Source: a virus. Taken from it: 64,000 nucleotides of DNA. Below, one piece after another: positions 1 through 64,000 of this stretch. Both the position numbers and the translations under genes were made by a program. The stretch lies in the IMG/VR virus record IMGVR_UViG_3300035188_001379, positions 1 through 64,000 of that record, one strand, 5' to 3'. The stretch's first letter is position 1. Every line of letters begins with the position of its first letter. The notes under the pieces were generated by a model. It worked only from the letters and a program-made list of their open reading frames with translations, ran no database searches and was not told the origin of the DNA.

Positions 1-1
1 A

Positions 2-1474
2 CACACGCCTCCTCCTCCTAAAGTACCGTTTATTTTTAATAAGTTCATTAGCCATCTTCAAGGAGCTGGAGTAAATGTAGTGCAGCAAGGATCTAAATTT
101 CACATAAAGCCTCAAACAGATAAAGACATTGTCGCACTCTCTCACGGCGAAATTAAAGAGCCTCTCAGCTACAAACTAAAGAAGGATAACCTTATCCCAG
201 AAGACGGAGGCCTGTTTGATCCTACAGTAGTAGGTATCCACGGTGATCAGTATAACCACATAGCTTTACATCATAGAATTCCGAATCCTATGTCTGAGGA
301 GCCCCTCAGAAAGCTGCTGAAGATGACCAAGGCCTCCTATGATGAAGCTGTCTCTTCTGGAGAGCTCGAAAAGAAACTCAAGTCTATCAATATAGACTCA
401 AAAATTGAGGAGCTTAAAAAGTTTATCGCTTCTCAACGCAAGTCAGGCAGAGACGATGCAGTAAAAGCTTTAAGTTTTTTGACCATGTTAAAATCTAATG
501 GGCTTACTCTAGATGACATGCTGTTGTCTAAAGTTCCTGTTATTCCTGCGCAGTACAGACCAGTTATGGCTCAAGGTGATCAGGTGCTTACCGCAGACAT
601 CAACGAACTGTATAAAGACCTCATGTTGGTCAACAGGTCTCTTGGGGAAGCTAAAGATCTTGAAGATGTCGACCCCGCACATATTCAAGCAGCTAAACGA
701 CAGATATACAATGGAGTAAAAGCTGTGTACGGACTTGGGGAGCCTATTCAGCAAAAGAGTGTAGAAAAAAGCTATAAAGGATTGCTCGCATCTGCTCTCG
801 GGTTGCAAGGAGGATCTGCCAAGGAAAGTATGTTTCAGGCAAAAGTTGTCAACAAGCCTATCGACCTTGTTGGTCGCGCTGTACTGCTGCCTGACTCTAA
901 CTTGGAGCTAAATCAATCCAGCATTCCTCAAAGCGTAGCATGGAGTATTTTCTCTCCTTTTGTCATCCGTAGACTTGTGAGACAAGGTGTACCAGCAACA
1001 AAAGCTAGAGAGTATTTGGATAACAAGCATCCACTAGCCTTGGCTGCTCTCCACGAAGAAATGGCAGATCGCCCAGGCATCGTTACAAGAGATCCTCAAC
1101 TCTCGAAATACAACTTTCAAGGGATGTATCTAAAAATGAACCCTGATCCTAAGGATTTCAGTATAAAACTAAATCCCCTGGTGTTTAAAGGTTATGGCGG
1201 AGACAGCGACGGAGACCAGTTAAACGTGCAGTTACCTGCCTCAGAAGAAGCCAAAGAAGAGGTTAAAGAAAAGCTACTTCCTGAAAAAAATCTAATATAT
1301 CATCGGACATTTAGCCCGATATACACCCCTTCTAATGAAGCAGCCACAGGCTTGTTTGCAGCCTCCTTTGAAGACAAAAAGAATACGCCAGTTAAGTATA
1401 ACTCTGCTGACGAAGTTGTGCGTGACTTTATTGCAGGCAAGCTCGACATTGGTGATCGCGTAGACCTACCTTAA
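2..1474 (+). CDS. RNA polymerase beta C-terminus fused to beta' N-terminal half (5'-truncated by window)
   Basis: The frame is open from nt 2. HTPPPPKVPFIFNKFISHLQGAGVNV resembles the RpoB C-terminus (P.VPESF.VL..EL.SLG..V). RpoC-like motifs follow: SHGEIKEP, EDGGLFD, NHIAL, TADINELY, KPIDLVGRAVL, TRDPQLSK and catalytic GGDSDGDQ (cf. NADFDGDQ). Confidence 0.9.
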   Translation, partial: HTPPPPKVPFIFNKFISHLQGAGVNVVQQGSKFHIKPQTDKDIVALSHGEIKEPLSYKLKKDNLIPEDGGLFDPTVVGIHGDQYNHIALHHRIPNPMSEEPLRKLLKMTKASYDEAVSSGELEKKLKSINIDSKIEELKKFIASQRKSGRDDAVKALSFLTMLKSNGLTLDDMLLSKVPVIPAQYRPVMAQGDQVLTADINELYKDLMLVNRSLGEAKDLEDVDPAHIQAAKRQIYNGVKAVYGLGEPIQQKSVEKSYKGLLASALGLQGGSAKESMFQAKVVNKPIDLVGRAVLLPDSNLELNQSSIPQSVAWSIFSPFVIRRLVRQGVPATKAREYLDNKHPLALAALHEEMADRPGIVTRDPQLSKYNFQGMYLKMNPDPKDFSIKLNPLVFKGYGGDSDGDQLNVQLPASEEAKEEVKEKLLPEKNLIYHRTFSPIYTPSNEAATGLFAASFEDKKNTPVKYNSADEVVRDFIAGKLDIGDRVDLP

Positions 1475-1504
1475 ATACTCTTTATTATTATATTCTTTTA
1501 AGCT

Positions 1505-1705
1505 ATGCTTGATGAACAATTATGGTTAACCTTGAGCGACGAAGATAAGATTGAGGAAATTCAAACTTGTTTAGACCAATTACTAGCAATAGACCACGGA
1601 CAACACGAATTTTACGGCTCCAACTTACAAGGACGCTTGGTAGCTGTTAAGAAAGAGCTTCAAGATAGACTTTTTAACATTATAGATATAGAAAACGCCA
1701 TATAG
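1505..1705 (+). CDS. small acidic hypothetical protein
   Basis: 66-aa ORF, co-oriented and tightly packed; no motif recognised. Confidence 0.55.
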   Translation: MLDEQLWLTLSDEDKIEEIQTCLDQLLAIDHGQHEFYGSNLQGRLVAVKKELQDRLFNIIDIENAI

Positions 1706-1706
1706 T

Positions 1707-2582
1707 ATGAAAATCGCTGAATTACTTGAAAACTACCGAAACTTAGACAAAGGAGCAAAGCCTGCGAAGTTTAAAGCAGCTTCACAGAAGATTGCTTTTG
1801 TCCCTAATCCAGAAATAGCCGCACAGCAACAGCAGCAACAGGCCGCCGCGCAGCAACCCGCCCCTCCTCAAGGAGCCCCTCAGCAGCAACAGATGCCTCC
1901 CCAACAACCGATGCCACCACAAGGCGCTCCTCCCGATCAGCAGGCAATGCCTCCTCAAGGCCCTCCACAGCAACCAATGCCACCACAAGGAGGCGCACCT
2001 CAACAACAGCAGATGTCCCCTCTTCTGCAAGAGCTCATGATGGCTGTACAGCAGCTACCACCTGAAATACAACAGCAAGTAATGCCGTTAATTCAGCAAA
2101 TCATGAGCATGCCACCAGAGCAGAGCGAGCAATACCTACAGTCCCTACTTCAACAGATGACAGCTATCCAGCAAGGACAAGGGGCACCTCAGCAACCAGG
2201 AATGGAAGCACAGGCCCAAGAAATGATGCTTGGTGGAGAACTTTCTCCTGAAGCCTATGCAGAACAACCAGCGCAAGATGAAGCTTCGCAAGAGGCCGAG
2301 AATGCTGAAGCTTCGGCAATTGAAGCTAAAAACGAATTAGATAATGTTCGAGTGAGTTTGACTGTGCGCGAGCTGTTAGACTTGATAGGTAAAGGGTCAG
2401 CCACAGCTTCTTTGCTGAAAGTTAAACAATTAGCTGACTCCCATAAGCAGAAAATGGAGCAAATTAAACAAAAAACCGAAGCAGATCAAACTCAGAAAGC
2501 TCAACAGCAGGCTGATCAGCAAACCTCAATGATGGGTGGAGGCATTTATCCTTCACCTATGGATGCTGGGGCCGCCCAATAA
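1707..2582 (+). CDS. Gln/Pro-rich low-complexity protein with N-terminal K-x-A motifs; putative internal head protein
   Basis: MKIA...QKIA followed by QQQQ/PPQG/QQPMPPQ repeats and an acidic coiled-coil-like C-terminus. Confidence 0.7.
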   Translation: MKIAELLENYRNLDKGAKPAKFKAASQKIAFVPNPEIAAQQQQQQAAAQQPAPPQGAPQQQQMPPQQPMPPQGAPPDQQAMPPQGPPQQPMPPQGGAPQQQQMSPLLQELMMAVQQLPPEIQQQVMPLIQQIMSMPPEQSEQYLQSLLQQMTAIQQGQGAPQQPGMEAQAQEMMLGGELSPEAYAEQPAQDEASQEAENAEASAIEAKNELDNVRVSLTVRELLDLIGKGSATASLLKVKQLADSHKQKMEQIKQKTEADQTQKAQQQADQQTSMMGGGIYPSPMDAGAAQ

Positions 2583-2586
2583 GTGT

Positions 2587-2997
2587 ATGGGAGACTTCAC
2601 AAAACTAGCAGCCTACTTAGAGTCTTTCGATAAAGACTCTCCAGGCTATGACACGGCATGCTTCATAAAAATGAAGATCGCTCAAGATTTGCAAGACTCC
2701 TCCACCGTCAACAACGGAGATGCAGAAGAACTTGAGGACAACGACATCACCATGGCTACTCCTGAGCAGCAAGCTCAGAATAATGTCGAGGGAAAGGAAA
2801 TGGCTGGAGCTTTTGCTGAGTTTGATGTTTTGAATAAACTCAAAGAAGAGAAGGAAGAGGTACGTATGCCTGACAAAAAAGACTCTGCAGGTAACACCGG
2901 ACTAGATGTCTCCACAGAGGAAGCTTTTGGAGATAACGTACAAAACCAAAAGCAAGCTTCGCTGTATTCTGTCCTCTTGAATAGACTTAAAAAATAA
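2587..2997 (+). CDS. acidic hypothetical protein with K-x-A motifs; putative internal head protein
   Basis: ATG at 2587 is preferred over the overlapping 2536 start; contains TKLAA, MKIAQ, QKQAS; stop overlaps the next ATG. Confidence 0.65.
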   Translation: MGDFTKLAAYLESFDKDSPGYDTACFIKMKIAQDLQDSSTVNNGDAEELEDNDITMATPEQQAQNNVEGKEMAGAFAEFDVLNKLKEEKEEVRMPDKKDSAGNTGLDVSTEEAFGDNVQNQKQASLYSVLLNRLKK

Positions 2998-4847
2998 TGG
3001 CTACCACAACAGTAGGGCGGGTAGTATTGAAGTTTTTTACTCCTGCACAATTCCATCATTTAATCGAAGATGCGGTGCTCGATAAAAAAGGCATCGCCAA
3101 GCTTTTTGCGGAGCTTGCCGAAAAAGCCCCTAACGAGTATTCAAAAATTGTATCTGACCTTACTCGCGCAGGTTTCGAGATCGCTACTAGACAAGGCACT
3201 TCTCTTACTTTAAGCGATCTGGTTTCGCCTGTAGACAAGGATAAACTATGGGATGAGTTTGAAACTTTCAAAACAGCCGTAGAGGCCGGTAAAGAGCATA
3301 AATCTGTTAAAGACCATAAAATTTTTGAAAAGTACAACACGATGATGTCAAACATCGAAAAAGAGATTTTGGCTAAAGGCTTAGCCAACAATCAGTCTTT
3401 GGCCAAGATTGTACTCGCAGGGTCTAGAGGTTCTCCAGCTCAGTACAGAGGCACGATAGCTACACAGGGTGTGGTTGTTGACGCTGAAGGGAAACCTAAG
3501 ATGGATATTCCAATTAAAAGTTCTTATGCTGAAGGATTGTCTCTCCCTGAATATCTCACCACTTCATTTGGTACACGATCCGGTGAAGTTTTAAAAAAAA
3601 TCTCAGTAGCGCAAGGAGGCTATGGAAGCAAACAGTTTGCTCGAGCACTAATGCCTCTTCAAGTTGTAGAGGCTGACTGCGAAACCCTGAACGGTATAGA
3701 CGTATCCATTGAAGACAGAGAGTCCGTTGGCGCTTTTTTAGCTAAAGCTGTAGGTAGCTATAATCGCAATAACGAGGTTACTTTAAAAATGCTGAATGAT
3801 TTGCATCACAAAGGAATCAAGCAAATCAATATTAGGTCATCGATGACTTGTCAGTCGAATAAAAAGCACCACTCAGGAGGGCTTTGCCAGATGTGTGTAG
3901 GCAAGAGAGAAAAGGGTATGGCAGCCATGGATAGCTACATCGGACTCGTTGCAGGTACAGCCGTAGCAGAACCTCTCACGGAGAGCGCGATGAAAGCCCG
4001 TCACTCAGGAGGAGCGGCCACCAGTCTTGGAGGGCAGCAAGGGTTTAAATTAATTAACCAGCTTGCAAATATTCCCAAAACCTTCGTAGGCAAAGCCCCA
4101 CTAGCTCAAGAAGACGGTATTGTCACAAAGCTTACTCCAGCAGATGCAGGAGGGCATTTCATTTCCGTTAATGACGAAGAGCACTATATAGGCATGGACC
4201 AAACCCCCAAAGTGACACTCGGGGAGCGCGTAGAGCAGGGGCAGGCATTAAGCACAGGACTAGTTGATCCTCGTGAAGTGGTACAGTATCGAGGAATAGG
4301 CGACGGTAGAAAATATTACATGGAGGCCATGAAAAAAGCCTTTGATGATAGTGGCCTGCCTGTAAACAGACGAAATTTTGAGCTGATAGCCAAAGCAGCT
4401 ATCGACCACGTAAAAATTACCGATCCTGAAGGCATAGGAAACTACCTACCTGACCAGGTAGTAAGTTATTCAGCTATTGAAAAAGATTATCAGCCCAGGG
4501 CATCTGCTAAGATGATGCGCACTGATCTAGCTTATGGAAAATACTTAGAAGAGCCTAAGCTGCATTATTCCATTGGAACTAAAGTAACCTCGGCGGTAAT
4601 AAAACATTTAAAAGAACATGAAGTGGAGGCTGTGCTAGTACATGAGCAGCACCCCAAATTCGAGCCTGTAATGGTGCGTCTTGTAGATGTACCTGAACAC
4701 CACGACGACTGGATGCATGTATTAAATAGTACTAACCTAGCCAAAAGGTTTGTTAATATGGTAAATAAAGGAGCTACGTCTGACACGCAAGGCTCTAGCC
4801 CTATACCAGGCCTTGCTTATGGCGTTGGCTTTGGTAAAAAGGATTAA
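2997..4847 (+). CDS. RNA polymerase beta' C-terminal half
   Basis: TTVGR, GSRGSPAQ, SSYAEGLSLPEYL..SFGTRSG (bridge-helix region), Zn-site Cys (EADC, MTC, CQMC), trigger loop AEPLTESAMKARHSGG, VNRRNFELI. Confidence 0.93.
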   Translation: MATTTVGRVVLKFFTPAQFHHLIEDAVLDKKGIAKLFAELAEKAPNEYSKIVSDLTRAGFEIATRQGTSLTLSDLVSPVDKDKLWDEFETFKTAVEAGKEHKSVKDHKIFEKYNTMMSNIEKEILAKGLANNQSLAKIVLAGSRGSPAQYRGTIATQGVVVDAEGKPKMDIPIKSSYAEGLSLPEYLTTSFGTRSGEVLKKISVAQGGYGSKQFARALMPLQVVEADCETLNGIDVSIEDRESVGAFLAKAVGSYNRNNEVTLKMLNDLHHKGIKQINIRSSMTCQSNKKHHSGGLCQMCVGKREKGMAAMDSYIGLVAGTAVAEPLTESAMKARHSGGAATSLGGQQGFKLINQLANIPKTFVGKAPLAQEDGIVTKLTPADAGGHFISVNDEEHYIGMDQTPKVTLGERVEQGQALSTGLVDPREVVQYRGIGDGRKYYMEAMKKAFDDSGLPVNRRNFELIAKAAIDHVKITDPEGIGNYLPDQVVSYSAIEKDYQPRASAKMMRTDLAYGKYLEEPKLHYSIGTKVTSAVIKHLKEHEVEAVLVHEQHPKFEPVMVRLVDVPEHHDDWMHVLNSTNLAKRFVNMVNKGATSDTQGSSPIPGLAYGVGFGKKD

Positions 4848-4868
4848 TTTGCATAGCTGAGATGGTTC

Positions 4869-4897
4869 TTGATATACAAGTAAAAAATTTATAAAAT
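4869..4897 (+). promoter_or_regulatory. sigma70-like promoter
   Basis: TTGATA-17 nt-TAAAAT upstream of the 4920 ORF. Confidence 0.6.
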
Positions 4898-4919
4898 TAA
4901 ACGAACACGACACTTTACT

Positions 4920-7166
4920 ATGCGCAACTCTACTTTACCGAAATACGCCGCAGACGACCAGATCGAGGGAGCTTTTTTTCAATTAGCCTATCAGAGGCTG
5001 CAAGATACCCTTAAAAACCTCATCCCATATTTGGTCGGGTTTGAGATTGTTAAAAAGAATGAAGACAACACCAAGGCTTTAGGTGTCTTCGGTTTTCGCT
5101 CTCAGTCAGGACAAATTTTGTTTGTTCCTGCATTTTTTATTAACGGCAAGGTAAAGAATCTTGATCTTCTGTATAGCAAGAACAACGAGCAGTTCTACCC
5201 GCTGAATGAAGACTTCGCTGAGATGTTCATTAAAGATGAGCTCTTAGGCTTAGGAGAAAACTCAAAGCAGCAAAGAGCTGATATTATGCGCGACGCCACT
5301 CAAGGCGACTACCGCCAAATGAGTGTTCCTCCTCGTACAGGACGCTACGCGATTGCTTCAGTTATAGACTACGTAAAAGATGGAGATAACTTAACAAAGC
5401 AGGCATTCACTAATTTGATTGAGGAAAATGCAGACTTTTGTGAGTCTGTCCTTCGTTTTTATCCTATAGAAAAAGTGGCGGAAGCTATTAAGCTCGAGGA
5501 TGGCGACAAGTACCGCAAAGGCGATAAAGGGGCTAAAAAAATTGACTTAGTTAAAGTCGTTAAGCCTACAGATAAAGATGAAGTAAAGAAACTTACCGAT
5601 CACGATAAGCAAACGCTGCTCACCCAAGGTTACGTTATTGTTGATGACCGCGAGGAAGGACAAAAGTCTTCTTACGGAGCTGTGGACTATATCAAGAAGT
5701 TCACCAATCCTACCGAATCCGGCTTCTACTCTTACATCACAAAGCTTGGAGGCTTACGCTACGGCTTGCTAATCGTGCGTCCTAAGCAGCTGCAGCAAGA
5801 CTTCGCTACGGATGATACACTTGTAATTGATTTGGACAGTAAAGAGGGAAACACTTACGTACGCGACCATAAGCAGGTCTTTATTAAAGATCAGATCAGA
5901 GTACAAGACTACTCAATCGTACACAAGATGATGGTTGACCCGGCAGAAGCCCGCCCAGGATATTCTAATGTTTATATTCTGATTAATGAGAATCTTAAGG
6001 CTACGCAACCCTTCCGGATTAATGCTAATTTTAAAGATGCCTCAGGTATTCGTCGTATTAGCGTAGAGCCTTGCACAGAGTATTGCGGGTGTGATTCCTA
6101 TCGTTCTGGTCCAAAAGATCGTCCAGGAAGCATTCATGATCTGCCTCGCGGCAATTTCTATGAACACCCTAAAAAATTGAGCGAGATCATGCTTGTCATG
6201 ACCAAGAAGCAAGGAGACCGCTTTGAGTACAAAGACAAATCTCTCTATGTCCCAGGCGGGTTTAAACTGCTCAAAATCAATCCTACAAAGCAGCATTTTG
6301 GAGAAACTTGGTATCCTTCTGACGGGTTATCTAAAAAAGATAAGGAAGACCAAGACAAGCGCAAGAGAGACCAGGAAGCAGAGAAAGAAAAGTACTTGAG
6401 AGGAGAACCAGGCTCTCCAAGCACTCTTCACGGTATTTTACGCGACAAGAATATTCTGCCGATGAATGTGCATACAAACGGCAGCGAATATTTTGTAGAT
6501 ATCAACGGAGCTAAAAAGAAGTACGATGACCCTCTCCAAGCAAAGATCGCTATGGTTGTTGACTTGGGGCTAGACCAGAAGGTTGCCTCAGAGCTGCTCG
6601 ACTCTTTGGTTCCGGGTTTTACAAAGAAAGGCCATATCAAACTAGCGTACACCGGAGACATCTATCCCCAGCCTTTTGAAGAGCAGCCCTATGTTAATGA
6701 GTTCGGTCAAAATACCTATGTTGGGGTAGGGCAGGAAAACACGCTACCTACTATGGATAGCTACACAGGCAATCCTACAAGACAAGACCTAGGGACCATG
6801 CCAGAGATCAAGGGGGTTGATCCTAAGTATGTGCAACAAGCGATTGAGTTGGCTCAGAACGGGCAAAAAGAAATCTTTGATACTCATATGATCGGAGCAT
6901 TGGCTAAGTACGTGGGTGTTGGGGATAAAATTGCCGAATACCTTCCTTCGCTAGTCGAATCCATGGACCGTCTCGGGCGTATTTTGTTTTTGCTTCACTG
7001 GGAAACAGATAAATTCAAGGAAATGTATGGTCGTGGAGACCTGCCTGCTTTAGTAGAGCTTGTCACTAACGTGTTTAAAAATACCGGAGACCTGGTTATC
7101 TTCTTGAAGAGGAAGTCGCCAGAGTTATCCATCAACATGACAAAGGCAGATAACTTAGATTTATAA
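4920..7166 (+). CDS. large head-associated or virion protein, function unknown
   Basis: 748-aa ORF opening the head module; PKYAA near the N-terminus and IKLAY before the C-terminal domain. Confidence 0.6.
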   Translation: MRNSTLPKYAADDQIEGAFFQLAYQRLQDTLKNLIPYLVGFEIVKKNEDNTKALGVFGFRSQSGQILFVPAFFINGKVKNLDLLYSKNNEQFYPLNEDFAEMFIKDELLGLGENSKQQRADIMRDATQGDYRQMSVPPRTGRYAIASVIDYVKDGDNLTKQAFTNLIEENADFCESVLRFYPIEKVAEAIKLEDGDKYRKGDKGAKKIDLVKVVKPTDKDEVKKLTDHDKQTLLTQGYVIVDDREEGQKSSYGAVDYIKKFTNPTESGFYSYITKLGGLRYGLLIVRPKQLQQDFATDDTLVIDLDSKEGNTYVRDHKQVFIKDQIRVQDYSIVHKMMVDPAEARPGYSNVYILINENLKATQPFRINANFKDASGIRRISVEPCTEYCGCDSYRSGPKDRPGSIHDLPRGNFYEHPKKLSEIMLVMTKKQGDRFEYKDKSLYVPGGFKLLKINPTKQHFGETWYPSDGLSKKDKEDQDKRKRDQEAEKEKYLRGEPGSPSTLHGILRDKNILPMNVHTNGSEYFVDINGAKKKYDDPLQAKIAMVVDLGLDQKVASELLDSLVPGFTKKGHIKLAYTGDIYPQPFEEQPYVNEFGQNTYVGVGQENTLPTMDSYTGNPTRQDLGTMPEIKGVDPKYVQQAIELAQNGQKEIFDTHMIGALAKYVGVGDKIAEYLPSLVESMDRLGRILFLLHWETDKFKEMYGRGDLPALVELVTNVFKNTGDLVIFLKRKSPELSINMTKADNLDL

Positions 7167-7175
7167 TCTAGTCCT

Positions 7176-8135
7176 ATGCCTGACGAAGATCAATCTAGCT
7201 CCTACCTGGAAAGGTTGGCTGCTTTAGACTTACTACGTGAGAACATTCTTTTTTCTCAGCCTAGTAAGCTGAATATCTCAAATTCTTTGGAAGACCTGCC
7301 TGGCGTGTTTAGATCAGCTGCCCCGCTAACCAAAAACATTGTTCCTTCTGCAGCCATTATTTCAAAAGATCCAGAAGAGCGCCAAAAACAGATTAACGAC
7401 GCTATAAAGAAAATAAAGGCTTCCAAGAAGTCTAGTAAATCCTTAGGAGACGAAATAACTCATAATGTGTATAACTTAGGAGTTAAGGCATTACCTCTCA
7501 GCTTTTTACTTAGCTCTGCCTTTCATATAGCCTCTCCTAGAAACCCATTTTTCAATGGGACTCTTAGATCTCCTATAACCCCTATTAAAAATATTAAAAA
7601 ACTTTTAGATAGTCCTCGCTACAGAGGCTACCTAGCCAGAAGCGCAGCAAAAGATTCTTTAATAGGTGCAGGGATGGGAGCAGCAGCAGGCGCTATTTAT
7701 CCCATAGTTTCAAACAAGGTGGACCCTTCAGATAAGGCGCTTGAGGAGGCCGCCACAATAATGCAAAACGAGCCTTTGCTTACTAGCTTACCTCCGGCAG
7801 AAGCCCTTAGCGCGATGCGCAACGGACCCAGTTCTGAGCCTATAAATAAATTAAAAAATGTTGCAATAGGTGCCGGTACTGGCTTAGGCTTTGGAGCGTT
7901 AGGATCCTTGTCATCGACAGGAATAAAAGCTTTAGGATATGGTGCAAGTAATCTGTATCGTAAGCTGACTGGGCAAGAATTAAATAAAAACGTCTTAAAA
8001 AGGCTTTCGTCAGGACTACTAAAAGATCTCAAAGTCACTTTACCTCTTGGTGCAGGATTGGGGGCCGTTTCTGGCTTAGCTACTAAAAATTTAAGTGATT
8101 ATGACCAGCAAAAAACTGACACCGATCAGACTTAA
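7176..8135 (+). CDS. glycine-zipper-containing putative virion (ejection) protein
   Basis: GAGMGAAAGAI, GAGTGLGFGALG and GAGLGAVSGL hydrophobic Gly-rich helices; basic protein. Confidence 0.55.
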   Translation: MPDEDQSSSYLERLAALDLLRENILFSQPSKLNISNSLEDLPGVFRSAAPLTKNIVPSAAIISKDPEERQKQINDAIKKIKASKKSSKSLGDEITHNVYNLGVKALPLSFLLSSAFHIASPRNPFFNGTLRSPITPIKNIKKLLDSPRYRGYLARSAAKDSLIGAGMGAAAGAIYPIVSNKVDPSDKALEEAATIMQNEPLLTSLPPAEALSAMRNGPSSEPINKLKNVAIGAGTGLGFGALGSLSSTGIKALGYGASNLYRKLTGQELNKNVLKRLSSGLLKDLKVTLPLGAGLGAVSGLATKNLSDYDQQKTDTDQT

Positions 8136-9180
8136 CCAGATAGGGTCTTTTTATAACTTTCCGAATTGGCGGTATCTTATCTATCTTGAACCTGAAAGAG
8201 CAAACCTGGCGCACTGTAGAGATAAACCCAAAGATGGAAATGCCCGTCTACGACGGTATATATCACAGGCAGCACAGTCACCGACGGTATCCTTTTCCTT
8301 TTCTCCTTTTTTTAGTAGAGTTTTATTGCGGTTAAGTCTAGCGCAGCGAGACCTGCTGTATAAGCTGTTCAATAAAAAACTCAAAGCTCAAGGAGACCGG
8401 AAAATTTTTGTACCAGTTTACTCTGAGGCTGTAGGTGTTTGGAATGCTAAGTATATAGCACTAATAACAGACAAGCCCCTACGTAATTTTCTATACCATA
8501 TCGCACACATAAAGCACTCAGCAGACTATGACTTTGCAGTCAGGTTTAGAAATTCCACAGAGCACCAAAGAACTTTTTGTGTTATAGGCTATTGTATTTT
8601 TGCCGGGCTATCTGACGGGGTTATAGCTTATCGCCACAAGTTAAGGCTAGGGCAAGTAAGAGCCATTCGTGAGCTCTTCTTTGATTTTACTAATGCACCG
8701 ACGGATGCGGTAGCCAGGGCAGCGTATTTTACTCAGCTCACAGATAATCAAATCATAAGCGACGTTGATCGCAGATACTTTAAGATCATAGGCTCTCTTG
8801 GTGAGCTAGGACTTAAAGCCGACGCCGACCCTACTAGCCTGACCCTTGAAGAGAAAGAGAGGCTTCACACTTATCTAGCAGACTCTATGCTTGATAATGT
8901 GACCTCCTTGTATTTCTCAATAGAGGATAAAAAAGACGCTGTAGCTTACAATGCAGTAATCAACAACCTTGCCTCTTTTCTTATAAAGAAAGAAGAGATT
9001 GGCTATTACCGTGCCAAGGTAAAGCATTTAGATGCATCTACCGCGAGAATAGTTAATGAGCGCACAAACTACGACACAGGGATGCAGGAAGAAGATGTAC
9101 TGGCGATGGAATTGATATCTAAGCTTGCTCTTAAAGAAAACGCTTTACCCGAATATAAAGTAATTACGCAATTGAATTAA
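8101..9180 (+). CDS. hypothetical protein (possibly DNA-binding or packaging-related)
   Basis: About 360-aa ORF; ATG at 8101; basic N-half and helical C-half; not K-x-A rich; no family recognised. Confidence 0.55.
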   Translation: MTSKKLTPIRLNQIGSFYNFPNWRYLIYLEPERANLAHCRDKPKDGNARLRRYISQAAQSPTVSFSFSPFFSRVLLRLSLAQRDLLYKLFNKKLKAQGDRKIFVPVYSEAVGVWNAKYIALITDKPLRNFLYHIAHIKHSADYDFAVRFRNSTEHQRTFCVIGYCIFAGLSDGVIAYRHKLRLGQVRAIRELFFDFTNAPTDAVARAAYFTQLTDNQIISDVDRRYFKIIGSLGELGLKADADPTSLTLEEKERLHTYLADSMLDNVTSLYFSIEDKKDAVAYNAVINNLASFLIKKEEIGYYRAKVKHLDASTARIVNERTNYDTGMQEEDVLAMELISKLALKENALPEYKVITQLN

Positions 9181-9214
9181 CCTGCAAAACCTGCTATAAA
9201 TATAAAAATTATAT

Positions 9215-10684
9215 ATGGAAGAGCCTAACATTCTCATCAAAACAGCCCTCTCAGATGCAGTTCAGCAGGTGAACTCAGGCGTATCTCCTACCGCAGCGCT
9301 TAAAAAAGTTGCTACCGATTTGGATCTGAATCCCAACTATATCCAGCGTACAGGAGAAGCCTTGAACGTTGCATTACACTATAAACATTTTAAGACAGCC
9401 TCCGACAGATCTATTGACTTTGAGATTGCCGATATTCCCAAAGCTATTGAGGACGTTTTTTCTTCTCGCACTAAAACAGCAGCAGAACAGACCTCAGAGT
9501 ATTTTTCATCCATAGACGCTAACGAACCTGTTTTCAATTACAACCGGATGTTAAGCAATCCAGTGTATAAGCAGGCTTTCATGGAAATTTCTTCGGCTCC
9601 TGAAACACATGACAGCTTTGCTACCACACTAAAAACAGTTTACGAAAAGTCTGCGAACTATATTCAGAAGCTTGCAAAGCAGGCAGACGAAGCCGAAGTG
9701 CATAAGACTGCAGCGGAGCTGGATTTAAATCAGTCTTTTTCAGCTTTGTGTGATGAGTTTAAGAAAGATGCGGCTTACCGAACATCTTTTGAAGAATTTG
9801 AATCGCAAGTTTTCTCAAAGCACGGAAGCGCTGCAGTAGAGTATCTCGACCTTATTCATAAAACCGCAGGACTTGTTGACGACAGAGGAGTGCATGACTC
9901 TAAGTATATTATGTTTAACCCCTGCAAAGAAGCCTCTCTGTTTGACTCGCTGATGGCTTCAGCTGAGCGAATGGTAGCAACAGAGAAGACCGCACAAGAA
10001 GCCCAGCAAAACCTAGCCTTCGAAAATTCCTTTTTGAAAGAGTGCAACACCCTACTGGGCAAGACAGCAGAAAAAAAAGAAGAATCTCCTGAGCGCGAAA
10101 AAGCAGAAGAGACTTCTGATGAGAAATCTGAAGATACCGGCGAAGAGAACCTTGAAGAGCAGGACCCTGTTATGGCGGCGGTTAAAAAAAAAGCCTCAGA
10201 CGCTAGCTTCAGCGTAGCTCCGAAATATGACAAAGACCCTGTGCTTGCTGAATGTATGGAGAAAGAAGCTTTTTTGGGGTCTCTAACGAATATGATGAGC
10301 AGTCTGATAGCAGAACCAGTGCAAGCAGCTTTTACCCATTCTTTTAAAGGCTCTCCGCAGACTTCTCCTGGAATACGACCCAATCTTACTTTAGATAATA
10401 TGGAGCGTAGGCTTTTGCTACAAGAGCTTATGCTGACAGACCCGATCTTATCTAAAGTTAATCCTGCTAAAGTAGCCAGGGCCTTTGAACAAATACTCAG
10501 GCTTTCTCCAGAAATTTCAAAACAAAAGGAGGTGGTCCGTGCTGAGTTACGTGCAATGGTGGCATCTCAAGCGTTAAGTAAATATGACGCCGAAATGATG
10601 ACCAAGCTGGATGTAGGAATGCTTAAAAGCAGGGTAGCTACCCAGCAGTTTAATAAAGGATTTATCGATCACTTCAAAGTTTAG
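9215..10684 (+). CDS. K-x-A-rich helical head or core protein
   Basis: Seven KTA plus about ten other K-x-A motifs in 489 aa, within the head module. Confidence 0.65.
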   Translation: MEEPNILIKTALSDAVQQVNSGVSPTAALKKVATDLDLNPNYIQRTGEALNVALHYKHFKTASDRSIDFEIADIPKAIEDVFSSRTKTAAEQTSEYFSSIDANEPVFNYNRMLSNPVYKQAFMEISSAPETHDSFATTLKTVYEKSANYIQKLAKQADEAEVHKTAAELDLNQSFSALCDEFKKDAAYRTSFEEFESQVFSKHGSAAVEYLDLIHKTAGLVDDRGVHDSKYIMFNPCKEASLFDSLMASAERMVATEKTAQEAQQNLAFENSFLKECNTLLGKTAEKKEESPEREKAEETSDEKSEDTGEENLEEQDPVMAAVKKKASDASFSVAPKYDKDPVLAECMEKEAFLGSLTNMMSSLIAEPVQAAFTHSFKGSPQTSPGIRPNLTLDNMERRLLLQELMLTDPILSKVNPAKVARAFEQILRLSPEISKQKEVVRAELRAMVASQALSKYDAEMMTKLDVGMLKSRVATQQFNKGFIDHFKV

Positions 10685-10687
10685 TTT

Positions 10688-11086
10688 ATGCCTACACTAC
10701 TCAAAATTAAAAAGTTTATTGAAAACGACGTGTGGAAAATTAACTTCACACTCGATACAACCACTTTGCCTGAAAGCGACAAAGAGCTCATTAGGAAGTT
10801 TGGTGAACCCCAAATCGACATTGGTGGTACGTATTTGTCAGGCACACCCAATCAGTACGTGCTTCCTACAAAATATATTCGCGTTAGGTCAGACTTGCCG
10901 TTTACTCAAGAATTTGACGCAAAAAGCCACATAGACTTTTTGACTACTCCAGCTATTGCCAAGGCGTCCACACAAGCCAGAGCTTTAGCTTTTCAAACTT
11001 ACTTTATAAATGCTTTTACTGCCGCCTTTGTAGCGCTACGCAATAGCCGAGACACTTTCACAGGCGAGTACATAGCCAATATCTAA
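10688..11086 (+). CDS. putative structural protein
   Basis: 132-aa ORF in the head module. Confidence 0.55.
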   Translation: MPTLLKIKKFIENDVWKINFTLDTTTLPESDKELIRKFGEPQIDIGGTYLSGTPNQYVLPTKYIRVRSDLPFTQEFDAKSHIDFLTTPAIAKASTQARALAFQTYFINAFTAAFVALRNSRDTFTGEYIANI

Positions 11087-11087
11087 T

Positions 11088-11468
11088 ATGACACAGGAAG
11101 ATTACAAGGAAGCTTTCGTAGCAGGGTTTGTAAAACGTGCCGAGCAGCACGGATTCGAGAAGCAGGCAATCGTAGGAATGCTCGCAGGCACAGGGTTAAG
11201 ACTGCTGGCTCCTATATTTGGACAACACTACCTAACAAAGGGGTTAGGTGCAATTGCTGCCCGAAAAGGTGCTGGTAGAGTAGGTAAGCATGCAAAGAAT
11301 TTACATACTCTACTTACAGAATCCCCCATGGTTTCTAGAAGTTTAGGAGATAACTTGAAGGGACAAGCCGCCTTCATGGGTACATCCATATTAGCGGACA
11401 GGGCATTAAATCCTATAGTTGATCCTCTCGCCACTAAGTTAGAGCAAAGAGACTATAGGAGAAATTAA
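11088..11468 (+). CDS. putative internal virion protein with an N-terminal GF-K-A module
   Basis: YKEAFVAGFVKRAEQHGFEKQA followed by basic amphipathic or hydrophobic cargo. Confidence 0.65.
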   Translation: MTQEDYKEAFVAGFVKRAEQHGFEKQAIVGMLAGTGLRLLAPIFGQHYLTKGLGAIAARKGAGRVGKHAKNLHTLLTESPMVSRSLGDNLKGQAAFMGTSILADRALNPIVDPLATKLEQRDYRRN

Positions 11469-11480
11469 TATTTCGTGATT

Positions 11481-12806
11481 ATGCTTACAGCCCTACAAGG
11501 ATACTTATACAAACAAGCCCAGGGGAGTCTTCCCTCTGCACCTGCAGGCGCTCCCTCTCCAGGAGTACCCGTCACGCCTACTAGCAGATATTATGGACCT
11601 ACAAGTGGTCCTGGAGTTATAAATGTAGGCTCTCCTTCGACCAATACATCAGGAGGTAGTCTCACTCTTCCACGTAAGCCTACAAATTTTAACGCCATGG
11701 GTTCAGGTCTAGGTGTCTTGAGTAGCGGGCTTAACGTTTATGGTAATTTAACCCACAGAAACGAGACCTCTCAAGGCACAGTCTACGACGACCCTCAGTA
11801 CGGACAGGCCGCACTTAATACCGCCGCAGGTTTAGGGGAAGCTTATAAGCTAAGAAATGCTTTGCGTTTTCCTGCCGCCGCTTCTACTGTGGCTCCTACC
11901 GCCGCTAAGACTGTAGGTGGAGCTTTACTTAGAAACGCAGCTCCTATAATGGGAGCAGTTGGCGTAGGTTCGAGATTGTTAGACAAAGACTATCTAGGGG
12001 CAGGTATAGATGCACTAAGCACAGCCGCACCCATCGTAGGTACAATGATTGCCCCAGGTGTAGGCACTGCAATAGGTACGGGAGTTAGTTGGCTAGGTCA
12101 GGGAATAAATGCTTATAGAGATATTAGGAAAAACCAGCAGCAGACCAAATTGCCTCCGCCGAGCATAGGGCAAGCGCAGCCACAATCCACACAACCAAAA
12201 GTAGCTTCTTTTATGTACACGTCCGACAACGATTTCAAAATTAAAAAGGCTTTCGCCTCAGGTTTCGTAAAATCTGCGGTAGCCAAAGGAGTGACTATAG
12301 ATGAATTCAGTGCCTTAACTAAACAAGCCTTATCAGCAGGAACTAGCCTAACTTATGACGACGTGTCTGCTATCAAAGCTTTGTTGGCAAATAATGAAGG
12401 CTCTGAAGATATTTACAGCGACCCTACAGGGGAGGCTATGCGTAATTATAAATCACGACTGTTAGCAGCCAGAGACGCCTCTTCTCAAGAGATCCCGGCT
12501 GTCTCAGGGGCCTTAGCAGGCTTACGCGCAGGAAGCTTGGGCGGCTTAGCGGGCGCAGGTATCGGAGGTTCTTTAGGTATGCTAGCTAAACACACACCAA
12601 TCCTTAATCTACCGTACCGCTTTAAACGTAATATGCCTACTGCCGGTGCGCTAGGAGGAACAGCGTTGGGCAGCATTATCGCAGCGCTACCTGCAGCCAA
12701 ACAGAAATATGAAGCTTCGAAAGCTTTACAAAAATTGCACAGCTCCAGCAACCTCGACGCTCTACAGCAGCTTGGGCAAGAGGATAGAGCGGTATTAAAC
12801 AGCTAA
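11481..12806 (+). CDS. Gly/Ala-rich putative ejection protein with an internal GF-K-A module
   Basis: YLYKQA N-terminus; IKKAFASGFVKSAVAKG...TKQA; several glycine zippers (GSLGGLAGAGIGGSLG). Confidence 0.65.
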   Translation: MLTALQGYLYKQAQGSLPSAPAGAPSPGVPVTPTSRYYGPTSGPGVINVGSPSTNTSGGSLTLPRKPTNFNAMGSGLGVLSSGLNVYGNLTHRNETSQGTVYDDPQYGQAALNTAAGLGEAYKLRNALRFPAAASTVAPTAAKTVGGALLRNAAPIMGAVGVGSRLLDKDYLGAGIDALSTAAPIVGTMIAPGVGTAIGTGVSWLGQGINAYRDIRKNQQQTKLPPPSIGQAQPQSTQPKVASFMYTSDNDFKIKKAFASGFVKSAVAKGVTIDEFSALTKQALSAGTSLTYDDVSAIKALLANNEGSEDIYSDPTGEAMRNYKSRLLAARDASSQEIPAVSGALAGLRAGSLGGLAGAGIGGSLGMLAKHTPILNLPYRFKRNMPTAGALGGTALGSIIAALPAAKQKYEASKALQKLHSSSNLDALQQLGQEDRAVLNS

Positions 12807-12811
12807 TTTAT

Positions 12812-14071
12812 ATGTCTAAAGAATATACAAACTTTAAGCAGGACCTAGCTAATCCTGAAGCAGGTTTAAACTCGGACTTGTATCACGCGTTGTCGCCGAT
12901 TGTTTCTCGAGGACCCTCTGGACCTTCTTCTAGAGAAGAACAACAGAAGCTTGATAGTTTGAGGGAGGATGTACGTAAAGGTATCGTGGGACTTGAGTAC
13001 ATGGCGGGGTTAAAAAAGAATAAAGGAGAAACTTTTTATGATGAGCATCCTGTACAAGCGTTAACTACTGACGCGCTTGGCAACGCATCGATTTTAGGGG
13101 CAGGTCTAACTGGTGGAGGTATGCTTTTGAACAGTATTAGACAAAAGCAGAATTTGGATAAAGTTATGCCTGCCGCTATGGCTCGTATGGGTAATACGCC
13201 TGACAAGGATCTTTCAAACCCTGAAGCACTGCTTAATCCTAGAGAAGGTACTGTCCGAGGAGACATAGCTAAAATATACGGGGACCCGGAGAGTTCAACT
13301 AGGATGCAGCTCATCGACAGACTGTCTGATGTTGCACCAAATGACCCAAATTCCTTGTCTAGTAAATTGTTAAGCGCAGATACTGCCGAGGCTAAGGCGA
13401 CTAGGAAACATCAGAAATTGTTGAAACAATTGAACGCGCAGTTATTAACTGCTGCAGACGACAAAGAAGCCAATAAGATAAGCAAACAGATTGCAGGAGC
13501 TGAAAAGCTGTACGAGGAACTCCGCAAAAATAACGCTAAAGCTAAAGGCGAAGTTCTAGCTGCGGCAAGGGCGTCTCAAGGAGATAAATACTTGAAGAAC
13601 CACGTCAATTTTCACGAGGCATTGACAAGAGCTAAGGAAAAAGGAGGATTCAGCTCGCCTGTAGGTTCAGGTTTAAACTTACCTGAGTTCATTGCCCCAG
13701 ATAAACACCAAGGCTTAGTCGATTTGATCGAGAACATGCAGCTAACAAAAGCCCATCCTGGGTTTAATAGAGATTTACTTCTGCAGTCTGTTTCCGATTA
13801 TTTAGATGACCCTGCCGAGCTAGCCAAGTTTGAGAGAGTTAGCTTACCCAAGATCATGAGCGCAGATCATCAAGGGTCAGGCATCCGTAGGTTTCTTTCG
13901 CGAAATAAGTTCCCTATAGCTGCAGGTGCTGCCACTGCAGCCGGAGGGGCAGGTCTCTATTACCTACTCAAAGCCATGCAAGACAAGATGTACTCCAAGG
14001 ATAAAGTAAAGGATTGGAAAAAGACTCTACTTAAGTCTAAAGGAGATTTTGACGCCGCAAACCAAATCTAA
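12812..14071 (+). CDS. putative ejection protein with hydrophobic Gly/Ala helices
   Basis: ILGAGLTGGGMLL and IAAGAATAAGGAGLYYLL segments with a coiled-coil middle. Confidence 0.55.
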   Translation: MSKEYTNFKQDLANPEAGLNSDLYHALSPIVSRGPSGPSSREEQQKLDSLREDVRKGIVGLEYMAGLKKNKGETFYDEHPVQALTTDALGNASILGAGLTGGGMLLNSIRQKQNLDKVMPAAMARMGNTPDKDLSNPEALLNPREGTVRGDIAKIYGDPESSTRMQLIDRLSDVAPNDPNSLSSKLLSADTAEAKATRKHQKLLKQLNAQLLTAADDKEANKISKQIAGAEKLYEELRKNNAKAKGEVLAAARASQGDKYLKNHVNFHEALTRAKEKGGFSSPVGSGLNLPEFIAPDKHQGLVDLIENMQLTKAHPGFNRDLLLQSVSDYLDDPAELAKFERVSLPKIMSADHQGSGIRRFLSRNKFPIAAGAATAAGGAGLYYLLKAMQDKMYSKDKVKDWKKTLLKSKGDFDAANQI

Positions 14072-14076
14072 TAACT

Positions 14077-15525
14077 ATGTATAGAGGACTCATTAAATTT
14101 AGTGCTACCGATGACTGGCGTTGGGATGTTGACCCTGTGCAATTGATACACAACGTAAACACGTTGACCAAAGCTGGAGCAGACAACACAGAACTACGCA
14201 CTGAAAAAACAGCAGGACAAACAGACGCTCTCGTTATTGCTCTGGGCGCTTATGAAGGGACAGGAGCAAATCGGAATGGGGATATCTTTAAAGAGGCAGA
14301 ATGTCTCAAGAACTATAAGACATTTGTTAAGTCTGGAAGCAAAGGTAAAGATGGCAAGTACGACGGGCGCGCTTTAAACAGGCATCATAAAAATAAACCG
14401 GAAGACCCTAAGTACGGTAATATTAAAGCAGCTACTTACAATAATAAGATGAAGCGTATCGAGCTGATTATAGGGCTCGACAACGACAAGTGCGCAGAAG
14501 AAATCCAGAAATTGGCTGAAGGAAAGCAGATTAATGTAAGTATGGCAGCTAAGGTAGCCTACGATAAATGCACGTGGTGTGGACATGAGGCAAAAGACGA
14601 CAACCACCGTTGCGAACACATACCTAAAAAACTAGGAGAGATTAACAAGCAAGGTGAGATGTGTAGTATGGAAAATATGAACCCTCGCTGGTTCGAATTA
14701 TCTATTGTAGGCAGACCTGCCGATCGGATAGGTATGTCCCTCAAGCTCGCCTCTGATAACGCTTACATCAAAACAGCTAGCGACTATAAAACACTATATC
14801 CCGGCTTTGTTGCGCCAGAAGATACTCAGGAGTATATCTCGATATCTAAGTATGCTCAGGAAAAACGTAGATTGCTTAAGAAGCTTTCTGCTATGGAAAA
14901 GCATATCGAAGCAATCGCTGAAGCAGGCCCTAAGAACTCAAAAGAAAAGTACATTTCCGAGCAGAAATCAAAAATCAGTCATGGTGACGATATTTCTGAC
15001 GATACTTTAGAAGAGCTCAGGAAGTTTGAACCATCAAAGCTGCTCAGAGCCTTAGCTGATGAAGGGATTGTTTTTTCTCCTAAAGATTTTGTAAAATATC
15101 TTTTCGGTACGAAAAACATCTCAAATTCTGAGGACATGTTCAGTAAGATTAAAAAGCAGCTTCCTTCTATGTTTTCAGACCTAGAAGAAGATGGAGATGA
15201 CGTTGTAAATGATGAGAAGTATGAGCCGTCTGGGTCCGATATTATGCCTAAAGGTATCTTGAATATGGTGAGAGGACTGTTTGACGATCATTCTCTTTTT
15301 GATAAACCTGTGCACGGCAGGATTATGAAAATAACCATAATCAAAAAAATGCCTTCCTCTAAGCTGAGCCGCAAATCAGAGAATGAAGGCCACACGAAGG
15401 AAGCCTCGATATCTGAGCTAACAAGACAATACGCAGCGTATAAATTAGCTGCTTTTAGATATTTAGATAGTAAAGATAAACTAGACGAAGACACCATGTA
15501 CAATATTCTATTGCAAAATAGATAA
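14077..15525 (+). CDS. prohead (capsid maturation) serine protease with a Cys/His insert and C-terminal extension
   Basis: NRNGDIF, RHH (candidate catalytic His), INVSM (candidate catalytic Ser), FELSIVGRPAD (cf. ELSxVxxPA in HK97-type proteases), CTWC...RCEH; lies upstream of scaffold and MCP. Confidence 0.8.
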   Translation: MYRGLIKFSATDDWRWDVDPVQLIHNVNTLTKAGADNTELRTEKTAGQTDALVIALGAYEGTGANRNGDIFKEAECLKNYKTFVKSGSKGKDGKYDGRALNRHHKNKPEDPKYGNIKAATYNNKMKRIELIIGLDNDKCAEEIQKLAEGKQINVSMAAKVAYDKCTWCGHEAKDDNHRCEHIPKKLGEINKQGEMCSMENMNPRWFELSIVGRPADRIGMSLKLASDNAYIKTASDYKTLYPGFVAPEDTQEYISISKYAQEKRRLLKKLSAMEKHIEAIAEAGPKNSKEKYISEQKSKISHGDDISDDTLEELRKFEPSKLLRALADEGIVFSPKDFVKYLFGTKNISNSEDMFSKIKKQLPSMFSDLEEDGDDVVNDEKYEPSGSDIMPKGILNMVRGLFDDHSLFDKPVHGRIMKITIIKKMPSSKLSRKSENEGHTKEASISELTRQYAAYKLAAFRYLDSKDKLDEDTMYNILLQNR

Positions 15526-15531
15526 AAATAC

Positions 15532-15560
15532 TTGGAAGCATCAAAAAATTAATATAAGAT
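15532..15560 (+). promoter_or_regulatory. sigma70-like promoter
   Basis: TTGGAA-17 nt-TAAGAT. Confidence 0.4.
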
Positions 15561-15584
15561 TTACCTACAACAGCAATACGTATT

Positions 15585-16721
15585 ATGCCATCAAACCCTA
15601 AAAATATTTTAGCCACCTTATTGGCGAAGCAAGCCGCAGGTGAAATTCCTATGTCTGCCGGAGAAGAAGCCGTACACGAGGAGGCTGAAACTCCTCAGGA
15701 AGAAGCTCTTGAGCACCTCCCAGGACAATATGAAGAAGGCGCAGTTGAGCCTGGTGAGTTAGAAGGTGGGGAAGATGCAGACGCTAGAGTGGAGCAATTA
15801 CTGGCTCAGCTTTCGCCAGAAGAACTGGATCATTTGACTGAGCTTTTAGCTGAGGACATGTCTGGAGGTGAAGAACCTGCTGCAGAAATTGATGAAGAAG
15901 AATCTGTGGAAGACCCTGCAGAACTAGCTCAGCTGATTGAGCAGCATCTCGCCAATTCGCCCGAAGCTAATCCAGAAGATGCCGACCCAGAAAAAATGGC
16001 AGCTTTAGCCTTTGTGAAATCTGCCTCTTACATCGAAGGTTTTATCGAGCAGGCGTTAGCTCATGGAGCCTCAGTGAAAGAAGCTGTCGACATTTATGAC
16101 ACGGCCCTTTCTAGAAGCCTCGACTCCTTAAATATTTACAAAACAGCCGCCAGAGGTAAATACGCAAGACGCAGAGCAAACGCATCTCGCCGCGCCTCCG
16201 CGCCTCAGGCTGCTCCTTCCGCAGCCAGCAAAGCGCAGGAGGCTGCTCCCACAAAAAAGCCCGACTATGAAGGACCGTCTATGGGCAGCAAAATTAAACA
16301 TCACCTAGAGGATCATCCAGAAACTGCCGTAGCTCTAGGTGCGGGTGCGGCCGCCACAGCCGCAGGCGGAGCCTACTTAGCTACCCGCAAAAACAAAGAC
16401 AAAGAAGACTCCGACGAGAAGACTGCAGCTTATTATGAAGGAGTACTTGAGCGCGCTCGAGAGTACGGACTCTCAGACCATGAAGCTGTACAGATTGTTA
16501 AGTCTGCTACGTTAGGGCAGATGCGTAACCCGAAGGTGGTAGCTGCTCTAAGAGCTGCTGCTTCGTCAGCGTCCTCTGCAGCAAAAAAGGCCCCAAAAGG
16601 GGAGGCAGATAAGCTATTACAAAGAGCACGTATCGCCGCTATAAAAAACAAAGCTTTGATTGCTGGCGGTGCTGGCTTAGCCGGAGGGGCCGCATTAACT
16701 TCGGCCCTTTCTGATGACTAG
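15585..16721 (+). CDS. modular internal head polyprotein (acidic N-terminus, two GF-K-A modules, two basic hydrophobic peptides)
   Basis: KSASYIEGFIEQALAHG...KTA and KTAAYYEGVLERAREYG...KSA modules flanking Arg/Lys/Ala-rich peptides. Confidence 0.65.
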   Translation: MPSNPKNILATLLAKQAAGEIPMSAGEEAVHEEAETPQEEALEHLPGQYEEGAVEPGELEGGEDADARVEQLLAQLSPEELDHLTELLAEDMSGGEEPAAEIDEEESVEDPAELAQLIEQHLANSPEANPEDADPEKMAALAFVKSASYIEGFIEQALAHGASVKEAVDIYDTALSRSLDSLNIYKTAARGKYARRRANASRRASAPQAAPSAASKAQEAAPTKKPDYEGPSMGSKIKHHLEDHPETAVALGAGAAATAAGGAYLATRKNKDKEDSDEKTAAYYEGVLERAREYGLSDHEAVQIVKSATLGQMRNPKVVAALRAAASSASSAAKKAPKGEADKLLQRARIAAIKNKALIAGGAGLAGGAALTSALSDD

Positions 16722-16732
16722 TAACAAAAGTA

Positions 16733-16761
16733 TTTACAAGCAGCTAAAAACAAAATAAACT
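16733..16761 (+). promoter_or_regulatory. sigma70-like promoter
   Basis: TTTACA-17 nt-TAAACT. Confidence 0.5.
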
Positions 16762-16782
16762 TCAACAATAGAAACTACAAAT

Positions 16783-17724
16783 ATGGCAAAACTAACTAAA
16801 CACGCAGAAGTCCTTAACCAGTTGCATACCATGGTTAAAAAGCAAGCTGAAGAAGCTCAGAAGAATATCTCCGGCAAGCCTGGAGAAGATGTTAAGTCTG
16901 TGAGTGTTGGGGGCGAGCATGAGTCGTATAACAAAAACTCTGTAGGCCCAGAAAACGTAGCTCAAGGTTATCACCAGAAGCCTACGGAAGATTCTTCTGA
17001 ACCTCTCGCTGGCGCAAAAACTGCAAACGATTTAGGTGCCGAGATTTTGGACATTATCCGCAAGCAGGCGGAAGCGCAGGATTCTGCCACAGGCAAGCCT
17101 GGAGATGTGAAGTCTGAGAGCGTTGGAGATGATAAGGAAAATGTTGATAAGAATGCTGTTAAGCCTGAAAACAATAAGCAGGAGTACAAGCAGGCTCCTT
17201 CATCCGACTCCTCCAAGCCTGTAGCCTCTGCTAAGAAAGCAGAAGAATCTGTTGAAGACCTTGCACAAAAGGTTGCTTCTTATACCTTAGGTCGCCAATT
17301 TTGTGCCGCGTTGCTGAAGTCTGCAGGTGTTCATCATCAAGATGACTCTGCTGATGAGACCATCATGATGAAAGAAGCAGGCCGCAGAGATTTTGATTTG
17401 CTCATCTCTCAAGCTGCTGAAGACCTCGAAGGAACTGAGAAGCAGGCCTCTGATGAATATCTTGAAAAAGAAGCTGAGGAAGCTGGTGCTGCCTATTTTG
17501 ATGAAATCCTCAAGCAGGCTGCCCTTGAAGAAGCTGTAGAAGAAAACAAGCAGCTTGCCGCCAAGGTGGCAGCTTACGAAGCTTATATTAAGGAAGCTCA
17601 AGAAGCCTACGAGGCCGACCAGTACGCAGCCTCCGCGCAAGAGCAGCAAGTCAAGCTCGCTGAATCTGTAGCTGATATTGTTCTGAATAAGCTGAGAGCT
17701 GAAATGGCTCCCTCTGCTGAGTAA
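16783..17724 (+). CDS. capsid scaffolding protein (putative)
   Basis: Acidic and coiled-coil-like; lies between protease and MCP; about 15 K-x-A motifs; internal duplication of about 60 aa. Confidence 0.7.
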   Translation: MAKLTKHAEVLNQLHTMVKKQAEEAQKNISGKPGEDVKSVSVGGEHESYNKNSVGPENVAQGYHQKPTEDSSEPLAGAKTANDLGAEILDIIRKQAEAQDSATGKPGDVKSESVGDDKENVDKNAVKPENNKQEYKQAPSSDSSKPVASAKKAEESVEDLAQKVASYTLGRQFCAALLKSAGVHHQDDSADETIMMKEAGRRDFDLLISQAAEDLEGTEKQASDEYLEKEAEEAGAAYFDEILKQAALEEAVEENKQLAAKVAAYEAYIKEAQEAYEADQYAASAQEQQVKLAESVADIVLNKLRAEMAPSAE

Positions 17725-17735
17725 GGTTGCTTTTT

Positions 17736-17894
17736 ATGTCTGCTGACTCTACGGAAACAAAAGATACTGTAGAGCAGCAGGCTATTAGCGCGCTCCAACA
17801 TCTCGATGCTGCTGAGCAGCAAAAAGTTTTGGAGTATATCGCTAGCTTAATCCATTTATCTGAAATCAATCATGACCAAGCAAGCATTGGATAA
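17736..17894 (+). CDS. small acidic helical protein (absent from the ORF track)
   Basis: 52-aa ORF MSADSTETKDTVEQQAISALQHL... fills the gap between the two scaffold-like genes and overlaps the next start by 23 nt. Confidence 0.4.
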   Translation: MSADSTETKDTVEQQAISALQHLDAAEQQKVLEYIASLIHLSEINHDQASIG

Positions 17895-18264
17895 GGTAGC
17901 AACTTTCGTAAACGTCGCTTTGTCTGAAATTAGTCAGCTCTCTAAAAAAGTTGCCGCTTACGAAAGCAAAAAAGCTGAAGAAGACAGACAAGAAAACATT
18001 GCCCTAGAGGGAGCTTTAAAAAAAGCTGCGGAGGCTATGTATAACTCTGATTTCATTAACGACGAGGAAGAAAAAACTTTGTTTGTTAAGAAAGCCAAAG
18101 AAGACGCCCTGTATCTGGCTAAAGTGGTTGAGCGCGTATGTAACGCAGCCGACGTAGCTTACATGGGAAAATCTGCTTCCGTTAAATCCTCAAACCAGTC
18201 AGATGATCCTGTCATGCGCAGAGCTTTTGGCTACGACAATAACTATAGTTTATTAGATGACTAA
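17872..18264 (+). CDS. second scaffold-like or head assembly protein
   Basis: 130 aa, helical, with KQA/KVA/KKA/KSA motifs; ends in DDPVMRRAFG. Confidence 0.6.
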   Translation: MTKQALDKVATFVNVALSEISQLSKKVAAYESKKAEEDRQENIALEGALKKAAEAMYNSDFINDEEEKTLFVKKAKEDALYLAKVVERVCNAADVAYMGKSASVKSSNQSDDPVMRRAFGYDNNYSLLDD

Positions 18265-18420
18265 ATATTCTTAAAATATAGTTGACTATTTGATTATTTT
18301 TTCCGACAATATTTATATTACTTTGCATTAGACCATTACTGAATTGACCTTGGCCGGTTATCGGGGTGGAAAGCATAGACAGACAAACCAAACAACAAAA
18401 CACAAAGAAAGAAAAGACAT

Positions 18421-18933
18421 ATGATTAACTTCAAAAAAGGTCCTGCTCTTAGCTTACACCAAGTTAACTACGTAGGCCCGATCGACACTACTGACACCAC
18501 TCCAGCGACAGGTATTGTTTCTGGTATGGTTGTTCGCATTAATGCAGATGGTTCTGTTGGCACAGGAGCTACAAGCGACACTGCTGACGTGAATACTCTG
18601 TACGGGTTCGCAATCAACAACGCTAACGCTGGAGATGTGATTGAATCTGGTAAGATTGGTGTATTTGCTCTCGACGGTATGTCGGTAGTAGAAACCGATC
18701 AAACTGCTGAAACAATCACCTCGACCACCTACCCTATCGGCAAGGCTCTCTCTGTAGACACCGCTGGTAAGGTCAAGGCAGTAAACACTTCCACATACAC
18801 TGGCAAGATCATTGGATGGGTTGAAGGGATTCGCTCAATTCCTGCCCAATCTAACGGATCGACCGTGATCAACGGGCGTTCGTTCACGTATCCTGTCAGC
18901 ACAACCGTGCTGGGAATTAAGCTCGCCGTCTAA
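18421..18933 (+). CDS. capsid decoration (cement) protein
   Basis: 170-aa beta-rich Thr/Gly/Val protein immediately upstream of the MCP (SGMVVRINADG..., GKIIGWV). Confidence 0.7.
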   Translation: MINFKKGPALSLHQVNYVGPIDTTDTTPATGIVSGMVVRINADGSVGTGATSDTADVNTLYGFAINNANAGDVIESGKIGVFALDGMSVVETDQTAETITSTTYPIGKALSVDTAGKVKAVNTSTYTGKIIGWVEGIRSIPAQSNGSTVINGRSFTYPVSTTVLGIKLAV

Positions 18934-18959
18934 CCTTAACCTGAGAAATAACAATTAAT

Positions 18960-19937
18960 ATGGAAAAAATCGCAAATCAGAGAGTATTTAACGACACGTT
19001 CGTTGAAATGGTTAAGGCTGGCGAAGAAAAGAAGGCCGCTGTCAGCGCACAGTCTTTTACCCGCAATAAGCTTCGTGAAGAAAGCTTCACAGAAAAGATT
19101 ATCACCCCTATCGACATCAGCAATGATGACCTCGACAAGGCTGAAAATCCTGAGCTGCTGGTTAAGTGGAACGATCGTGAGCCTGATACAGCCCCAGCTG
19201 TAACAATTCCTCTCGGCGTTGTGCCTGATATGTACCAGTTTGCTGGAACTCGTTATCCTTCTTACTTCACACGTATCACGTCTCCGAAGTACAACAAGGA
19301 CATCGACAACCTCCGCGGTTATGACTACGACATCCGTGCGATCATGCTCGAGTTGTCCACAAAGGATATCGCCACTGAGATCGACTCGCGCTTCATGGCT
19401 CGCGTTGATAGCATCATTGGCCCTGTCAACCAGGGGAACGTCCTCAATGGAACAGGTACGACTGTCCTCAGCGCGCTGCCGCAGAACGTTACAATCGCAG
19501 GAGGCATCACCCGTGAAAACGTGGCGGAAGCTTTCAAGGTGATTAAGCGTCTCCGTGTTCCATTTGGTCCCTCTCAGCCTGATGGCGGAGAAACCAAGGG
19601 AGTCATGTTGATGAACAATGTCACTGCTGACGACTTCGTCAAGATGAGCCGCTCTGAAGTTGGTGGTGACCTTGCGCAGGATATGTTTGTGAACGGTCTC
19701 CCTTCCAAGACCCTCTTGGGAGTCAAGCCGATCTATACCATCAAGCGTGATCTCGTCCCTGACGGTGTTATCTACCTGTTCTCTTCCGAAGAATTCTTCG
19801 GCAAGTACTACAGACTGCAGCCTCTCACAGTGTTCATGAAGAACGAGGCGTACTTCCTTGAGTACTTCCAGTACATGAACCTCTCGCTCGCGATTGGTAA
19901 CGTGAAGGGTGTTGTCAAGGTTGACTTCAACGGCTAA
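18960..19937 (+). CDS. major capsid protein (HK97-fold, putative)
   Basis: 325 aa; follows protease, scaffold and decoration genes; codon bias typical of high expression; strong terminator after it; starts MEKIA. Confidence 0.85.
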   Translation: MEKIANQRVFNDTFVEMVKAGEEKKAAVSAQSFTRNKLREESFTEKIITPIDISNDDLDKAENPELLVKWNDREPDTAPAVTIPLGVVPDMYQFAGTRYPSYFTRITSPKYNKDIDNLRGYDYDIRAIMLELSTKDIATEIDSRFMARVDSIIGPVNQGNVLNGTGTTVLSALPQNVTIAGGITRENVAEAFKVIKRLRVPFGPSQPDGGETKGVMLMNNVTADDFVKMSRSEVGGDLAQDMFVNGLPSKTLLGVKPIYTIKRDLVPDGVIYLFSSEEFFGKYYRLQPLTVFMKNEAYFLEYFQYMNLSLAIGNVKGVVKVDFNG

Positions 19938-19963
19938 GTAGCCACTTCAACCTAGTAAGTTAT

Positions 19964-19990
19964 AAAAGGGGACCTTCGGGTCCCCTTTTT
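19964..19990 (+). terminator. Rho-independent terminator
   Basis: AAAAGGGGACC-TTCG-GGTCCCCTTTTT: perfect stem, cUUCGg tetraloop and U-tract. Confidence 0.9.
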
Positions 19991-20006
19991 GCTGCCTATA
20001 ACCTAC

Positions 20007-20035
20007 TTGATATAACGTACACGCTGATTTATAAT
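20007..20035 (+). promoter_or_regulatory. sigma70-like promoter (likely leaderless mRNA)
   Basis: TTGATA-17 nt-TATAAT; ATG begins 8 nt after the -10 element. Confidence 0.65.
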
Positions 20036-20042
20036 CAATATT

Positions 20043-20339
20043 ATGAGCCTAGACACCAACATCCTTTCTGAGTTTGACTCTTTTATTAAAAAGTATGCAG
20101 CTCAGATGTCTCCTAACCAACCAGAGCCAGGGAATGCGCCTACTTCTGTAGTGCATCCTCAGGTAAATGCAGGCAATAGTCTACCTAGAGAAACGCAGGC
20201 TCCTCCTCCTGTCAATAATTCCACATCAGGAGAAATACATAATCCTAGCGACGGTGCGAGTGGAGGAGGACCTAAGCCTGTAACAGCACCTAAACAGCCC
20301 CTAAGCATGTCAGGCTCATTCATTAAAAATTCTAAATAA
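20043..20339 (+). CDS. Pro-rich small protein with an N-terminal helix ending in KYA
   Basis: 98-aa ORF; ILSEFDSFIKKYAAQ followed by a disordered Pro/Ser/Gly tract. Confidence 0.55.
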   Translation: MSLDTNILSEFDSFIKKYAAQMSPNQPEPGNAPTSVVHPQVNAGNSLPRETQAPPPVNNSTSGEIHNPSDGASGGGPKPVTAPKQPLSMSGSFIKNSK

Positions 20340-20341
20340 TT

Positions 20342-20788
20342 ATGGCTACCCCAATACTCACAAGCGAAGAAGTGCGCCTTTTTTTACAAGATAGAGAAGA
20401 GCTGAATCCTCTTTTGCTAGGTATAAGATTTACTCCCGAGATGATTGAGCAAGCTATGATCAATACGGTGGATTATTTTAATCTAATGAATCCTCCGTTA
20501 GGTATGATGTTCACCCTAGAGTCTTTTCCTTACCGCTCTCTTTTGCTTCTAGGTACCGCCTCCTACTTGCTTAGGTCAGGGGCGATCAACGAGGCTGCGA
20601 ATCAGCTTTCTTATGCTGCAGATGGAGTACAAGTTAATGATAAAGACAAAGCGCAGATATTTATGTCTTTGTCTCAAAACCTTCAGCAAGACTTTAAAGA
20701 GCTTGGTCAGCAAATCAAGATGAACCATAATATCGCGCAGATTTATGGTGTGAAACATTCAGAATATATCTACAGACGTCGTTACTAA
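20342..20788 (+). CDS. head-tail adaptor or neck protein (putative)
   Basis: 148-aa helical protein after the MCP; TSEEVRLFL...FTPEMIEQAM pattern. Confidence 0.6.
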   Translation: MATPILTSEEVRLFLQDREELNPLLLGIRFTPEMIEQAMINTVDYFNLMNPPLGMMFTLESFPYRSLLLLGTASYLLRSGAINEAANQLSYAADGVQVNDKDKAQIFMSLSQNLQQDFKELGQQIKMNHNIAQIYGVKHSEYIYRRRY

Positions 20789-21141
20789 TGGCTGACAACG
20801 AAGATAGCCTTAATAGCGCAGCAAGTCAGCTTGCTGAGCAGCTCAAAATCAAAGCAAGTGACCCTATATTTAAAATTAAGCTTAGGCTTAAAAAAGGGTT
20901 AAAGAAGCTGAACCCTTTTAGCGCTCTGATGCAAGGCAAAGCAACTAAAGACGAAACAAGACAACATATGGTCAAGGCCAGCTCAACTGGTGATTATATG
21001 GTCTACCGTGGAAAAGATCCAGATAAACCAGACCCGTACGCTTCTGAAGAAAAAACATTACGTAACGGTATGCTGGTCCCGAATCTACCTAAGAATCCTT
21101 TTCACGTTAATTGTAATCCTAGCAATCTCTCAAATTACTAA
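20788..21141 (+). CDS. hypothetical protein
   Basis: 117-aa ORF, translationally coupled. Confidence 0.5.
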   Translation: MADNEDSLNSAASQLAEQLKIKASDPIFKIKLRLKKGLKKLNPFSALMQGKATKDETRQHMVKASSTGDYMVYRGKDPDKPDPYASEEKTLRNGMLVPNLPKNPFHVNCNPSNLSNY

Positions 21142-21142
21142 T

Positions 21143-21964
21143 ATGCCTGTCGATCCTAGAAAAGCTTTTAAAAAAGTAGATGTCATTCCTGACTGGGAGA
21201 GAGGCCATTTTATTCAATGGCAGCTTGATCCTTTTTTTAAAGGCATGCCTCCATATAACTTTTCTCTAGAGATCTCTGCCACTAGTAATTTCTCAGAAAT
21301 AATGGCGGTTAAAGCAAATCTAGGCGATGTATTTTTTGCTGTGGATGACACTAGGCTGAAACAGTCTTGGGCTCCAAACTATTACTATAGAGTAGTATTG
21401 ATCACAAAGGACGGCAGGCAGTTCTATTCTACTCCTTTATTGTTCGGGTCTACTAGGCATGAACAGCGCAAATATGCAATGGCCTCAGATATCATTAGAA
21501 AAGAGCTGTTATTGTGTCGCTTTGTGGGTACAGAGGGCTGGCTGCTTCGCAGAAAATCCTACGGCTTTAAAAGCCCTACTACTCTAGCTAATCTAGACCC
21601 TGTATCTGGAGTACCCATAACTGATACTAAATTACAAGACTATGGCGTAGGAATCGACGAAGGGTATTTTGATCCTGTGCCGTGCGCGTTTTATATTGAA
21701 GCTAGCGCACAAGATAAACAGTTAGACCCCAACGGTATAGGTGTTAAAGAAACGTATAGCTCTCAAGTCAAACTTCCAGGTTATCCTATTGTGGAGGTGC
21801 GTGATGTTATCTGTGAAGCTAAGGATGGCTTTCGCTACAGTATACAGTCGAGAAACGCTAAGCAATTTCCAGGAACAAACATCGTGATAACACAGAAGGC
21901 CTCCATTAACCTAATCCCCCCAACGGACACGATTTATTCCATACCTTTACCAGTACCTCTTTAA
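21143..21964 (+). CDS. neck or head-closure protein (putative)
   Basis: ATG at 21143 preferred; beta-rich; YGVGIDEGYFDP motif; located between adaptor and tail terminator. Confidence 0.55.
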   Translation: MPVDPRKAFKKVDVIPDWERGHFIQWQLDPFFKGMPPYNFSLEISATSNFSEIMAVKANLGDVFFAVDDTRLKQSWAPNYYYRVVLITKDGRQFYSTPLLFGSTRHEQRKYAMASDIIRKELLLCRFVGTEGWLLRRKSYGFKSPTTLANLDPVSGVPITDTKLQDYGVGIDEGYFDPVPCAFYIEASAQDKQLDPNGIGVKETYSSQVKLPGYPIVEVRDVICEAKDGFRYSIQSRNAKQFPGTNIVITQKASINLIPPTDTIYSIPLPVPL

Positions 21965-21965
21965 C

Positions 21966-22670
21966 ATGGACTCATCTGACAATAGTCAATCAGAATTTTG
22001 CGCACAACCTGACATTGCGTATGTTTCTCCTTATGTACGCGAGCGTCTTGAGCAAGACACTCGTATCATGGTATTAACTCCATGGACTGTGCAGAATATT
22101 TGCTACGAGATTATTAAAAACTATATGCTCGAGAACCCTCCACAAAAAGAAGGGTACAAATTCTCACAAACATATGCCGCAGACGATTTTGAGACAGGTA
22201 TAGCCTTGGAGATTGCATATCATTACAAAGACTCAGTTATTCAGAAACGCCCAGCCATCTACGTGTCTAGAGGAGATGTTGTAGTCCAATTTCCGACGAT
22301 AAATCAGACCATGGGAGTGTTTCCAAAAGAGTCTGAAAAAACAAAGTTCGCCATGTTGCAGATGCCCATAAATCTAGCTGTTGTAGCTACTAATATAGGG
22401 TTTGCTGAGCAGCTAGCTCAGTACATATTTAAAATATTTTTGCGCTACCAGGAGGTGATTCGCAATGACTTTTGTTTAAGGCAATTTAAACTTGTTTCCA
22501 TAGGGCAGCCTATACTATACTTAGAGAGTAAAGATCACTTCGTTGTTAACGTCCAGCTTCAAGCTGTGTTTGATATGGGCTCTGTTATCAAAGGGGATGA
22601 CCTTAAACTCAAAACAGTCAGTTACACAGTTTTTACAAGTTGCGCCGAACAGCCCCTTTTAAACCAGTAA
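21966..22670 (+). CDS. tail completion or terminator protein (putative)
   Basis: 234 aa immediately before the sheath; KRPAIYVSRG motif. Confidence 0.55.
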   Translation: MDSSDNSQSEFCAQPDIAYVSPYVRERLEQDTRIMVLTPWTVQNICYEIIKNYMLENPPQKEGYKFSQTYAADDFETGIALEIAYHYKDSVIQKRPAIYVSRGDVVVQFPTINQTMGVFPKESEKTKFAMLQMPINLAVVATNIGFAEQLAQYIFKIFLRYQEVIRNDFCLRQFKLVSIGQPILYLESKDHFVVNVQLQAVFDMGSVIKGDDLKLKTVSYTVFTSCAEQPLLNQ

Positions 22671-22687
22671 GTTTTTTTAAAAAACTA

Positions 22688-22716
22688 TTGAAATACCTCT
22701 TTCATTTTACTAAAAT
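22688..22716 (+). promoter_or_regulatory. sigma70-like promoter
   Basis: TTGAAA-17 nt-TAAAAT upstream of the sheath. Confidence 0.65.
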
Positions 22717-22755
22717 TAACTCAGCAACCAATAGTCTAGGAGTAATAATAACAAT

Positions 22756-25700
22756 ATGGCATACATCACACCAAGAGTCTTAATTAAGCAGGAGTTTCTG
22801 CAAGTTCCAGTATACAGAGAATTCCCATTACCTGCGTTTATCATCGGACCGAATTACGCGTTGACCAGATATAGCGAAGCTGATGAAAAGCCTTTTACTG
22901 CGGTAGCTACATTGGATGGCGTTTCGCTTGAGTCAGGTAACTCTTATGTTGTCACCGCAGATACTAGATATGACTTTCCTAACGTTCCGGCTGGCGGAGA
23001 TGTTGACCATACCTACACAAAAGTCTACGCAGAATCCGTAGAGGCCAAATACTTTCCTCATCAGGATCTTCCAAGCGTCCCTGGAGCTGACGACGTCACC
23101 TTTTTAGTGGGTCCCTCCGGTCAGTATTACACCAACAGAGTTCAGCTGAACGCGACACTCAAGACCACGAATGGTTATACTCGTGATTCGTTTTTCGCTG
23201 AGCGTGATGTCGCTGTAGGAGATATTGTCGAGATCACCAGCTTAGACGCCGCAAATAACGAGACTGTGGTAAGATCGCGTATTAGCGGCTTGCTCGCCGA
23301 GACAGCCGCAGAAACACCATCCTTGGCTTCTGAGGTTGCTCCTCAGTATTATGCTAACGCTAACGGAGTATCCAACGGTACCAACCTTTTCACCTCACAA
23401 GGGGCAGACTTTATTGAGTCTGAGGTTGTCGGGAAGTATATTACCATTAATGGTATCGGTGTAAGACAGATTCTTTCTCGTCCTAACAGCTCCTCGTTGA
23501 TTTTGTCTTCTCCTGTAGCTACAGGAACAGCAAGAGGCTTTTTCATTGGCGGAGTTTATAATGATTTGGACAACTCACCTAAAGTTACGATGCTCACCGG
23601 CACAGTTACTGCAGGAGGAAGTTATACAGGCATCACCACAGCAATCGGCACCACCTCCGTTTATGTGGGCTATCCCTCACTGAATGTTCTGGAAGATACT
23701 TATACGATCACAGTTACTACAGGAGGATTAATCGACGCTGCAAGATTCCAGGTTACTTCATTGAATTCTGAAGCGCTCTATACAGGAAAGTCTCTCACTG
23801 TAACTGGCAGCAAGGGTGTTTTGGTTGTAGACGATAATGATGGGAATAACCTTACCTTTGAGTTCACAGTAAGTGATCCTCTTACTACTACCTTTGTCGC
23901 TTCGCCGACAGCGCAGTCTTGGACTATTGCCGGAACACGCGCCGCTGTCACTCAGGTTGTTCCTGATGCAGATGGTGACTATGCGGGTCAGTACGACATG
24001 ATCTATAAAGTTAAGGTAGATAGAGGCGGAACATTCTTCGACGGAGACAACGCAGACACTTGCGCAAGGCTGATTATCAGCTCGTCTAACATTGATAATA
24101 CTTCTCTTGTTCTTCCTGAGGCTGATGAGCCTTTCAGTGTAGGGACTTTTGGAGTTACTGCGAAGTTTGCTTCTGCACCCATCGGCAATGCTGGTAGCGG
24201 CTTCTACTTTATTGCAGGAGATACCTACTATATCCCAGTGGTGGCGGAGAAGCAGGGGAGAGTTTCGATCATCGAGCTTTCTGAAGACCTTCCTCAATCT
24301 GTGCTTGCAACTGCAACCAGCTCTTCTGCTTCGTTGTTTTTAACACAGAGGTCAATCCAGATTCCTGCTACGAGAAATCTCCTTACAGGAACTACCAATT
24401 GGGACCAGGACGGTAATTACATCACCATCAATGAAGGTCTCACCACATATGACCCGTATCTCGCGGTATCAGGTACACCTGTCCGTCTGCCTGTAGCTGC
24501 GGCTAAAATCTATGTAGAACATAGAGACTTGCTGCAAGACAATGTGGTAGCTATCGACTCTGTGCGTGATTTAGCCAGCGTCACAGATAAGTTGGGTACA
24601 GTACATCCTGATAATCCTCTCGCCCAAGGCGTGTATGATGCAGTTCTGAACGCCCAGAATCAGATTGTTTATTTCATCGGTGTAGCCACAGATGACCTGG
24701 AAGGTTACGCTGAAGCCATAAAGATCTCCGAAAAGAGCGATAAGGTTTACAGCTTTGTTCCTCTTACTTTTGACAGGACCATTCAGGACGCTGTAATCGC
24801 GCATGTTAACGCTTATAGTACTCCTGAAGTAGGACGCTGGAGAATTGCCTGGATATCTGCACAAGATAATAAGTCTTCTGTAATGTACGACTTGAAGCCT
24901 AACGGCGATCCGTACACTGCGACAGTGACAGACGATCCATCCGTGGCAGGTGTGCAGTATAAGCTGGTAACAGTGGCAGGAGCTAAGTTTATTGAAGACG
25001 GTGTAAGACCCAACGATGTTGTACGCTTGAACTTTAAGCTCAGCCCTGATGGCGAAGTTGTCTATGATGAGTATGTTGTAGATAGAGTACGCTCTAACTC
25101 GACGCTCTTGTTGACTACTCCATTGGCAGCAGCAATTACGTCTCCAATCAAGGCTCAAGTGGTGCGTAATTACACCAAGTCTGAAAGAGCCTATAACATT
25201 GCTCACATCGCCGGAGACTATAACAACAGACGTGTACGTGCAGTTTTCCCTGACACTTACAAGTATGGTGGAGTCACAAAGCAAGGCTACTTCGCAGCTG
25301 CAGGGCTTGCAGGCCTCAGATCTGGTGTCGTACCTCATCAAGGGTTAACTAACTCCGAATTCCTCGGAGCTGATGACTTGAGCAAGGTTGTGATTGAGTT
25401 TTCTCAAGATGATCTGAACACCTTAGCTGAGCAGGGCGTCTGGATCCTCACACAGGAAGTTGTTGGAGCTACTCCTTACGTCAGGCATCAGTTGACTACA
25501 GATACCCGTAGTCTGAATACTTCGGAAGATTCTATCACTACGAACGTAGATTCTATCAGCTACGCGTTAAAATCTGTACTTGCCCCATTCATTGGTCGTT
25601 ATAACATTAACCGTGAGAACATCTCGGCAGTTAAAGCGGCTGTGATTGAAGAACTGCGCTTTAGGGCGGGTAGTACCTATACTGTACGTGCCGGCAATCA

Positions 25701-25839
25701 GCTGGTGAGCTTCACTCCTGACACCGACATTATCAGGCTCGAGCAGAACGCCCAGTATAAAGATCGTATCGACGTAGAAGTACGCTTAAACGTACCATAC
25801 CCGATGAACTACATCAACTTGACGCTCATTGTCGGTTAA
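22756..25839 (+). CDS. contractile tail sheath protein
   Basis: 1027 aa; N-terminal YITPRVLIKQEF; C-terminal sheath core (AAAGLAGLRSG..PHQGLTN, LNTLAEQGVWIL, VRHQLTT, NVDSISY, VPYPMNYINLTL). Confidence 0.9.
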   Translation: MAYITPRVLIKQEFLQVPVYREFPLPAFIIGPNYALTRYSEADEKPFTAVATLDGVSLESGNSYVVTADTRYDFPNVPAGGDVDHTYTKVYAESVEAKYFPHQDLPSVPGADDVTFLVGPSGQYYTNRVQLNATLKTTNGYTRDSFFAERDVAVGDIVEITSLDAANNETVVRSRISGLLAETAAETPSLASEVAPQYYANANGVSNGTNLFTSQGADFIESEVVGKYITINGIGVRQILSRPNSSSLILSSPVATGTARGFFIGGVYNDLDNSPKVTMLTGTVTAGGSYTGITTAIGTTSVYVGYPSLNVLEDTYTITVTTGGLIDAARFQVTSLNSEALYTGKSLTVTGSKGVLVVDDNDGNNLTFEFTVSDPLTTTFVASPTAQSWTIAGTRAAVTQVVPDADGDYAGQYDMIYKVKVDRGGTFFDGDNADTCARLIISSSNIDNTSLVLPEADEPFSVGTFGVTAKFASAPIGNAGSGFYFIAGDTYYIPVVAEKQGRVSIIELSEDLPQSVLATATSSSASLFLTQRSIQIPATRNLLTGTTNWDQDGNYITINEGLTTYDPYLAVSGTPVRLPVAAAKIYVEHRDLLQDNVVAIDSVRDLASVTDKLGTVHPDNPLAQGVYDAVLNAQNQIVYFIGVATDDLEGYAEAIKISEKSDKVYSFVPLTFDRTIQDAVIAHVNAYSTPEVGRWRIAWISAQDNKSSVMYDLKPNGDPYTATVTDDPSVAGVQYKLVTVAGAKFIEDGVRPNDVVRLNFKLSPDGEVVYDEYVVDRVRSNSTLLLTTPLAAAITSPIKAQVVRNYTKSERAYNIAHIAGDYNNRRVRAVFPDTYKYGGVTKQGYFAAAGLAGLRSGVVPHQGLTNSEFLGADDLSKVVIEFSQDDLNTLAEQGVWILTQEVVGATPYVRHQLTTDTRSLNTSEDSITTNVDSISYALKSVLAPFIGRYNINRENISAVKAAVIEELRFRAGSTYTVRAGNQLVSFTPDTDIIRLEQNAQYKDRIDVEVRLNVPYPMNYINLTLIVG

Positions 25840-25849
25840 TTTAATCGTC

Positions 25850-26092
25850 ATGACTTCTTTTAAGGCAGGCTTTTTTAAATATGCCGAGGAGCAAGGTTTC
25901 TCTAAAGCCGAGGCCGAGCATTTATTCAAACAGGCTGAAGAATATCCAGCCACTGAACAAATGTTTCGAAGCCTTGCTCCTGAAGAAGAGTCTCACTCCC
26001 CTGAGGAATTAGAGGCTTTGTCCGAGTTGTTAAAGCAGCAAGCCATTAACAGTCAATTACATTTACCTGACGTACATCGTGTGCATTTATGA
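25850..26092 (+). CDS. small protein with an N-terminal GF-K-A module
   Basis: MTSFKAGFFKYAEEQGFSKAEAEHLFKQA; ATG at 25850. Confidence 0.65.
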   Translation: MTSFKAGFFKYAEEQGFSKAEAEHLFKQAEEYPATEQMFRSLAPEEESHSPEELEALSELLKQQAINSQLHLPDVHRVHL

Positions 26093-26301
26093 AAGTAGTT
26101 GTCGCTGGTGATTTCAGAGAACCTATTCTTTTAAATACAGATAAAGCTACAGCTGTGATGATTTACTCTAGAGATGGTCGCCCAAATACTATTTTTAGAA
26201 TTATAGCTGATGGTGCAGGATGGATAAGATATACTAAAGGTGAAGACGCAAATTTTGATGAAGTAGCTCATTCGTTAGGATTGATAAATAACTCTAAATA
26301 A
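26089..26301 (+). CDS. hypothetical protein
   Basis: 70-aa ORF with ATGA overlap. Confidence 0.55.
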   Translation: MKVVVAGDFREPILLNTDKATAVMIYSRDGRPNTIFRIIADGAGWIRYTKGEDANFDEVAHSLGLINNSK

Positions 26302-26303
26302 TA

Positions 26304-26332
26304 TTGCACCCATCAAAAAGATACTGTAAAAT
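26304..26332 (+). promoter_or_regulatory. sigma70-like promoter
   Basis: TTGCAC-17 nt-TAAAAT. Confidence 0.6.
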
Positions 26333-26364
26333 TAAGCTAAGAAACATATAACCAATAAAATATT

Positions 26365-26781
26365 ATGGCAGACATCTATGGATTTAAATCAGACTCGGTA
26401 CAAGCACCATTTACCGCCGACAAGTGCACTGTTGAGTTCGGCGGGCAAATTGCCACAGCGGTTAACGTCACTATTCAGTACAACCAGCAGATTAATAGAA
26501 GGCGTGTAGTCGGAGACCAATCTGTGTTGCTGTGGGCTTCTGCTCCTCAAGGACAGGCAAGCATTCAGACTATGGTTGTGAATAAGTCCCTAAAGGGTAG
26601 CGGTGACGGCTGGAATGCTTGTAAGCCCGGAAGAATTACATTCACGATGGCTGGTTGTGCCGGCGGGGGAAGCACAGTTACTTGCCACGGCGCGGTGGTT
26701 TCGTCCTATTCTGTTAGCGCTGAAGTAGAAGGACTCACTGTGATGGAAAATCTTGTGATCGACTTCGTTACCTTAAGCTAA
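26365..26781 (+). CDS. tail tube protein
   Basis: 138-aa beta-rich protein after the sheath, with its own promoter and terminator. Confidence 0.75.
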   Translation: MADIYGFKSDSVQAPFTADKCTVEFGGQIATAVNVTIQYNQQINRRRVVGDQSVLLWASAPQGQASIQTMVVNKSLKGSGDGWNACKPGRITFTMAGCAGGGSTVTCHGAVVSSYSVSAEVEGLTVMENLVIDFVTLS

Positions 26782-26805
26782 TCTACAGCTTTCAGCTTGA
26801 TAACT

Positions 26806-26843
26806 AGCTCCAGTCTTATATATTGAGACTGGAGCTTTTTATT
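26806..26843 (+). terminator. Rho-independent terminator
   Basis: AGCTCCAGTCT / AGACTGGAGCT 11-bp perfect stem followed by TTTTATT. Confidence 0.85.
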
Positions 26844-26849
26844 ATCATT

Positions 26850-29192
26850 ATGACAGCTGACTTATTTAAAGGAGTAGTAATCACATCCAACGCAGGATCT
26901 AGAGCAGTAACTGTTGTACGCGAAACGTCAGGAGACATGCGTACAGCAGACGGAGGAAAGCTGGTACAGGCTACAGTGCTTTCTTCGGTGTTGTCCCACT
27001 TTATGGGCTTCAAAGACTGCTCTTTACCTCAACCAGGTACACGAGTACTTTGTTTGGCTGAGTCTAACAATAACTGCTATGTGCTTGGTAGTATGCCTCA
27101 GCCGACACTAGGCAAGGCAGAACTATCCTCTCGCGCCATGCTAGGAGCTGGAGACGCCATGGGTGACGAAGCCAACCGCAAAGGGCACGTAGAGAAGTTA
27201 CCTGCAATTCACGAAGGCCGACGCCCTGTAGATGTCGTAGATGGTGAATATGTGGTCGGCAATGAGCTGGGTGTACTGATTGGTTTGTACCAGGAAATGG
27301 CAAATCTTAAAGCCTCTGAGCTTGCACAGATTCAATGCTACCTTCTAGATGATCTTGTGCGCGTGATTAGCCATAATTTTCAGCACTATACTGCACTGGG
27401 AGAATATAATATATATCATGACGGAAAAAGGATTATGGCGGAGTTTGGAGCTACCCATAAACCTGCAGAATCCTATGGTGCTCCTGCGGTATCATCCGAC
27501 TCAGGAGCGTTTCAAACCTTTTCTGAAGATGGCGGACATACCGTAGATGATTCTTCAGACTTTTATAAAATCACTAAAGACGAAAGAATTAAAGCGATCG
27601 AGAGGTTCAAGATTTTTCTAGGTAGTGTGGGAGACTTTCTTCATTTGTTTCTCGTAAGACCGCACAATGAAAAGTTTAGAATGCTTAACCCAGATCAAAG
27701 TTTATCTGACAGTGACTTTGACACAGGATTATGTGACGTACATATAGGCACAGACGGCGGAATGCATCTGCGTAGCGTTAAAGAGGTATTCATAGAGAAA
27801 ACAAACTGGATTCGTGTACCTCTTAGAAAATCTGCCCCTGACGATCCCAAAGGAGACGACGCTTCGTCGCTAAGCTATGAGCAGAAAGAAAACTTTCAGT
27901 TCGTCGATGACTATTCTTACAAAAGCAACCCATTTACATATGCGCTGCAGATACGCGACTATGTAGCCTATGTGAACGAAAAATTAGGGTATCAAAACTT
28001 TAAATCCCACGAGAAGGATTTTGGAGTCAGCGATGATGTAGACGCAGAGCAGAATATAAGTAAAGAGTCTCAGGTAGACAGTGAAACACAGCTCGATCTA
28101 CAGAAATTTAAATTGCGTACAGCTGGGATATATCTAATGCCTAATGGAGGCATCACAATCAGAGATGCTTGGAATTCAGCTATTGTAATGGAGGGAGGCA
28201 GCATCTATATTCAGCCAGCTAAAGATCTAGTTTTACAGCCTCTCCGTAACGGTATACTCAAGGCAGGAGACTCGATAAACATTAGCAGTAAGAAACATCT
28301 GGATCTATCTTCTACCGAAGAGGGGTTCAGGCTAAAAACAGAGAAATCTCAGTACTACTATTCTGACAATGGAGGCTACGTTGTAGAGACTAATGGGTCA
28401 GGAGACACCACAGGCGTACCAGAGCCTACGGAGGAGGCTATAGACGACGTAGGCGGCATAGTATTCAAGTCTAAGCTCAGCATCTATAACTATGCAGAGA
28501 AAGACATTTTGAACTACGCAAAAAAACAGTTCCTAGTAAAGGCGTTGACCAATATAGATATGTATGCAGAAGACACGCTATCTCTATACGGCAAGTCTAA
28601 TTTGCATTCTTTTTCGGACGGACTGATTTTGAGTCTTGGACAAACCTCATTAGCGCTTGCGGAAGGCTCAGCAATATTGGCAGGCTCAGGATCTACGGTA
28701 CTAGGTCAAAAAGACCAAAACCTAGGGGTCATGTACGACGATGAAAGTCCGTTCATTGATGTTATTAAAGGTGTACTAGACACTCCGACTATATTAGCAG
28801 AGCTAGAGAAAGCTAAAAAAGATAAAGACAAGATCCTCGAAAGAACTACTTTTTACGAGGAAGCTAAGTTCGACAACCTTAAGTTTAAATTTTTAAAATC
28901 TTATAAATATAATCTGACACCTACAGAGGACTCGATCCCTATGTCTATTGCGCAGCAGGACGATCTTCTTTCTGGAGCTTACGGGCTATCAGAATGGGAG
29001 GAGAAGGAAATCAACGAAAGCTTACCTTATCCAGGCAAGGAATTGTTTGAAAACTTCTACTACTCTTCAGAAAAACCTGTTAACCTCGAAAAGAAAAGTG
29101 TTAGTGAGGACTATACAAATAAACCTAAACCTGAGAAAACTCCTGCAAAAATAACGCTAGAGTCTTTGATGAAATACAAAGTACAATCATAA
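26850..29192 (+). CDS. baseplate central spike or hub protein with an N-terminal OB-fold (gp5/VgrG-like, putative)
   Basis: GVVITSN..RAVTV...PQPGTRVLCL OB-fold-like start; repetitive beta-strand C-half. Confidence 0.55.
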   Translation: MTADLFKGVVITSNAGSRAVTVVRETSGDMRTADGGKLVQATVLSSVLSHFMGFKDCSLPQPGTRVLCLAESNNNCYVLGSMPQPTLGKAELSSRAMLGAGDAMGDEANRKGHVEKLPAIHEGRRPVDVVDGEYVVGNELGVLIGLYQEMANLKASELAQIQCYLLDDLVRVISHNFQHYTALGEYNIYHDGKRIMAEFGATHKPAESYGAPAVSSDSGAFQTFSEDGGHTVDDSSDFYKITKDERIKAIERFKIFLGSVGDFLHLFLVRPHNEKFRMLNPDQSLSDSDFDTGLCDVHIGTDGGMHLRSVKEVFIEKTNWIRVPLRKSAPDDPKGDDASSLSYEQKENFQFVDDYSYKSNPFTYALQIRDYVAYVNEKLGYQNFKSHEKDFGVSDDVDAEQNISKESQVDSETQLDLQKFKLRTAGIYLMPNGGITIRDAWNSAIVMEGGSIYIQPAKDLVLQPLRNGILKAGDSINISSKKHLDLSSTEEGFRLKTEKSQYYYSDNGGYVVETNGSGDTTGVPEPTEEAIDDVGGIVFKSKLSIYNYAEKDILNYAKKQFLVKALTNIDMYAEDTLSLYGKSNLHSFSDGLILSLGQTSLALAEGSAILAGSGSTVLGQKDQNLGVMYDDESPFIDVIKGVLDTPTILAELEKAKKDKDKILERTTFYEEAKFDNLKFKFLKSYKYNLTPTEDSIPMSIAQQDDLLSGAYGLSEWEEKEINESLPYPGKELFENFYYSSEKPVNLEKKSVSEDYTNKPKPEKTPAKITLESLMKYKVQS

Positions 29193-29195
29193 CCT

Positions 29196-29711
29196 ATGGA
29201 AGACCAACCCCTATTCAACACCTCTATTGAGCTAAATAATGACGTGGCAAAAGAGCCCCTGATTTCAGACTCTGATAAAGAATCTTTTTTTAAGAGTATT
29301 TTAGCTGACCGCCCCTACGAAGAAACCTGCTCACTTTTTGACGGTAAACTATCTCTTGTTTTTAGAGCGATGACCGTTCAGGAAAATACCGATGTGGTTA
29401 ACCAGATTGTCGCAGACAGAAAAGCAGGTACAGCATCAGACACAGATGCGTATTTCATAACCATTGCTACTTATAGGCTGGCGATGTGTTTGGTGTCTGT
29501 CGATTCTCAGCCATACTCTTCTATAACCAAAGAAACCTTCAATAAGGCGAGCGACGACGAATCGTACGTTTTGGCTAGAGCCAGACCTATGGCTCACTGG
29601 TCTACCTCAAAGCTGAGCATATACCTTGATGCCTTTAGGTTATTCGAGTCTAAATTGGTTAAACTTAGTGCAGAGGTACAAAACGCAAATTTTTGGAAGG
29701 CCAGCGCGTAA
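29196..29711 (+). CDS. tail assembly chaperone (gpG-like)
   Basis: 171 aa, two ORFs upstream of the tape measure, with a slippery site at its 3' end. Confidence 0.75.
   Translation: MEDQPLFNTSIELNNDVAKEPLISDSDKESFFKSILADRPYEETCSLFDGKLSLVFRAMTVQENTDVVNQIVADRKAGTASDTDAYFITIATYRLAMCLVSVDSQPYSSITKETFNKASDDESYVLARARPMAHWSTSKLSIYLDAFRLFESKLVKLSAEVQNANFWKASA
29687..29693 (+). promoter_or_regulatory. programmed -1 ribosomal frameshift heptamer A_AAT_TTT
   Basis: X_XXY_YYZ in frame with the chaperone; a -1 shift enters the 29693..30064 ORF. Confidence 0.75.
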
Positions 29712-30064
29712 GATTGCTTACAGAGGGGTATTTACGCGGCTGGCTGACTTTTGAATACCCGAACACTAGTTCCTACGTTCGGGAAGAAATAATCCTCAGC
29801 TATATTGAGGATGAGCGCCTCTATGCGCTTTTAAAAAACAGGTTAAACATGGAGACCGTGCTGAGAAGCACGATGACTTCGAAAAGCAAGAATTTTCTTG
29901 ACCCTGTCTATAAAGTCGCCAACGAGCTCATAGGATTAAAATTGCCTTTGCTTAAGCCAAAAGATAAAATAAAGGATAAAGTCCATCCAGACACAGGTAC
30001 TCCGTATACTCGTGAACAGATAGATGAATGGAAAAAGATGTTAGCTGAGCTCAATAAACAATAA
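29693..30064 (+). CDS. frameshift extension of the tail assembly chaperone (gpT-like part of G-T fusion)
   Basis: -1 frame ORF overlapping the chaperone, with only a TTG start, ending at the tape-measure ATG. Confidence 0.7.
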   Translation: MEGQRVRLLTEGYLRGWLTFEYPNTSSYVREEIILSYIEDERLYALLKNRLNMETVLRSTMTSKSKNFLDPVYKVANELIGLKLPLLKPKDKIKDKVHPDTGTPYTREQIDEWKKMLAELNKQ

Positions 30065-33000
30065 TGGAAAGCGATTTCAACAGTTTTGACCCGTTTGAAG
30101 ATAACTATGAGTATTCTCATATGGGCAGGAATTTTGGTAGTGCCCCGGTTAATGCTGCGATGCATCATTTATTTGGGCGTCACCTATTGCCTCAGCCTCG
30201 TGACGGGCAGGACATGTATGATGCTCTGATTCAAAGAGAGCGTTCCCAGCATTTCATGAATTTACAGAGTTCGAGCTTTTCGAACAATATGCTCAATCAA
30301 GCCATGGGGATTAGCGGTCCTGCTGCTGCAATGATAGGTAGAGTGGCAGGCAGTCCTGACGGAGGATTAGCCCGTATGCTGTCCCCTTTAGTTGGAGGCA
30401 ACCCTATGGCAGCCAGTATGCAAACTTACGCCGGACTGTCTGGAGCCAGCACCATGGGGGCTTTTGGTAGGTTCTCTTCTATCACTGAGGAAGAAACCCA
30501 GGGAGTTATGAACTCTCTAGCCAATAACTTCTATAAAACTCAAAAATTTGAGGGCAAGGGAGGCATAGCTGAAGAATTAAATATTAAAAATCGGGATTTC
30601 TTAAATGCACTTATAGATAAAAATGACGAGAACAGTATTAAGCATTTAAGAGACTCAGGTATTGCTGTAGACACCGATAAGAAAGGAAAAATAAAAGATC
30701 CTGACAAGCTTAAAAAACAAATAGCAGATCTAGACTTTACGTCAGGCTTTAGAGCAGGTGAGGCAGAAGAAATTCAAAAGGCGCAGATTACTTCAGGACT
30801 AGGGCGAGACATGTCTAAAATTCTTAACGAGACAGATGCGACAGTCAAAGCTGCGCTCGAAGAAAGAATGGAGAAAATATTTAAAGCCACAGGTGTTACA
30901 ATCAGTGGTCATGTAAAGTCCGCCCCTTCTACAGCTGAAAAAACAGCAGCAAGGCGAGATCTAGCAGCAGACTTATTTAAATCTCTCGATGATTTGAAGG
31001 CTGCTCCTGAAGCTGAAAAAGCAAAGATCTCTGAGCAGGTTAAGCAGCAGTTCCGTGACCTCGGAATGAGTGAGCAGGCAATTAAAAAGACAACAGATAA
31101 GCAAGGTGTTGTATCTGCAGATGCGGCAACTAGCTTAGCTGAGGAATTTGTATTAAGAGGAGCCTCCAATACCGCAGAGAGTAAAACCGCAGAAAGACGA
31201 GAGCGCGCTTCTGCCCTTTTTAAATCTTTAGAAGCTCTCAAAGCAGCTCCAGCCACCGAAAAAGAGAAAATATCTACAGAGATTAAGCAGCAGTTCCGAG
31301 AGCTAGGAGTAAGTGAGCAAGCCATTAATAAAATAGCCGACAAGAAGGGTGTTGTGGCGACTGACGCAGCAAATAACCTAGCGGAGGACTTTGTTACAGG
31401 TAAGACAGCGACACCAGCAGACAGGACAACAGAGAGACGAGGGCTCGCAACCGAACTATTTAAAACCCTTGACGCACTTAAGACTGCTCCTGAAGCTGAA
31501 AAAGCAAAGATCTCTGAGCAGGTTAAGCAGCAGTTCCGAGAGCTAGGAGTAAGTGAGCAAAGAATAAAGAAAGTATCTGATGAAAAGGGCACTGTGCTAG
31601 CTGACGCAGCTAGTGGTCTTGCCGAAGATTTTGTGATGGGCAGAACAGAGGTAACTCCTGCGGAAAAAGCTGCTGCAAGAAAAGACCTAGCCTCTGACTT
31701 GTTTAAAACCCTCGACGCTCTCAAAGCTGCCCCTGAAGCTGAAAAAGCAAAGATCTCTGAGCAGGTTAAGCAGCAGTTCCGTGACCTCGGAATGAGTGAG
31801 CAGAGGTTGCAGAAAATATCCGATCAACAAGGGATTGTATCAGTTGATGCCGCTAAAAAACTAACAGAAGACTTTGCAGCAGGCAAAACAGACTTTGTAG
31901 AAAAAGAGTCCAAGGAGTCTACGCAGGCCAGAGACGCTATCGCTATCAAGACTGTTAGGAAATCCAAGATACTAGACCTAATGCAAGAGGCTAGTGCGCA
32001 GTTTGAAGAGAGCACTGACACTAGCAAGGCAGGCAAAGAGGATAACAAAAAAGCTAAAGAAAAGTTTGAGCAGACTAGTAAAAATACTTTTAAGCAGCTG
32101 CAATCTGAGACGATGAGTGCTTTGGGTATTACTGAGAAGGAATACGTTCGTCGATACTTAGACAAGGACCAGAACGTAATGATGGATAAGCTAAAAGCCG
32201 ACGTGGAAAAGTCTACTCAGCTTAATAGCGGAGAATCTGCGAGAGTAGCCGCAGACGCTACAGGTGCTTCTGGCTTTAGGCGCAAGGGGGTTAACTTTGA
32301 AAATACCAGAGGTTTCAAGGTAGAAGATTTTACGTCAGCCTTCAGCAAGGCTGCTGAACTTAGGATGCTAGGTGACGCTCGAGGCAAGAGCCCGGAAGAG
32401 ATGATGGACGCATTCTCAAAAAATGCTGGAGGCGTCATGTCTGCTGCACGCTCCCTTTTCGGCAATAAGTCTGGAGGAGAGCTAATGCAAAACTCTAGAG
32501 ATTTGATGGGGCTAACCTCGATGGATCTGTCTTCTGAAGACGGAGCTAAGGATGTAGAAGATATGCTACGCAAAGTTAAGTCTACTGCTCGAGTAGCAGG
32601 GCTTAGTGTAAAGCACATGCTAGGCATCATAGAAGCTACTCGTGATCTCGCCAGAAGCAACCCACAGCTGCAAAACATGAATCAAGGGTCGATCACTAAC
32701 CTAGCTGTAGCCTCTACGATGCACGCAGCTTCTGCTGGCGCAAGAATGAGCTCAGCAGATTTCACGAGTGCTGGAGGAGGACAAGGCATAATGGCAGCCG
32801 AGTCAAAGTCCTCCTTGGCCTTTGCGCAATCCGGTACAGGCAGGTTGATGGCTGTCGCTTTAGGGCAGGCTAAAGCAAAAGGCAGAGAAAAAGAAATGAT
32901 GAAGCTTATCGAAGAAGGTAAATTCGACGCTTCGGCGTTAGCTAGAGGAAGTTACTCTGAGATAGCCTCTGTAGCCGGTTTGAGTACAGGCTCACTTTCG

Positions 33001-34401
33001 TATATGGCGAACGATCCCTTGGTAGCTCAACGCTATATGAAAGATAAAACTATAGCCGACACAGTTACCGGAGCAGCAGGAGATAAGCAAATCGCTAGGA
33101 CTATGTCCAGGGTCATAGCTAGAGGCGTTTTTGGGAAGAGCGGGCAAGAAGAAAAACTAGCAGATCTTTATAAGAAGTCTAAAGAAGCAGGGATGTCTGA
33201 CAGTGATTTCGAAACAAAGTACATAGACCCAAACCTTAATTCAGCTCAGCGCGCCGCCTTTCAAACACATAAAGTTAAGTTTTTCAGAGAAATGAGGGAC
33301 AGAAATCTGCCAGAGCCTGTAAAAAACGCGCTAACTAAAATCAGAGATGCTGATATGGAAGCAGCTAAGAAAACTTCCAAAGAAATGGAAGGAAAGACAG
33401 GCTCACTAGCTTCGCAAGCAATTTCTGCTTTTTTGAATAACGAGGGAATGGACAATATTGGAGATGCTCTCGTCGGGATGTTTGCCACGAACGGAGATGC
33501 CCGTAGCAAAGACTTGAATCAAAAAGCTCAAGACGCAGCTAAAGGGCTGTATGACAGCATTAGAGATAAAGGTAAAGGGACAGACAAAGAAAGGTTAGAT
33601 CGTATAGATGTTAAGGACAATAAGGGTGTCTCTGACCTAGACAGACTAAATCAAGTTATAGATGCGCAGAAAGACCAGGCAATGCAGACTGGAGATACCA
33701 CGCGAGCCTCTAAATTACAGCGTTTAACTAAAAAAGATATAGTTGCGTTGCAAAGGTCTAGCGGCGAGACGACAGCCGAAGGAGCCAAAAAAAGGCTGGA
33801 GGAATTGAGAGCCAGAAAGAACGCTGGCGAAGCTCTTAAACCTGAGCTGCAGCAGCAGATGGAAACTCTGGAGGCACAGGAAAAGCTCACAGGAGGCTTC
33901 ACAAATCAACAAGCCTATGAAGCCGTGTCGTCAAAGAAGATATCAGGGCTGGTAGGAGGGTTGTTGGTAGGAGGCAAAGCTTCTGCAGAAAAAGCCTCGT
34001 TGGAGGAGCGCAAAAAGGCAGCCTTTGCCACGATGGACAGTCAGCTCACAGAGCTGGCTAAAGACGATAAATCTATTGCCGCAGCTCAAGAGTTTTACAA
34101 AGACAAAGGAGGAGCACAGCAGCTTGCTGAAGATTTACAAAAAGGTAAGGGAATGTTTGCGGATAAGGCTACGCGTGATAAATATCGTCAGGGTAGTCTT
34201 GGAGCTATTGTGGAAGGCACAACTTCTGCGATAGCAAAAGAAGAAGAGCGGCTGAAAGGTTCAGGAGAATTACCTGCAGCTGAAGACGCAGCTACTGCAG
34301 GCTTTAAATCCGCCTTAGCTCCTATATTAGAAGCAATCAAAGGAGGAGACTCTCTTAAAGTCGCGATAGAGAAATTAGCGACAGCGATAGGAAGCTTTTA
34401 A
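30064..34401 (+). CDS. tail tape measure protein
   Basis: 1445 aa, Ala/Lys/Gly-rich helical, with internal repeats; follows the G/GT pair. Confidence 0.85.
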   Translation: MESDFNSFDPFEDNYEYSHMGRNFGSAPVNAAMHHLFGRHLLPQPRDGQDMYDALIQRERSQHFMNLQSSSFSNNMLNQAMGISGPAAAMIGRVAGSPDGGLARMLSPLVGGNPMAASMQTYAGLSGASTMGAFGRFSSITEEETQGVMNSLANNFYKTQKFEGKGGIAEELNIKNRDFLNALIDKNDENSIKHLRDSGIAVDTDKKGKIKDPDKLKKQIADLDFTSGFRAGEAEEIQKAQITSGLGRDMSKILNETDATVKAALEERMEKIFKATGVTISGHVKSAPSTAEKTAARRDLAADLFKSLDDLKAAPEAEKAKISEQVKQQFRDLGMSEQAIKKTTDKQGVVSADAATSLAEEFVLRGASNTAESKTAERRERASALFKSLEALKAAPATEKEKISTEIKQQFRELGVSEQAINKIADKKGVVATDAANNLAEDFVTGKTATPADRTTERRGLATELFKTLDALKTAPEAEKAKISEQVKQQFRELGVSEQRIKKVSDEKGTVLADAASGLAEDFVMGRTEVTPAEKAAARKDLASDLFKTLDALKAAPEAEKAKISEQVKQQFRDLGMSEQRLQKISDQQGIVSVDAAKKLTEDFAAGKTDFVEKESKESTQARDAIAIKTVRKSKILDLMQEASAQFEESTDTSKAGKEDNKKAKEKFEQTSKNTFKQLQSETMSALGITEKEYVRRYLDKDQNVMMDKLKADVEKSTQLNSGESARVAADATGASGFRRKGVNFENTRGFKVEDFTSAFSKAAELRMLGDARGKSPEEMMDAFSKNAGGVMSAARSLFGNKSGGELMQNSRDLMGLTSMDLSSEDGAKDVEDMLRKVKSTARVAGLSVKHMLGIIEATRDLARSNPQLQNMNQGSITNLAVASTMHAASAGARMSSADFTSAGGGQGIMAAESKSSLAFAQSGTGRLMAVALGQAKAKGREKEMMKLIEEGKFDASALARGSYSEIASVAGLSTGSLSYMANDPLVAQRYMKDKTIADTVTGAAGDKQIARTMSRVIARGVFGKSGQEEKLADLYKKSKEAGMSDSDFETKYIDPNLNSAQRAAFQTHKVKFFREMRDRNLPEPVKNALTKIRDADMEAAKKTSKEMEGKTGSLASQAISAFLNNEGMDNIGDALVGMFATNGDARSKDLNQKAQDAAKGLYDSIRDKGKGTDKERLDRIDVKDNKGVSDLDRLNQVIDAQKDQAMQTGDTTRASKLQRLTKKDIVALQRSSGETTAEGAKKRLEELRARKNAGEALKPELQQQMETLEAQEKLTGGFTNQQAYEAVSSKKISGLVGGLLVGGKASAEKASLEERKKAAFATMDSQLTELAKDDKSIAAAQEFYKDKGGAQQLAEDLQKGKGMFADKATRDKYRQGSLGAIVEGTTSAIAKEEERLKGSGELPAAEDAATAGFKSALAPILEAIKGGDSLKVAIEKLATAIGSF
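30931..31893 (+). repeat. four tandem 240-243 nt (80-81 aa) repeats in the tape measure (boundaries approximate)
   Basis: TTAAGCAGCAGTTCCG recurs at 31040, 31283, 31523 and 31766; protein unit LFK(S/T)L..LK.AP..EK.KIS...KQQFR.LG.SEQ. Confidence 0.9.
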
Positions 34402-34418
34402 CCATAAAACTATAAAAT

Positions 34419-34862
34419 ATGCCAGCATCATTCGTAGATTCCGGGGGAGGAATATTTGGAAAAGGAGGAGGCGCACAAGGGCTTGTTACTGTGCCCTCAG
34501 TAGATGACATCGTTTCAAGTCAGGGCAATCTAGCGATCTACGACTCTGTGAGTGTACAGGTCAACGACACCATTCAATTCTTTTTAACCTTTGATGACAT
34601 TGTAAAGTATGTCTTTTTTGGTAAAGGTATTGGTTCGGTGGTGGCAGAAGGAACAATGTACTCAGCATGCGAAGGGGGCATACCTGGCTTAAGAGCCTGT
34701 GCAAGCGCAGTAGGGCAATTAAGAGGCCAAAAGGTTGATGTTTCTTTGGGCGGGTTCGCTGTATCAGCAATACTCACAAGCGCTCAAGTGACTGTGATTA
34801 GCGAGCCTGACATTATGGGTAGATTTGTTTTTAACTTCGCAGCTATCGACCACCACATGTAA
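34419..34862 (+). CDS. tube-like baseplate (tube initiator) protein, putative
   Basis: 147-aa beta-rich protein directly after the tape measure. Confidence 0.5.
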   Translation: MPASFVDSGGGIFGKGGGAQGLVTVPSVDDIVSSQGNLAIYDSVSVQVNDTIQFFLTFDDIVKYVFFGKGIGSVVAEGTMYSACEGGIPGLRACASAVGQLRGQKVDVSLGGFAVSAILTSAQVTVISEPDIMGRFVFNFAAIDHHM

Positions 34863-34863
34863 T

Positions 34864-35808
34864 ATGGTAAATCACTTCGCATCTTTACTAAGCAACCTTA
34901 ACCTTTATGCCATGGCGCAGACTGCGGTAAGCTATCTGCTGGTCGCTAGCGACAACCATAATGTTGTCTCAAGCGACTCATATCTTATCGAACTTGCAGG
35001 AGAATATGAGAGATCTGCTGAAATGGTGCAACTGGTTAGTCCTATCGTAAATAGGAATTTTAATCAAATAGACCTTCCGCAGGAGCTAAAACCATTTTAC
35101 AATATTCTTTTTCCAGAGTCGGCTTCCAACTACTATAAACAGTTTTTGTTGTATTGCTACTTACGCATTGTAGATTCTACAGATCGCCGTGAAGAAATTA
35201 AGAAATATGACAACAGAGTGTCATATAATCTAGACCTAATTCGTGATTATTTTAAGTTTAACAGAGTCTACCTAGATGACACTAACCCGAAAGACTATAA
35301 GTTGCTGGTTTTTGGCAAGCTGCTCTCGAGCACGTCTGCAAATTTTTATTCCAACAGCTTTCTAATATCTCAAGTACCTAATACGCCAGGCGTACAGGTG
35401 TACTCTTCCACGCAAAATCAATTCTATAAACCTTTCAGTTTACCTACCCCATCATCAAATAATTCAACTATTACACTATCCTCAACCAGGGCAGGTATCA
35501 CCGATCCTGTTCCTGTGGGAGATACTGGGTTGTTTTTCAGTATTGTAGGCAGCTTTGATAACTTCCTGTCACCCTATTCGAGATCCTGGAAATTTACAGC
35601 TGAAGCGCCTTTTCATTTTGACTTTTCTGCCAAGATGGTAGAGTTTGAAAATTATCAGCATGTTGTGGATAAAATGCTGAACTATAGGAAAAGTGAATGC
35701 AATGCCTCGCACGAAAATCTATGGAATATGCATCACAGCGATGTTTATAGATTTGCTGGCTTATTGCTCGCTTACGTAGAACGAGTGAACTTAAATTATG
35801 CCAGCTAA
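34864..35808 (+). CDS. baseplate-region hypothetical protein
   Basis: ATG at 34864 preferred; assigned by position only. Confidence 0.5.
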   Translation: MVNHFASLLSNLNLYAMAQTAVSYLLVASDNHNVVSSDSYLIELAGEYERSAEMVQLVSPIVNRNFNQIDLPQELKPFYNILFPESASNYYKQFLLYCYLRIVDSTDRREEIKKYDNRVSYNLDLIRDYFKFNRVYLDDTNPKDYKLLVFGKLLSSTSANFYSNSFLISQVPNTPGVQVYSSTQNQFYKPFSLPTPSSNNSTITLSSTRAGITDPVPVGDTGLFFSIVGSFDNFLSPYSRSWKFTAEAPFHFDFSAKMVEFENYQHVVDKMLNYRKSECNASHENLWNMHHSDVYRFAGLLLAYVERVNLNYAS

Positions 35809-37420
35809 AGCAGAAGTCACAGTAACATCAGGCCTTCCCGGATCGGTCACAGGGGTGAGTATTACCTATCAGGTGGGTAGCATTCCTTATGCGACTATAG
35901 ATCTTATTACAGAAGGAGGCGCAGCTCTATTTAGTAGTTTAGAGCAGGACAAGCGAAAGCCCTACGATATTGATATCTCTTGTAAAGTACATTCGGGGCA
36001 AGATGAAGAAACCAGGACTTTGAAATTTGAAGGGGTACTGGACGGGTTGTCTGTTTCTAGTACTGTAGGTAGGTCGCATTTCCAGGCTGTGCTGAAGAGT
36101 AAAATGCAAAAGCTCCTTGAGCTCACGACATTGACTCCTGGCTTGTACCCGTCCTCGATCAACATATATAAAATGCCTGATTTTAGCGTGATTGCTGACG
36201 GGGACATGGTGACGTCTTGGGGTGTTTTTGACGAGGACGGTAAGCTCCCCTACGATAAGGAACCTATCGTTTTTTATACAGAATTACTTAAAACTATCCT
36301 CGAGCTACAAAGCGGAGATTTTCAGAAGTTTCTAGGTGTTGAGCCTTTGATGGATGAGTCGAAACCTTATCAAAAGCTATACAACGATAAGCGATATAAG
36401 AAGGCAGCAAAAGACGCTTTTGAGCTTTTTGACAAGAATGTAGATATATCTGCGGTTTCTGGAGGAGGGTCTGCAGCTGCAGGTGTTCCAGTTGTTTTTG
36501 ATAGCATTCAAAACATGTTCCTTAACGGGCCGAATGTTTTACTGGAAAACTACATGAATTTTTTGGCGCAGATGGGTTGCAGTTTAATTTTTGGTAACAC
36601 TAAAGTATGGGCTGTTCCCATGAACACTGTAATTAAACCTGCGGGAGGTTCTCCAGAAGGAGGAGGGAAGCTGCAAAGCGAACCAAATGCCGCAGGTCCT
36701 GCGGATTGTGTAGCCTATAGTTACAACGACGTAGGTTACAGAGACATTGCGTGCGTCATTGTTAATGGAGAAAATTTGGCAGGAGGCGTAGATATAGGTA
36801 CGCCAGCTTTCACAAGAGATCACTTAGCACACTTCATAGAAGAAGACGGGCTTTCTCAAGCTTCAGGGGTATTAGTAGTTAAAAATCATCCATGGATGGC
36901 AGCCTTTCCCACCAAAGCGGTTCCAGCTGACGCTGAAGAGACAAAAGAAAAGCTAGACCAGCAGGATAGCATGTATGAGTCTAAAAAAAGTTTTGACGAC
37001 GGCTCTGAAGAAGCAAAAGAAGTAGCTGAAGCTATTGAAAAGAAAAAAGAGGATATAGTTGATGCTGCTCAAGAGGTCCTTGAAAACTATGCACTTACTA
37101 AATTTCTACAAGCGCGCTACGGAGATCGCCAAGGGTCGATAACTCTAGACTTCAATCCTAAGTGGGTTCCAGGTACAGGGGGAACATTGTATGTGCGAGA
37201 AATCTCTACCACGCTATCTTTCTATGTTACAAGCGTTGTCCATCATATAGACCTATCTCCTCCCAATTCAGGTACAGCCATTACCACAGTTAGCTTCACT
37301 TGCGGCAGATCTGGCGATGGTCCTCAAGGAGCAAAAGAAGATAAGTTTTTGAACTACAACGCCGACAAAGAGAGCGACGTGCAAAAAGCTTTTTTAAAAG
37401 ATATAGGAGCAAGCGAATGA
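35798..37420 (+). CDS. baseplate hub protein (gp27/gpD-like, putative)
   Basis: 540 aa; FEGVLDGLSV; C-terminal RQGSITLDFNPKWVPG...FYVTSVVHHI typical of hub proteins. Confidence 0.6.
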   Translation: MPAKAEVTVTSGLPGSVTGVSITYQVGSIPYATIDLITEGGAALFSSLEQDKRKPYDIDISCKVHSGQDEETRTLKFEGVLDGLSVSSTVGRSHFQAVLKSKMQKLLELTTLTPGLYPSSINIYKMPDFSVIADGDMVTSWGVFDEDGKLPYDKEPIVFYTELLKTILELQSGDFQKFLGVEPLMDESKPYQKLYNDKRYKKAAKDAFELFDKNVDISAVSGGGSAAAGVPVVFDSIQNMFLNGPNVLLENYMNFLAQMGCSLIFGNTKVWAVPMNTVIKPAGGSPEGGGKLQSEPNAAGPADCVAYSYNDVGYRDIACVIVNGENLAGGVDIGTPAFTRDHLAHFIEEDGLSQASGVLVVKNHPWMAAFPTKAVPADAEETKEKLDQQDSMYESKKSFDDGSEEAKEVAEAIEKKKEDIVDAAQEVLENYALTKFLQARYGDRQGSITLDFNPKWVPGTGGTLYVREISTTLSFYVTSVVHHIDLSPPNSGTAITTVSFTCGRSGDGPQGAKEDKFLNYNADKESDVQKAFLKDIGASE

Positions 37421-38049
37421 ACGACGTAGAAAAACTCATTAAAGAAAACAAAAAGCTTATAGACCTAGAGGCTGCAAGGTACGCCACAAACATACCTTTA
37501 ATCACAGTACAGATAGAGGCTTATAAACTGGCGCGTGAGGCGGCCAAAAGCTACAATCCTAACACAGGAGTTAAGTTCAGCACACATCTTGTTAATAGTC
37601 TTAAAAAACTGTCGAGACTATCCACTAAATATGGCGCTGTACTCCGCGTACCTGAGAATACTCAATTCGGTATCAACAAACTTCAAAAGCTCGAAAAAGA
37701 CCTCGAGCACTCCCTAGGAAGAACTCCCACGACTGAAGAGCTCGCTCATCACTCAGGGTTCAATGTGAAGGCTGTTACACACACACTACAGAGCCGTAAA
37801 ACAAGCGCAGGACTGTCATCACTGTTCGATGCGCCTTCCTTGTTCGACAGCGCTAATGATGAATGGGTGCAATTTGTTTATCATGACCTAGCAGACAAAG
37901 ATAAATTGATTTTTGAACACAAAACAGGGTTTGGAGGGAAAACTATTCTAGATAACGCTGCCTTAGCCAAGAAATTAAATTTGTCTACCAGTACGCTAAA
38001 TAATAGGTTAAAATTAATTAACTCTACACTAGCCAAAGGATGGAAATAA
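37417..38049 (+). CDS. phage sigma-70-family factor
   Basis: Region 2 YNPNTGVKFSTH (cf. FDP.RG.KFSTY), region 3 LGRTPTTEELA, region 4 HTH LAKKLNLSTSTLNNRL. Confidence 0.85.
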   Translation: MNDVEKLIKENKKLIDLEAARYATNIPLITVQIEAYKLAREAAKSYNPNTGVKFSTHLVNSLKKLSRLSTKYGAVLRVPENTQFGINKLQKLEKDLEHSLGRTPTTEELAHHSGFNVKAVTHTLQSRKTSAGLSSLFDAPSLFDSANDEWVQFVYHDLADKDKLIFEHKTGFGGKTILDNAALAKKLNLSTSTLNNRLKLINSTLAKGWK

Positions 38050-38050
38050 C

Positions 38051-38464
38051 ATGTTCGACACTCTCATCAAGCTGCTTAATAAGCTTAAATCTTTTTTTGA
38101 AGATAAACTACCGTCTGGAAGGCTCAGCAATGATAGCTCAGGGCGCAAATGGTTTTTAGAGCATATTTCATATGAGGGAGAGCTTACGTTAGAAAAATTG
38201 CGAGAAATCACCGATCGTGGCGATTTGAACAGTCTTTTTGTTGAACGCTATGACGAAAAATCAGTAAAAGCCAAAAAAGGTATCAGCGCAGTAAAAGTAG
38301 AGATATCTGCCTTATACAGTTTTCAAAAATGTTTTGTGCAACGCTACAAAGGCAGACTGCATTTTTACAGAGACGATCTTTCTCAAAAAGGAGCCAGGAC
38401 CATGCACACCACCGGTAGGGCCTATGGACTTTTTAACGAGCTTAAAAAAAATCTAGACTCTTAG
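38051..38464 (+). CDS. hypothetical protein
   Basis: 137-aa ORF. Confidence 0.55.
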   Translation: MFDTLIKLLNKLKSFFEDKLPSGRLSNDSSGRKWFLEHISYEGELTLEKLREITDRGDLNSLFVERYDEKSVKAKKGISAVKVEISALYSFQKCFVQRYKGRLHFYRDDLSQKGARTMHTTGRAYGLFNELKKNLDS

Positions 38465-38467
38465 TTT

Positions 38468-38947
38468 ATGGCGATCGCAAGCATATCTACAAACTACACA
38501 AATCGCACTAAGGATATCAGCATACTGCAATACCCAGACGCATCTACTGTTGATGCTCAGATTGTATTACCTCAGTTTGGAGGCAACGCTAGGTTTTGTA
38601 CAGGCGTACAGAAGCTTATTCAGAAGTATGCGATTATTCTGCTTACAAACATAAAATCTCAACCGGCTTTTCCTACGTTTGGTACAAACTTTTTGTATAC
38701 CTTGCAGGCAGGTATATCTCCAGTAGACCGTGTGCGAGCTTCACAGATATTTGTTTTAGCCAGCTTCCAGGCAGTCACAGCCCTTAGAAGATATCAAGTG
38801 GCCAACCCATCTATTCCAGACGATGAAAAGATTGTACGGGCAGAGCTGGTAGGTCTAGATTTGTATGGAGGCTACGTAGGGTTCTCAGTAAATATAATTA
38901 CAGTAGCTGGAGACAACATTTCGTTCGTGGTACCTTTACCTAAGTAA
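38468..38947 (+). CDS. baseplate wedge or sheath initiator (gp25-like)
   Basis: TGVQKLIQKYAIILLT...FPTFGTNF pattern, upstream of the J-like gene. Confidence 0.7.
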   Translation: MAIASISTNYTNRTKDISILQYPDASTVDAQIVLPQFGGNARFCTGVQKLIQKYAIILLTNIKSQPAFPTFGTNFLYTLQAGISPVDRVRASQIFVLASFQAVTALRRYQVANPSIPDDEKIVRAELVGLDLYGGYVGFSVNIITVAGDNISFVVPLPK

Positions 38948-38950
38948 CAT

Positions 38951-40588
38951 ATGGCAGAGACAATTCAAAACACACTAGACCGCTTAACTGCATTCATTTC
39001 TCAAAATTATACAGACATTGAAGTAGGTCCTGGTTCTGTTATAAGCGAGCTACTCCTCAAAGTTGCGGCTAGTATTCATAACGAGCAGTATAATCTCATC
39101 GAAGGACTGCGGCAATCCTCGCATATTAGCAGCGTACTTGCAGCCACTGAAGACACCTATTCCCCTATAATGGATGCAGTGGCCTCTAACTATAACGTTA
39201 GCCGCGACACTGGTGCGTACGTTACAGGTAAAATAAAAGTAACTGTTAGTGCCTCTAACGAGTACAACCTGAGACAGGGGTTCGAGTTTGTCCAGCCCGG
39301 CTTGAACTTAAACTATACTCTTGTGAAAAACACTAGAGTGGTTGGAACAAAATCACTAACAACTTTAAATGAGGTGCAGCTGTTCAGCTCAAACGGAATG
39401 TTCTATTTCATTCTCGACGTAATCGCTGAAAATGTAGGACCGCAATATCAAGTACCTTCAGGAACAGTATTCTCACTGGCTCCTGATGGATATCTAAACA
39501 AGTTTGTAAAAGCTGAGGCATACGGCAACTTTTCTTCAGGTAAAAATGTAGATACCGATAAAGAGTTGGTAGCTAAAATAAAAACAAGTCTAGGCAATTC
39601 ACGACTTACTTCTGCTGCAGGTATCGCCAAAAACTTCTCAGAAAAATTTCCCAGCTTCCAGTACCTATCCATTTGTGGAGCAAACGACCCAGAGATGCTT
39701 AGGTCAAAGCAGAATGTTCTAGGTATTTCTACGTTTGGAAAAGCTGACGTTTATGTTCGTTCAAGCGTAGGGTTAGAATTAACTCACATCACGAAGTCAG
39801 CTACGAAAATTGCTGAAAATACATGGAGGCTGCAACTTTTCAACATAGACGTACCAGGATTTTATAGGATTCAATCCATTATACCTACCTCCAAACAGAT
39901 TAACCTAGGAGGTACATTGTTGCCCACAGCTGTAGATTACGGTTTCTCTATATACCCTAACTATAGGAATAATGAGATTGCCGCAGACACAATCGCAAAG
40001 AGTGTTAGTAACGCCAGATTCACCAAGTATCAAACTGCGACAGTCACATTTAATTATTCAGATCCTGAAAAGATAGCTATAGGGCAAACCGCTTCTTTTG
40101 AACTTCATATCAGTAATCAGCCTCATATCGCTGAGATGCAGGACTTGTTACTTTCTGACGAAAACCGACTAGCTTGCGCAGACTACCTAGTGAAGGCTGT
40201 TGTTCCTTGTATGGTGTCGCTGAACATCAATCTGATCAAGAAAAGAATTACCGACACATACGAATCTTTAAATATTCAGCAGCTAAAAAAAGACATATTC
40301 ACGTATGTTAACACTATTCCTTTTGGAGAAGAGCTGCATGCCTCTGCGTTAATCGACATTTGTCATAACTATGATATACGTAGAGTAGACTTGCCTATAA
40401 GCATGGAAGGTGTAATTATATGCCCAGACAATTCAACCATAACACTTGAAGACTCTGATGTGCTGGCTATCCCTACCGATATCGCTAGAGGAGTATCTCC
40501 GAAAACAACCGCGTACTTTATCGACTATTATCGAGTAGAGGCAGGTGTGACGCAACCCATCGACAATATAGGCTTAAATATTTCATAG
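38951..40588 (+). CDS. baseplate wedge protein (gpJ/gp6-like)
   Basis: DIEVGPGSVISELL, A.NYNVSR..G..VTG, V.AENVGPQYQV, F..GKNVDTDKEL. Confidence 0.8.
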   Translation: MAETIQNTLDRLTAFISQNYTDIEVGPGSVISELLLKVAASIHNEQYNLIEGLRQSSHISSVLAATEDTYSPIMDAVASNYNVSRDTGAYVTGKIKVTVSASNEYNLRQGFEFVQPGLNLNYTLVKNTRVVGTKSLTTLNEVQLFSSNGMFYFILDVIAENVGPQYQVPSGTVFSLAPDGYLNKFVKAEAYGNFSSGKNVDTDKELVAKIKTSLGNSRLTSAAGIAKNFSEKFPSFQYLSICGANDPEMLRSKQNVLGISTFGKADVYVRSSVGLELTHITKSATKIAENTWRLQLFNIDVPGFYRIQSIIPTSKQINLGGTLLPTAVDYGFSIYPNYRNNEIAADTIAKSVSNARFTKYQTATVTFNYSDPEKIAIGQTASFELHISNQPHIAEMQDLLLSDENRLACADYLVKAVVPCMVSLNINLIKKRITDTYESLNIQQLKKDIFTYVNTIPFGEELHASALIDICHNYDIRRVDLPISMEGVIICPDNSTITLEDSDVLAIPTDIARGVSPKTTAYFIDYYRVEAGVTQPIDNIGLNIS

Positions 40589-40589
40589 C

Positions 40590-42428
40590 ATGCTCATTGA
40601 CTTCATACCTTCAAAATTCCCTGCAGGAGATGTTACAGACGGACAATATCTGTATCGTTCGCTGGGCTCTTTTTGGACACAGATATTCAGAGATAAGAAC
40701 GTTTTAAAAGGCTATACTATCGGAACAGCTGACGAACTTATTCAGTCTTACTTTAACCTAACGGAAGCGATCAAGCAGTACTCTGTTAAAGATATAGATA
40801 TTCTACATAAGGAAAAATGGCTGCCTCTCGTAATTAAGAAGTCCGAGTTTAACAACGCACCCTTTAAATTTACTTCCAACTCTGCTGTGTTTGGAAAGCA
40901 ACCCAACACAGATAGCTTTTATGCGGGACAAATATTCAGGTTCGGTTTCTCAAAAGAGACAGGAGGACAAGTCTACAGTTTTACACCTACTGTAGCATTA
41001 TCTAAATTTGGAGCTATAGCCAATAGAATCATAGCTCCTTCGCTTGTGCTGATCCCTGGTATAGATGTCGTAATGCAGGAAGGTACTCTGTATTTTACGG
41101 TAAATCTTTTTAACAATTCGAGAATACCTACAGCAAAAGTCATCGATGACTTCGGTTCTCCTGTAACTTTTAAAGACTCTAGAGGCGAAGTATTCGAAGA
41201 AGAATTTATTGTATTGTGGATGCATATGGCGGAAATAGATCAAGCCGCACTATACAATACATTCGGAGTGCTCCTGGACCTGAACCTACCTTCAGCAGAA
41301 AGCTATAAAGAAATACTTAAAGCGGTTTTTAACCTCTATGTGGAAGGTCCTACAGTTAGAGCACTAACGTCTGCGTTTGCCGCCTTGGCCAAGGCTCCTG
41401 TCATAATCGAGCCTGAAGAAATTGTTGATGACATATACGTAGACGATTATAACCAGTATGTGATTACAGATAAAAACGTCTACAAACTAGCATTGAACCA
41501 GAATATTTCCAGTGATGTGGCTAGAGGCGTTATTTTTTTTAGCGGAGAAATTTTAAGTGCAGATGTGTCGGTGTCTGACAGTGTTATTGATCCTATATGG
41601 TGGCAAAGCAAGGTACAGACAACCAAGCTTTCGTTTGCTTCACATATTTTTATTGCTGGTGTTAAAAATCAATTGTTTTTTGAAAACTCGCTTAAGCTTT
41701 TGACGTATACAGGAGCAGCTCCAAACCCACAGGACAAGAAGCTAATATTTCCTGTTCTTGGGAGAGACACTGACGTACAGCTATTCCAAGACTATATAAA
41801 TTTGCCTGAAAATAAAAACGAGCTAATCTCTTTGCTTAAATTTAAGCCGAATATAACTTCGTCGATAACAATCAATCCCATCGATTTTCTATTTAAAAAT
41901 CTTTTTAAGAACAACACCCTTTTTGTTAAGTTAGACTTCTACGAGCAGACCCAGCTCGAGCTTTTCGTGTCTTTGCTTCCTCTGCTGCAGTTCCACCTTC
42001 CGTCACATGTGTATTTGCTGCTGTATATCTCAATAACTCTACCGCAGGACACTCTCTCTAGATTGAATAGCGGATTAAAGATACATGCTTTCCCTGGAAG
42101 ACTTTTTAGCTTTGACGGCTCCGAGTACCTGACAGGTTCACGGCCGATACTTGGCAACGACGATCCCGACTACTACAAAGATTACCTAAATCGCCTTTTT
42201 TGTATCTCGCTAGGTCCTTACAGGAATGGGCAGCCGCTGCATGCGGACGGCACAGCAAAATTCAACAACGTCAATAACCTCGATGATCTGCAACTAAATC
42301 ATCCTATAGGTGTCACTGCTGGGACTATGCGTACAGACATACCTGCAAGCGTTCAACCTCCTGGAGAACCTTTTCCAAGACTTCCTTCAACCAGAGAGAT
42401 ACAATCAATCTTATTAATCGACTTTTAA
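40590..42428 (+). CDS. baseplate wedge protein (gpI/gp7-like, putative)
   Basis: 612 aa after the J-like gene; LYNTFGVLLDL...YKEILKAVFNLYVEGPT. Confidence 0.6.
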   Translation: MLIDFIPSKFPAGDVTDGQYLYRSLGSFWTQIFRDKNVLKGYTIGTADELIQSYFNLTEAIKQYSVKDIDILHKEKWLPLVIKKSEFNNAPFKFTSNSAVFGKQPNTDSFYAGQIFRFGFSKETGGQVYSFTPTVALSKFGAIANRIIAPSLVLIPGIDVVMQEGTLYFTVNLFNNSRIPTAKVIDDFGSPVTFKDSRGEVFEEEFIVLWMHMAEIDQAALYNTFGVLLDLNLPSAESYKEILKAVFNLYVEGPTVRALTSAFAALAKAPVIIEPEEIVDDIYVDDYNQYVITDKNVYKLALNQNISSDVARGVIFFSGEILSADVSVSDSVIDPIWWQSKVQTTKLSFASHIFIAGVKNQLFFENSLKLLTYTGAAPNPQDKKLIFPVLGRDTDVQLFQDYINLPENKNELISLLKFKPNITSSITINPIDFLFKNLFKNNTLFVKLDFYEQTQLELFVSLLPLLQFHLPSHVYLLLYISITLPQDTLSRLNSGLKIHAFPGRLFSFDGSEYLTGSRPILGNDDPDYYKDYLNRLFCISLGPYRNGQPLHADGTAKFNNVNNLDDLQLNHPIGVTAGTMRTDIPASVQPPGEPFPRLPSTREIQSILLIDF

Positions 42429-42453
42429 CCTAGAGGCAATATAATATAGTTTT

Positions 42454-43014
42454 ATGGTAAACACTGAAAATTTAAGCACGACCAAAGCGCTTACAGGTTT
42501 TATAAAAATCTGGCAAGTCGACCCTTGCTCTGGCGAATCCTTGTTGTTGGTAGACAAGCCGAATATGATTCTGAAAGGCGGAGCAACGCTATTGTCGCGC
42601 TCTTTAGGTGGGGATGCTGCTGCAAAAATTTGGGGAATGTATATCGGTTACAACAACAACGTAACTTTCGTTAAGCCAGATATTGATGTAGACTACGCAA
42701 ACCGCTTTATCAATTATGCTGCACCTTTTGGATATTTGCGCGAGCCTTTAACTTTTAGCCCCAACTTCTTATCTTCTCCAGGCTATGTCGACAACACTGT
42801 GCTGTTTTCGACAATGATAACTTCCGCCAATAAAGCAGGCGGGGCAGAGTTCACTGAAGATAGTAAGATTTATGAGGTTGCTCTTGTAGCTGCACAAGAT
42901 GTAAATGACCCTACCAAGGATATCGTGTTTTCTAGAACTAACTTTAATCCTGTGCAGTATAACTCTACTTATAACTTCACCATAACTTGGGGCGTTAGAA
43001 TTCTACTTACATAA
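42454..43014 (+). CDS. tail fibre attachment or collar-type protein (putative)
   Basis: 186 aa; IYEVAL...IVFSRTNFNPV...FTITWGV C-terminus. Confidence 0.5.
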   Translation: MVNTENLSTTKALTGFIKIWQVDPCSGESLLLVDKPNMILKGGATLLSRSLGGDAAAKIWGMYIGYNNNVTFVKPDIDVDYANRFINYAAPFGYLREPLTFSPNFLSSPGYVDNTVLFSTMITSANKAGGAEFTEDSKIYEVALVAAQDVNDPTKDIVFSRTNFNPVQYNSTYNFTITWGVRILLT

Positions 43015-43018
43015 TCAT

Positions 43019-45076
43019 ATGAGTTTAACTCCTTGGCTTCCGGTAGTCCGAAAAATAAAAGATGGTGAGTTCGTAGACCAGACGACTGTAAACGTACCTA
43101 TCGACCAGCTCACTCAAAGAGACCAGCATCTCTATGAGAAGTTTCAAGAGCTATCAGGTAAATCTGTCTTGATTAGCTTTGGTCAGCCGATACATCCAGA
43201 AGAAACAAGCTATGTTGTACCAGGAGAGTTAAATCTTGTCTACTTCCGCAGTGATGCCTCAGGGGCAGGTATCTCTAGAAGTATGACAGGCTTTTCTTCG
43301 ACATCTTCCTCGTCGATGTTCGCGCCTAAAAATTCAAACTATGTCTTCGGCTTAACCAAGATGGTTTATGCCGATACGCAAACCGCAGACCTGTTTACAG
43401 AAGGCTTGTGTGAGCTGACCTCAGACATTGATGACTCTGCAACTGGGCTCTTACAGAGCGGAGAAGAGTTTTCTCCAGGTCCGTATTTTTTATCTTCGAA
43501 GTATTTAGGTAAAATTACAAGAGATCCGTCAGGAATACCTGTGTATGTTGGTTATGCTATAAGTAAGCGTAAGTTTTTACTACATACAAACGTAGACGAA
43601 TTTTCTCAGTTTTTTATTAACTACAGGTACCACGTATTAGATCGTGTAGCAGGTACACCCTCTTTATCTGGTACAACTTGGACAATAACCTCGTCTAATG
43701 CCAATAAACTCGGTTGGATAGCCGTGGGCAGCATCACAAACATTCCTGTACCTGTAGGAGCTAAATTTTACTACAATATTCCAAGAACTACAGCTCAGCT
43801 AGACGCTGACACTGAGCTTGAAGGCTATGAACGTGAGGAGGCCATAGACTTACGCAGAGATCTTCCTCCGGTTCCTGCGAATTTTATTCAATTGTATACG
43901 AACGGTGTTCTGGAGAGATATAATAATGAGTTTGATCCTGCAGGGAATTTTTCAGTGAACGAGTACGGCTTATGGTGGCATAACGATCAGAACAGCTATC
44001 AGCCTTGGTCAGCTTCATACAACAGCTCTAACACCTGGGCAGTGAATAAAACAAATCTTTCTGCGAGCAGAAAAAGAATGTTTGTAAGCTTTTCAAAATT
44101 TAACCCAGCACTAAGAACACAGCTAGTCAGGTCTCTAGCTCCATATGATCGTGTAGAGAACGGAGAGTATGTTAACCGGCCATCCAGCTTTTTGAAGCTC
44201 TACAGCAAAGATAAGCCTGATGCGCAGGCCGCAACAGGAGATCTGCTCTTTGACATTGACGCTCCTGTGAACCTTTACGGCTATCGCCCAAGCGGAGCTA
44301 CGAGCGATCTAGAAGAATTCGAATACCCCGAAGCACCAAGGAGTGACCAGTATACTGCAAATCGTGCAATAGCTGCTTTACAGTACTCTAAACCGGAAGG
44401 TGCATTCAAGGCAGTAGTTACCCCTGTGGTTGCAAGAATACTCGGAGCCAATGGAGTGACTGTAAATGAAGACGCTAACCGACCAGGTGTGTGGACAATC
44501 CAGTATTCTGCCACAGGCATATCAGGACAAGTGGACTCTATAGAGCCTATCAATTCACGACTCGAGTTTTTAGGCTTAAACTCCTATATCAAACTGCCTC
44601 CTCCCTCATCTACACCCTATGGGCTGATTGGTAAGATAGTTCTACCTAAGTCTGGAGTGAATAACAAACCTCTCCAGCTTGTGTTTCACCTATTTGGAGA
44701 CAAGGATGTTTCGTTGAGCTCAACATTCAGAAACGTAGCGTTCCAGTTGGAGTACTCAGCTGTGTCTGCTTACAATGGTAGCTCTCCTACGAACTACACT
44801 ACAGTAAATACAAATAAATATAGTCCTAACGTTAATCCTGTAGAATTCGCAATTAAGCCTATCGCAGGCGCAGCTAATAACTACGCAGCCTACACATCTT
44901 GTCGTATAGCTGAGCCTGGCTTTGTGATTCCTGCTCAGTTTGTGCGAGAAGACACAATCATTAACTTTAAGATAACTCGCGTGGCTGTAGGGTCACTTGC
45001 AAACAACTATGCAGGGAATGTTATCGAAGGAGGCAATATTGGACTGCTAGGTATTTATTGGGAAAGCTTAACATAG
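43019..45076 (+). CDS. tail fibre or baseplate peripheral protein
   Basis: 685 aa; N-terminal IKDGEFVDQTTVNVPIDQLTQRDQHL anchor-like segment. Confidence 0.55.
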   Translation: MSLTPWLPVVRKIKDGEFVDQTTVNVPIDQLTQRDQHLYEKFQELSGKSVLISFGQPIHPEETSYVVPGELNLVYFRSDASGAGISRSMTGFSSTSSSSMFAPKNSNYVFGLTKMVYADTQTADLFTEGLCELTSDIDDSATGLLQSGEEFSPGPYFLSSKYLGKITRDPSGIPVYVGYAISKRKFLLHTNVDEFSQFFINYRYHVLDRVAGTPSLSGTTWTITSSNANKLGWIAVGSITNIPVPVGAKFYYNIPRTTAQLDADTELEGYEREEAIDLRRDLPPVPANFIQLYTNGVLERYNNEFDPAGNFSVNEYGLWWHNDQNSYQPWSASYNSSNTWAVNKTNLSASRKRMFVSFSKFNPALRTQLVRSLAPYDRVENGEYVNRPSSFLKLYSKDKPDAQAATGDLLFDIDAPVNLYGYRPSGATSDLEEFEYPEAPRSDQYTANRAIAALQYSKPEGAFKAVVTPVVARILGANGVTVNEDANRPGVWTIQYSATGISGQVDSIEPINSRLEFLGLNSYIKLPPPSSTPYGLIGKIVLPKSGVNNKPLQLVFHLFGDKDVSLSSTFRNVAFQLEYSAVSAYNGSSPTNYTTVNTNKYSPNVNPVEFAIKPIAGAANNYAAYTSCRIAEPGFVIPAQFVREDTIINFKITRVAVGSLANNYAGNVIEGGNIGLLGIYWESLT

Positions 45077-45083
45077 TAAGAGT

Positions 45084-45977
45084 ATGCCGTGGATTGATAG
45101 CTTAGACTGGTTGTCTCTAAACTCTCTCAGAAGATATCCTCTGAGAGAGGGCACCAGCGTGCTTAGTACTGACGAGTATTTTAGTATACCTGATACGCTA
45201 ATATCTGATTTTACGTTATGTGCCTCTAGCGATGTTACACGCAGATTCTATATCTCTAAAATTTTTAATAAAGTCACTTCTCTGATTATCGAAGTCAGTG
45301 ATTCCTCAGGCATTCAGGTTGGCTCGTTTAATATACAAGGAAGCCAACACACCCAAGACAAAGACTATTACCTAACTCCTACGTCTTTGTATGCAGGGGC
45401 CAACGGCAAAATAACTATAAATACTCTTGAGGACCTTAAAACACAGCCGGCAGGAGTTTTTTCTTTTACGCTCGCTGCCACAGAATTCGAGCCTCGAGTG
45501 ATTGTTCCTGGGTTGCAGGGAATAGACAGAATCAAGTTCACTGATACTCAAAACGGCACATATAGTTTTACAGGAGATATACATATCACTTCACGGAGTA
45601 ACGTATACTTTGACTATGCTCTCGCTAATAATGAAGTGCTGGTAGATGCTGGCGATGACCTTGGCTTGAGTAAGTTGTGTACGTTTAAAGATTGTGTTAA
45701 GAGTATCAATGGCGTCGGGCCGGATCCTGCCACAGGCAACATCAATCTTCTCGGCGTTAACTGTGTTAAAATATCAAACTCTGCGCAGTACACTCTCGAT
45801 GTTTCTGACACTTGCTGCACTCCGTGCTCAGGTTGCAATGATCTAGAAGAGCTAACTACGAGACTCACATCGCTAGAGAACAGCTTTTTACAGTTGAAAG
45901 ATAATTATAATAGTGTAAATACTCAGCTAAGTACGTATCTTTCTACAATTAATTCTAACTGTGCATGCCCCGAGTAA
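45084..45977 (+). CDS. tail appendage paralog 1
   Basis: DWLSLNSLRRYPL N-motif, VKSINGVGPD..GNINL, Cys-rich CCTPCSGC followed by a coiled coil. Confidence 0.6.
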   Translation: MPWIDSLDWLSLNSLRRYPLREGTSVLSTDEYFSIPDTLISDFTLCASSDVTRRFYISKIFNKVTSLIIEVSDSSGIQVGSFNIQGSQHTQDKDYYLTPTSLYAGANGKITINTLEDLKTQPAGVFSFTLAATEFEPRVIVPGLQGIDRIKFTDTQNGTYSFTGDIHITSRSNVYFDYALANNEVLVDAGDDLGLSKLCTFKDCVKSINGVGPDPATGNINLLGVNCVKISNSAQYTLDVSDTCCTPCSGCNDLEELTTRLTSLENSFLQLKDNYNSVNTQLSTYLSTINSNCACPE

Positions 45978-45992
45978 TGCAATTAAGCTTCT

Positions 45993-48353
45993 ATGGCTGC
46001 TCTAGAATATCTCACAGGCAACGCGCTGACGGCCCATCCGTTTAGACCTCCGAAAAACACATCTTTTGTACCTACCCACCCCGTGGAGGGCAACGGAGAC
46101 ACCTCTGTAGTTTGGTTCTACGACATTCTTTTCGTTGCCTTTTTACCTAATTTAAAAAAAGTGTTCGTATCGAACATTTCAAAGATTTCTGACACGCAAG
46201 TATCTTTGACTTTTAGCGACTATGACACAGGAGAAGTCATTGTACCTAGCGAGCAGCCAGCCGTATTGACTTTAGCTAACCACTTTAAAAATACTGAAGC
46301 CAGCTTTGCTTCGTGGCAAACAAGCGGGTTTGCCGTCAAAGTAGTGTTCGGGCCAGGATTATTAGCTAAACCCAACTTTAGTCAAAATTATCCTAAGGAG
46401 CTTACAGAGCTGAGCTCCACTGCAGTAGTGTTAAAACAACCTAGAGTATCGAGTCTGACATTTAACGCTTACGACACACCCAAGGCTCGAGAGCTTGCTC
46501 TGCCTCTTGACCATAAGTTTCAGGTGGCGGTATACACAAAAGACACTACTGAGCCAAGGGTTAGGCTAAAGCACAACATTCTGTATCGCATAGAATCCCC
46601 TTCAGCTCTAGGTTTGGTTGTAGCCAGAGGTACAGGGGAAGGATTGTACGATCCTTGTCCTGCTCTTGGCGCTATTGAGGATGTTTATAGTGTGACCCAG
46701 GTTACTCCAGACGAAAACGGTGGTATTTTCCTAAACCCGTCTAGCTGCTATTCTGCAAACACGTTAACTTCAAATGATGTAATCCTTCTAGGAGAACCAG
46801 TACTCGCTCCGTATAGAGCATTTCCTCTTTACTTCCCTAGAAATGACTCCTTGGTGTTTAACGCAGTTTCCGTAGGCTCTTCAATTTTTATTGAAAATTT
46901 CTGTAAACCTAAGTGCGCACCAGAACAAATTCAAGCTTTTGCACACTATTTAAACAGAGTTACTGACGGCGCAAAGGAGTTAGACCTTATAGCTGCTAGG
47001 GACACAGAGACGCACGGGATCTGCGACATCCAAAATCTTACGCTAACCGTACTATCTTTTTGTGATGACGGGGTGTTCGGTCGTTGCGACATTCCTTGTA
47101 CCCCAAATTTCATAAAATATTTCCACGAAGGCCGCGAAATTCAGATAGCATATACTGGAACAAACGTACAGACCTTTAAAATCATGGAAGTAGTGTCTGA
47201 TAATGTGGTCAAAATTGACCAGCTTGCTGATTACGGTAAATCTTTACCTTTTAGACTTTTAGATAACGGTGTGGTAAGTAACATGAATTGCGCTGTTACT
47301 GAGTACAACACCAAGGCCCTAGCATTTTTACGCCCTTATTTTACTGTAAAGTACACAACAAGCGAGTCGTATAGTTCTCAAGGCATATATACAACCTTTT
47401 TATCTGTGATTGTGGCGGTGTTTAACCCGTCAGGTGATCCTGTGGCGTTACGTACAGATTTCAACTATACAGCTTTTGCACGACAAGGCAGCTTTAAAAT
47501 ACGTAAGGCTGATGGTGTTGAAGTGAGTGACACCACTGAAACTTACGTGGGTTGTCGTGAGTATGTTTTTGTAGAAGCTGTGTTCGGTATCGGGTGCGGC
47601 ATGACAGGAGGAGCAATCCAAATAGCTGTTTTTGACACCACAACTGGTGTAGACTCTCTGATAGGTGCTCCGTATTTTCTGCCGGGTATTAATGGTGTTC
47701 CCTGCCCAGGCAGCGGAGGATCCACCACACCTACCATACCAGTGTTTAAGCTGCTTAGAGATAATTGGGAAGGCTACTCGAAGGCTATACCTACCAGCAG
47801 CTTTTTCACTAGCGTCACCTTCAGCGCAAACAAACCTTCATGGCTTAACTTATCTTTTGATAATGCAGTCAAACAAATAAGACTGACTGTGCCTGCCTAC
47901 CCGTCTGCAGCTCTCAGTGCACTGTACAACATAAGTTACACCTCAAATTACGGTGCAAATGGGTCTTTTAAACTGCTGTATATAGTTAAGCCTACAATCA
48001 CTAGCCCTCTCGAAAGCACATACACCCTAGCTAACCCGCTGCCTGTTAATAAGAACACCGTATACACCTCGCAGGCACCGCTAATTTCAGTTGTAGCTAC
48101 AAACATGACGCTTCTTTCTGCTGATTTCCCTGCTGACGAATTTTTCTATCAGTATACTCTGCATGTGTACGGGAACAGCTCTCTGCTTCCTGCTGGCTTG
48201 TACTTCGACAAAATCACAGGAAAGCTGACAGGTCAACTAAGCAACGCCGTACCTGTAGGCTCAAGAATAACCTTATATGTGAGCGCTAGGAATCCTGCAG
48301 GACTTGCCACGAACGCTCAAATTATTCCTTTAATCGTGACTGGTGCCACATAG
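45993..48353 (+). CDS. tail appendage paralog 2 with a C-terminal Ig/cadherin-like (He_PIG-like) domain
   Basis: EYLTGNALTAHPF, VTPDENGGIFL, C-terminal LPAGLYFDKITGKLTG. Confidence 0.6.
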   Translation: MAALEYLTGNALTAHPFRPPKNTSFVPTHPVEGNGDTSVVWFYDILFVAFLPNLKKVFVSNISKISDTQVSLTFSDYDTGEVIVPSEQPAVLTLANHFKNTEASFASWQTSGFAVKVVFGPGLLAKPNFSQNYPKELTELSSTAVVLKQPRVSSLTFNAYDTPKARELALPLDHKFQVAVYTKDTTEPRVRLKHNILYRIESPSALGLVVARGTGEGLYDPCPALGAIEDVYSVTQVTPDENGGIFLNPSSCYSANTLTSNDVILLGEPVLAPYRAFPLYFPRNDSLVFNAVSVGSSIFIENFCKPKCAPEQIQAFAHYLNRVTDGAKELDLIAARDTETHGICDIQNLTLTVLSFCDDGVFGRCDIPCTPNFIKYFHEGREIQIAYTGTNVQTFKIMEVVSDNVVKIDQLADYGKSLPFRLLDNGVVSNMNCAVTEYNTKALAFLRPYFTVKYTTSESYSSQGIYTTFLSVIVAVFNPSGDPVALRTDFNYTAFARQGSFKIRKADGVEVSDTTETYVGCREYVFVEAVFGIGCGMTGGAIQIAVFDTTTGVDSLIGAPYFLPGINGVPCPGSGGSTTPTIPVFKLLRDNWEGYSKAIPTSSFFTSVTFSANKPSWLNLSFDNAVKQIRLTVPAYPSAALSALYNISYTSNYGANGSFKLLYIVKPTITSPLESTYTLANPLPVNKNTVYTSQAPLISVVATNMTLLSADFPADEFFYQYTLHVYGNSSLLPAGLYFDKITGKLTGQLSNAVPVGSRITLYVSARNPAGLATNAQIIPLIVTGAT

Positions 48354-48390
48354 GTTTCATATATTGGGCTAGCGACACTTTTTAATTAAT

Positions 48391-49428
48391 ATGATCCTTA
48401 CACTAGATTTTAATAATAAGAATCAGTATAGGCGCTATCCTTTTAAACAGCATAGTGTATTGACCTCAACTACAGGGGATACACTTGCAGACGACATGAT
48501 AGTCAACTGTTCGGTGACTACTGTGTACGGACAGCACAGAGTGTATGTTAGCCAAATTTTTAAAAGTAAAAACACTGTGCGAATTTCTATAGCCTCTGTT
48601 TTTGATGACTCGCTACTCGGTGTTTTTGCTGGTACACTTAGTGGAGATTACACAACGCTAGATTTGACAGCCAGTGACAATTATTTGTCAGGCTCTCTGA
48701 CCCTAGGTCCAGTTAAAGCCTGGGAGCAAGCGCCACGAATATCTTTTTTTAACCCTGCGGCCACTGAGTTGGAAGAGTCCACACTATTTTGCTACGAAGC
48801 CCCAAAAGTAACATCTATTCTAGATAAAAAGCAACAGTCCCTTAGAGGTGTGGTACCCTACGGAGTACTTACAAATATTGAAAAGTACACAAATACAGGA
48901 CTTAAGCAGACCAATTTTGAGTCTACTGCACCGGCCTCTGTAACTACAATCGCAGACAAGTCATCTTTCTTAAACAACTGCGCTACACCAGTAATTAAAA
49001 ACATCAACGGAGTATTCCCGTTCCCTAAAGACGTCATACCTGACGAAAATGATGGTAACATATACCTCGTAGGCGTGCTGCCGATCACTTTCTACGGCAT
49101 TTCTATAACGGAAGGTGTGGTGAATACAGTCACAGAAGATATCACTATCGACAGTTTGTGTAGTTTGAAGAGTAAACTACTTCCCCCTATAAATATTTCT
49201 GGATTTACTTTAGATACTGAAGAGTTCAGAGACAAGTACTATAGTAAGCCGGCGTTTACTACTGCGCGCCCAAATGGCGTACCTCCACACTACAATGAGT
49301 ATATTCCAAAAAGGCTCGCAGCTAACTTTAACGTAACCACCCTACCAGAGTATTATTACTGGCCGCAGTTTGTGCAGCCTGATTACTACAGTCTCTGGTT
49401 CAACTACTCAGCGAATGTCATCATATAA
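48391..49428 (+). CDS. tail appendage paralog 3
   Basis: DFNNKNQYRRYPF, IKNINGV...PDENDGNIYL. Confidence 0.6.
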   Translation: MILTLDFNNKNQYRRYPFKQHSVLTSTTGDTLADDMIVNCSVTTVYGQHRVYVSQIFKSKNTVRISIASVFDDSLLGVFAGTLSGDYTTLDLTASDNYLSGSLTLGPVKAWEQAPRISFFNPAATELEESTLFCYEAPKVTSILDKKQQSLRGVVPYGVLTNIEKYTNTGLKQTNFESTAPASVTTIADKSSFLNNCATPVIKNINGVFPFPKDVIPDENDGNIYLVGVLPITFYGISITEGVVNTVTEDITIDSLCSLKSKLLPPINISGFTLDTEEFRDKYYSKPAFTTARPNGVPPHYNEYIPKRLAANFNVTTLPEYYYWPQFVQPDYYSLWFNYSANVII

Positions 49429-50128
49429 CGTACTAGAATGGCAGGATGAAAATAGCCTCACAAGCTACCCTCTCACAGAAGAGCTTGAAGTGCAAGGTGT
49501 GTTCGTGTCTGCAAACTTCATACAGTTCGATAATTTCGCTCCAGTTCTTAACGAGATATTTGTAGACAGTGACGCTATCAAGCTGAAAATAACTTTCGAT
49601 TTTGGTCAACATACAGAACTCAGCTTTTCTAAGCAACGCTATGCTATGGGTGAAGCGTATAGGTATCTGAGAATTTACACACCAGATAAATCAAGGTATT
49701 TAGGAGTAATTTCTTTTGGACGAGGAGCACAGACATTATGGACTGAGCATGTAGGCAGAAAGTTTGAATACAACCTTTCGTTTACTCCTTGCGCTGTACG
49801 TAGCGTATCTTCCAAAAGTGGGGTTTACCTTCTTGACGGGAGTTATGGCGATATCAAGATGGGTAGAACACAGAGAGACGTCACTATATTCTATAACATG
49901 TCCTCTGCAGCTAAAACAGTAACCTTTAACGCCGTCACAGGGCACAGCGTCGAACCGACAGATACTATAGGTTTGCGTAAAATTAACCTAGTTTCTCCTG
50001 TGAGGAATAACATCAATCTAGCCGCTAACGATGTAATTAAATTTACCCCTCAGAATGCGTCGGCTTTGTCTGTTGACCTAGTGGCTGGAGTGTCTCCTTC
50101 AGGCTTCAGTATTCCCACCCTGTTCTAA
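49415..50128 (+). CDS. tail appendage paralog 4
   Basis: ATG at 49415; EWQDENSLTSYPL, LRKINLVSPVRNNINL. Confidence 0.6.
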   Translation: MSSYNVLEWQDENSLTSYPLTEELEVQGVFVSANFIQFDNFAPVLNEIFVDSDAIKLKITFDFGQHTELSFSKQRYAMGEAYRYLRIYTPDKSRYLGVISFGRGAQTLWTEHVGRKFEYNLSFTPCAVRSVSSKSGVYLLDGSYGDIKMGRTQRDVTIFYNMSSAAKTVTFNAVTGHSVEPTDTIGLRKINLVSPVRNNINLAANDVIKFTPQNASALSVDLVAGVSPSGFSIPTLF

Positions 50129-50132
50129 TGTT

Positions 50133-50984
50133 ATGTACCAAGTAATTGATTGGCTGAACGAAAATGAGCTCAGAGCGTTTCCATTACTTTATAATGGTAC
50201 GCTTCCCTCTGACTTTTTACTAGACCTGCAGCTAATCTTTAAATCTCACGACATTGAGTTGTCTCCTATTTTTTTAAAAAGTTATAGGAAGGTCTCTAAC
50301 GATCTCGAGTTGGTTTTCGGCTCTTTAAATGAGAATATTTTTACTTTTACTCTTCCTTCTCCAGACACGCAAACTTACCCATATTATTTACGCGCAGCTA
50401 ATGGGTGTTTGGTTGTGTTTGGCGAAGGAGCAAAAACTATTTTTTCTTCGGCAACTAGCACAGCTGCAGTTGTAGAGCTGCCTACAGACCCGTCTGTTTG
50501 CTATCAGTTCAACAATGCGTGGTTAGGTGTATCCAGTATAGCCTGTACCCCAAATAAGCAAACCAGAACTAACTCTCACGCTCCTATATTACCACTAATC
50601 CCTGCCACATCTGCTCCTCTAGTCGGGGACATCACTTTCCTGGCAGGCTATAACTTTCGTGTAAACATTAACGACAATGCGATTGATTTAGAGATAGGGG
50701 GAGGCTATGGTTTAAAAATGGATTGCTCAACTTTCTTTTTAGAAGAAACTTTCCGGGATTGTAGTGATATTGTATCGTACATTAATGGTGTACCTCCTGA
50801 TGAACAGGGAAATTTTAGGTTGCTACAAGGAGCAGATATCAATATAGTTCCAGGAACAACCCTCACAGCTGACTTTGACGACCGCTTTCAACAGAAAGCT
50901 AACGAGCACTCTTTGTTTGTAGGTCTGTCATTCCAGCAAAATGACGTTTGTGCTCCTGTAAACCTAACACCTTCCTTATTATGA
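50133..50984 (+). CDS. tail appendage paralog 5
   Basis: DWLNENELRAFPL, VSYINGVPPDEQGNFRL. Confidence 0.6.
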   Translation: MYQVIDWLNENELRAFPLLYNGTLPSDFLLDLQLIFKSHDIELSPIFLKSYRKVSNDLELVFGSLNENIFTFTLPSPDTQTYPYYLRAANGCLVVFGEGAKTIFSSATSTAAVVELPTDPSVCYQFNNAWLGVSSIACTPNKQTRTNSHAPILPLIPATSAPLVGDITFLAGYNFRVNINDNAIDLEIGGGYGLKMDCSTFFLEETFRDCSDIVSYINGVPPDEQGNFRLLQGADINIVPGTTLTADFDDRFQQKANEHSLFVGLSFQQNDVCAPVNLTPSLL

Positions 50985-51307
50985 CCCCAACAAACCCTAG
51001 ACTCGTATTGACAAGTGTAAATCAGCTTATCAAATTGGTGCAGAATAACCCTGAGTTAAGCGCTAAACTTCCTAGGTTTTCTCAGATAGCCTCAATGACT
51101 GCCAGCACAGCACCTAAGAAGTCTTGCAATTGCGGAGGAAAAGTAAACGTAACTACCCCAGATAAGAATAAACAAGTCGCAGAGAACTTGCTCACATCCT
51201 TGACTCCTCAAGACTTTGTAACGATTAAAAATACTTTAAATTTGACAGAGTTGTGCTATTATAAGAGGTCAGCTGAAGCAGGGACCTTAACTCTTATTTG
51301 TGCTTAA
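50981..51307 (+). CDS. small Cys-containing hypothetical protein
   Basis: ATGA-coupled start at 50981; KKSCNCGG motif. Confidence 0.5.
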   Translation: MTPTNPRLVLTSVNQLIKLVQNNPELSAKLPRFSQIASMTASTAPKKSCNCGGKVNVTTPDKNKQVAENLLTSLTPQDFVTIKNTLNLTELCYYKRSAEAGTLTLICA

Positions 51308-51310
51308 TGT

Positions 51311-52024
51311 ATGGCAGATGAACCTGTATCCTACTTTTTCTCTCCAAATGTAAACGGAGAAGCTACCAGCGTGCCTAGAGTTGTCTCAGATAATACTGTG
51401 GCGCTGCAGTCATCTGTTATAAAAGCTAGGAACAGTCAGGCGCCTCTGCCGAATTCTTCTTTAACTATAGATAGTATCCCTGGAATACCCTTTGAGCGAG
51501 GGACACCTAACCCAGATCTCTTCTACCAAGGAGAGGATATCGTATACGACCTTTTCCTCTTTAATGGCGAGATCGTCACGTCTGATGATTATGACATCCT
51601 GGCGATACTTAAAACAAGCCCTAGGGCTTACACAGTGGCTTGGCAAGGCTCACTAGACTTAGGTATATACCCAGTAACTAACCAGTCAGGCTATTATGAG
51701 TTATGGATACCCTCCAATATAACTTCAAATCTTCTGGCTGGGACGTACTACTTAGATGTGTTGGTTCGCGAGAAAATGGGGGCAGGTAAAGGTAGGTTTG
51801 ATCGTAAGTATGTATTGGTGCAAACTAGCCTTAATATTGAGTATAGTAATTTCTCGCCAAGCCCAGAAACTTTGGCGAGCAACCCTTTAGCCTCAAAAAG
51901 AGGTGGTATAGAGCAGGTCTGGCCCAACCATCCCGACACGATAGGTAGGCGCTCGGGGCCGGATATTCCAGGATTCTCTGACCCTGCATGGAGCGCGGTA
52001 GACCCCACGCAAATTCAGCAATAA
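51311..52024 (+). CDS. Ig-like beta-sandwich virion protein (BppU-N-like, putative)
   Basis: FYQGEDIVYDL...GYYELWIPSNITSNLLAGTYYLDV. Confidence 0.5.
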   Translation: MADEPVSYFFSPNVNGEATSVPRVVSDNTVALQSSVIKARNSQAPLPNSSLTIDSIPGIPFERGTPNPDLFYQGEDIVYDLFLFNGEIVTSDDYDILAILKTSPRAYTVAWQGSLDLGIYPVTNQSGYYELWIPSNITSNLLAGTYYLDVLVREKMGAGKGRFDRKYVLVQTSLNIEYSNFSPSPETLASNPLASKRGGIEQVWPNHPDTIGRRSGPDIPGFSDPAWSAVDPTQIQQ

Positions 52025-52027
52025 TTT

Positions 52028-52117
52028 TGGTATAATAATTTGAGAGTAATTTGCTCTTTGATATATTTTTTAGCTGTTTACCCATACTTACAGTTTTAGC
52101 TGTTTTTATGGTATAAT
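52028..52117 (+). promoter_or_regulatory. tandem extended -10 promoters for tmRNA with a 12-nt direct repeat
   Basis: TGGTATAAT at 52028 and 52109; TTTTAGCTGTTT at 52068 and 52094. Confidence 0.5.
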
Positions 52118-52178
52118 ATCTTGCATAGCTTTAAATCGCTATCAGCGCACCATAGAGTCATTCAAAATATTGCACTTT

Positions 52179-52609
52179 GGGCCCGTACTGGTTTCGATCA
52201 AGAAGATGAGTCAAGTAATGCACGTCGAGGAAGTCTGGTTGGCCTCGTTAAAACATCTGGACAAAAACTAAACGCAAACGATCAATCGTTCGCTATGACG
52301 GTAGCTGAAGCTGACGCGCTCTTGAACTCTTTCGAGTTCGAAGCTGCTGAAGCCCTCGCTGCTTAGTCTGCCTGGTGTGGACACTACTAAAGCACTAGGA
52401 AACCGCAGTAGGTTGGGCTAGACTGTAAAGCCTTGTAGAAAAGTACAGCAAGAGCGACTACTTAGAAGTCGATCGGTTCTTACCATCCTAATAAGATGTG
52501 ATTGGTCGCTACATCCAAGACAGCCGTAATTGTCGCTATGTAGATAAACGTGTAGAGTTATTTGATAAAGCTGCTTGAGACAGGGGTTCGACTCCCCTCG
52601 GGTCCACCA
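52179..52609 (+). ncRNA. ssrA: tmRNA (one-piece), tag ANDQSFAMTVAEADALLNSFEFEAAEALAA*
   Basis: The 5' GGGCCCG pairs with CGGGTCC before ACCA and includes the G3.U Ala identity pair. T-arm AGGGG-TTCGACT-CCCCT. Resume codon GCA at 52274 after AAACTAAAC, stop at 52364-52366, tag ending in LAA. Confidence 0.95.
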
Positions 52610-52620
52610 ATTTGGGAATA

Positions 52621-52810
52621 CTCAGAGATAACATCCCTCTGCAGTACCCCCGGTACTGAGCTACAGGATATCGACAGTTGTTTTACTTTGTGAAGCTCAC
52701 GAGAGCCCTTTGTAAAACAATTCCTGTGCAATTTGGGTGGGTATGGGTACCCTTCCAGCGCTGGGCTGAGGTCCTCGCTGGAAGGGTTATACCTACACCT
52801 CTTTTTCTTT
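52621..52810 (+). ncRNA. structured 3' trailer or candidate small RNA ending in a long terminator hairpin
   Basis: Stems CAGAG/CTCTG, CAGTACC/GGTACTG, ACAGGA/TCCTGT, TTGTTTTAC/GTAAAACAA and ACCCTTCCAGCG/CGCTGGAAGGGT, then CTTTTTCTTT. Confidence 0.45.
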
Positions 52811-54088
52811 AGCTTCTTGTGGAACGATAGCCACATCGTGACATGTAAGCTGTACCATAGTCATGAGCTGTTTTACGTATTTTTCGTTGATGAACGGAAT
52901 ACCTAGACCTAGCGTTAAAAACAGCTTCCTGACACCTCGAGCAAACAGAAAACAACTGGTAAAGTATTTATCTTCCAGCTCAAACGGCACGGCATGTTCC
53001 TTGAAATAGACCATACCACACCATATAAAATCGTCTTCATTTTTTTTACGTATCTGCTTTATATCCAGTACAAAGTTTGTCAGTTGTTCTTCTCCGCTTT
53101 TTTTAACCAGATAATAGGCCTTATCTCTCTTAACGTACGTTCTTCCTTGTACGCTAAATTGTTCTTCTCGGCTACGCATCCAGAAGCTCATCAAATCTTG
53201 TCCTGTTCTTTTTTCTAGCTGTTGTACCTGCGAATGGTCTAGTGCGGTAATATGCTTACGCAAATCTTCGTCACCCTGCTTACCTAGCATCAGCTCTGCA
53301 ATATCTTCCGAAAATTTAGAATGCTCACTCTCACTCCATATCTTAATTAGTTGCTCTGTGCCTAGCAGCTCAGACAGTTTAACAGTGGAACTATTCCAAT
53401 AGTCGTTTTTACTATTCCATGTATTCCCTGGCTTTATTTTTAGCTCATTGATGTCTTTAACAATTTCTACGCCTGCTTTACCATACCAACCATATTCACC
53501 ATTCAGGAACAAAGTCTCTCTTTCATGTAAGCTTCCTAGCCTTGCAACCTCTAGCGAGCATATGTGCTTTGGTGAGCAAAACGTCGGAATAAGTAATGTT
53601 TTCTTGTACCTGTATTTGACGTCTAACTCTAGTAGTGGAAATGTTTTCACCACTCTCTCAGTCAAATACCCAAAACCGTTATGAATTAGCGCAGGCATAC
53701 CTAGCTCCTCAAGCATGGCTTTAAAATAGACCACTTTGTCGTTAAATCGTGCTCGAGTATTTTCTGCTTCCTGAAGGCTCATCAGCCACGCTGACTGATA
53801 CTGCATGATTTTTGTTTGATCTTTAAATAGCGATCGCTCTGCAAATTCAGAGTAAGCCAGTTTAAAGTCAAAACAGTCTGAAAAATCTCTACACAGTATC
53901 CTGTACAACTTTCTCCAGTCAGAAATAGGGAAAAAGTCAAAAATGTTTCCCACAAAATCGCTAGTCTTAGACTTAGCATACCAACCAAACAAAGGTACTC
54001 GCACAAAGTCATACTCTGAAGTGTTCGCTCCTAGCTTAGCGACCACCCCAGGCAGGTTGATTTTGCTGTTGATACTATTCAATAACAT
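52793..54088 (-). CDS. hypothetical protein, possibly a degenerate primase-like or DNA-binding protein
   Basis: 431-aa ORF; the N-terminus is shaped like a DnaG Zn-domain but lacks the Cys; no TOPRIM motif recognised. Confidence 0.45.
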   Translation of the reverse strand: MLLNSINSKINLPGVVAKLGANTSEYDFVRVPLFGWYAKSKTSDFVGNIFDFFPISDWRKLYRILCRDFSDCFDFKLAYSEFAERSLFKDQTKIMQYQSAWLMSLQEAENTRARFNDKVVYFKAMLEELGMPALIHNGFGYLTERVVKTFPLLELDVKYRYKKTLLIPTFCSPKHICSLEVARLGSLHERETLFLNGEYGWYGKAGVEIVKDINELKIKPGNTWNSKNDYWNSSTVKLSELLGTEQLIKIWSESEHSKFSEDIAELMLGKQGDEDLRKHITALDHSQVQQLEKRTGQDLMSFWMRSREEQFSVQGRTYVKRDKAYYLVKKSGEEQLTNFVLDIKQIRKKNEDDFIWCGMVYFKEHAVPFELEDKYFTSCFLFARGVRKLFLTLGLGIPFINEKYVKQLMTMVQLTCHDVAIVPQEAKEKEV

Positions 54089-54096
54089 AATATAAT
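54069..54096 (+). promoter_or_regulatory. sigma70-like promoter (leaderless) overlapping the start of the divergent gene
   Basis: TTGATA-16 nt-TATAAT; ATG begins 7 nt after the -10 element. Confidence 0.55.
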
Positions 54097-54102
54097 TACC
54101 AT

Positions 54103-55161
54103 ATGTCTATTTATAACTTTGATGCAAGCACAGATTACTCTGGCAAAGAATTATACTCTCTGTTGTCGGGAGCAGACCTCCCAGAATACGTAAAGACCGC
54201 AGAGTTATCTGATGTGAGCGATTTGTCTTCTCTCAATAAAGAAGCTTTCGCAGACCCATACAGAAGAATCTACCCAATCAACACTCCTGCTCGAGTGTAT
54301 GTGAGTAACGCCTACTTCATGAGCAAGCAGGCAGCGATCACCAAAACCTATGGGAAGGGCTATAGCGATAGCCTGCTCGCTAAGATCGCCCAAGCTGCAG
54401 AAATCCTGGATATCTCTGAAGACTTGGAAAACTACAACAACCGCTTTAATGAGAAGCAGGCAGCAGACTATGAAGAGCGTCACATGGTCGACTTCACGGT
54501 TGACGGCATGGAAACACCGGTGCAGCTGTACCCTGTGAAGACTGCAGAAGATCTAACCAAAGCTGCAGAAGATTTCACAAAGAATATTAAAAACTTTCCT
54601 TTCGCTATTCGTGTTAAGTCTGCTGAGAATTTTGTAAAGGCTGCCGAAGAGCTTGAGGTAACTGACCTGCCTGACTTGCTCTGCAAATACGCAGGCATGT
54701 ACTACCCTGATTTGGTCAACCTTGATTTTGAATTGTGGAGAAGAGGCACCAAACTCACAAAAGAAGCGCATAGTGAAATCTACAACCAAATCAGAGCTGA
54801 TCTAGGTAATATGCAGAGTATTGCTGAAGTCATGAAGGTTGCAGAGACCTGCTTCAACATTGAAAACATGGAAGGCCTTTATGATAATGTGAAAGTTGCC
54901 CAGATTCTGGGTGACCCTGTTGACATGATTTTCACTGAGCCTGTCACAAAAGTGGCAAGTGAGCTGAGTTTTGTTGAGGTACATGGCGACAAGTATAGGC
55001 TCGATGACCTGGTCAAGATCAGTAAAGATAAGTACGAAGAAGCGTTTGGTGATTGCGGGATAGACCCTGCTGATCCAGAAAAGATCGCAGACATCCTTCC
55101 TACGATGCCTAGAAGTGACGTTAAGCTTCTAGAGGAGCTGACAGGGCTGCGCCCGATCTAG
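54103..55161 (+). CDS. K-x-A-rich putative head protein outside the head module
   Basis: About 15 K-x-A motifs in 352 aa. Confidence 0.65.
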   Translation: MSIYNFDASTDYSGKELYSLLSGADLPEYVKTAELSDVSDLSSLNKEAFADPYRRIYPINTPARVYVSNAYFMSKQAAITKTYGKGYSDSLLAKIAQAAEILDISEDLENYNNRFNEKQAADYEERHMVDFTVDGMETPVQLYPVKTAEDLTKAAEDFTKNIKNFPFAIRVKSAENFVKAAEELEVTDLPDLLCKYAGMYYPDLVNLDFELWRRGTKLTKEAHSEIYNQIRADLGNMQSIAEVMKVAETCFNIENMEGLYDNVKVAQILGDPVDMIFTEPVTKVASELSFVEVHGDKYRLDDLVKISKDKYEEAFGDCGIDPADPEKIADILPTMPRSDVKLLEELTGLRPI

Positions 55162-55171
55162 TGAGTGCCTC

Positions 55172-55215
55172 GTAACTTCCGGGGTAACTTCCTGGGTAAC
55201 TTCCGGGGTTTTTTT
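55172..55215 (+). repeat. three tandem 12-mers GTAACTTCC(G/T)GG followed by a T-tract; likely terminator
   Basis: Units at 55172, 55184 and 55196, then G and a run of T. Confidence 0.8.
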
Positions 55216-55251
55216 GTTTGCACTCTACAGTTTAGCAGCTAGCCTCATCCT

Positions 55252-55353
55252 ATGTGCTACGAACCACCAAACAATTCGAAACCAGATCTAGACGGAGCAG
55301 TAGTATGGTTAATCTTTCTCGCGATTGTATTAGCCATATGTAAGGTCCTATGA
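55252..55353 (+). CDS. 33-aa single-pass membrane peptide (absent from the ORF track)
   Basis: MCYEPPNNSKPDLDGAVVWLIFLAIVLAICKVL*; ATGA overlap with the next gene. Confidence 0.5.
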   Translation: MCYEPPNNSKPDLDGAVVWLIFLAIVLAICKVL

Positions 55354-55898
55354 AAACGATCAAGCAAATTCTTCAAGATGAAAAAGCTCCGATCACTGCT
55401 CTGCTTTACGCGATAACTAAAGAGTATGGCAGTGAATGCTATTCTTGGGAGCCTCTAGTGCTTAAAGCAGAGCTGCAGAAAGACTATAGCTGTGAGCTCT
55501 CAGATTTACAGTCAGACAAAATTCAGGCAGGAATCACGCTGCTCACTACTGAGCAGTATGAAACCAACATTGCTGTATTTGAGACAATAAATTATTTACT
55601 CAATCATCAGCCTGATAACATCGAAGAGTTCAATCCTCTCGAGCCCGAAGAATTGATCTGCGGGCTTACCGAAGCGTACATTATCAAAGCTGAAGAAATC
55701 AGCTTCAGTCCTGAGGTACGCGTGTACGCAGGACTCATATTCAGAGATTACGGAATGCATCGTCCTCCCAAGCTATTTCCCAAAGCTATCATGGAAGAAC
55801 GCGATGGAAATGATGATGAGAAGAACGAAGCCCTTCAAGAAATATTCGACGAAAAACTCAAACTAGTTGAGCAGTATCTTAAAAAATGCATCCACTAA
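55350..55898 (+). CDS. acidic helical hypothetical protein
   Basis: 182-aa ORF. Confidence 0.6.
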   Translation: MKTIKQILQDEKAPITALLYAITKEYGSECYSWEPLVLKAELQKDYSCELSDLQSDKIQAGITLLTTEQYETNIAVFETINYLLNHQPDNIEEFNPLEPEELICGLTEAYIIKAEEISFSPEVRVYAGLIFRDYGMHRPPKLFPKAIMEERDGNDDEKNEALQEIFDEKLKLVEQYLKKCIH

Positions 55899-57028
55899 AC
55901 AACCCCGCATTGATAGGTAACAATTTCTATTCAAGTCCGGCGTCTGTATCGAACACACATATAGAGTACATTTACAACAAGCTTTTTCATTGCGTACCTA
56001 CTAGATTAGACTTTGCTGACGAGTTTGCTACAAGCTGTCTGGACGTTATTCCGCAGTATTTTGATACGTTCACTTCTTTAATTAACAAGGTAGATACACA
56101 TTTCCTCGAAGAGACTGTATGGATAGGTAAGCCTGGTACAGAGTATGAGCAAGCGATCATCGGTGTAGCCTTCAAGTCTCATGAGAGCAGTATGCCTTTT
56201 AATGTTATAGGCTATCCTCCAAGGACTATAGATAAAGAATTCTTATCTAAGATGTATGTGGGGCTCAAGGCTGTTGTGCGAGATCGCGAGCAAGCCGCAC
56301 TCATATCAAAATTACTAGACGCGCATGTGCTAGAGAAGTGCAGTAAAATGTACGTGTTGTCTAATACTTATGGAGAGCTCAGCCTTTCTGCGCTGCCTAT
56401 AGATAAAATCACTCCAAATATCGCATTAAATTATGGCGACGATTTTGTCAGCGTAAATAACAATATTCTTGAAAGCTTGAGCAATGAGAAGTCAGGGCTG
56501 TACCTGTTCCATGGCGAACCCGGTACAGGTAAGAGCACCTATATTAAATACCTTTGCTCAGGCATATTGTCTCGTAAAATCGCATACATTCCTGTGGGGT
56601 TAATCTCGGCGCTCACATCCCCAGACATGCTTCCTCTTTTGATGGAGCATAAGGATTTGATTATTGTGATAGAAGACGCTGAGCAAGCCTTGATAGCTAG
56701 AGACACAGCCTCAGCAAATTCCCATGTTGTGAGCACTATTCTAAACCTCACAGATGGTTTCCTCGGTGACGCTATGAACACCACCATAGTAGCCACATTC
56801 AATACAGGAAAAGAAAATATTGATGAGGCTCTTTTACGCAAAGGCCGCCTGCGCGTATGCCATGAGTTCAAGAAGCTTTCTATAGATCAAGCCAAGAAGC
56901 TCGCCTCATCTATAGGTCAGGACGAGAATAACGTTACTGAAGGCATGTCTTTGGCTGATATCTACTATATGTCCGCCAATTCCCCTGAATACGCTAAAGA
57001 GGAAGAGCGGCGGGTAGGGTTTCACTAG
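55886..57028 (+). CDS. AAA+ ATPase (single C-terminal AAA domain, BCS1-like)
   Basis: Walker A GEPGTGKS, Walker B IIVIEDAE, ILNLTDG, SRH IDEALLRKGRL. Confidence 0.85.
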   Translation: MHPLNNPALIGNNFYSSPASVSNTHIEYIYNKLFHCVPTRLDFADEFATSCLDVIPQYFDTFTSLINKVDTHFLEETVWIGKPGTEYEQAIIGVAFKSHESSMPFNVIGYPPRTIDKEFLSKMYVGLKAVVRDREQAALISKLLDAHVLEKCSKMYVLSNTYGELSLSALPIDKITPNIALNYGDDFVSVNNNILESLSNEKSGLYLFHGEPGTGKSTYIKYLCSGILSRKIAYIPVGLISALTSPDMLPLLMEHKDLIIVIEDAEQALIARDTASANSHVVSTILNLTDGFLGDAMNTTIVATFNTGKENIDEALLRKGRLRVCHEFKKLSIDQAKKLASSIGQDENNVTEGMSLADIYYMSANSPEYAKEEERRVGFH

Positions 57029-58740
57029 ACCTCAGGAGCTGCTGAGGAGCTAGGACCCAGCAGCCCAGAATCCCCTACAGCCATATAGGCGGCGCAAACA
57101 CAGAATACCAAACTGTGCATTGCGTCGTCTGGCTGTTTAGGGTGATGGTCGTATATAAGCTCTTGCCCATACAAACCGTCTCTTACCTCTACGAATATAT
57201 TCAACAGGTCTTGCATATACTCGGAGACATCACCCCACTGCGGAAAGAGTATTTTTCCTGCTTTGAGCTGTCTGATGACTAGCGAGATAACGTCAGAGCG
57301 ATGCAAGACCCAGCGATTCTGCCTCCAGTCATAAACCCCAGCCTCAAAATGCTGAATCATTTTGGTTCTTCTGTAGGCAGCAAGTTGAGACCTGCTAGGG
57401 CTTGTTAATTCGCATAGTTTGATACCGCGAATAGGATCAGGCCCGCTATCAGATACGCAGAAAGCGTTAACCGCGTTAGCTTTTTCTGCGATGTCTCTGA
57501 TATGCGCCTCATGGTCAAACCCTCGGTACACTTTAGCCATGATGATTTCAAATACCCCGTCAGCTCGCATACCTCCCAAGGTAGCCACTGTACGAGACTG
57601 CGCCATACTTACTCCCCAATCGACTCCCATGGTATACAGTCTGTATTCGCTTTTTCTTTTGTTTAATATCGTTAAATTATTGCTATTACCGCCCTCAAAT
57701 TGCGGACCAAGTGTGCATAGCTTCACCAGCTCTTCTTGTGATATAGGTTTTGACCCTATGTCATAGGTTAATCCGAACGTTTCATTCATCACCACACGGA
57801 TCTCATTCTTACCGCTATGCACTTTCTCATATATTTCCTTCCACTCTTTAGGGTCCTCGTTGAAGTGAGGCAAAAGAGGCTGAGCTAGATGATAGCCTGT
57901 GATTAAATAGTCGCTAGGATTGCAGCTCACCCATTCTCCTTTTCTGGAGTCTAGGCGGGCTAGGCACTTAGAGCAGCTTAGTCCGTGGGGCTGCACCATT
58001 CTTAGCGGCTCGTTACCTTCTGTTAAACTATTCCAGTGTGTACACTTTTCACACTTCATCAGCCACTCGAGCTGATTCGAGCTGCGCCACATTCTATGAA
58101 TAGTATTTGTAGAATCTAGTGGCGTACCTGCAAATATTTCCCGCTTGTAAGGACTCATGGCCATAGTTTCCTGGATAATCGGTATTTGATCGTACTGAAT
58201 ATCCTGGATTTCGTCATAAACGACGCAATCTATAGCCGGTCCGCGAGTACGGGTAGCATCATCACTAACATATCTAAATAACACACTACTATGCGTATCA
58301 TCCAATATTTTTTCAAAGACATCATTTTTAAACCATCCTTTCAACAGCAAATTTTTAATTTTTGGGCTCTCAAACCTAGGGGGTATATAGTTACTTGAAA
58401 AATACTTCGTAGTTAGCTCCTGAGGCCCGACATACATCATTTTGAAATAATTCCACCGAATAAGATTTAAACATACAAAGTTGCTGAGCAGCGTAGACTT
58501 GAGTGTTTTACGGCTGCATTTAAGCAACAATTTCTGAGGCATGTTGTCATAGATATGCTTCAGCATCGGGAAAGCTTCCAGACTTTGCAGTCTACCCTCG
58601 TTATCGTAGAGAAAGTTCTCGACGAAATGCGACGGAGGCAGCACCGAAAACATCAGTTGTCGAGCGAGGAACGTGCTTTTGGGACTATTCTTCTTAAGCA
58701 GTTTCTCTATAGTAGACTTAATTTCATCATGGGCCGTCAT
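57025..58740 (-). CDS. terminase large subunit (lambda gpA-like)
   Basis: KCSRKTLKST deviant Walker A, VVYDEIQD Walker B, FAGTP, CEKC...CSKC Zn finger, MGVDWG and DDAMHS nuclease motifs. Confidence 0.85.
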   Translation of the reverse strand: MTAHDEIKSTIEKLLKKNSPKSTFLARQLMFSVLPPSHFVENFLYDNEGRLQSLEAFPMLKHIYDNMPQKLLLKCSRKTLKSTLLSNFVCLNLIRWNYFKMMYVGPQELTTKYFSSNYIPPRFESPKIKNLLLKGWFKNDVFEKILDDTHSSVLFRYVSDDATRTRGPAIDCVVYDEIQDIQYDQIPIIQETMAMSPYKREIFAGTPLDSTNTIHRMWRSSNQLEWLMKCEKCTHWNSLTEGNEPLRMVQPHGLSCSKCLARLDSRKGEWVSCNPSDYLITGYHLAQPLLPHFNEDPKEWKEIYEKVHSGKNEIRVVMNETFGLTYDIGSKPISQEELVKLCTLGPQFEGGNSNNLTILNKRKSEYRLYTMGVDWGVSMAQSRTVATLGGMRADGVFEIIMAKVYRGFDHEAHIRDIAEKANAVNAFCVSDSGPDPIRGIKLCELTSPSRSQLAAYRRTKMIQHFEAGVYDWRQNRWVLHRSDVISLVIRQLKAGKILFPQWGDVSEYMQDLLNIFVEVRDGLYGQELIYDHHPKQPDDAMHSLVFCVCAAYMAVGDSGLLGPSSSAAPEV

Positions 58741-58882
58741 AGCAAAAAAACTAACAGAAAACCAAGCAAGGGCAGATCAAATGGAACAGTAGAATTATTT
58801 CAATTTTTTGATAATTCTTTTCAGTTGCTCACCAGTATCTTAGATATAGCTAGCACTGACAAGAGAAAAAAATATTACAGGG

Positions 58883-58911
58883 TCTACAAACGATAGCAGC
58901 TATGTTATACT
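58883..58911 (+). promoter_or_regulatory. extended -10 sigma70-like promoter of the right-hand operon
   Basis: TCTACA-17 nt-TATACT with TGn immediately upstream of the -10 element. Confidence 0.5.
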
Positions 58912-58921
58912 CATAGTTGTT

Positions 58922-59101
58922 ATGAGTAAAACGATCCGTAAATACCAGGTTAGAGACAGAAGCAATCAGTATAAGCGCATCGAGAACATGAAGCTTATCG
59001 ATAAGTATTATACTGACGTAGCAAAATCGCATGAGCGAAACATCCAAAAATCCGGATTGCCTCCTGACCAAGGAGGAGAACAGCAACGTTACCCTAGTTA
59101 A
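58922..59101 (+). CDS. possible 59-aa basic protein (absent from the ORF track)
   Basis: MSKTIRKYQVRDRSNQYKRIENMKLIDKYY...; first ATG after the promoter; overlaps the AT-hook ORF by 71 nt. Confidence 0.35.
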   Translation: MSKTIRKYQVRDRSNQYKRIENMKLIDKYYTDVAKSHERNIQKSGLPPDQGGEQQRYPS

Positions 59102-59642
59102 AAAAAGAGGCAGACCAAAAGGCTCAAAGAATAAAATTAAATCTTTTGAGTCTATCAATACCAGCTCTGAGAGTGTTGTAGTGATAAAGCGCGGCAGAGG
59201 CCGACCTCCAGGAGCTAAAAATAAACCCAAGAGCAGCTGCGTTCTCGCAGTTGTCTGCTCTGATACAGATTCTTTGCCCAAGCGCAGAGGAAGACCCAAA
59301 GGATCTAAGAATAAAAATACTCCTTTACGTGAGGAGACAGAGGCTGCCGCTAAGCCGTTAAAAAAACGAGGCAGGCCTAGAAAAGAGCCTGCACCTACTG
59401 ATCAAACTGTTCAGCAGTCTCCTTCTCAGTCCATAGAGTCTGAGATTCATCCATTGCTACAGGCAGCTAAATGGATTGAGAGAAAAATGGAACACCCTGC
59501 ACAAGTAAACTACTATCGGCGCAGGATGGCTAGCATGGGTGCATCCATGCAGGCAGTAATAGCTATAGATATACTAGGCTTATTTAACATAAGCGACAGT
59601 GAGTTACGCAAACAAATCAAATCAACCACAACAGAACAGTAA
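59031..59642 (+). CDS. AT-hook (HMGA-like) DNA-binding protein
   Basis: Four RGRP motifs: KKRGRPKGSKNK, RGRGRPPGAKNK, KRRGRPKGSKNK, KKRGRPRKE. Confidence 0.8.
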   Translation: MSETSKNPDCLLTKEENSNVTLVKKRGRPKGSKNKIKSFESINTSSESVVVIKRGRGRPPGAKNKPKSSCVLAVVCSDTDSLPKRRGRPKGSKNKNTPLREETEAAAKPLKKRGRPRKEPAPTDQTVQQSPSQSIESEIHPLLQAAKWIERKMEHPAQVNYYRRRMASMGASMQAVIAIDILGLFNISDSELRKQIKSTTTEQ

Positions 59643-59644
59643 AT

Positions 59645-61234
59645 ATGGACTTCCTACAAAAAATCGACCTTTATCGTAAAGCCTGCTACGCTGGGCTTGC
59701 AGTATTAACTCATGAAGAGGCCAGGCTTGTTCCGCATCTGAAGATGCTGAAAAATAGTGAGCCTACACTCTCTTTATATGAATGGGACAACCAATCAGGA
59801 CTCACAGGAGGAGTTGTCGATCAAGAAAGATACGCCGTACCGTCCACAGCGTTTCCTAAAGAGGTGTTGCAATATATCCAAAAGCACACGGTAAACAATA
59901 CGATCTTTGTGCTCAAGGATTTTCATCTCGAGTTCGACAGAAGTAACATTCTCCGACTCTTGCGTAATTCTTGGGATTTATTAAAATCTCGGCGCAACAT
60001 GATTATATTTGTGAGTCACAAGTATGCTCTACCTCCTGAGATCGAGAAGGAGGTACAGATTGTTGATTATGATCTGCCAGACGCTGAGGCAATCGAGCAC
60101 CAGTTAAGCTACATTCATGAGTGCACAAATAAAGCCAGAGAAGCAAAGTCACGCCCAGCGTTAAGTATACCTGACGAGATTAAAGACGCAGCTATCGACG
60201 CAGCTAAGGGTATGACCTTTGCAGAGATCGAGAGCGCCTTTTCCTTGGCGATAATTAAAGCCTCTAAATTTGACCAGGTTTTTGTAGAGGCTGTGTTTCA
60301 CGAGAAAATTGCTCACTTGAAAAAGAACGGCTTGCTCACTTATATGGAGCCTAACGTAAGCTTCGATAATGTGGGCGGTCTAGTAGGGCTCAAGACATGG
60401 ATCTCTGCTCGTAAAAAAGCCTATAGTAAAGAGGCCAGAGAATATAATCTACCTATGCCTAAGGGTATGCTGCTAGCCAGCGTCCCAGGCACAGGCAAAA
60501 GTCTTATATGTAAGGCTATTGCAAAAGAGTTCGACTGCCCATTGTTTGCATTAGACATCGGCAGCATTTTTGACTCGCTTGTAGGTAACAGCGAGAAAAA
60601 CATGCGTGAGCTAATCAAAACAGTGAACGGGGTAGGTAGATGCGTGATCTTGATCGACGAGATTGAGAAGAGTCTCAGCAACACCGCAGTTAGCGGCAGC
60701 GGAGACAGTGGTGTAAGCAGCCGTATATTTGGCACGTTTCTTACATGGCTAAACGATAGAACAAATCCTGCGTTTATTGTAGCTACAACAAACGACCATA
60801 CAAAGCTACCTGCAGCTTTGATTCGCAAGGGTCGTTTTGACCAGCTGTTCTGGCTGGACCTGCCTACTCTCGAGGAGCGTAAAGAAATCTTCTCAGTAGT
60901 GATCAAGAAGTATGGCAGGAATGTTAAAGACTTCAGTGTTTCCTCTCATGCGGCCAGCGCAGTTAATTTCACTGGCGCAGAGATTGAAGAGGTGTTTAAG
61001 GACGCTATGTACAAAGCGTTTAATGATAATAAAGATGTGAGCGATAATTATCTTATCGAGGCTCTTGCAGAGTTCATTCCTTTTGCTGTAAGTCACGAGG
61101 AAGATCTGAAGACCATGCGTAGACAAGCTCAAGGAAAACTTGTGATGATTACTGCGAAAGGAGATCCTATCGCAGACGTTCAGAAAAATATGCGCAAACT
61201 TAGTATTGCGATCGGCAGTGACGACGAAGAGTAA
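59645..61234 (+). CDS. Ycf46-like AAA+ ATPase
   Basis: Degenerate N-domain (THEEAR, IFVLKDFH), FDNVGGLVGLKTWI, PKGMLLASVPGTGKS, ILIDEIEK, TNDHTKLPAALIRKGRFD. Confidence 0.85.
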   Translation: MDFLQKIDLYRKACYAGLAVLTHEEARLVPHLKMLKNSEPTLSLYEWDNQSGLTGGVVDQERYAVPSTAFPKEVLQYIQKHTVNNTIFVLKDFHLEFDRSNILRLLRNSWDLLKSRRNMIIFVSHKYALPPEIEKEVQIVDYDLPDAEAIEHQLSYIHECTNKAREAKSRPALSIPDEIKDAAIDAAKGMTFAEIESAFSLAIIKASKFDQVFVEAVFHEKIAHLKKNGLLTYMEPNVSFDNVGGLVGLKTWISARKKAYSKEAREYNLPMPKGMLLASVPGTGKSLICKAIAKEFDCPLFALDIGSIFDSLVGNSEKNMRELIKTVNGVGRCVILIDEIEKSLSNTAVSGSGDSGVSSRIFGTFLTWLNDRTNPAFIVATTNDHTKLPAALIRKGRFDQLFWLDLPTLEERKEIFSVVIKKYGRNVKDFSVSSHAASAVNFTGAEIEEVFKDAMYKAFNDNKDVSDNYLIEALAEFIPFAVSHEEDLKTMRRQAQGKLVMITAKGDPIADVQKNMRKLSIAIGSDDEE

Positions 61235-61261
61235 ACCAACAACCAACCAAAATAAATTAAT

Positions 61262-62266
61262 ATGTCTGACAATAACTACAAAATCACTGACACCCTTCAA
61301 AAGTACTATGACAAGGTTTTTGAAGACGGGAAACTCATGAGTGTTCACATCGGTATGTGGGGTATGGCTGCTAACCTCGTCGAGGAGGATATCAAGCTTA
61401 CCTCTAAACTTCCAGATACTCACAAGCTTGGTAAGAAAATGCTCATCAAGCCTGAGGTGTACAACAGGTTCAAAACAATGGATCAGAAAATCAGGAAGAC
61501 TCTGGAAAAGTCTTCATTCGACTTCCCATTGGCCAAGGCCAACTTCGTACCCAAGTCTAAATATCTTGAGGTGTACACCAAGCTCAACGGTCTGCGTGAT
61601 GAGTATATGCAGATGGTTGAAGAATTCGTAGAAAAATACGAAGACTACAAGAAGGAGGCCATGGACTATTACGAGGAGCACAAAGACACAATCAAGGTAG
61701 AGGATTTAGAAGCCTATTACCCTGCCGCAAACAAAATTCGTAGTAAGTTTTATTGCGACATTGTGTCTTTTGAGGTAAAGATGCCGAAAGAATTCAGTGA
61801 GATCAACCTGCAGGATGAAATTACGCGTGAGCAGATCAACACAGCTGCTCGCGAGAGTGCAGCAGTCAGATACAAAGAAGAGTTCTCGAAGCAGGTTGAT
61901 ATCCATACAGAAAAGCTCAGAAGCTTCATGGAGGAAGCCACCTCTGAACTTCGTACTCGTGTGGCAGAGCACTTCACGGTAGCCCTCGCAAAGATCAACA
62001 AGAGCGAGGTAGTTACTGACAACAGTATTCGTAGAATGTACGAGCAGATTAACGAGTTTCGTGCAGCTAATTTTGCTAACGATACCGCAGTAGAAACTCA
62101 GTTGAACGAGCTTGAGAAGCTGCTAGGAGGAACTAAAGATTTCTCTAAAGATAAAGAGGCTATGAGTGTACTAAAACAGCATCTTGCTAACGTTGTGGAA
62201 GAAGCTAGGAACACTTCAGATGTGTCAGGCGTCAGCGGCCGGTATTTCCGTAATCTTGACGTATAA
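61262..62266 (+). CDS. DUF3150-like coiled-coil protein
   Basis: FVPKSKY..VY.KL..LRDEY..MVEEFVEKY...YP....IRSKF pattern next to the Ycf46-like ATPase. Confidence 0.55.
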   Translation: MSDNNYKITDTLQKYYDKVFEDGKLMSVHIGMWGMAANLVEEDIKLTSKLPDTHKLGKKMLIKPEVYNRFKTMDQKIRKTLEKSSFDFPLAKANFVPKSKYLEVYTKLNGLRDEYMQMVEEFVEKYEDYKKEAMDYYEEHKDTIKVEDLEAYYPAANKIRSKFYCDIVSFEVKMPKEFSEINLQDEITREQINTAARESAAVRYKEEFSKQVDIHTEKLRSFMEEATSELRTRVAEHFTVALAKINKSEVVTDNSIRRMYEQINEFRAANFANDTAVETQLNELEKLLGGTKDFSKDKEAMSVLKQHLANVVEEARNTSDVSGVSGRYFRNLDV

Positions 62267-62562
62267 TGTCTGAAGACTCTAGAGATCTACTGGACCCGCC
62301 AAGGCACGACATGCTAATCGTAAGATTTCATGGCGATGACTTTGATGTGGTATTACCCTACTGCGAGGTTGCTAACGGAGACTTCAACTCTGTAACCGAA
62401 GACAGTATTCACATCACTGTAAATAAAGATAGTAAGACAGAAGCTGTAGCCATGACTTACGCCTCATTTGCAGATGTGGTGGAAAAGACGTTCGATATAA
62501 AAGAAGTCGTAGCTCTAGCAATTCAGCCTAAGGCAAGTTATAACACATTCAAAATACTATGA
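62266..62562 (+). CDS. hypothetical protein
   Basis: 98-aa coupled ORF. Confidence 0.5.
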   Translation: MSEDSRDLLDPPRHDMLIVRFHGDDFDVVLPYCEVANGDFNSVTEDSIHITVNKDSKTEAVAMTYASFADVVEKTFDIKEVVALAIQPKASYNTFKIL

Positions 62563-62951
62563 GTCACAGCGTAAACATCAAAACACAGTTCAAAAACATC
62601 CAAAACCTGCTAGGGCAGTTCACTCAAGCAGGCTGGGCTATCGAGCAAAACACAAAATGCCGCACATATCCTTCCGATCCTAGGCGTGACGAAGTGCATA
62701 CGTATGTGGCTAAGAACCCTAAAAATACTGGGTATGACATAGGGATCGATATTGACTCAGAAGGTAACGCATACTTTGTGTGCGATTTCTTCGACAGCAG
62801 TATTGAAAAACAGCTCGGCCAAAACTTGCAAAATATCAAGCAAGGGTATACATTGACCGAGATTCAGAGGCAGCTAGATGCAGAGAACTTTGCGTACTCT
62901 GTAGAAGAGCTTGCAACTGGAGAGAAAGTCCTAACCGCATACAGAAACTAA
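62559..62951 (+). CDS. DUF1257 / Ycf35-like protein
   Basis: MSHSVNIKTQFKN...GYDIGI...YFVCDFF...IKQGY...GF(AY)SVEE pattern. Confidence 0.7.
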   Translation: MSHSVNIKTQFKNIQNLLGQFTQAGWAIEQNTKCRTYPSDPRRDEVHTYVAKNPKNTGYDIGIDIDSEGNAYFVCDFFDSSIEKQLGQNLQNIKQGYTLTEIQRQLDAENFAYSVEELATGEKVLTAYRN

Positions 62952-62955
62952 CATC

Positions 62956-63243
62956 ATGGAAATTGAAGACAACGGGTTCGAAATCATTAAGTCCAAAGTA
63001 GTCAAAAGCTTAAAAGACTTTTTGATCAAAGATACACTAGCTAAGACAGGTGAAACTCCTGTCGTTTGTGAGATGCACGTGCCTTATCACCAGGTCTCAG
63101 CTGATAAAGATGAGACTGGTACTGCACAGGCGGTAATTACCTATGTGGTAAACTACATCAAAGAAAGAAAGCACACAGTGCGTGTAAAGTTCCAGTATGA
63201 CGCCAAAGGCAAAGTAGATAGAAGCTCGCTTGTATATGTCTAA
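62956..63243 (+). CDS. hypothetical protein
   Basis: 95-aa ORF. Confidence 0.5.
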   Translation: MEIEDNGFEIIKSKVVKSLKDFLIKDTLAKTGETPVVCEMHVPYHQVSADKDETGTAQAVITYVVNYIKERKHTVRVKFQYDAKGKVDRSSLVYV

Positions 63244-63436
63244 AAAAATAGTATTTAAGGTAGGTAAAGACGGTAACGCACAGATTGAATCTGTGGAAGG
63301 CTTCGGCTTTACTTGTTTAGACGCTACTAAATTCCTCGAGCATGCCCTAGGAGCAGCCGATGAGAGCAGCAGACGGTTGACAGACGAATACAATCAGCCT
63401 CTGGACGTTTCTGAGGAGCAGCACCTGCGGCACTAG
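63230..63436 (+). CDS. DUF2997-like protein
   Basis: KKIVFKVGKDGNAQIESVEGFGFTCLDATKFLEHALG...LTDEY. Confidence 0.75.
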   Translation: MYMSKKIVFKVGKDGNAQIESVEGFGFTCLDATKFLEHALGAADESSRRLTDEYNQPLDVSEEQHLRH

Positions 63437-63438
63437 CC

Positions 63439-63690
63439 ATGCTCACGACGATATACATCGACAAGCATGGTGATATAGTAGGTCTTGCTGACGACGTTAT
63501 TGATAAACTTAGGCTAGGTACCAAAGATGTTAAGCGTGTTTCTAACGTGGAGTTTGATCACGCTCAACAGTTATGGGTAGCCACAGACCTTGAAGGCAGG
63601 GTCATAGCGTCAGATCCTATTCGTAGCCGTGTAATAGACCTAGAAAGAGAATATTTCAACAGCTCTATCGAGCTCTCTTTCTCTAAGTAA
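63439..63690 (+). CDS. small protein of a type I associate with DUF1257/DUF2997 clusters
   Basis: IYIDKHG...KRVSNVEFD....LWVA...RSRVIDLE. Confidence 0.5.
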   Translation: MLTTIYIDKHGDIVGLADDVIDKLRLGTKDVKRVSNVEFDHAQQLWVATDLEGRVIASDPIRSRVIDLEREYFNSSIELSFSK

Positions 63691-63703
63691 TTCCCCCACA
63701 AAC

Positions 63704-63738
63704 AGCCTGGCTGGGTCCAATTCCCGGTCAGGCTTTTT
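63704..63738 (+). terminator. Rho-independent terminator
   Basis: AGCCTGGCTGGG / CCCGGTCAGGCT 12-bp stem (two G-U pairs) followed by TTTTATTTT. Confidence 0.8.
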
Positions 63739-63743
63739 ATTTT

Positions 63744-64000
63744 ATGGAAAAAATACGTTTAGAGATACTTTTATTTGACCTTTTAAACCTAGGGCGTGTG
63801 AACATTGTTGAGCTGGTAAAAGACGGCGACATGTACTCGCTGTATGAAAATTATGGAGACAGAGAGTCTTCAGATTTGATTAATCACTGGGTAGAGTCTC
63901 ACAACAACCTAGAGGTTGCGCTAGCCAGATTCGAGGGGCTGGTAGCAGCACTACAAATGATAGGCTATAGGTTACCCAGCAATGGAGAAGAGTTGCAACT
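63744..64000 (+). CDS. hypothetical protein, 3'-truncated (WGR-like arrangement, uncertain)
   Basis: ATG at 63744, open to the window end: MEKIRLEILLFDLLNLGRVNIVELVKDGDMYSLYENYG... Confidence 0.5.
   Translation, partial: MEKIRLEILLFDLLNLGRVNIVELVKDGDMYSLYENYGDRESSDLINHWVESHNNLEVALARFEGLVAALQMIGYRLPSNGEELQ

What the first reader, a model, noticed from the sequence alone, without database searches (positions are those of the whole stretch)
59645..63738. Complete Ycf46-AAA / DUF3150 / DUF1257 / DUF2997 module carried by a phage
Seen: one tightly packed operon closed by a terminator: tandem-domain AAA (degenerate plus active), a long coiled-coil DUF3150-like protein, a DUF1257-like protein, a DUF2997-like protein, a small KRVSNVEFD protein and two unknown ORFs. 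Known: Ycf46 and Ycf35/DUF1257 are conserved in cyanobacteria and algal plastids (Synechocystis slr0374 is in a stress-induced operon), and to my recollection similar clusters occur in Planctomycetota; the mechanism is unresolved. Inference: a multi-component AAA+ machine (ATPase, coiled-coil filament or substrate, small adaptors) used early in infection for membrane or protein-complex remodelling or counter-defence. This is a strong candidate for an uncharacterised system.
Basis: partly seen in the sequence, partly recalled or inferred. Interest (0 to 1): 0.75.

Follow-up and report, generated by a model that had tools for sequence, protein, structure and literature searches.

The report
Phage AAA+ motor with tail-tagged partners
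A 184-kb uncultured phage carries an intact copy of a widespread but unstudied gene set, an ATP-driven protein-remodelling motor with four dedicated partner proteins; the motor and its largest partner end in the same short peptide, which gives a direct way to test how the machine works.

Summary
Seven co-directional genes sit at the stated coordinates: AAA ATPase, DUF3150, a 98-aa ORF, a divergent DUF1257, a 95-aa ORF, DUF2997 and an 83-aa protein. A strong terminator closes them. The operon starts one gene earlier, with an AT-hook protein.

All eight genes are syntenic in 24 related viral contigs. A five-gene core (AAA, DUF3150, DUF1257, DUF2997, 83-aa family) recurs in shuffled order on unrelated phages, a plasmid and bacterial genomes. 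The families co-occur far more often than chance in 301 bacterial genomes (Fisher 3e-10 and 4e-15).

DUF3150 is not a coiled coil. The model shows an alpha/beta domain plus a four-helix bundle. The family ends in a conserved peptide, Y-x-R-[RK]-h-x-h. The ATPase ends in a matching peptide that co-varies with it between lineages.

My reading is a soluble AAA+ remodelling machine whose ATPase and main partner dock through the same tail on a common receptor, probably acting on DNA-bound proteins. The target and the receptor are unknown.

This scan has noted the same module before on other DNA (135 notes, at least 92 genomes). I found no paper describing it.

The parts
58883..58911 (+). Sigma-70-like promoter candidate upstream of the AT-hook gene
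   Evidence: 9 of 12 matches with a TG extension. The number of such sites in the region is not above shuffled controls, so this is weak.
59031..59642 (+). AT-hook protein (203 aa), first gene of the operon; a lineage-specific accessory
   Evidence: Repeated RGRP-type hooks are visible in the translation. Present directly upstream of the AAA gene in all 24 related loci at 28-51% identity. Shorter AT-hook proteins sit upstream in L029 and L030.
59645..61234 (+). Two-tier AAA+ ATPase (529 aa): P-loop-less N-terminal AAA-like half, active classical AAA half, and a C-terminal tail peptide (M-R-K-L-S-I)
   Evidence: PF00004 E 2.8e-28, phrog_8638 E 2e-125 over residues 5-504. Best solved relatives are the D2 domains of Cdc48/VAT/p97, E 1e-43. 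Walker A, Walker B and the SRH arginines are intact; pore loop 1 reads S-L-V-G. N-half motifs. Tail.
61262..62266 (+). DUF3150 protein (334 aa): alpha/beta domain, four-helix bundle, C-terminal tail (F-R-N-L-D-V here; F-R-K-L-S-V in relatives)
   Evidence: PF11348 at 49.7 bits. AF2 pLDDT 91.5. The bundle gives only generic matches, Z about 10. BFVD hits are all uncharacterised phage proteins. Family-wide tail motif.
62266..62562 (+). orf98, lineage-specific accessory protein with no family
   Evidence: No Pfam or PHROG match. Conserved at 40-52% identity in related loci. A gene of similar size sits at the same position after DUF3150 in L030 and L029, where homology was not tested, and none sits there in L033 or L004.
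62559..62951 (+). Divergent DUF1257 (Ycf35-like) protein, 130 aa
   Evidence: Pfam below cut-off. hhalign 94%, E 1e-7 to plasmid DUF1257. Met-Ser-His is invariant, as reported for Ycf35 (PMC13060386). AF2 pLDDT 83, with residues 1-7 disordered. Alpha+beta fold resembling KA1/AMPK-alpha C-terminal domains at Z about 7 only.
62956..63243 (+). orf95, accessory protein with no family
   Evidence: No Pfam or PHROG match. 40-51% identity in relatives; missing in L015 and L016. A homologue is present in L029, and a gene of similar size with a similar C-terminus sits at the same position in L030. Not related to the STIV_B116-like protein that fills the same slot in two distant loci.
63236..63436 (+). 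DUF2997 protein (66 aa from the ATG at 63236; the mechanical ORF starts at the TTG at 63230)
   Evidence: PF11211 at 33.5 bits. Relatives all start at the Met-Ser-Lys-Lys position. One Cys, four Gly and one Arg are invariant.
63439..63690 (+). orf83, the fifth core family (R-[VA]-S-x-[VI]-E motif), no Pfam family
   Evidence: Alignment across distant loci has invariant G, L, G, R, S, W, R and E. hhalign 96% to Rhizobium phage L338C gp054. An HMM finds it next to DUF2997 in six bacterial loci.
63704..63734 (+). Intrinsic terminator closing the operon
   Evidence: 12-bp stem with 8 G-C pairs, followed by a T-run. Sequence read.
63744..64000 (+). First gene of the next transcription unit (116 aa; runs to genome position 64094). 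It carries a tail of the same type (H-R-L-L-D-V; relatives R-K-L-S-I or R-K-L-D-I)
   Evidence: In the whole 184-kb genome only this protein, the AAA and DUF3150 end in the motif, apart from two other ORFs that fit the pattern: a minus-strand ORF at 33261-33509 that lies inside the 1445-aa plus-strand ORF 30064-34401 and that I take to be non-coding, and an 80-aa ORF at genome 103157-103399 with a looser W-K-L-L-D-I match.

Best explanation
This is an intact copy of a conserved five-component AAA+ machine of mobile DNA, extended in this phage lineage by an AT-hook protein and two small accessory proteins.

Shown:
- The motor is a soluble two-tier AAA ATPase. Its N-tier has no P-loop and its C-tier is a catalytically intact classical AAA module.
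- It is inherited together with DUF3150, DUF1257 (Ycf35-like), DUF2997 and an 83-aa protein.
- The DUF3150 family ends in a conserved peptide (Y-x-R-[RK]-hydrophobic-x-hydrophobic, usually at the very C-terminus).
- The ATPase ends in a matching peptide that changes in step with it from lineage to lineage.

Inferred:
- Both tails dock on one common receptor, so the ATPase and DUF3150 are either brought together on a hub or compete for it.
- The most likely receptor is the DUF1257/DUF2997/orf83 set. DUF1257 and DUF2997 always stay adjacent in that order, usually with the 83-aa gene next, and the invariant N-terminus of DUF1257 is unstructured when it is modelled alone.
- ATP hydrolysis in the C-tier then remodels or extracts a client protein.
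- The module sits at the head of the replication and repair block and is preceded by a translationally coupled AT-hook protein. The client is therefore most likely a DNA-bound protein or complex, handled before or during phage DNA replication.
For: Synteny: all eight genes are in the same order in 24 related IMG/VR loci, at 40-70% identity.

The five-gene core recurs in different orders on:
- a Ca. Manganitrophus plasmid;
- Tunturiibacter phage Tunturi_3 (only the AAA and DUF3150 were matched by sequence, the other three are inferred from gene size and N-terminal motifs);
- Rhizobium phage L338C (its DUF3150 slot is held by the unmatched 212-aa gp051);
- four metagenomic contigs;
- six bacterial loci (the AAA lies outside the stretch fetched for L050).

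Co-occurrence in 301 genomes of one bacterial phylum: DUF3150 in 11, DUF1257 in 9, DUF2997 in 12. The overlaps are 7 and 9, giving Fisher p 3e-10 and 4e-15.

Tail:
- R-x-h-x-h occurs in the last 14 residues of 99 of 143 DUF3150 cluster representatives, against 4.9% of internal windows.
- Summed similarity of cognate AAA and DUF3150 tails over seven lineages is 95, against 68 +/- 10 for mismatched pairings; 0.3% of derangements reach 95.
- Five more matching pairs occur in the bacterial loci.
- The one AAA-less variant (L029) has a degenerate tail.

The ATPase catalytic motifs are intact. Homing-endonuclease inserts sit at Walker A or Walker B in relatives, and the flanking exons are kept.

DNA context:
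- Here: terminase upstream; Mre11-like, UvdE and Rad50-like genes downstream.
- L338C: replication initiator-like protein, DnaB and Pol I.
- L031: DNA ligase.
- L030: Rad50-like protein and a helicase.
Against: - No interaction was tested.
- In the AF2 model the first part of the DUF3150 tail motif is a helix packed on the bundle (residues 321-330, pLDDT about 87). Only the last four or five residues may be free.
- Pore loop 1 has Leu where most unfoldases have an aromatic residue (Tyr in Corndog gp96). Processive unfolding is therefore not assured.
- The DNA link rests on gene neighbourhood alone, and phage early regions are rich in DNA-metabolism genes anyway.
- The tail co-variation test rests on seven lineages, and two pairs carry much of the signal.
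- Neither small-protein fold gave a functional clue.
Confidence: 0.55

Rival explanations
1. The module is the unfoldase arm of a ubiquitin-like tagging system. Proteins tagged by the phage's Ubl/E1/JAB genes are recognised by the small partners and extracted or unfolded by the ATPase, as Cdc48-Ufd1-Npl4 does in eukaryotes.
For: - The phage has a ThiF/E1 match about 25 kb downstream (genome 86442-87077), and two related phages have one as well.
- The distant plasmid carrier has a complete PRTRC cassette (ThiF family protein, proteins A, B and C, ParB) about 10 kb from its module, on the same strand, and a JAB gene two genes upstream of the AAA.
- RadC/JAB genes lie within a few genes of the module in L031, L037, G260 and G003.
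- In the bacterial and plasmid clade DUF1257 ends in Gly-Gly plus 0-5 residues in all eight loci, and DUF2997 ends in Gly-Gly plus 0-3 residues in three (L031, L050, L053).
Against: - Tunturi_3 carries the module but has no ThiF match.
- Here the two systems are about 25 kb apart, in different transcription units.
- DUF1257 and DUF2997 of this phage lineage do not end in Gly-Gly.
- RadC and E1-like genes are common on large mobile elements, and I ran no base-rate control.
Confidence: 0.15
2. It is a defence or counter-defence module of mobile elements, for example one that disassembles a host immune complex, or that acts as an abortive-infection effector on plasmids and islands.
For: - It is carried by phages, a plasmid and sporadically distributed bacterial loci; 11 of 301 genomes have DUF3150 and some have several copies.
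- On the plasmid its neighbours include Fic, HNH and JAB genes.
- The AAA half resembles the anti-phage ATPase IetA at E 1e-25.
- Accessory genes vary between lineages.
Against: - No partner matches any PADLOC model, and there is no IetS-like protease.
- The IetA similarity is of the same order as that to any classical AAA protein.
- Within the phage lineage the operon is rigidly syntenic beside replication and repair genes, not in a variable hotspot.
- DUF1257 and DUF2997 are also chromosomal housekeeping-type genes in cyanobacteria and plastids (PMC4284462; the control genome hit).
Confidence: 0.2
3. It is a membrane-remodelling pair like Vps4 and ESCRT-III. DUF3150 would polymerise, and the ATPase would recycle it through its C-terminal motif.
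For: The ATPase belongs to the classical AAA clade. DUF3150 has a helical C-terminal half and a conserved C-terminal peptide, loosely like the MIM motifs of ESCRT-III.
Against: - The DUF3150 model is a globular alpha/beta domain plus a compact four-helix bundle, not an ESCRT-III hairpin.
- Pfam found no MIT domain in the ATPase.
- No protein has a hydrophobic segment in the trans-membrane range.
- The ATPase carries the same tail itself, which Vps4 does not.
Confidence: 0.05

Closest known systems
Cyanobacterial and plastid Ycf46 (AAA ATPase), Ycf35 (DUF1257) and the adjacent DUF2997 gene
   Same: DUF2997 is matched by Pfam. DUF1257 is matched by profile comparison and by the Met-Ser-His N-terminus reported for essentially all Ycf35 proteins (PMC13060386). 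The DUF2997-Ycf35 gene pair is conserved in cyanobacteria (PMC4284462). Both families hit the Synechococcus elongatus control genome. The function of all three is unknown there too; Ycf46 lies in a stress-induced three-gene operon (10.1101/2025.07.21.665879).
   Different: The mobile-element version adds DUF3150 and the 83-aa family, and here also an AT-hook protein, orf98 and orf95. DUF3150 did not hit any of the 14 control genomes, Synechococcus included. I could not fetch a real Ycf46, so neither orthology of the ATPase nor the presence of the tail in Ycf46 was tested.
Cdc48/p97/VAT-type AAA unfoldases with dedicated cofactors
   Same: The active half is most similar to the D2 domains of Cdc48, VAT and p97 (E 1e-43 to 1e-38). 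It has a two-tier layout and comes with several small dedicated partner proteins.
   Different: It has no double-psi-barrel N domain. The first tier lacks a P-loop. Pore loop 1 is not aromatic. None of the partners resembles Ufd1, Npl4, or UBX- or PUB-domain proteins.
Mycobacterial Mpa and Bpa (PafE), which share a C-terminal GQYL motif to dock on the 20S proteasome
   Same: The logic is the same: an AAA ATPase and a non-ATPase four-helix-bundle protein end in the same short peptide. The Mpa/Bpa facts come from my own knowledge, not from a tool. Bpa appears among the generic four-helix-bundle matches to DUF3150 (Z 8.2 and 7.8).
   Different: The peptide is different, and no proteasome-like receptor is encoded here. 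The structural match is no better than to many unrelated bundles. This is an analogy for the mechanism, not evidence of kinship.
ClpX adaptors such as SspB, which tether to the ATPase through a C-terminal peptide
   Same: A short basic-hydrophobic peptide at the extreme C-terminus of a partner protein could tether it to an AAA+ motor. This comparison is from my own knowledge.
   Different: Here the motor carries the peptide too, which argues for a third-party receptor or for self-regulation. There is no sequence relationship.

Membership tests
Classical AAA ATPase (PF00004) | Walker A, Walker B, sensor 1 and second-region-of-homology arginines | tested here: met
   PF00004 at 99.4 bits over residues 275-405. 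The motifs are read in the alignment: P-G-T-G-K-S, I-D-E-I-E-K, T-T-N and R-K-G-R-F-D.
Ycf46-like two-tier ATPase | N-terminal degenerate AAA-like domain followed by one active AAA domain | tested here: inconclusive
   The N-half shows AAA-like strand, 'L-P-D' and lid motifs without a P-loop. A profile of it finds no solved relative. No fold was predicted for it, and none of the libraries holds a Ycf46-specific model.
Ycf46-like two-tier ATPase | Orthology to cyanobacterial or plastid Ycf46 | not testable with these tools
   No Ycf46 sequence could be fetched for comparison.
DUF3150 (PF11348) | Score above the Pfam gathering threshold | tested here: met
   49.7 bits against a cut-off of 24.9. 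94 of 97 homologues carry the precomputed Pfam hit. A family profile finds 2482 cluster representatives.
DUF1257 / Ycf35 (PF06868) | Score above the Pfam gathering threshold | tested here: not met
   15 bits against a cut-off of 22.2. 5 of 26 family members match at E up to 1; the best E-value is 2.4e-5.
DUF1257 / Ycf35 (PF06868) | Profile-level homology to a bona fide DUF1257 protein, and the invariant N-terminal Met-Ser-His | tested here: met
   hhalign 94.2%, E 1.1e-7 over 112 columns to the plasmid protein annotated as DUF1257. M1, S2 and H3 are invariant in 26 sequences. The motif is described for Ycf35 in PMC13060386.
DUF2997 (PF11211) | Score above the Pfam gathering threshold | tested here: met
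   33.5 bits against a cut-off of 24.1, covering profile positions 1-46 of 47.
IetAS anti-phage system | IetA-type ATPase paired with an IetS protease | tested here: not met
   The ATPase matches IetA models only over the AAA core, and scores 76 bits against the 510-bit cut-off of the NCBIfam equivalog. No partner matches any PADLOC model.
Vps4 / ESCRT-III | MIT domain in the ATPase and an ESCRT-III helical-hairpin partner | tested here: inconclusive
   Pfam found no MIT match. The DUF3150 model is an alpha/beta domain plus a four-helix bundle with only generic bundle matches. The N-terminal domains were not searched on their own.

The most novel reading that the evidence does not exclude
DUF1257, DUF2997 and the 83-aa protein assemble into a so far unknown hub or chamber. 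The ATPase and DUF3150 dock on it alternately through their shared C-terminal peptide, as Mpa and Bpa do on the proteasome. Client proteins carrying the same tail, such as the 116-aa protein encoded just after the terminator, are delivered to it. The chromosomal ycf46, ycf35 and DUF2997 genes of cyanobacteria and plastids would then be the reduced housekeeping form of the same machine.
Probability: 0.2. Interest if true: 0.85.

Novelty: new variant of a known kind. Interest (0 to 1): 0.62.

Why it matters
The same five genes occur on many unrelated phages, on plasmids and in bacterial genomes. The DUF3150 profile alone finds 2482 protein clusters. Yet the held literature mentions DUF3150 once, in passing, and never describes the system.

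Two of the partner families are the orphan plastid and cyanobacterial gene ycf35 and its DUF2997 neighbour. Working out the phage machine would therefore probably explain genes that have been unassigned for decades.

The shared, co-varying tail gives a concrete entry point: peptide pull-downs, tail swaps and trap mutants. Cultured carriers exist in which to do this, namely Rhizobium phage L338C, Tunturiibacter phage Tunturi_3 and the cluster O mycobacteriophages.

Tried and rejected
- A clamp-binding reading of the tail: no DnaN-type or gp45-type clamp gene was found in the phage. The motif lacks the usual Gln. I dropped the idea.
- The idea that the ATPase's C-terminal extension holds a DUF2997-like hairpin: hhalign gave no similarity to DUF2997 or orf83. 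The similarity between the N-terminal hairpins of DUF2997 and orf83 is also weak (14% probability).
- orf95 as a STIV_B116-like protein: 2% probability.
- All-against-all profile comparison of the small proteins found no paralogy.
- Foldseek against the PDB gave nothing for DUF1257 or DUF3150. VIA-align gave only middling matches: KA1-like at Z 7 and generic bundles at Z 10.
- Profile searches of solved structures found nothing for the ATPase N-half, orf83 or DUF3150.
- DNA search of the phage collection: no match.
- Locus searches failed with the divergent DUF3150 alignment. Two other DUF3150 proteins found nothing in viral contigs.
- The phage tmRNA tag ends in A-L-A-A, so it is not the module's tail.
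- Corndog gp91-gp94 showed no detectable DUF1257, DUF2997 or orf83 homology.

Full report
**What is there**

The window is the first 64 kb of a 184,465-bp IMG/VR virus record estimated to be 94% complete. At 59645-63690 there are seven tightly packed plus-strand ORFs:
- a 529-aa AAA ATPase;
- a 334-aa DUF3150 protein;
- a 98-aa ORF;
- a 130-aa DUF1257-like protein;
- a 95-aa ORF;
- a DUF2997 protein;
- an 83-aa protein.

A 12-bp, G+C-rich hairpin with a T-run at 63704-63734 closes the unit. The unit really begins with the 203-aa AT-hook gene at 59031-59642, whose stop lies 3 nt before the ATPase start codon. The only promoter-like site, at 58883-58911, is no better than shuffled sequence.

The neighbours are a second small AAA protein and the large terminase on the opposite strand upstream. 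Downstream come a 116-aa protein, a DSP-phosphatase-like protein, an Mre11-like phosphoesterase, UvdE and a Rad50-like ATPase. None of the module's proteins has a hydrophobic stretch in the trans-membrane range.

**Domain assignments**

- AAA: PF00004 E 2.8e-28, and phrog_8638 E 2e-125 over almost the full length.
- The active half is closest to the D2 domains of Cdc48, VAT and p97. Walker A, Walker B, sensor 1 and both SRH arginines are intact. Pore loop 1 has Leu at the usual aromatic position, Met or His in some relatives and Tyr in mycobacteriophage Corndog.
- The N-terminal 230 residues carry AAA-like strand and lid motifs but no P-loop. A profile of them finds no solved relative. 'Degenerate AAA tier' is therefore a reading of motifs, not a tested fold.
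- DUF3150 and DUF2997 pass their Pfam thresholds.
- DUF1257 does not (15 against 22.2 bits). A 26-sequence profile nevertheless matches a plasmid DUF1257 protein at 94% probability. The family also has the invariant Met-Ser-His start that a recent survey reports for essentially all Ycf35 proteins (PMC13060386).

**Is the cluster more than chance?**

Yes, on three lines of evidence.

1. Twenty-four related viral contigs keep all eight genes in the same order. Identity is about 67% for the ATPase, 66% for DUF1257, 58% for DUF3150, 60% for orf83, 55% for DUF2997 and 40-47% for the AT-hook protein, orf98 and orf95. Only orf95 is occasionally missing.

2. A five-gene core (ATPase, DUF3150, DUF1257, DUF2997, orf83 family) recurs in different orders:
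- on a Ca. Manganitrophus plasmid;
- in Tunturiibacter phage Tunturi_3, where only the ATPase and DUF3150 were matched by sequence and the rest is inferred from gene size and N-terminal motifs;
- in Rhizobium phage L338C gp050-054, whose DUF3150 slot is held by the unmatched gp051;
- in four metagenomic contigs.
DUF1257 is always followed by DUF2997, and the orf83-like gene usually comes next.

3. In 301 genomes sampled evenly from the phylum of a Verrucomicrobiia MAG, DUF3150 occurs in 11, DUF1257 in 9 and DUF2997 in 12.
- Seven genomes have both DUF3150 and DUF1257. All nine DUF1257 genomes have DUF2997. Fisher p is 3e-10 and 4e-15.
- All six loci I fetched carry DUF3150, DUF1257, DUF2997 and the orf83-like gene in that order. 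The ATPase follows in five; in L050 it lies outside the stretch fetched.

The literature searches found no description of the system. DUF3150 occurs once, incidentally. DUF1257 or DUF2997 occur in five papers.

**Structures**

- DUF3150 models confidently (pLDDT 91.5, pTM 0.84). It is an alpha/beta domain (about residues 1-190) followed by a four-helix bundle (about 207-333), not a long coiled coil.
- Only the bundle finds matches in the PDB, and they are generic (Z about 10; Foldseek nothing). The alpha/beta domain was not searched on its own.
- In the viral structure library all nine significant matches are uncharacterised phage proteins. One is from Mycobacterium phage Dylan, a relative of Corndog, whose gp96 is a 33%-identical ATPase.
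- DUF1257 models at pLDDT 83 as a small alpha+beta domain. Its best matches are KA1 and AMPK-alpha C-terminal domains at Z about 7, which is within the range of common arrangements.
- The invariant first seven residues of DUF1257 are the only disordered part. That fits a strand that forms only with a partner; this is inference.

**The shared tail**

The most informative feature is at the C-termini.
- In the window's lineage the ATPase ends in a conserved M-R-K-L-S-I followed by a few acidic residues.
- DUF3150 ends in F-R-K-L-S-V (F-R-N-L-D-V in the window itself).
- The 116-aa protein encoded just after the terminator ends in R-K-L-S-I or R-K-L-D-I (H-R-L-L-D-V here).
- In the whole phage the only other ORFs that fit the pattern are a minus-strand ORF inside a 1445-aa plus-strand ORF and one 80-aa ORF with a looser match.

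This is a property of the whole DUF3150 family. Among 143 cluster representatives, 99 have R-x-h-x-h within the last 14 residues, against 4.9% of internal windows. The anchored consensus is [ST]-D-[VI]-[SD]-x-[VI]-T-G-x-Y-[KRF]-R-[RK]-[IL]-x-[LVI], and the chain most often stops right there.

The ATPase tail tracks its own DUF3150 tail:
- x-I-E-V with x-I-E-I in L030;
- N-L-E-I with N-L-E-I in L036;
- R-R-I-A-A with R-R-F-x-L-A-A in three bacterial loci (L051, L052, L054).

Over seven lineages the summed similarity of cognate pairs is 95, against 68 +/- 10 for mismatched pairings; 0.3% of derangements reach it. The one locus that has DUF3150 but no ATPase, DUF1257, DUF2997 or orf83 (L029) has lost the basic-hydrophobic end.

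Earlier agents of this scan reported 'tail-tagged partners' on other genomes. I confirm that independently here, and I add the family-wide statistics and the co-variation.

One caveat applies. In the model the first half of the motif is a helix packed on the bundle, so only the last few residues may be free.

**How it most likely works**

Shown: a soluble, catalytically competent classical AAA motor is inherited with four dedicated proteins, and a docking-type peptide is shared by the motor and its largest partner.

Inferred: both tails bind one receptor. I think the DUF1257/DUF2997/orf83 set is the most likely receptor, for three reasons:
- a receptor would not normally carry its own ligand;
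- DUF1257 and DUF2997 never separate, and the 83-aa gene usually follows them;
- unrelated neighbours also carry the tail.

The logic resembles Mpa and Bpa, which share a C-terminal motif to dock on the mycobacterial proteasome, or adaptor tails that tether to ClpX. Both comparisons come from my own knowledge and are analogies only.

The client is unknown. Two things point to a DNA-bound protein, but that is neighbourhood evidence only:
- the AT-hook gene is translationally coupled to the ATPase gene;
- replication, recombination and ligase genes repeatedly neighbour the module.

**Rivals**

- Link to ubiquitin-like tagging. This is a real lead. The phage, two of its relatives and the distant plasmid all have E1-type genes; the plasmid's is a complete PRTRC cassette 10 kb from the module. 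RadC/JAB genes neighbour the module in five distant loci. In the bacterial and plasmid clade DUF1257 ends in Gly-Gly, and so does DUF2997 in three loci. Against it: Tunturi_3 has no E1 match, this phage's versions lack Gly-Gly, and I ran no base-rate control.
- Defence or counter-defence. This fits the mobile, patchy distribution, but no model in PADLOC supports it.
- Membrane remodelling. I found no support.

**Verdict**

The module is a conserved, undescribed AAA+ system. It is not unique to this window, because the scan has flagged it on at least 92 other genomes. I class it as a new variant of a known kind (an AAA+ remodeller with dedicated cofactors), with a concrete and testable handle in the shared tail.

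Noticed in passing
L024-L026 (about 8020-8830), L027/L028 (about 5940-7000), L033/L034, L037: In several relatives the ATPase gene is split by an insert of 0.8-1.1 kb that encodes an HNH-type or other homing-endonuclease-like ORF. The insert sits exactly at Walker B (after V-I-L-I-D) or at Walker A (after P-G-T-G), and both flanking exons are conserved. This looks like mobile introns targeting the catalytic motifs.
   Followed up: partly
L004, L031, L049-L054 (plasmid and bacterial loci): In the bacterial and plasmid clade DUF1257 ends in Gly-Gly plus 0-5 residues in all eight loci. DUF2997 ends in Gly-Gly plus 0-3 residues in three (L031, L050, L053). In four loci the ATPase (L051, L052, L054) and DUF3150 (L050, L051, L052, L054) end in Ala-Ala. 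RadC/JAB genes are often adjacent. This hints at C-terminal processing or conjugation. It is not seen in the window's phage lineage.
   Followed up: partly
L029 (NCBI MAG contig, 10 kb): A reduced variant beside the same terminase. It has an AT-hook protein, DUF3150 and an orf95 homologue, with a 102-aa gene in the orf98 position, but no ATPase, DUF1257, DUF2997 or orf83. Its DUF3150 has lost the basic-hydrophobic C-terminal end.
   Followed up: partly
window 63744-64000 (to genome 64094) and the next gene at genome 64091-64642: The 116-aa protein after the terminator carries the module's tail motif. It is followed by a dual-specificity-phosphatase-like gene (PF00782, E 4e-6, below cut-off).
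   Followed up: partly
window 55886-57028: A second, smaller AAA protein (380 aa, PF00004 E 1e-10) lies just upstream of the oppositely oriented terminase gene (57025-58740).
   Followed up: no
L043 (plasmid CP114559.1, record 115220-121080): The Ca. Manganitrophus plasmid that carries the module also has a complete PRTRC cassette (ThiF family protein, proteins A, B and C, ParB) about 10 kb away on the same strand.
   Followed up: partly
L003 (Tunturiibacter phage Tunturi_3, gp96): The gene annotated 'HNH endonuclease' (gp96) is in fact the DUF3150 homologue of that phage's module. This is probably a mis-annotation.
   Followed up: partly
window 52179-52609: A phage-encoded tmRNA with a 30-residue tag ending A-L-A-A (ARAGORN). 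The tag end is the ordinary ClpXP type and is unrelated to the module's tail.
   Followed up: partly
G229 (bacterial genome, several places on contig C1): One genome has seven DUF3150 matches of the canonical Pfam type (up to 307 bits), three of them near-identical copies, and no DUF1257 or DUF2997 match. This suggests a separate, multi-copy DUF3150 subfamily that travels without the rest of the module.
   Followed up: no
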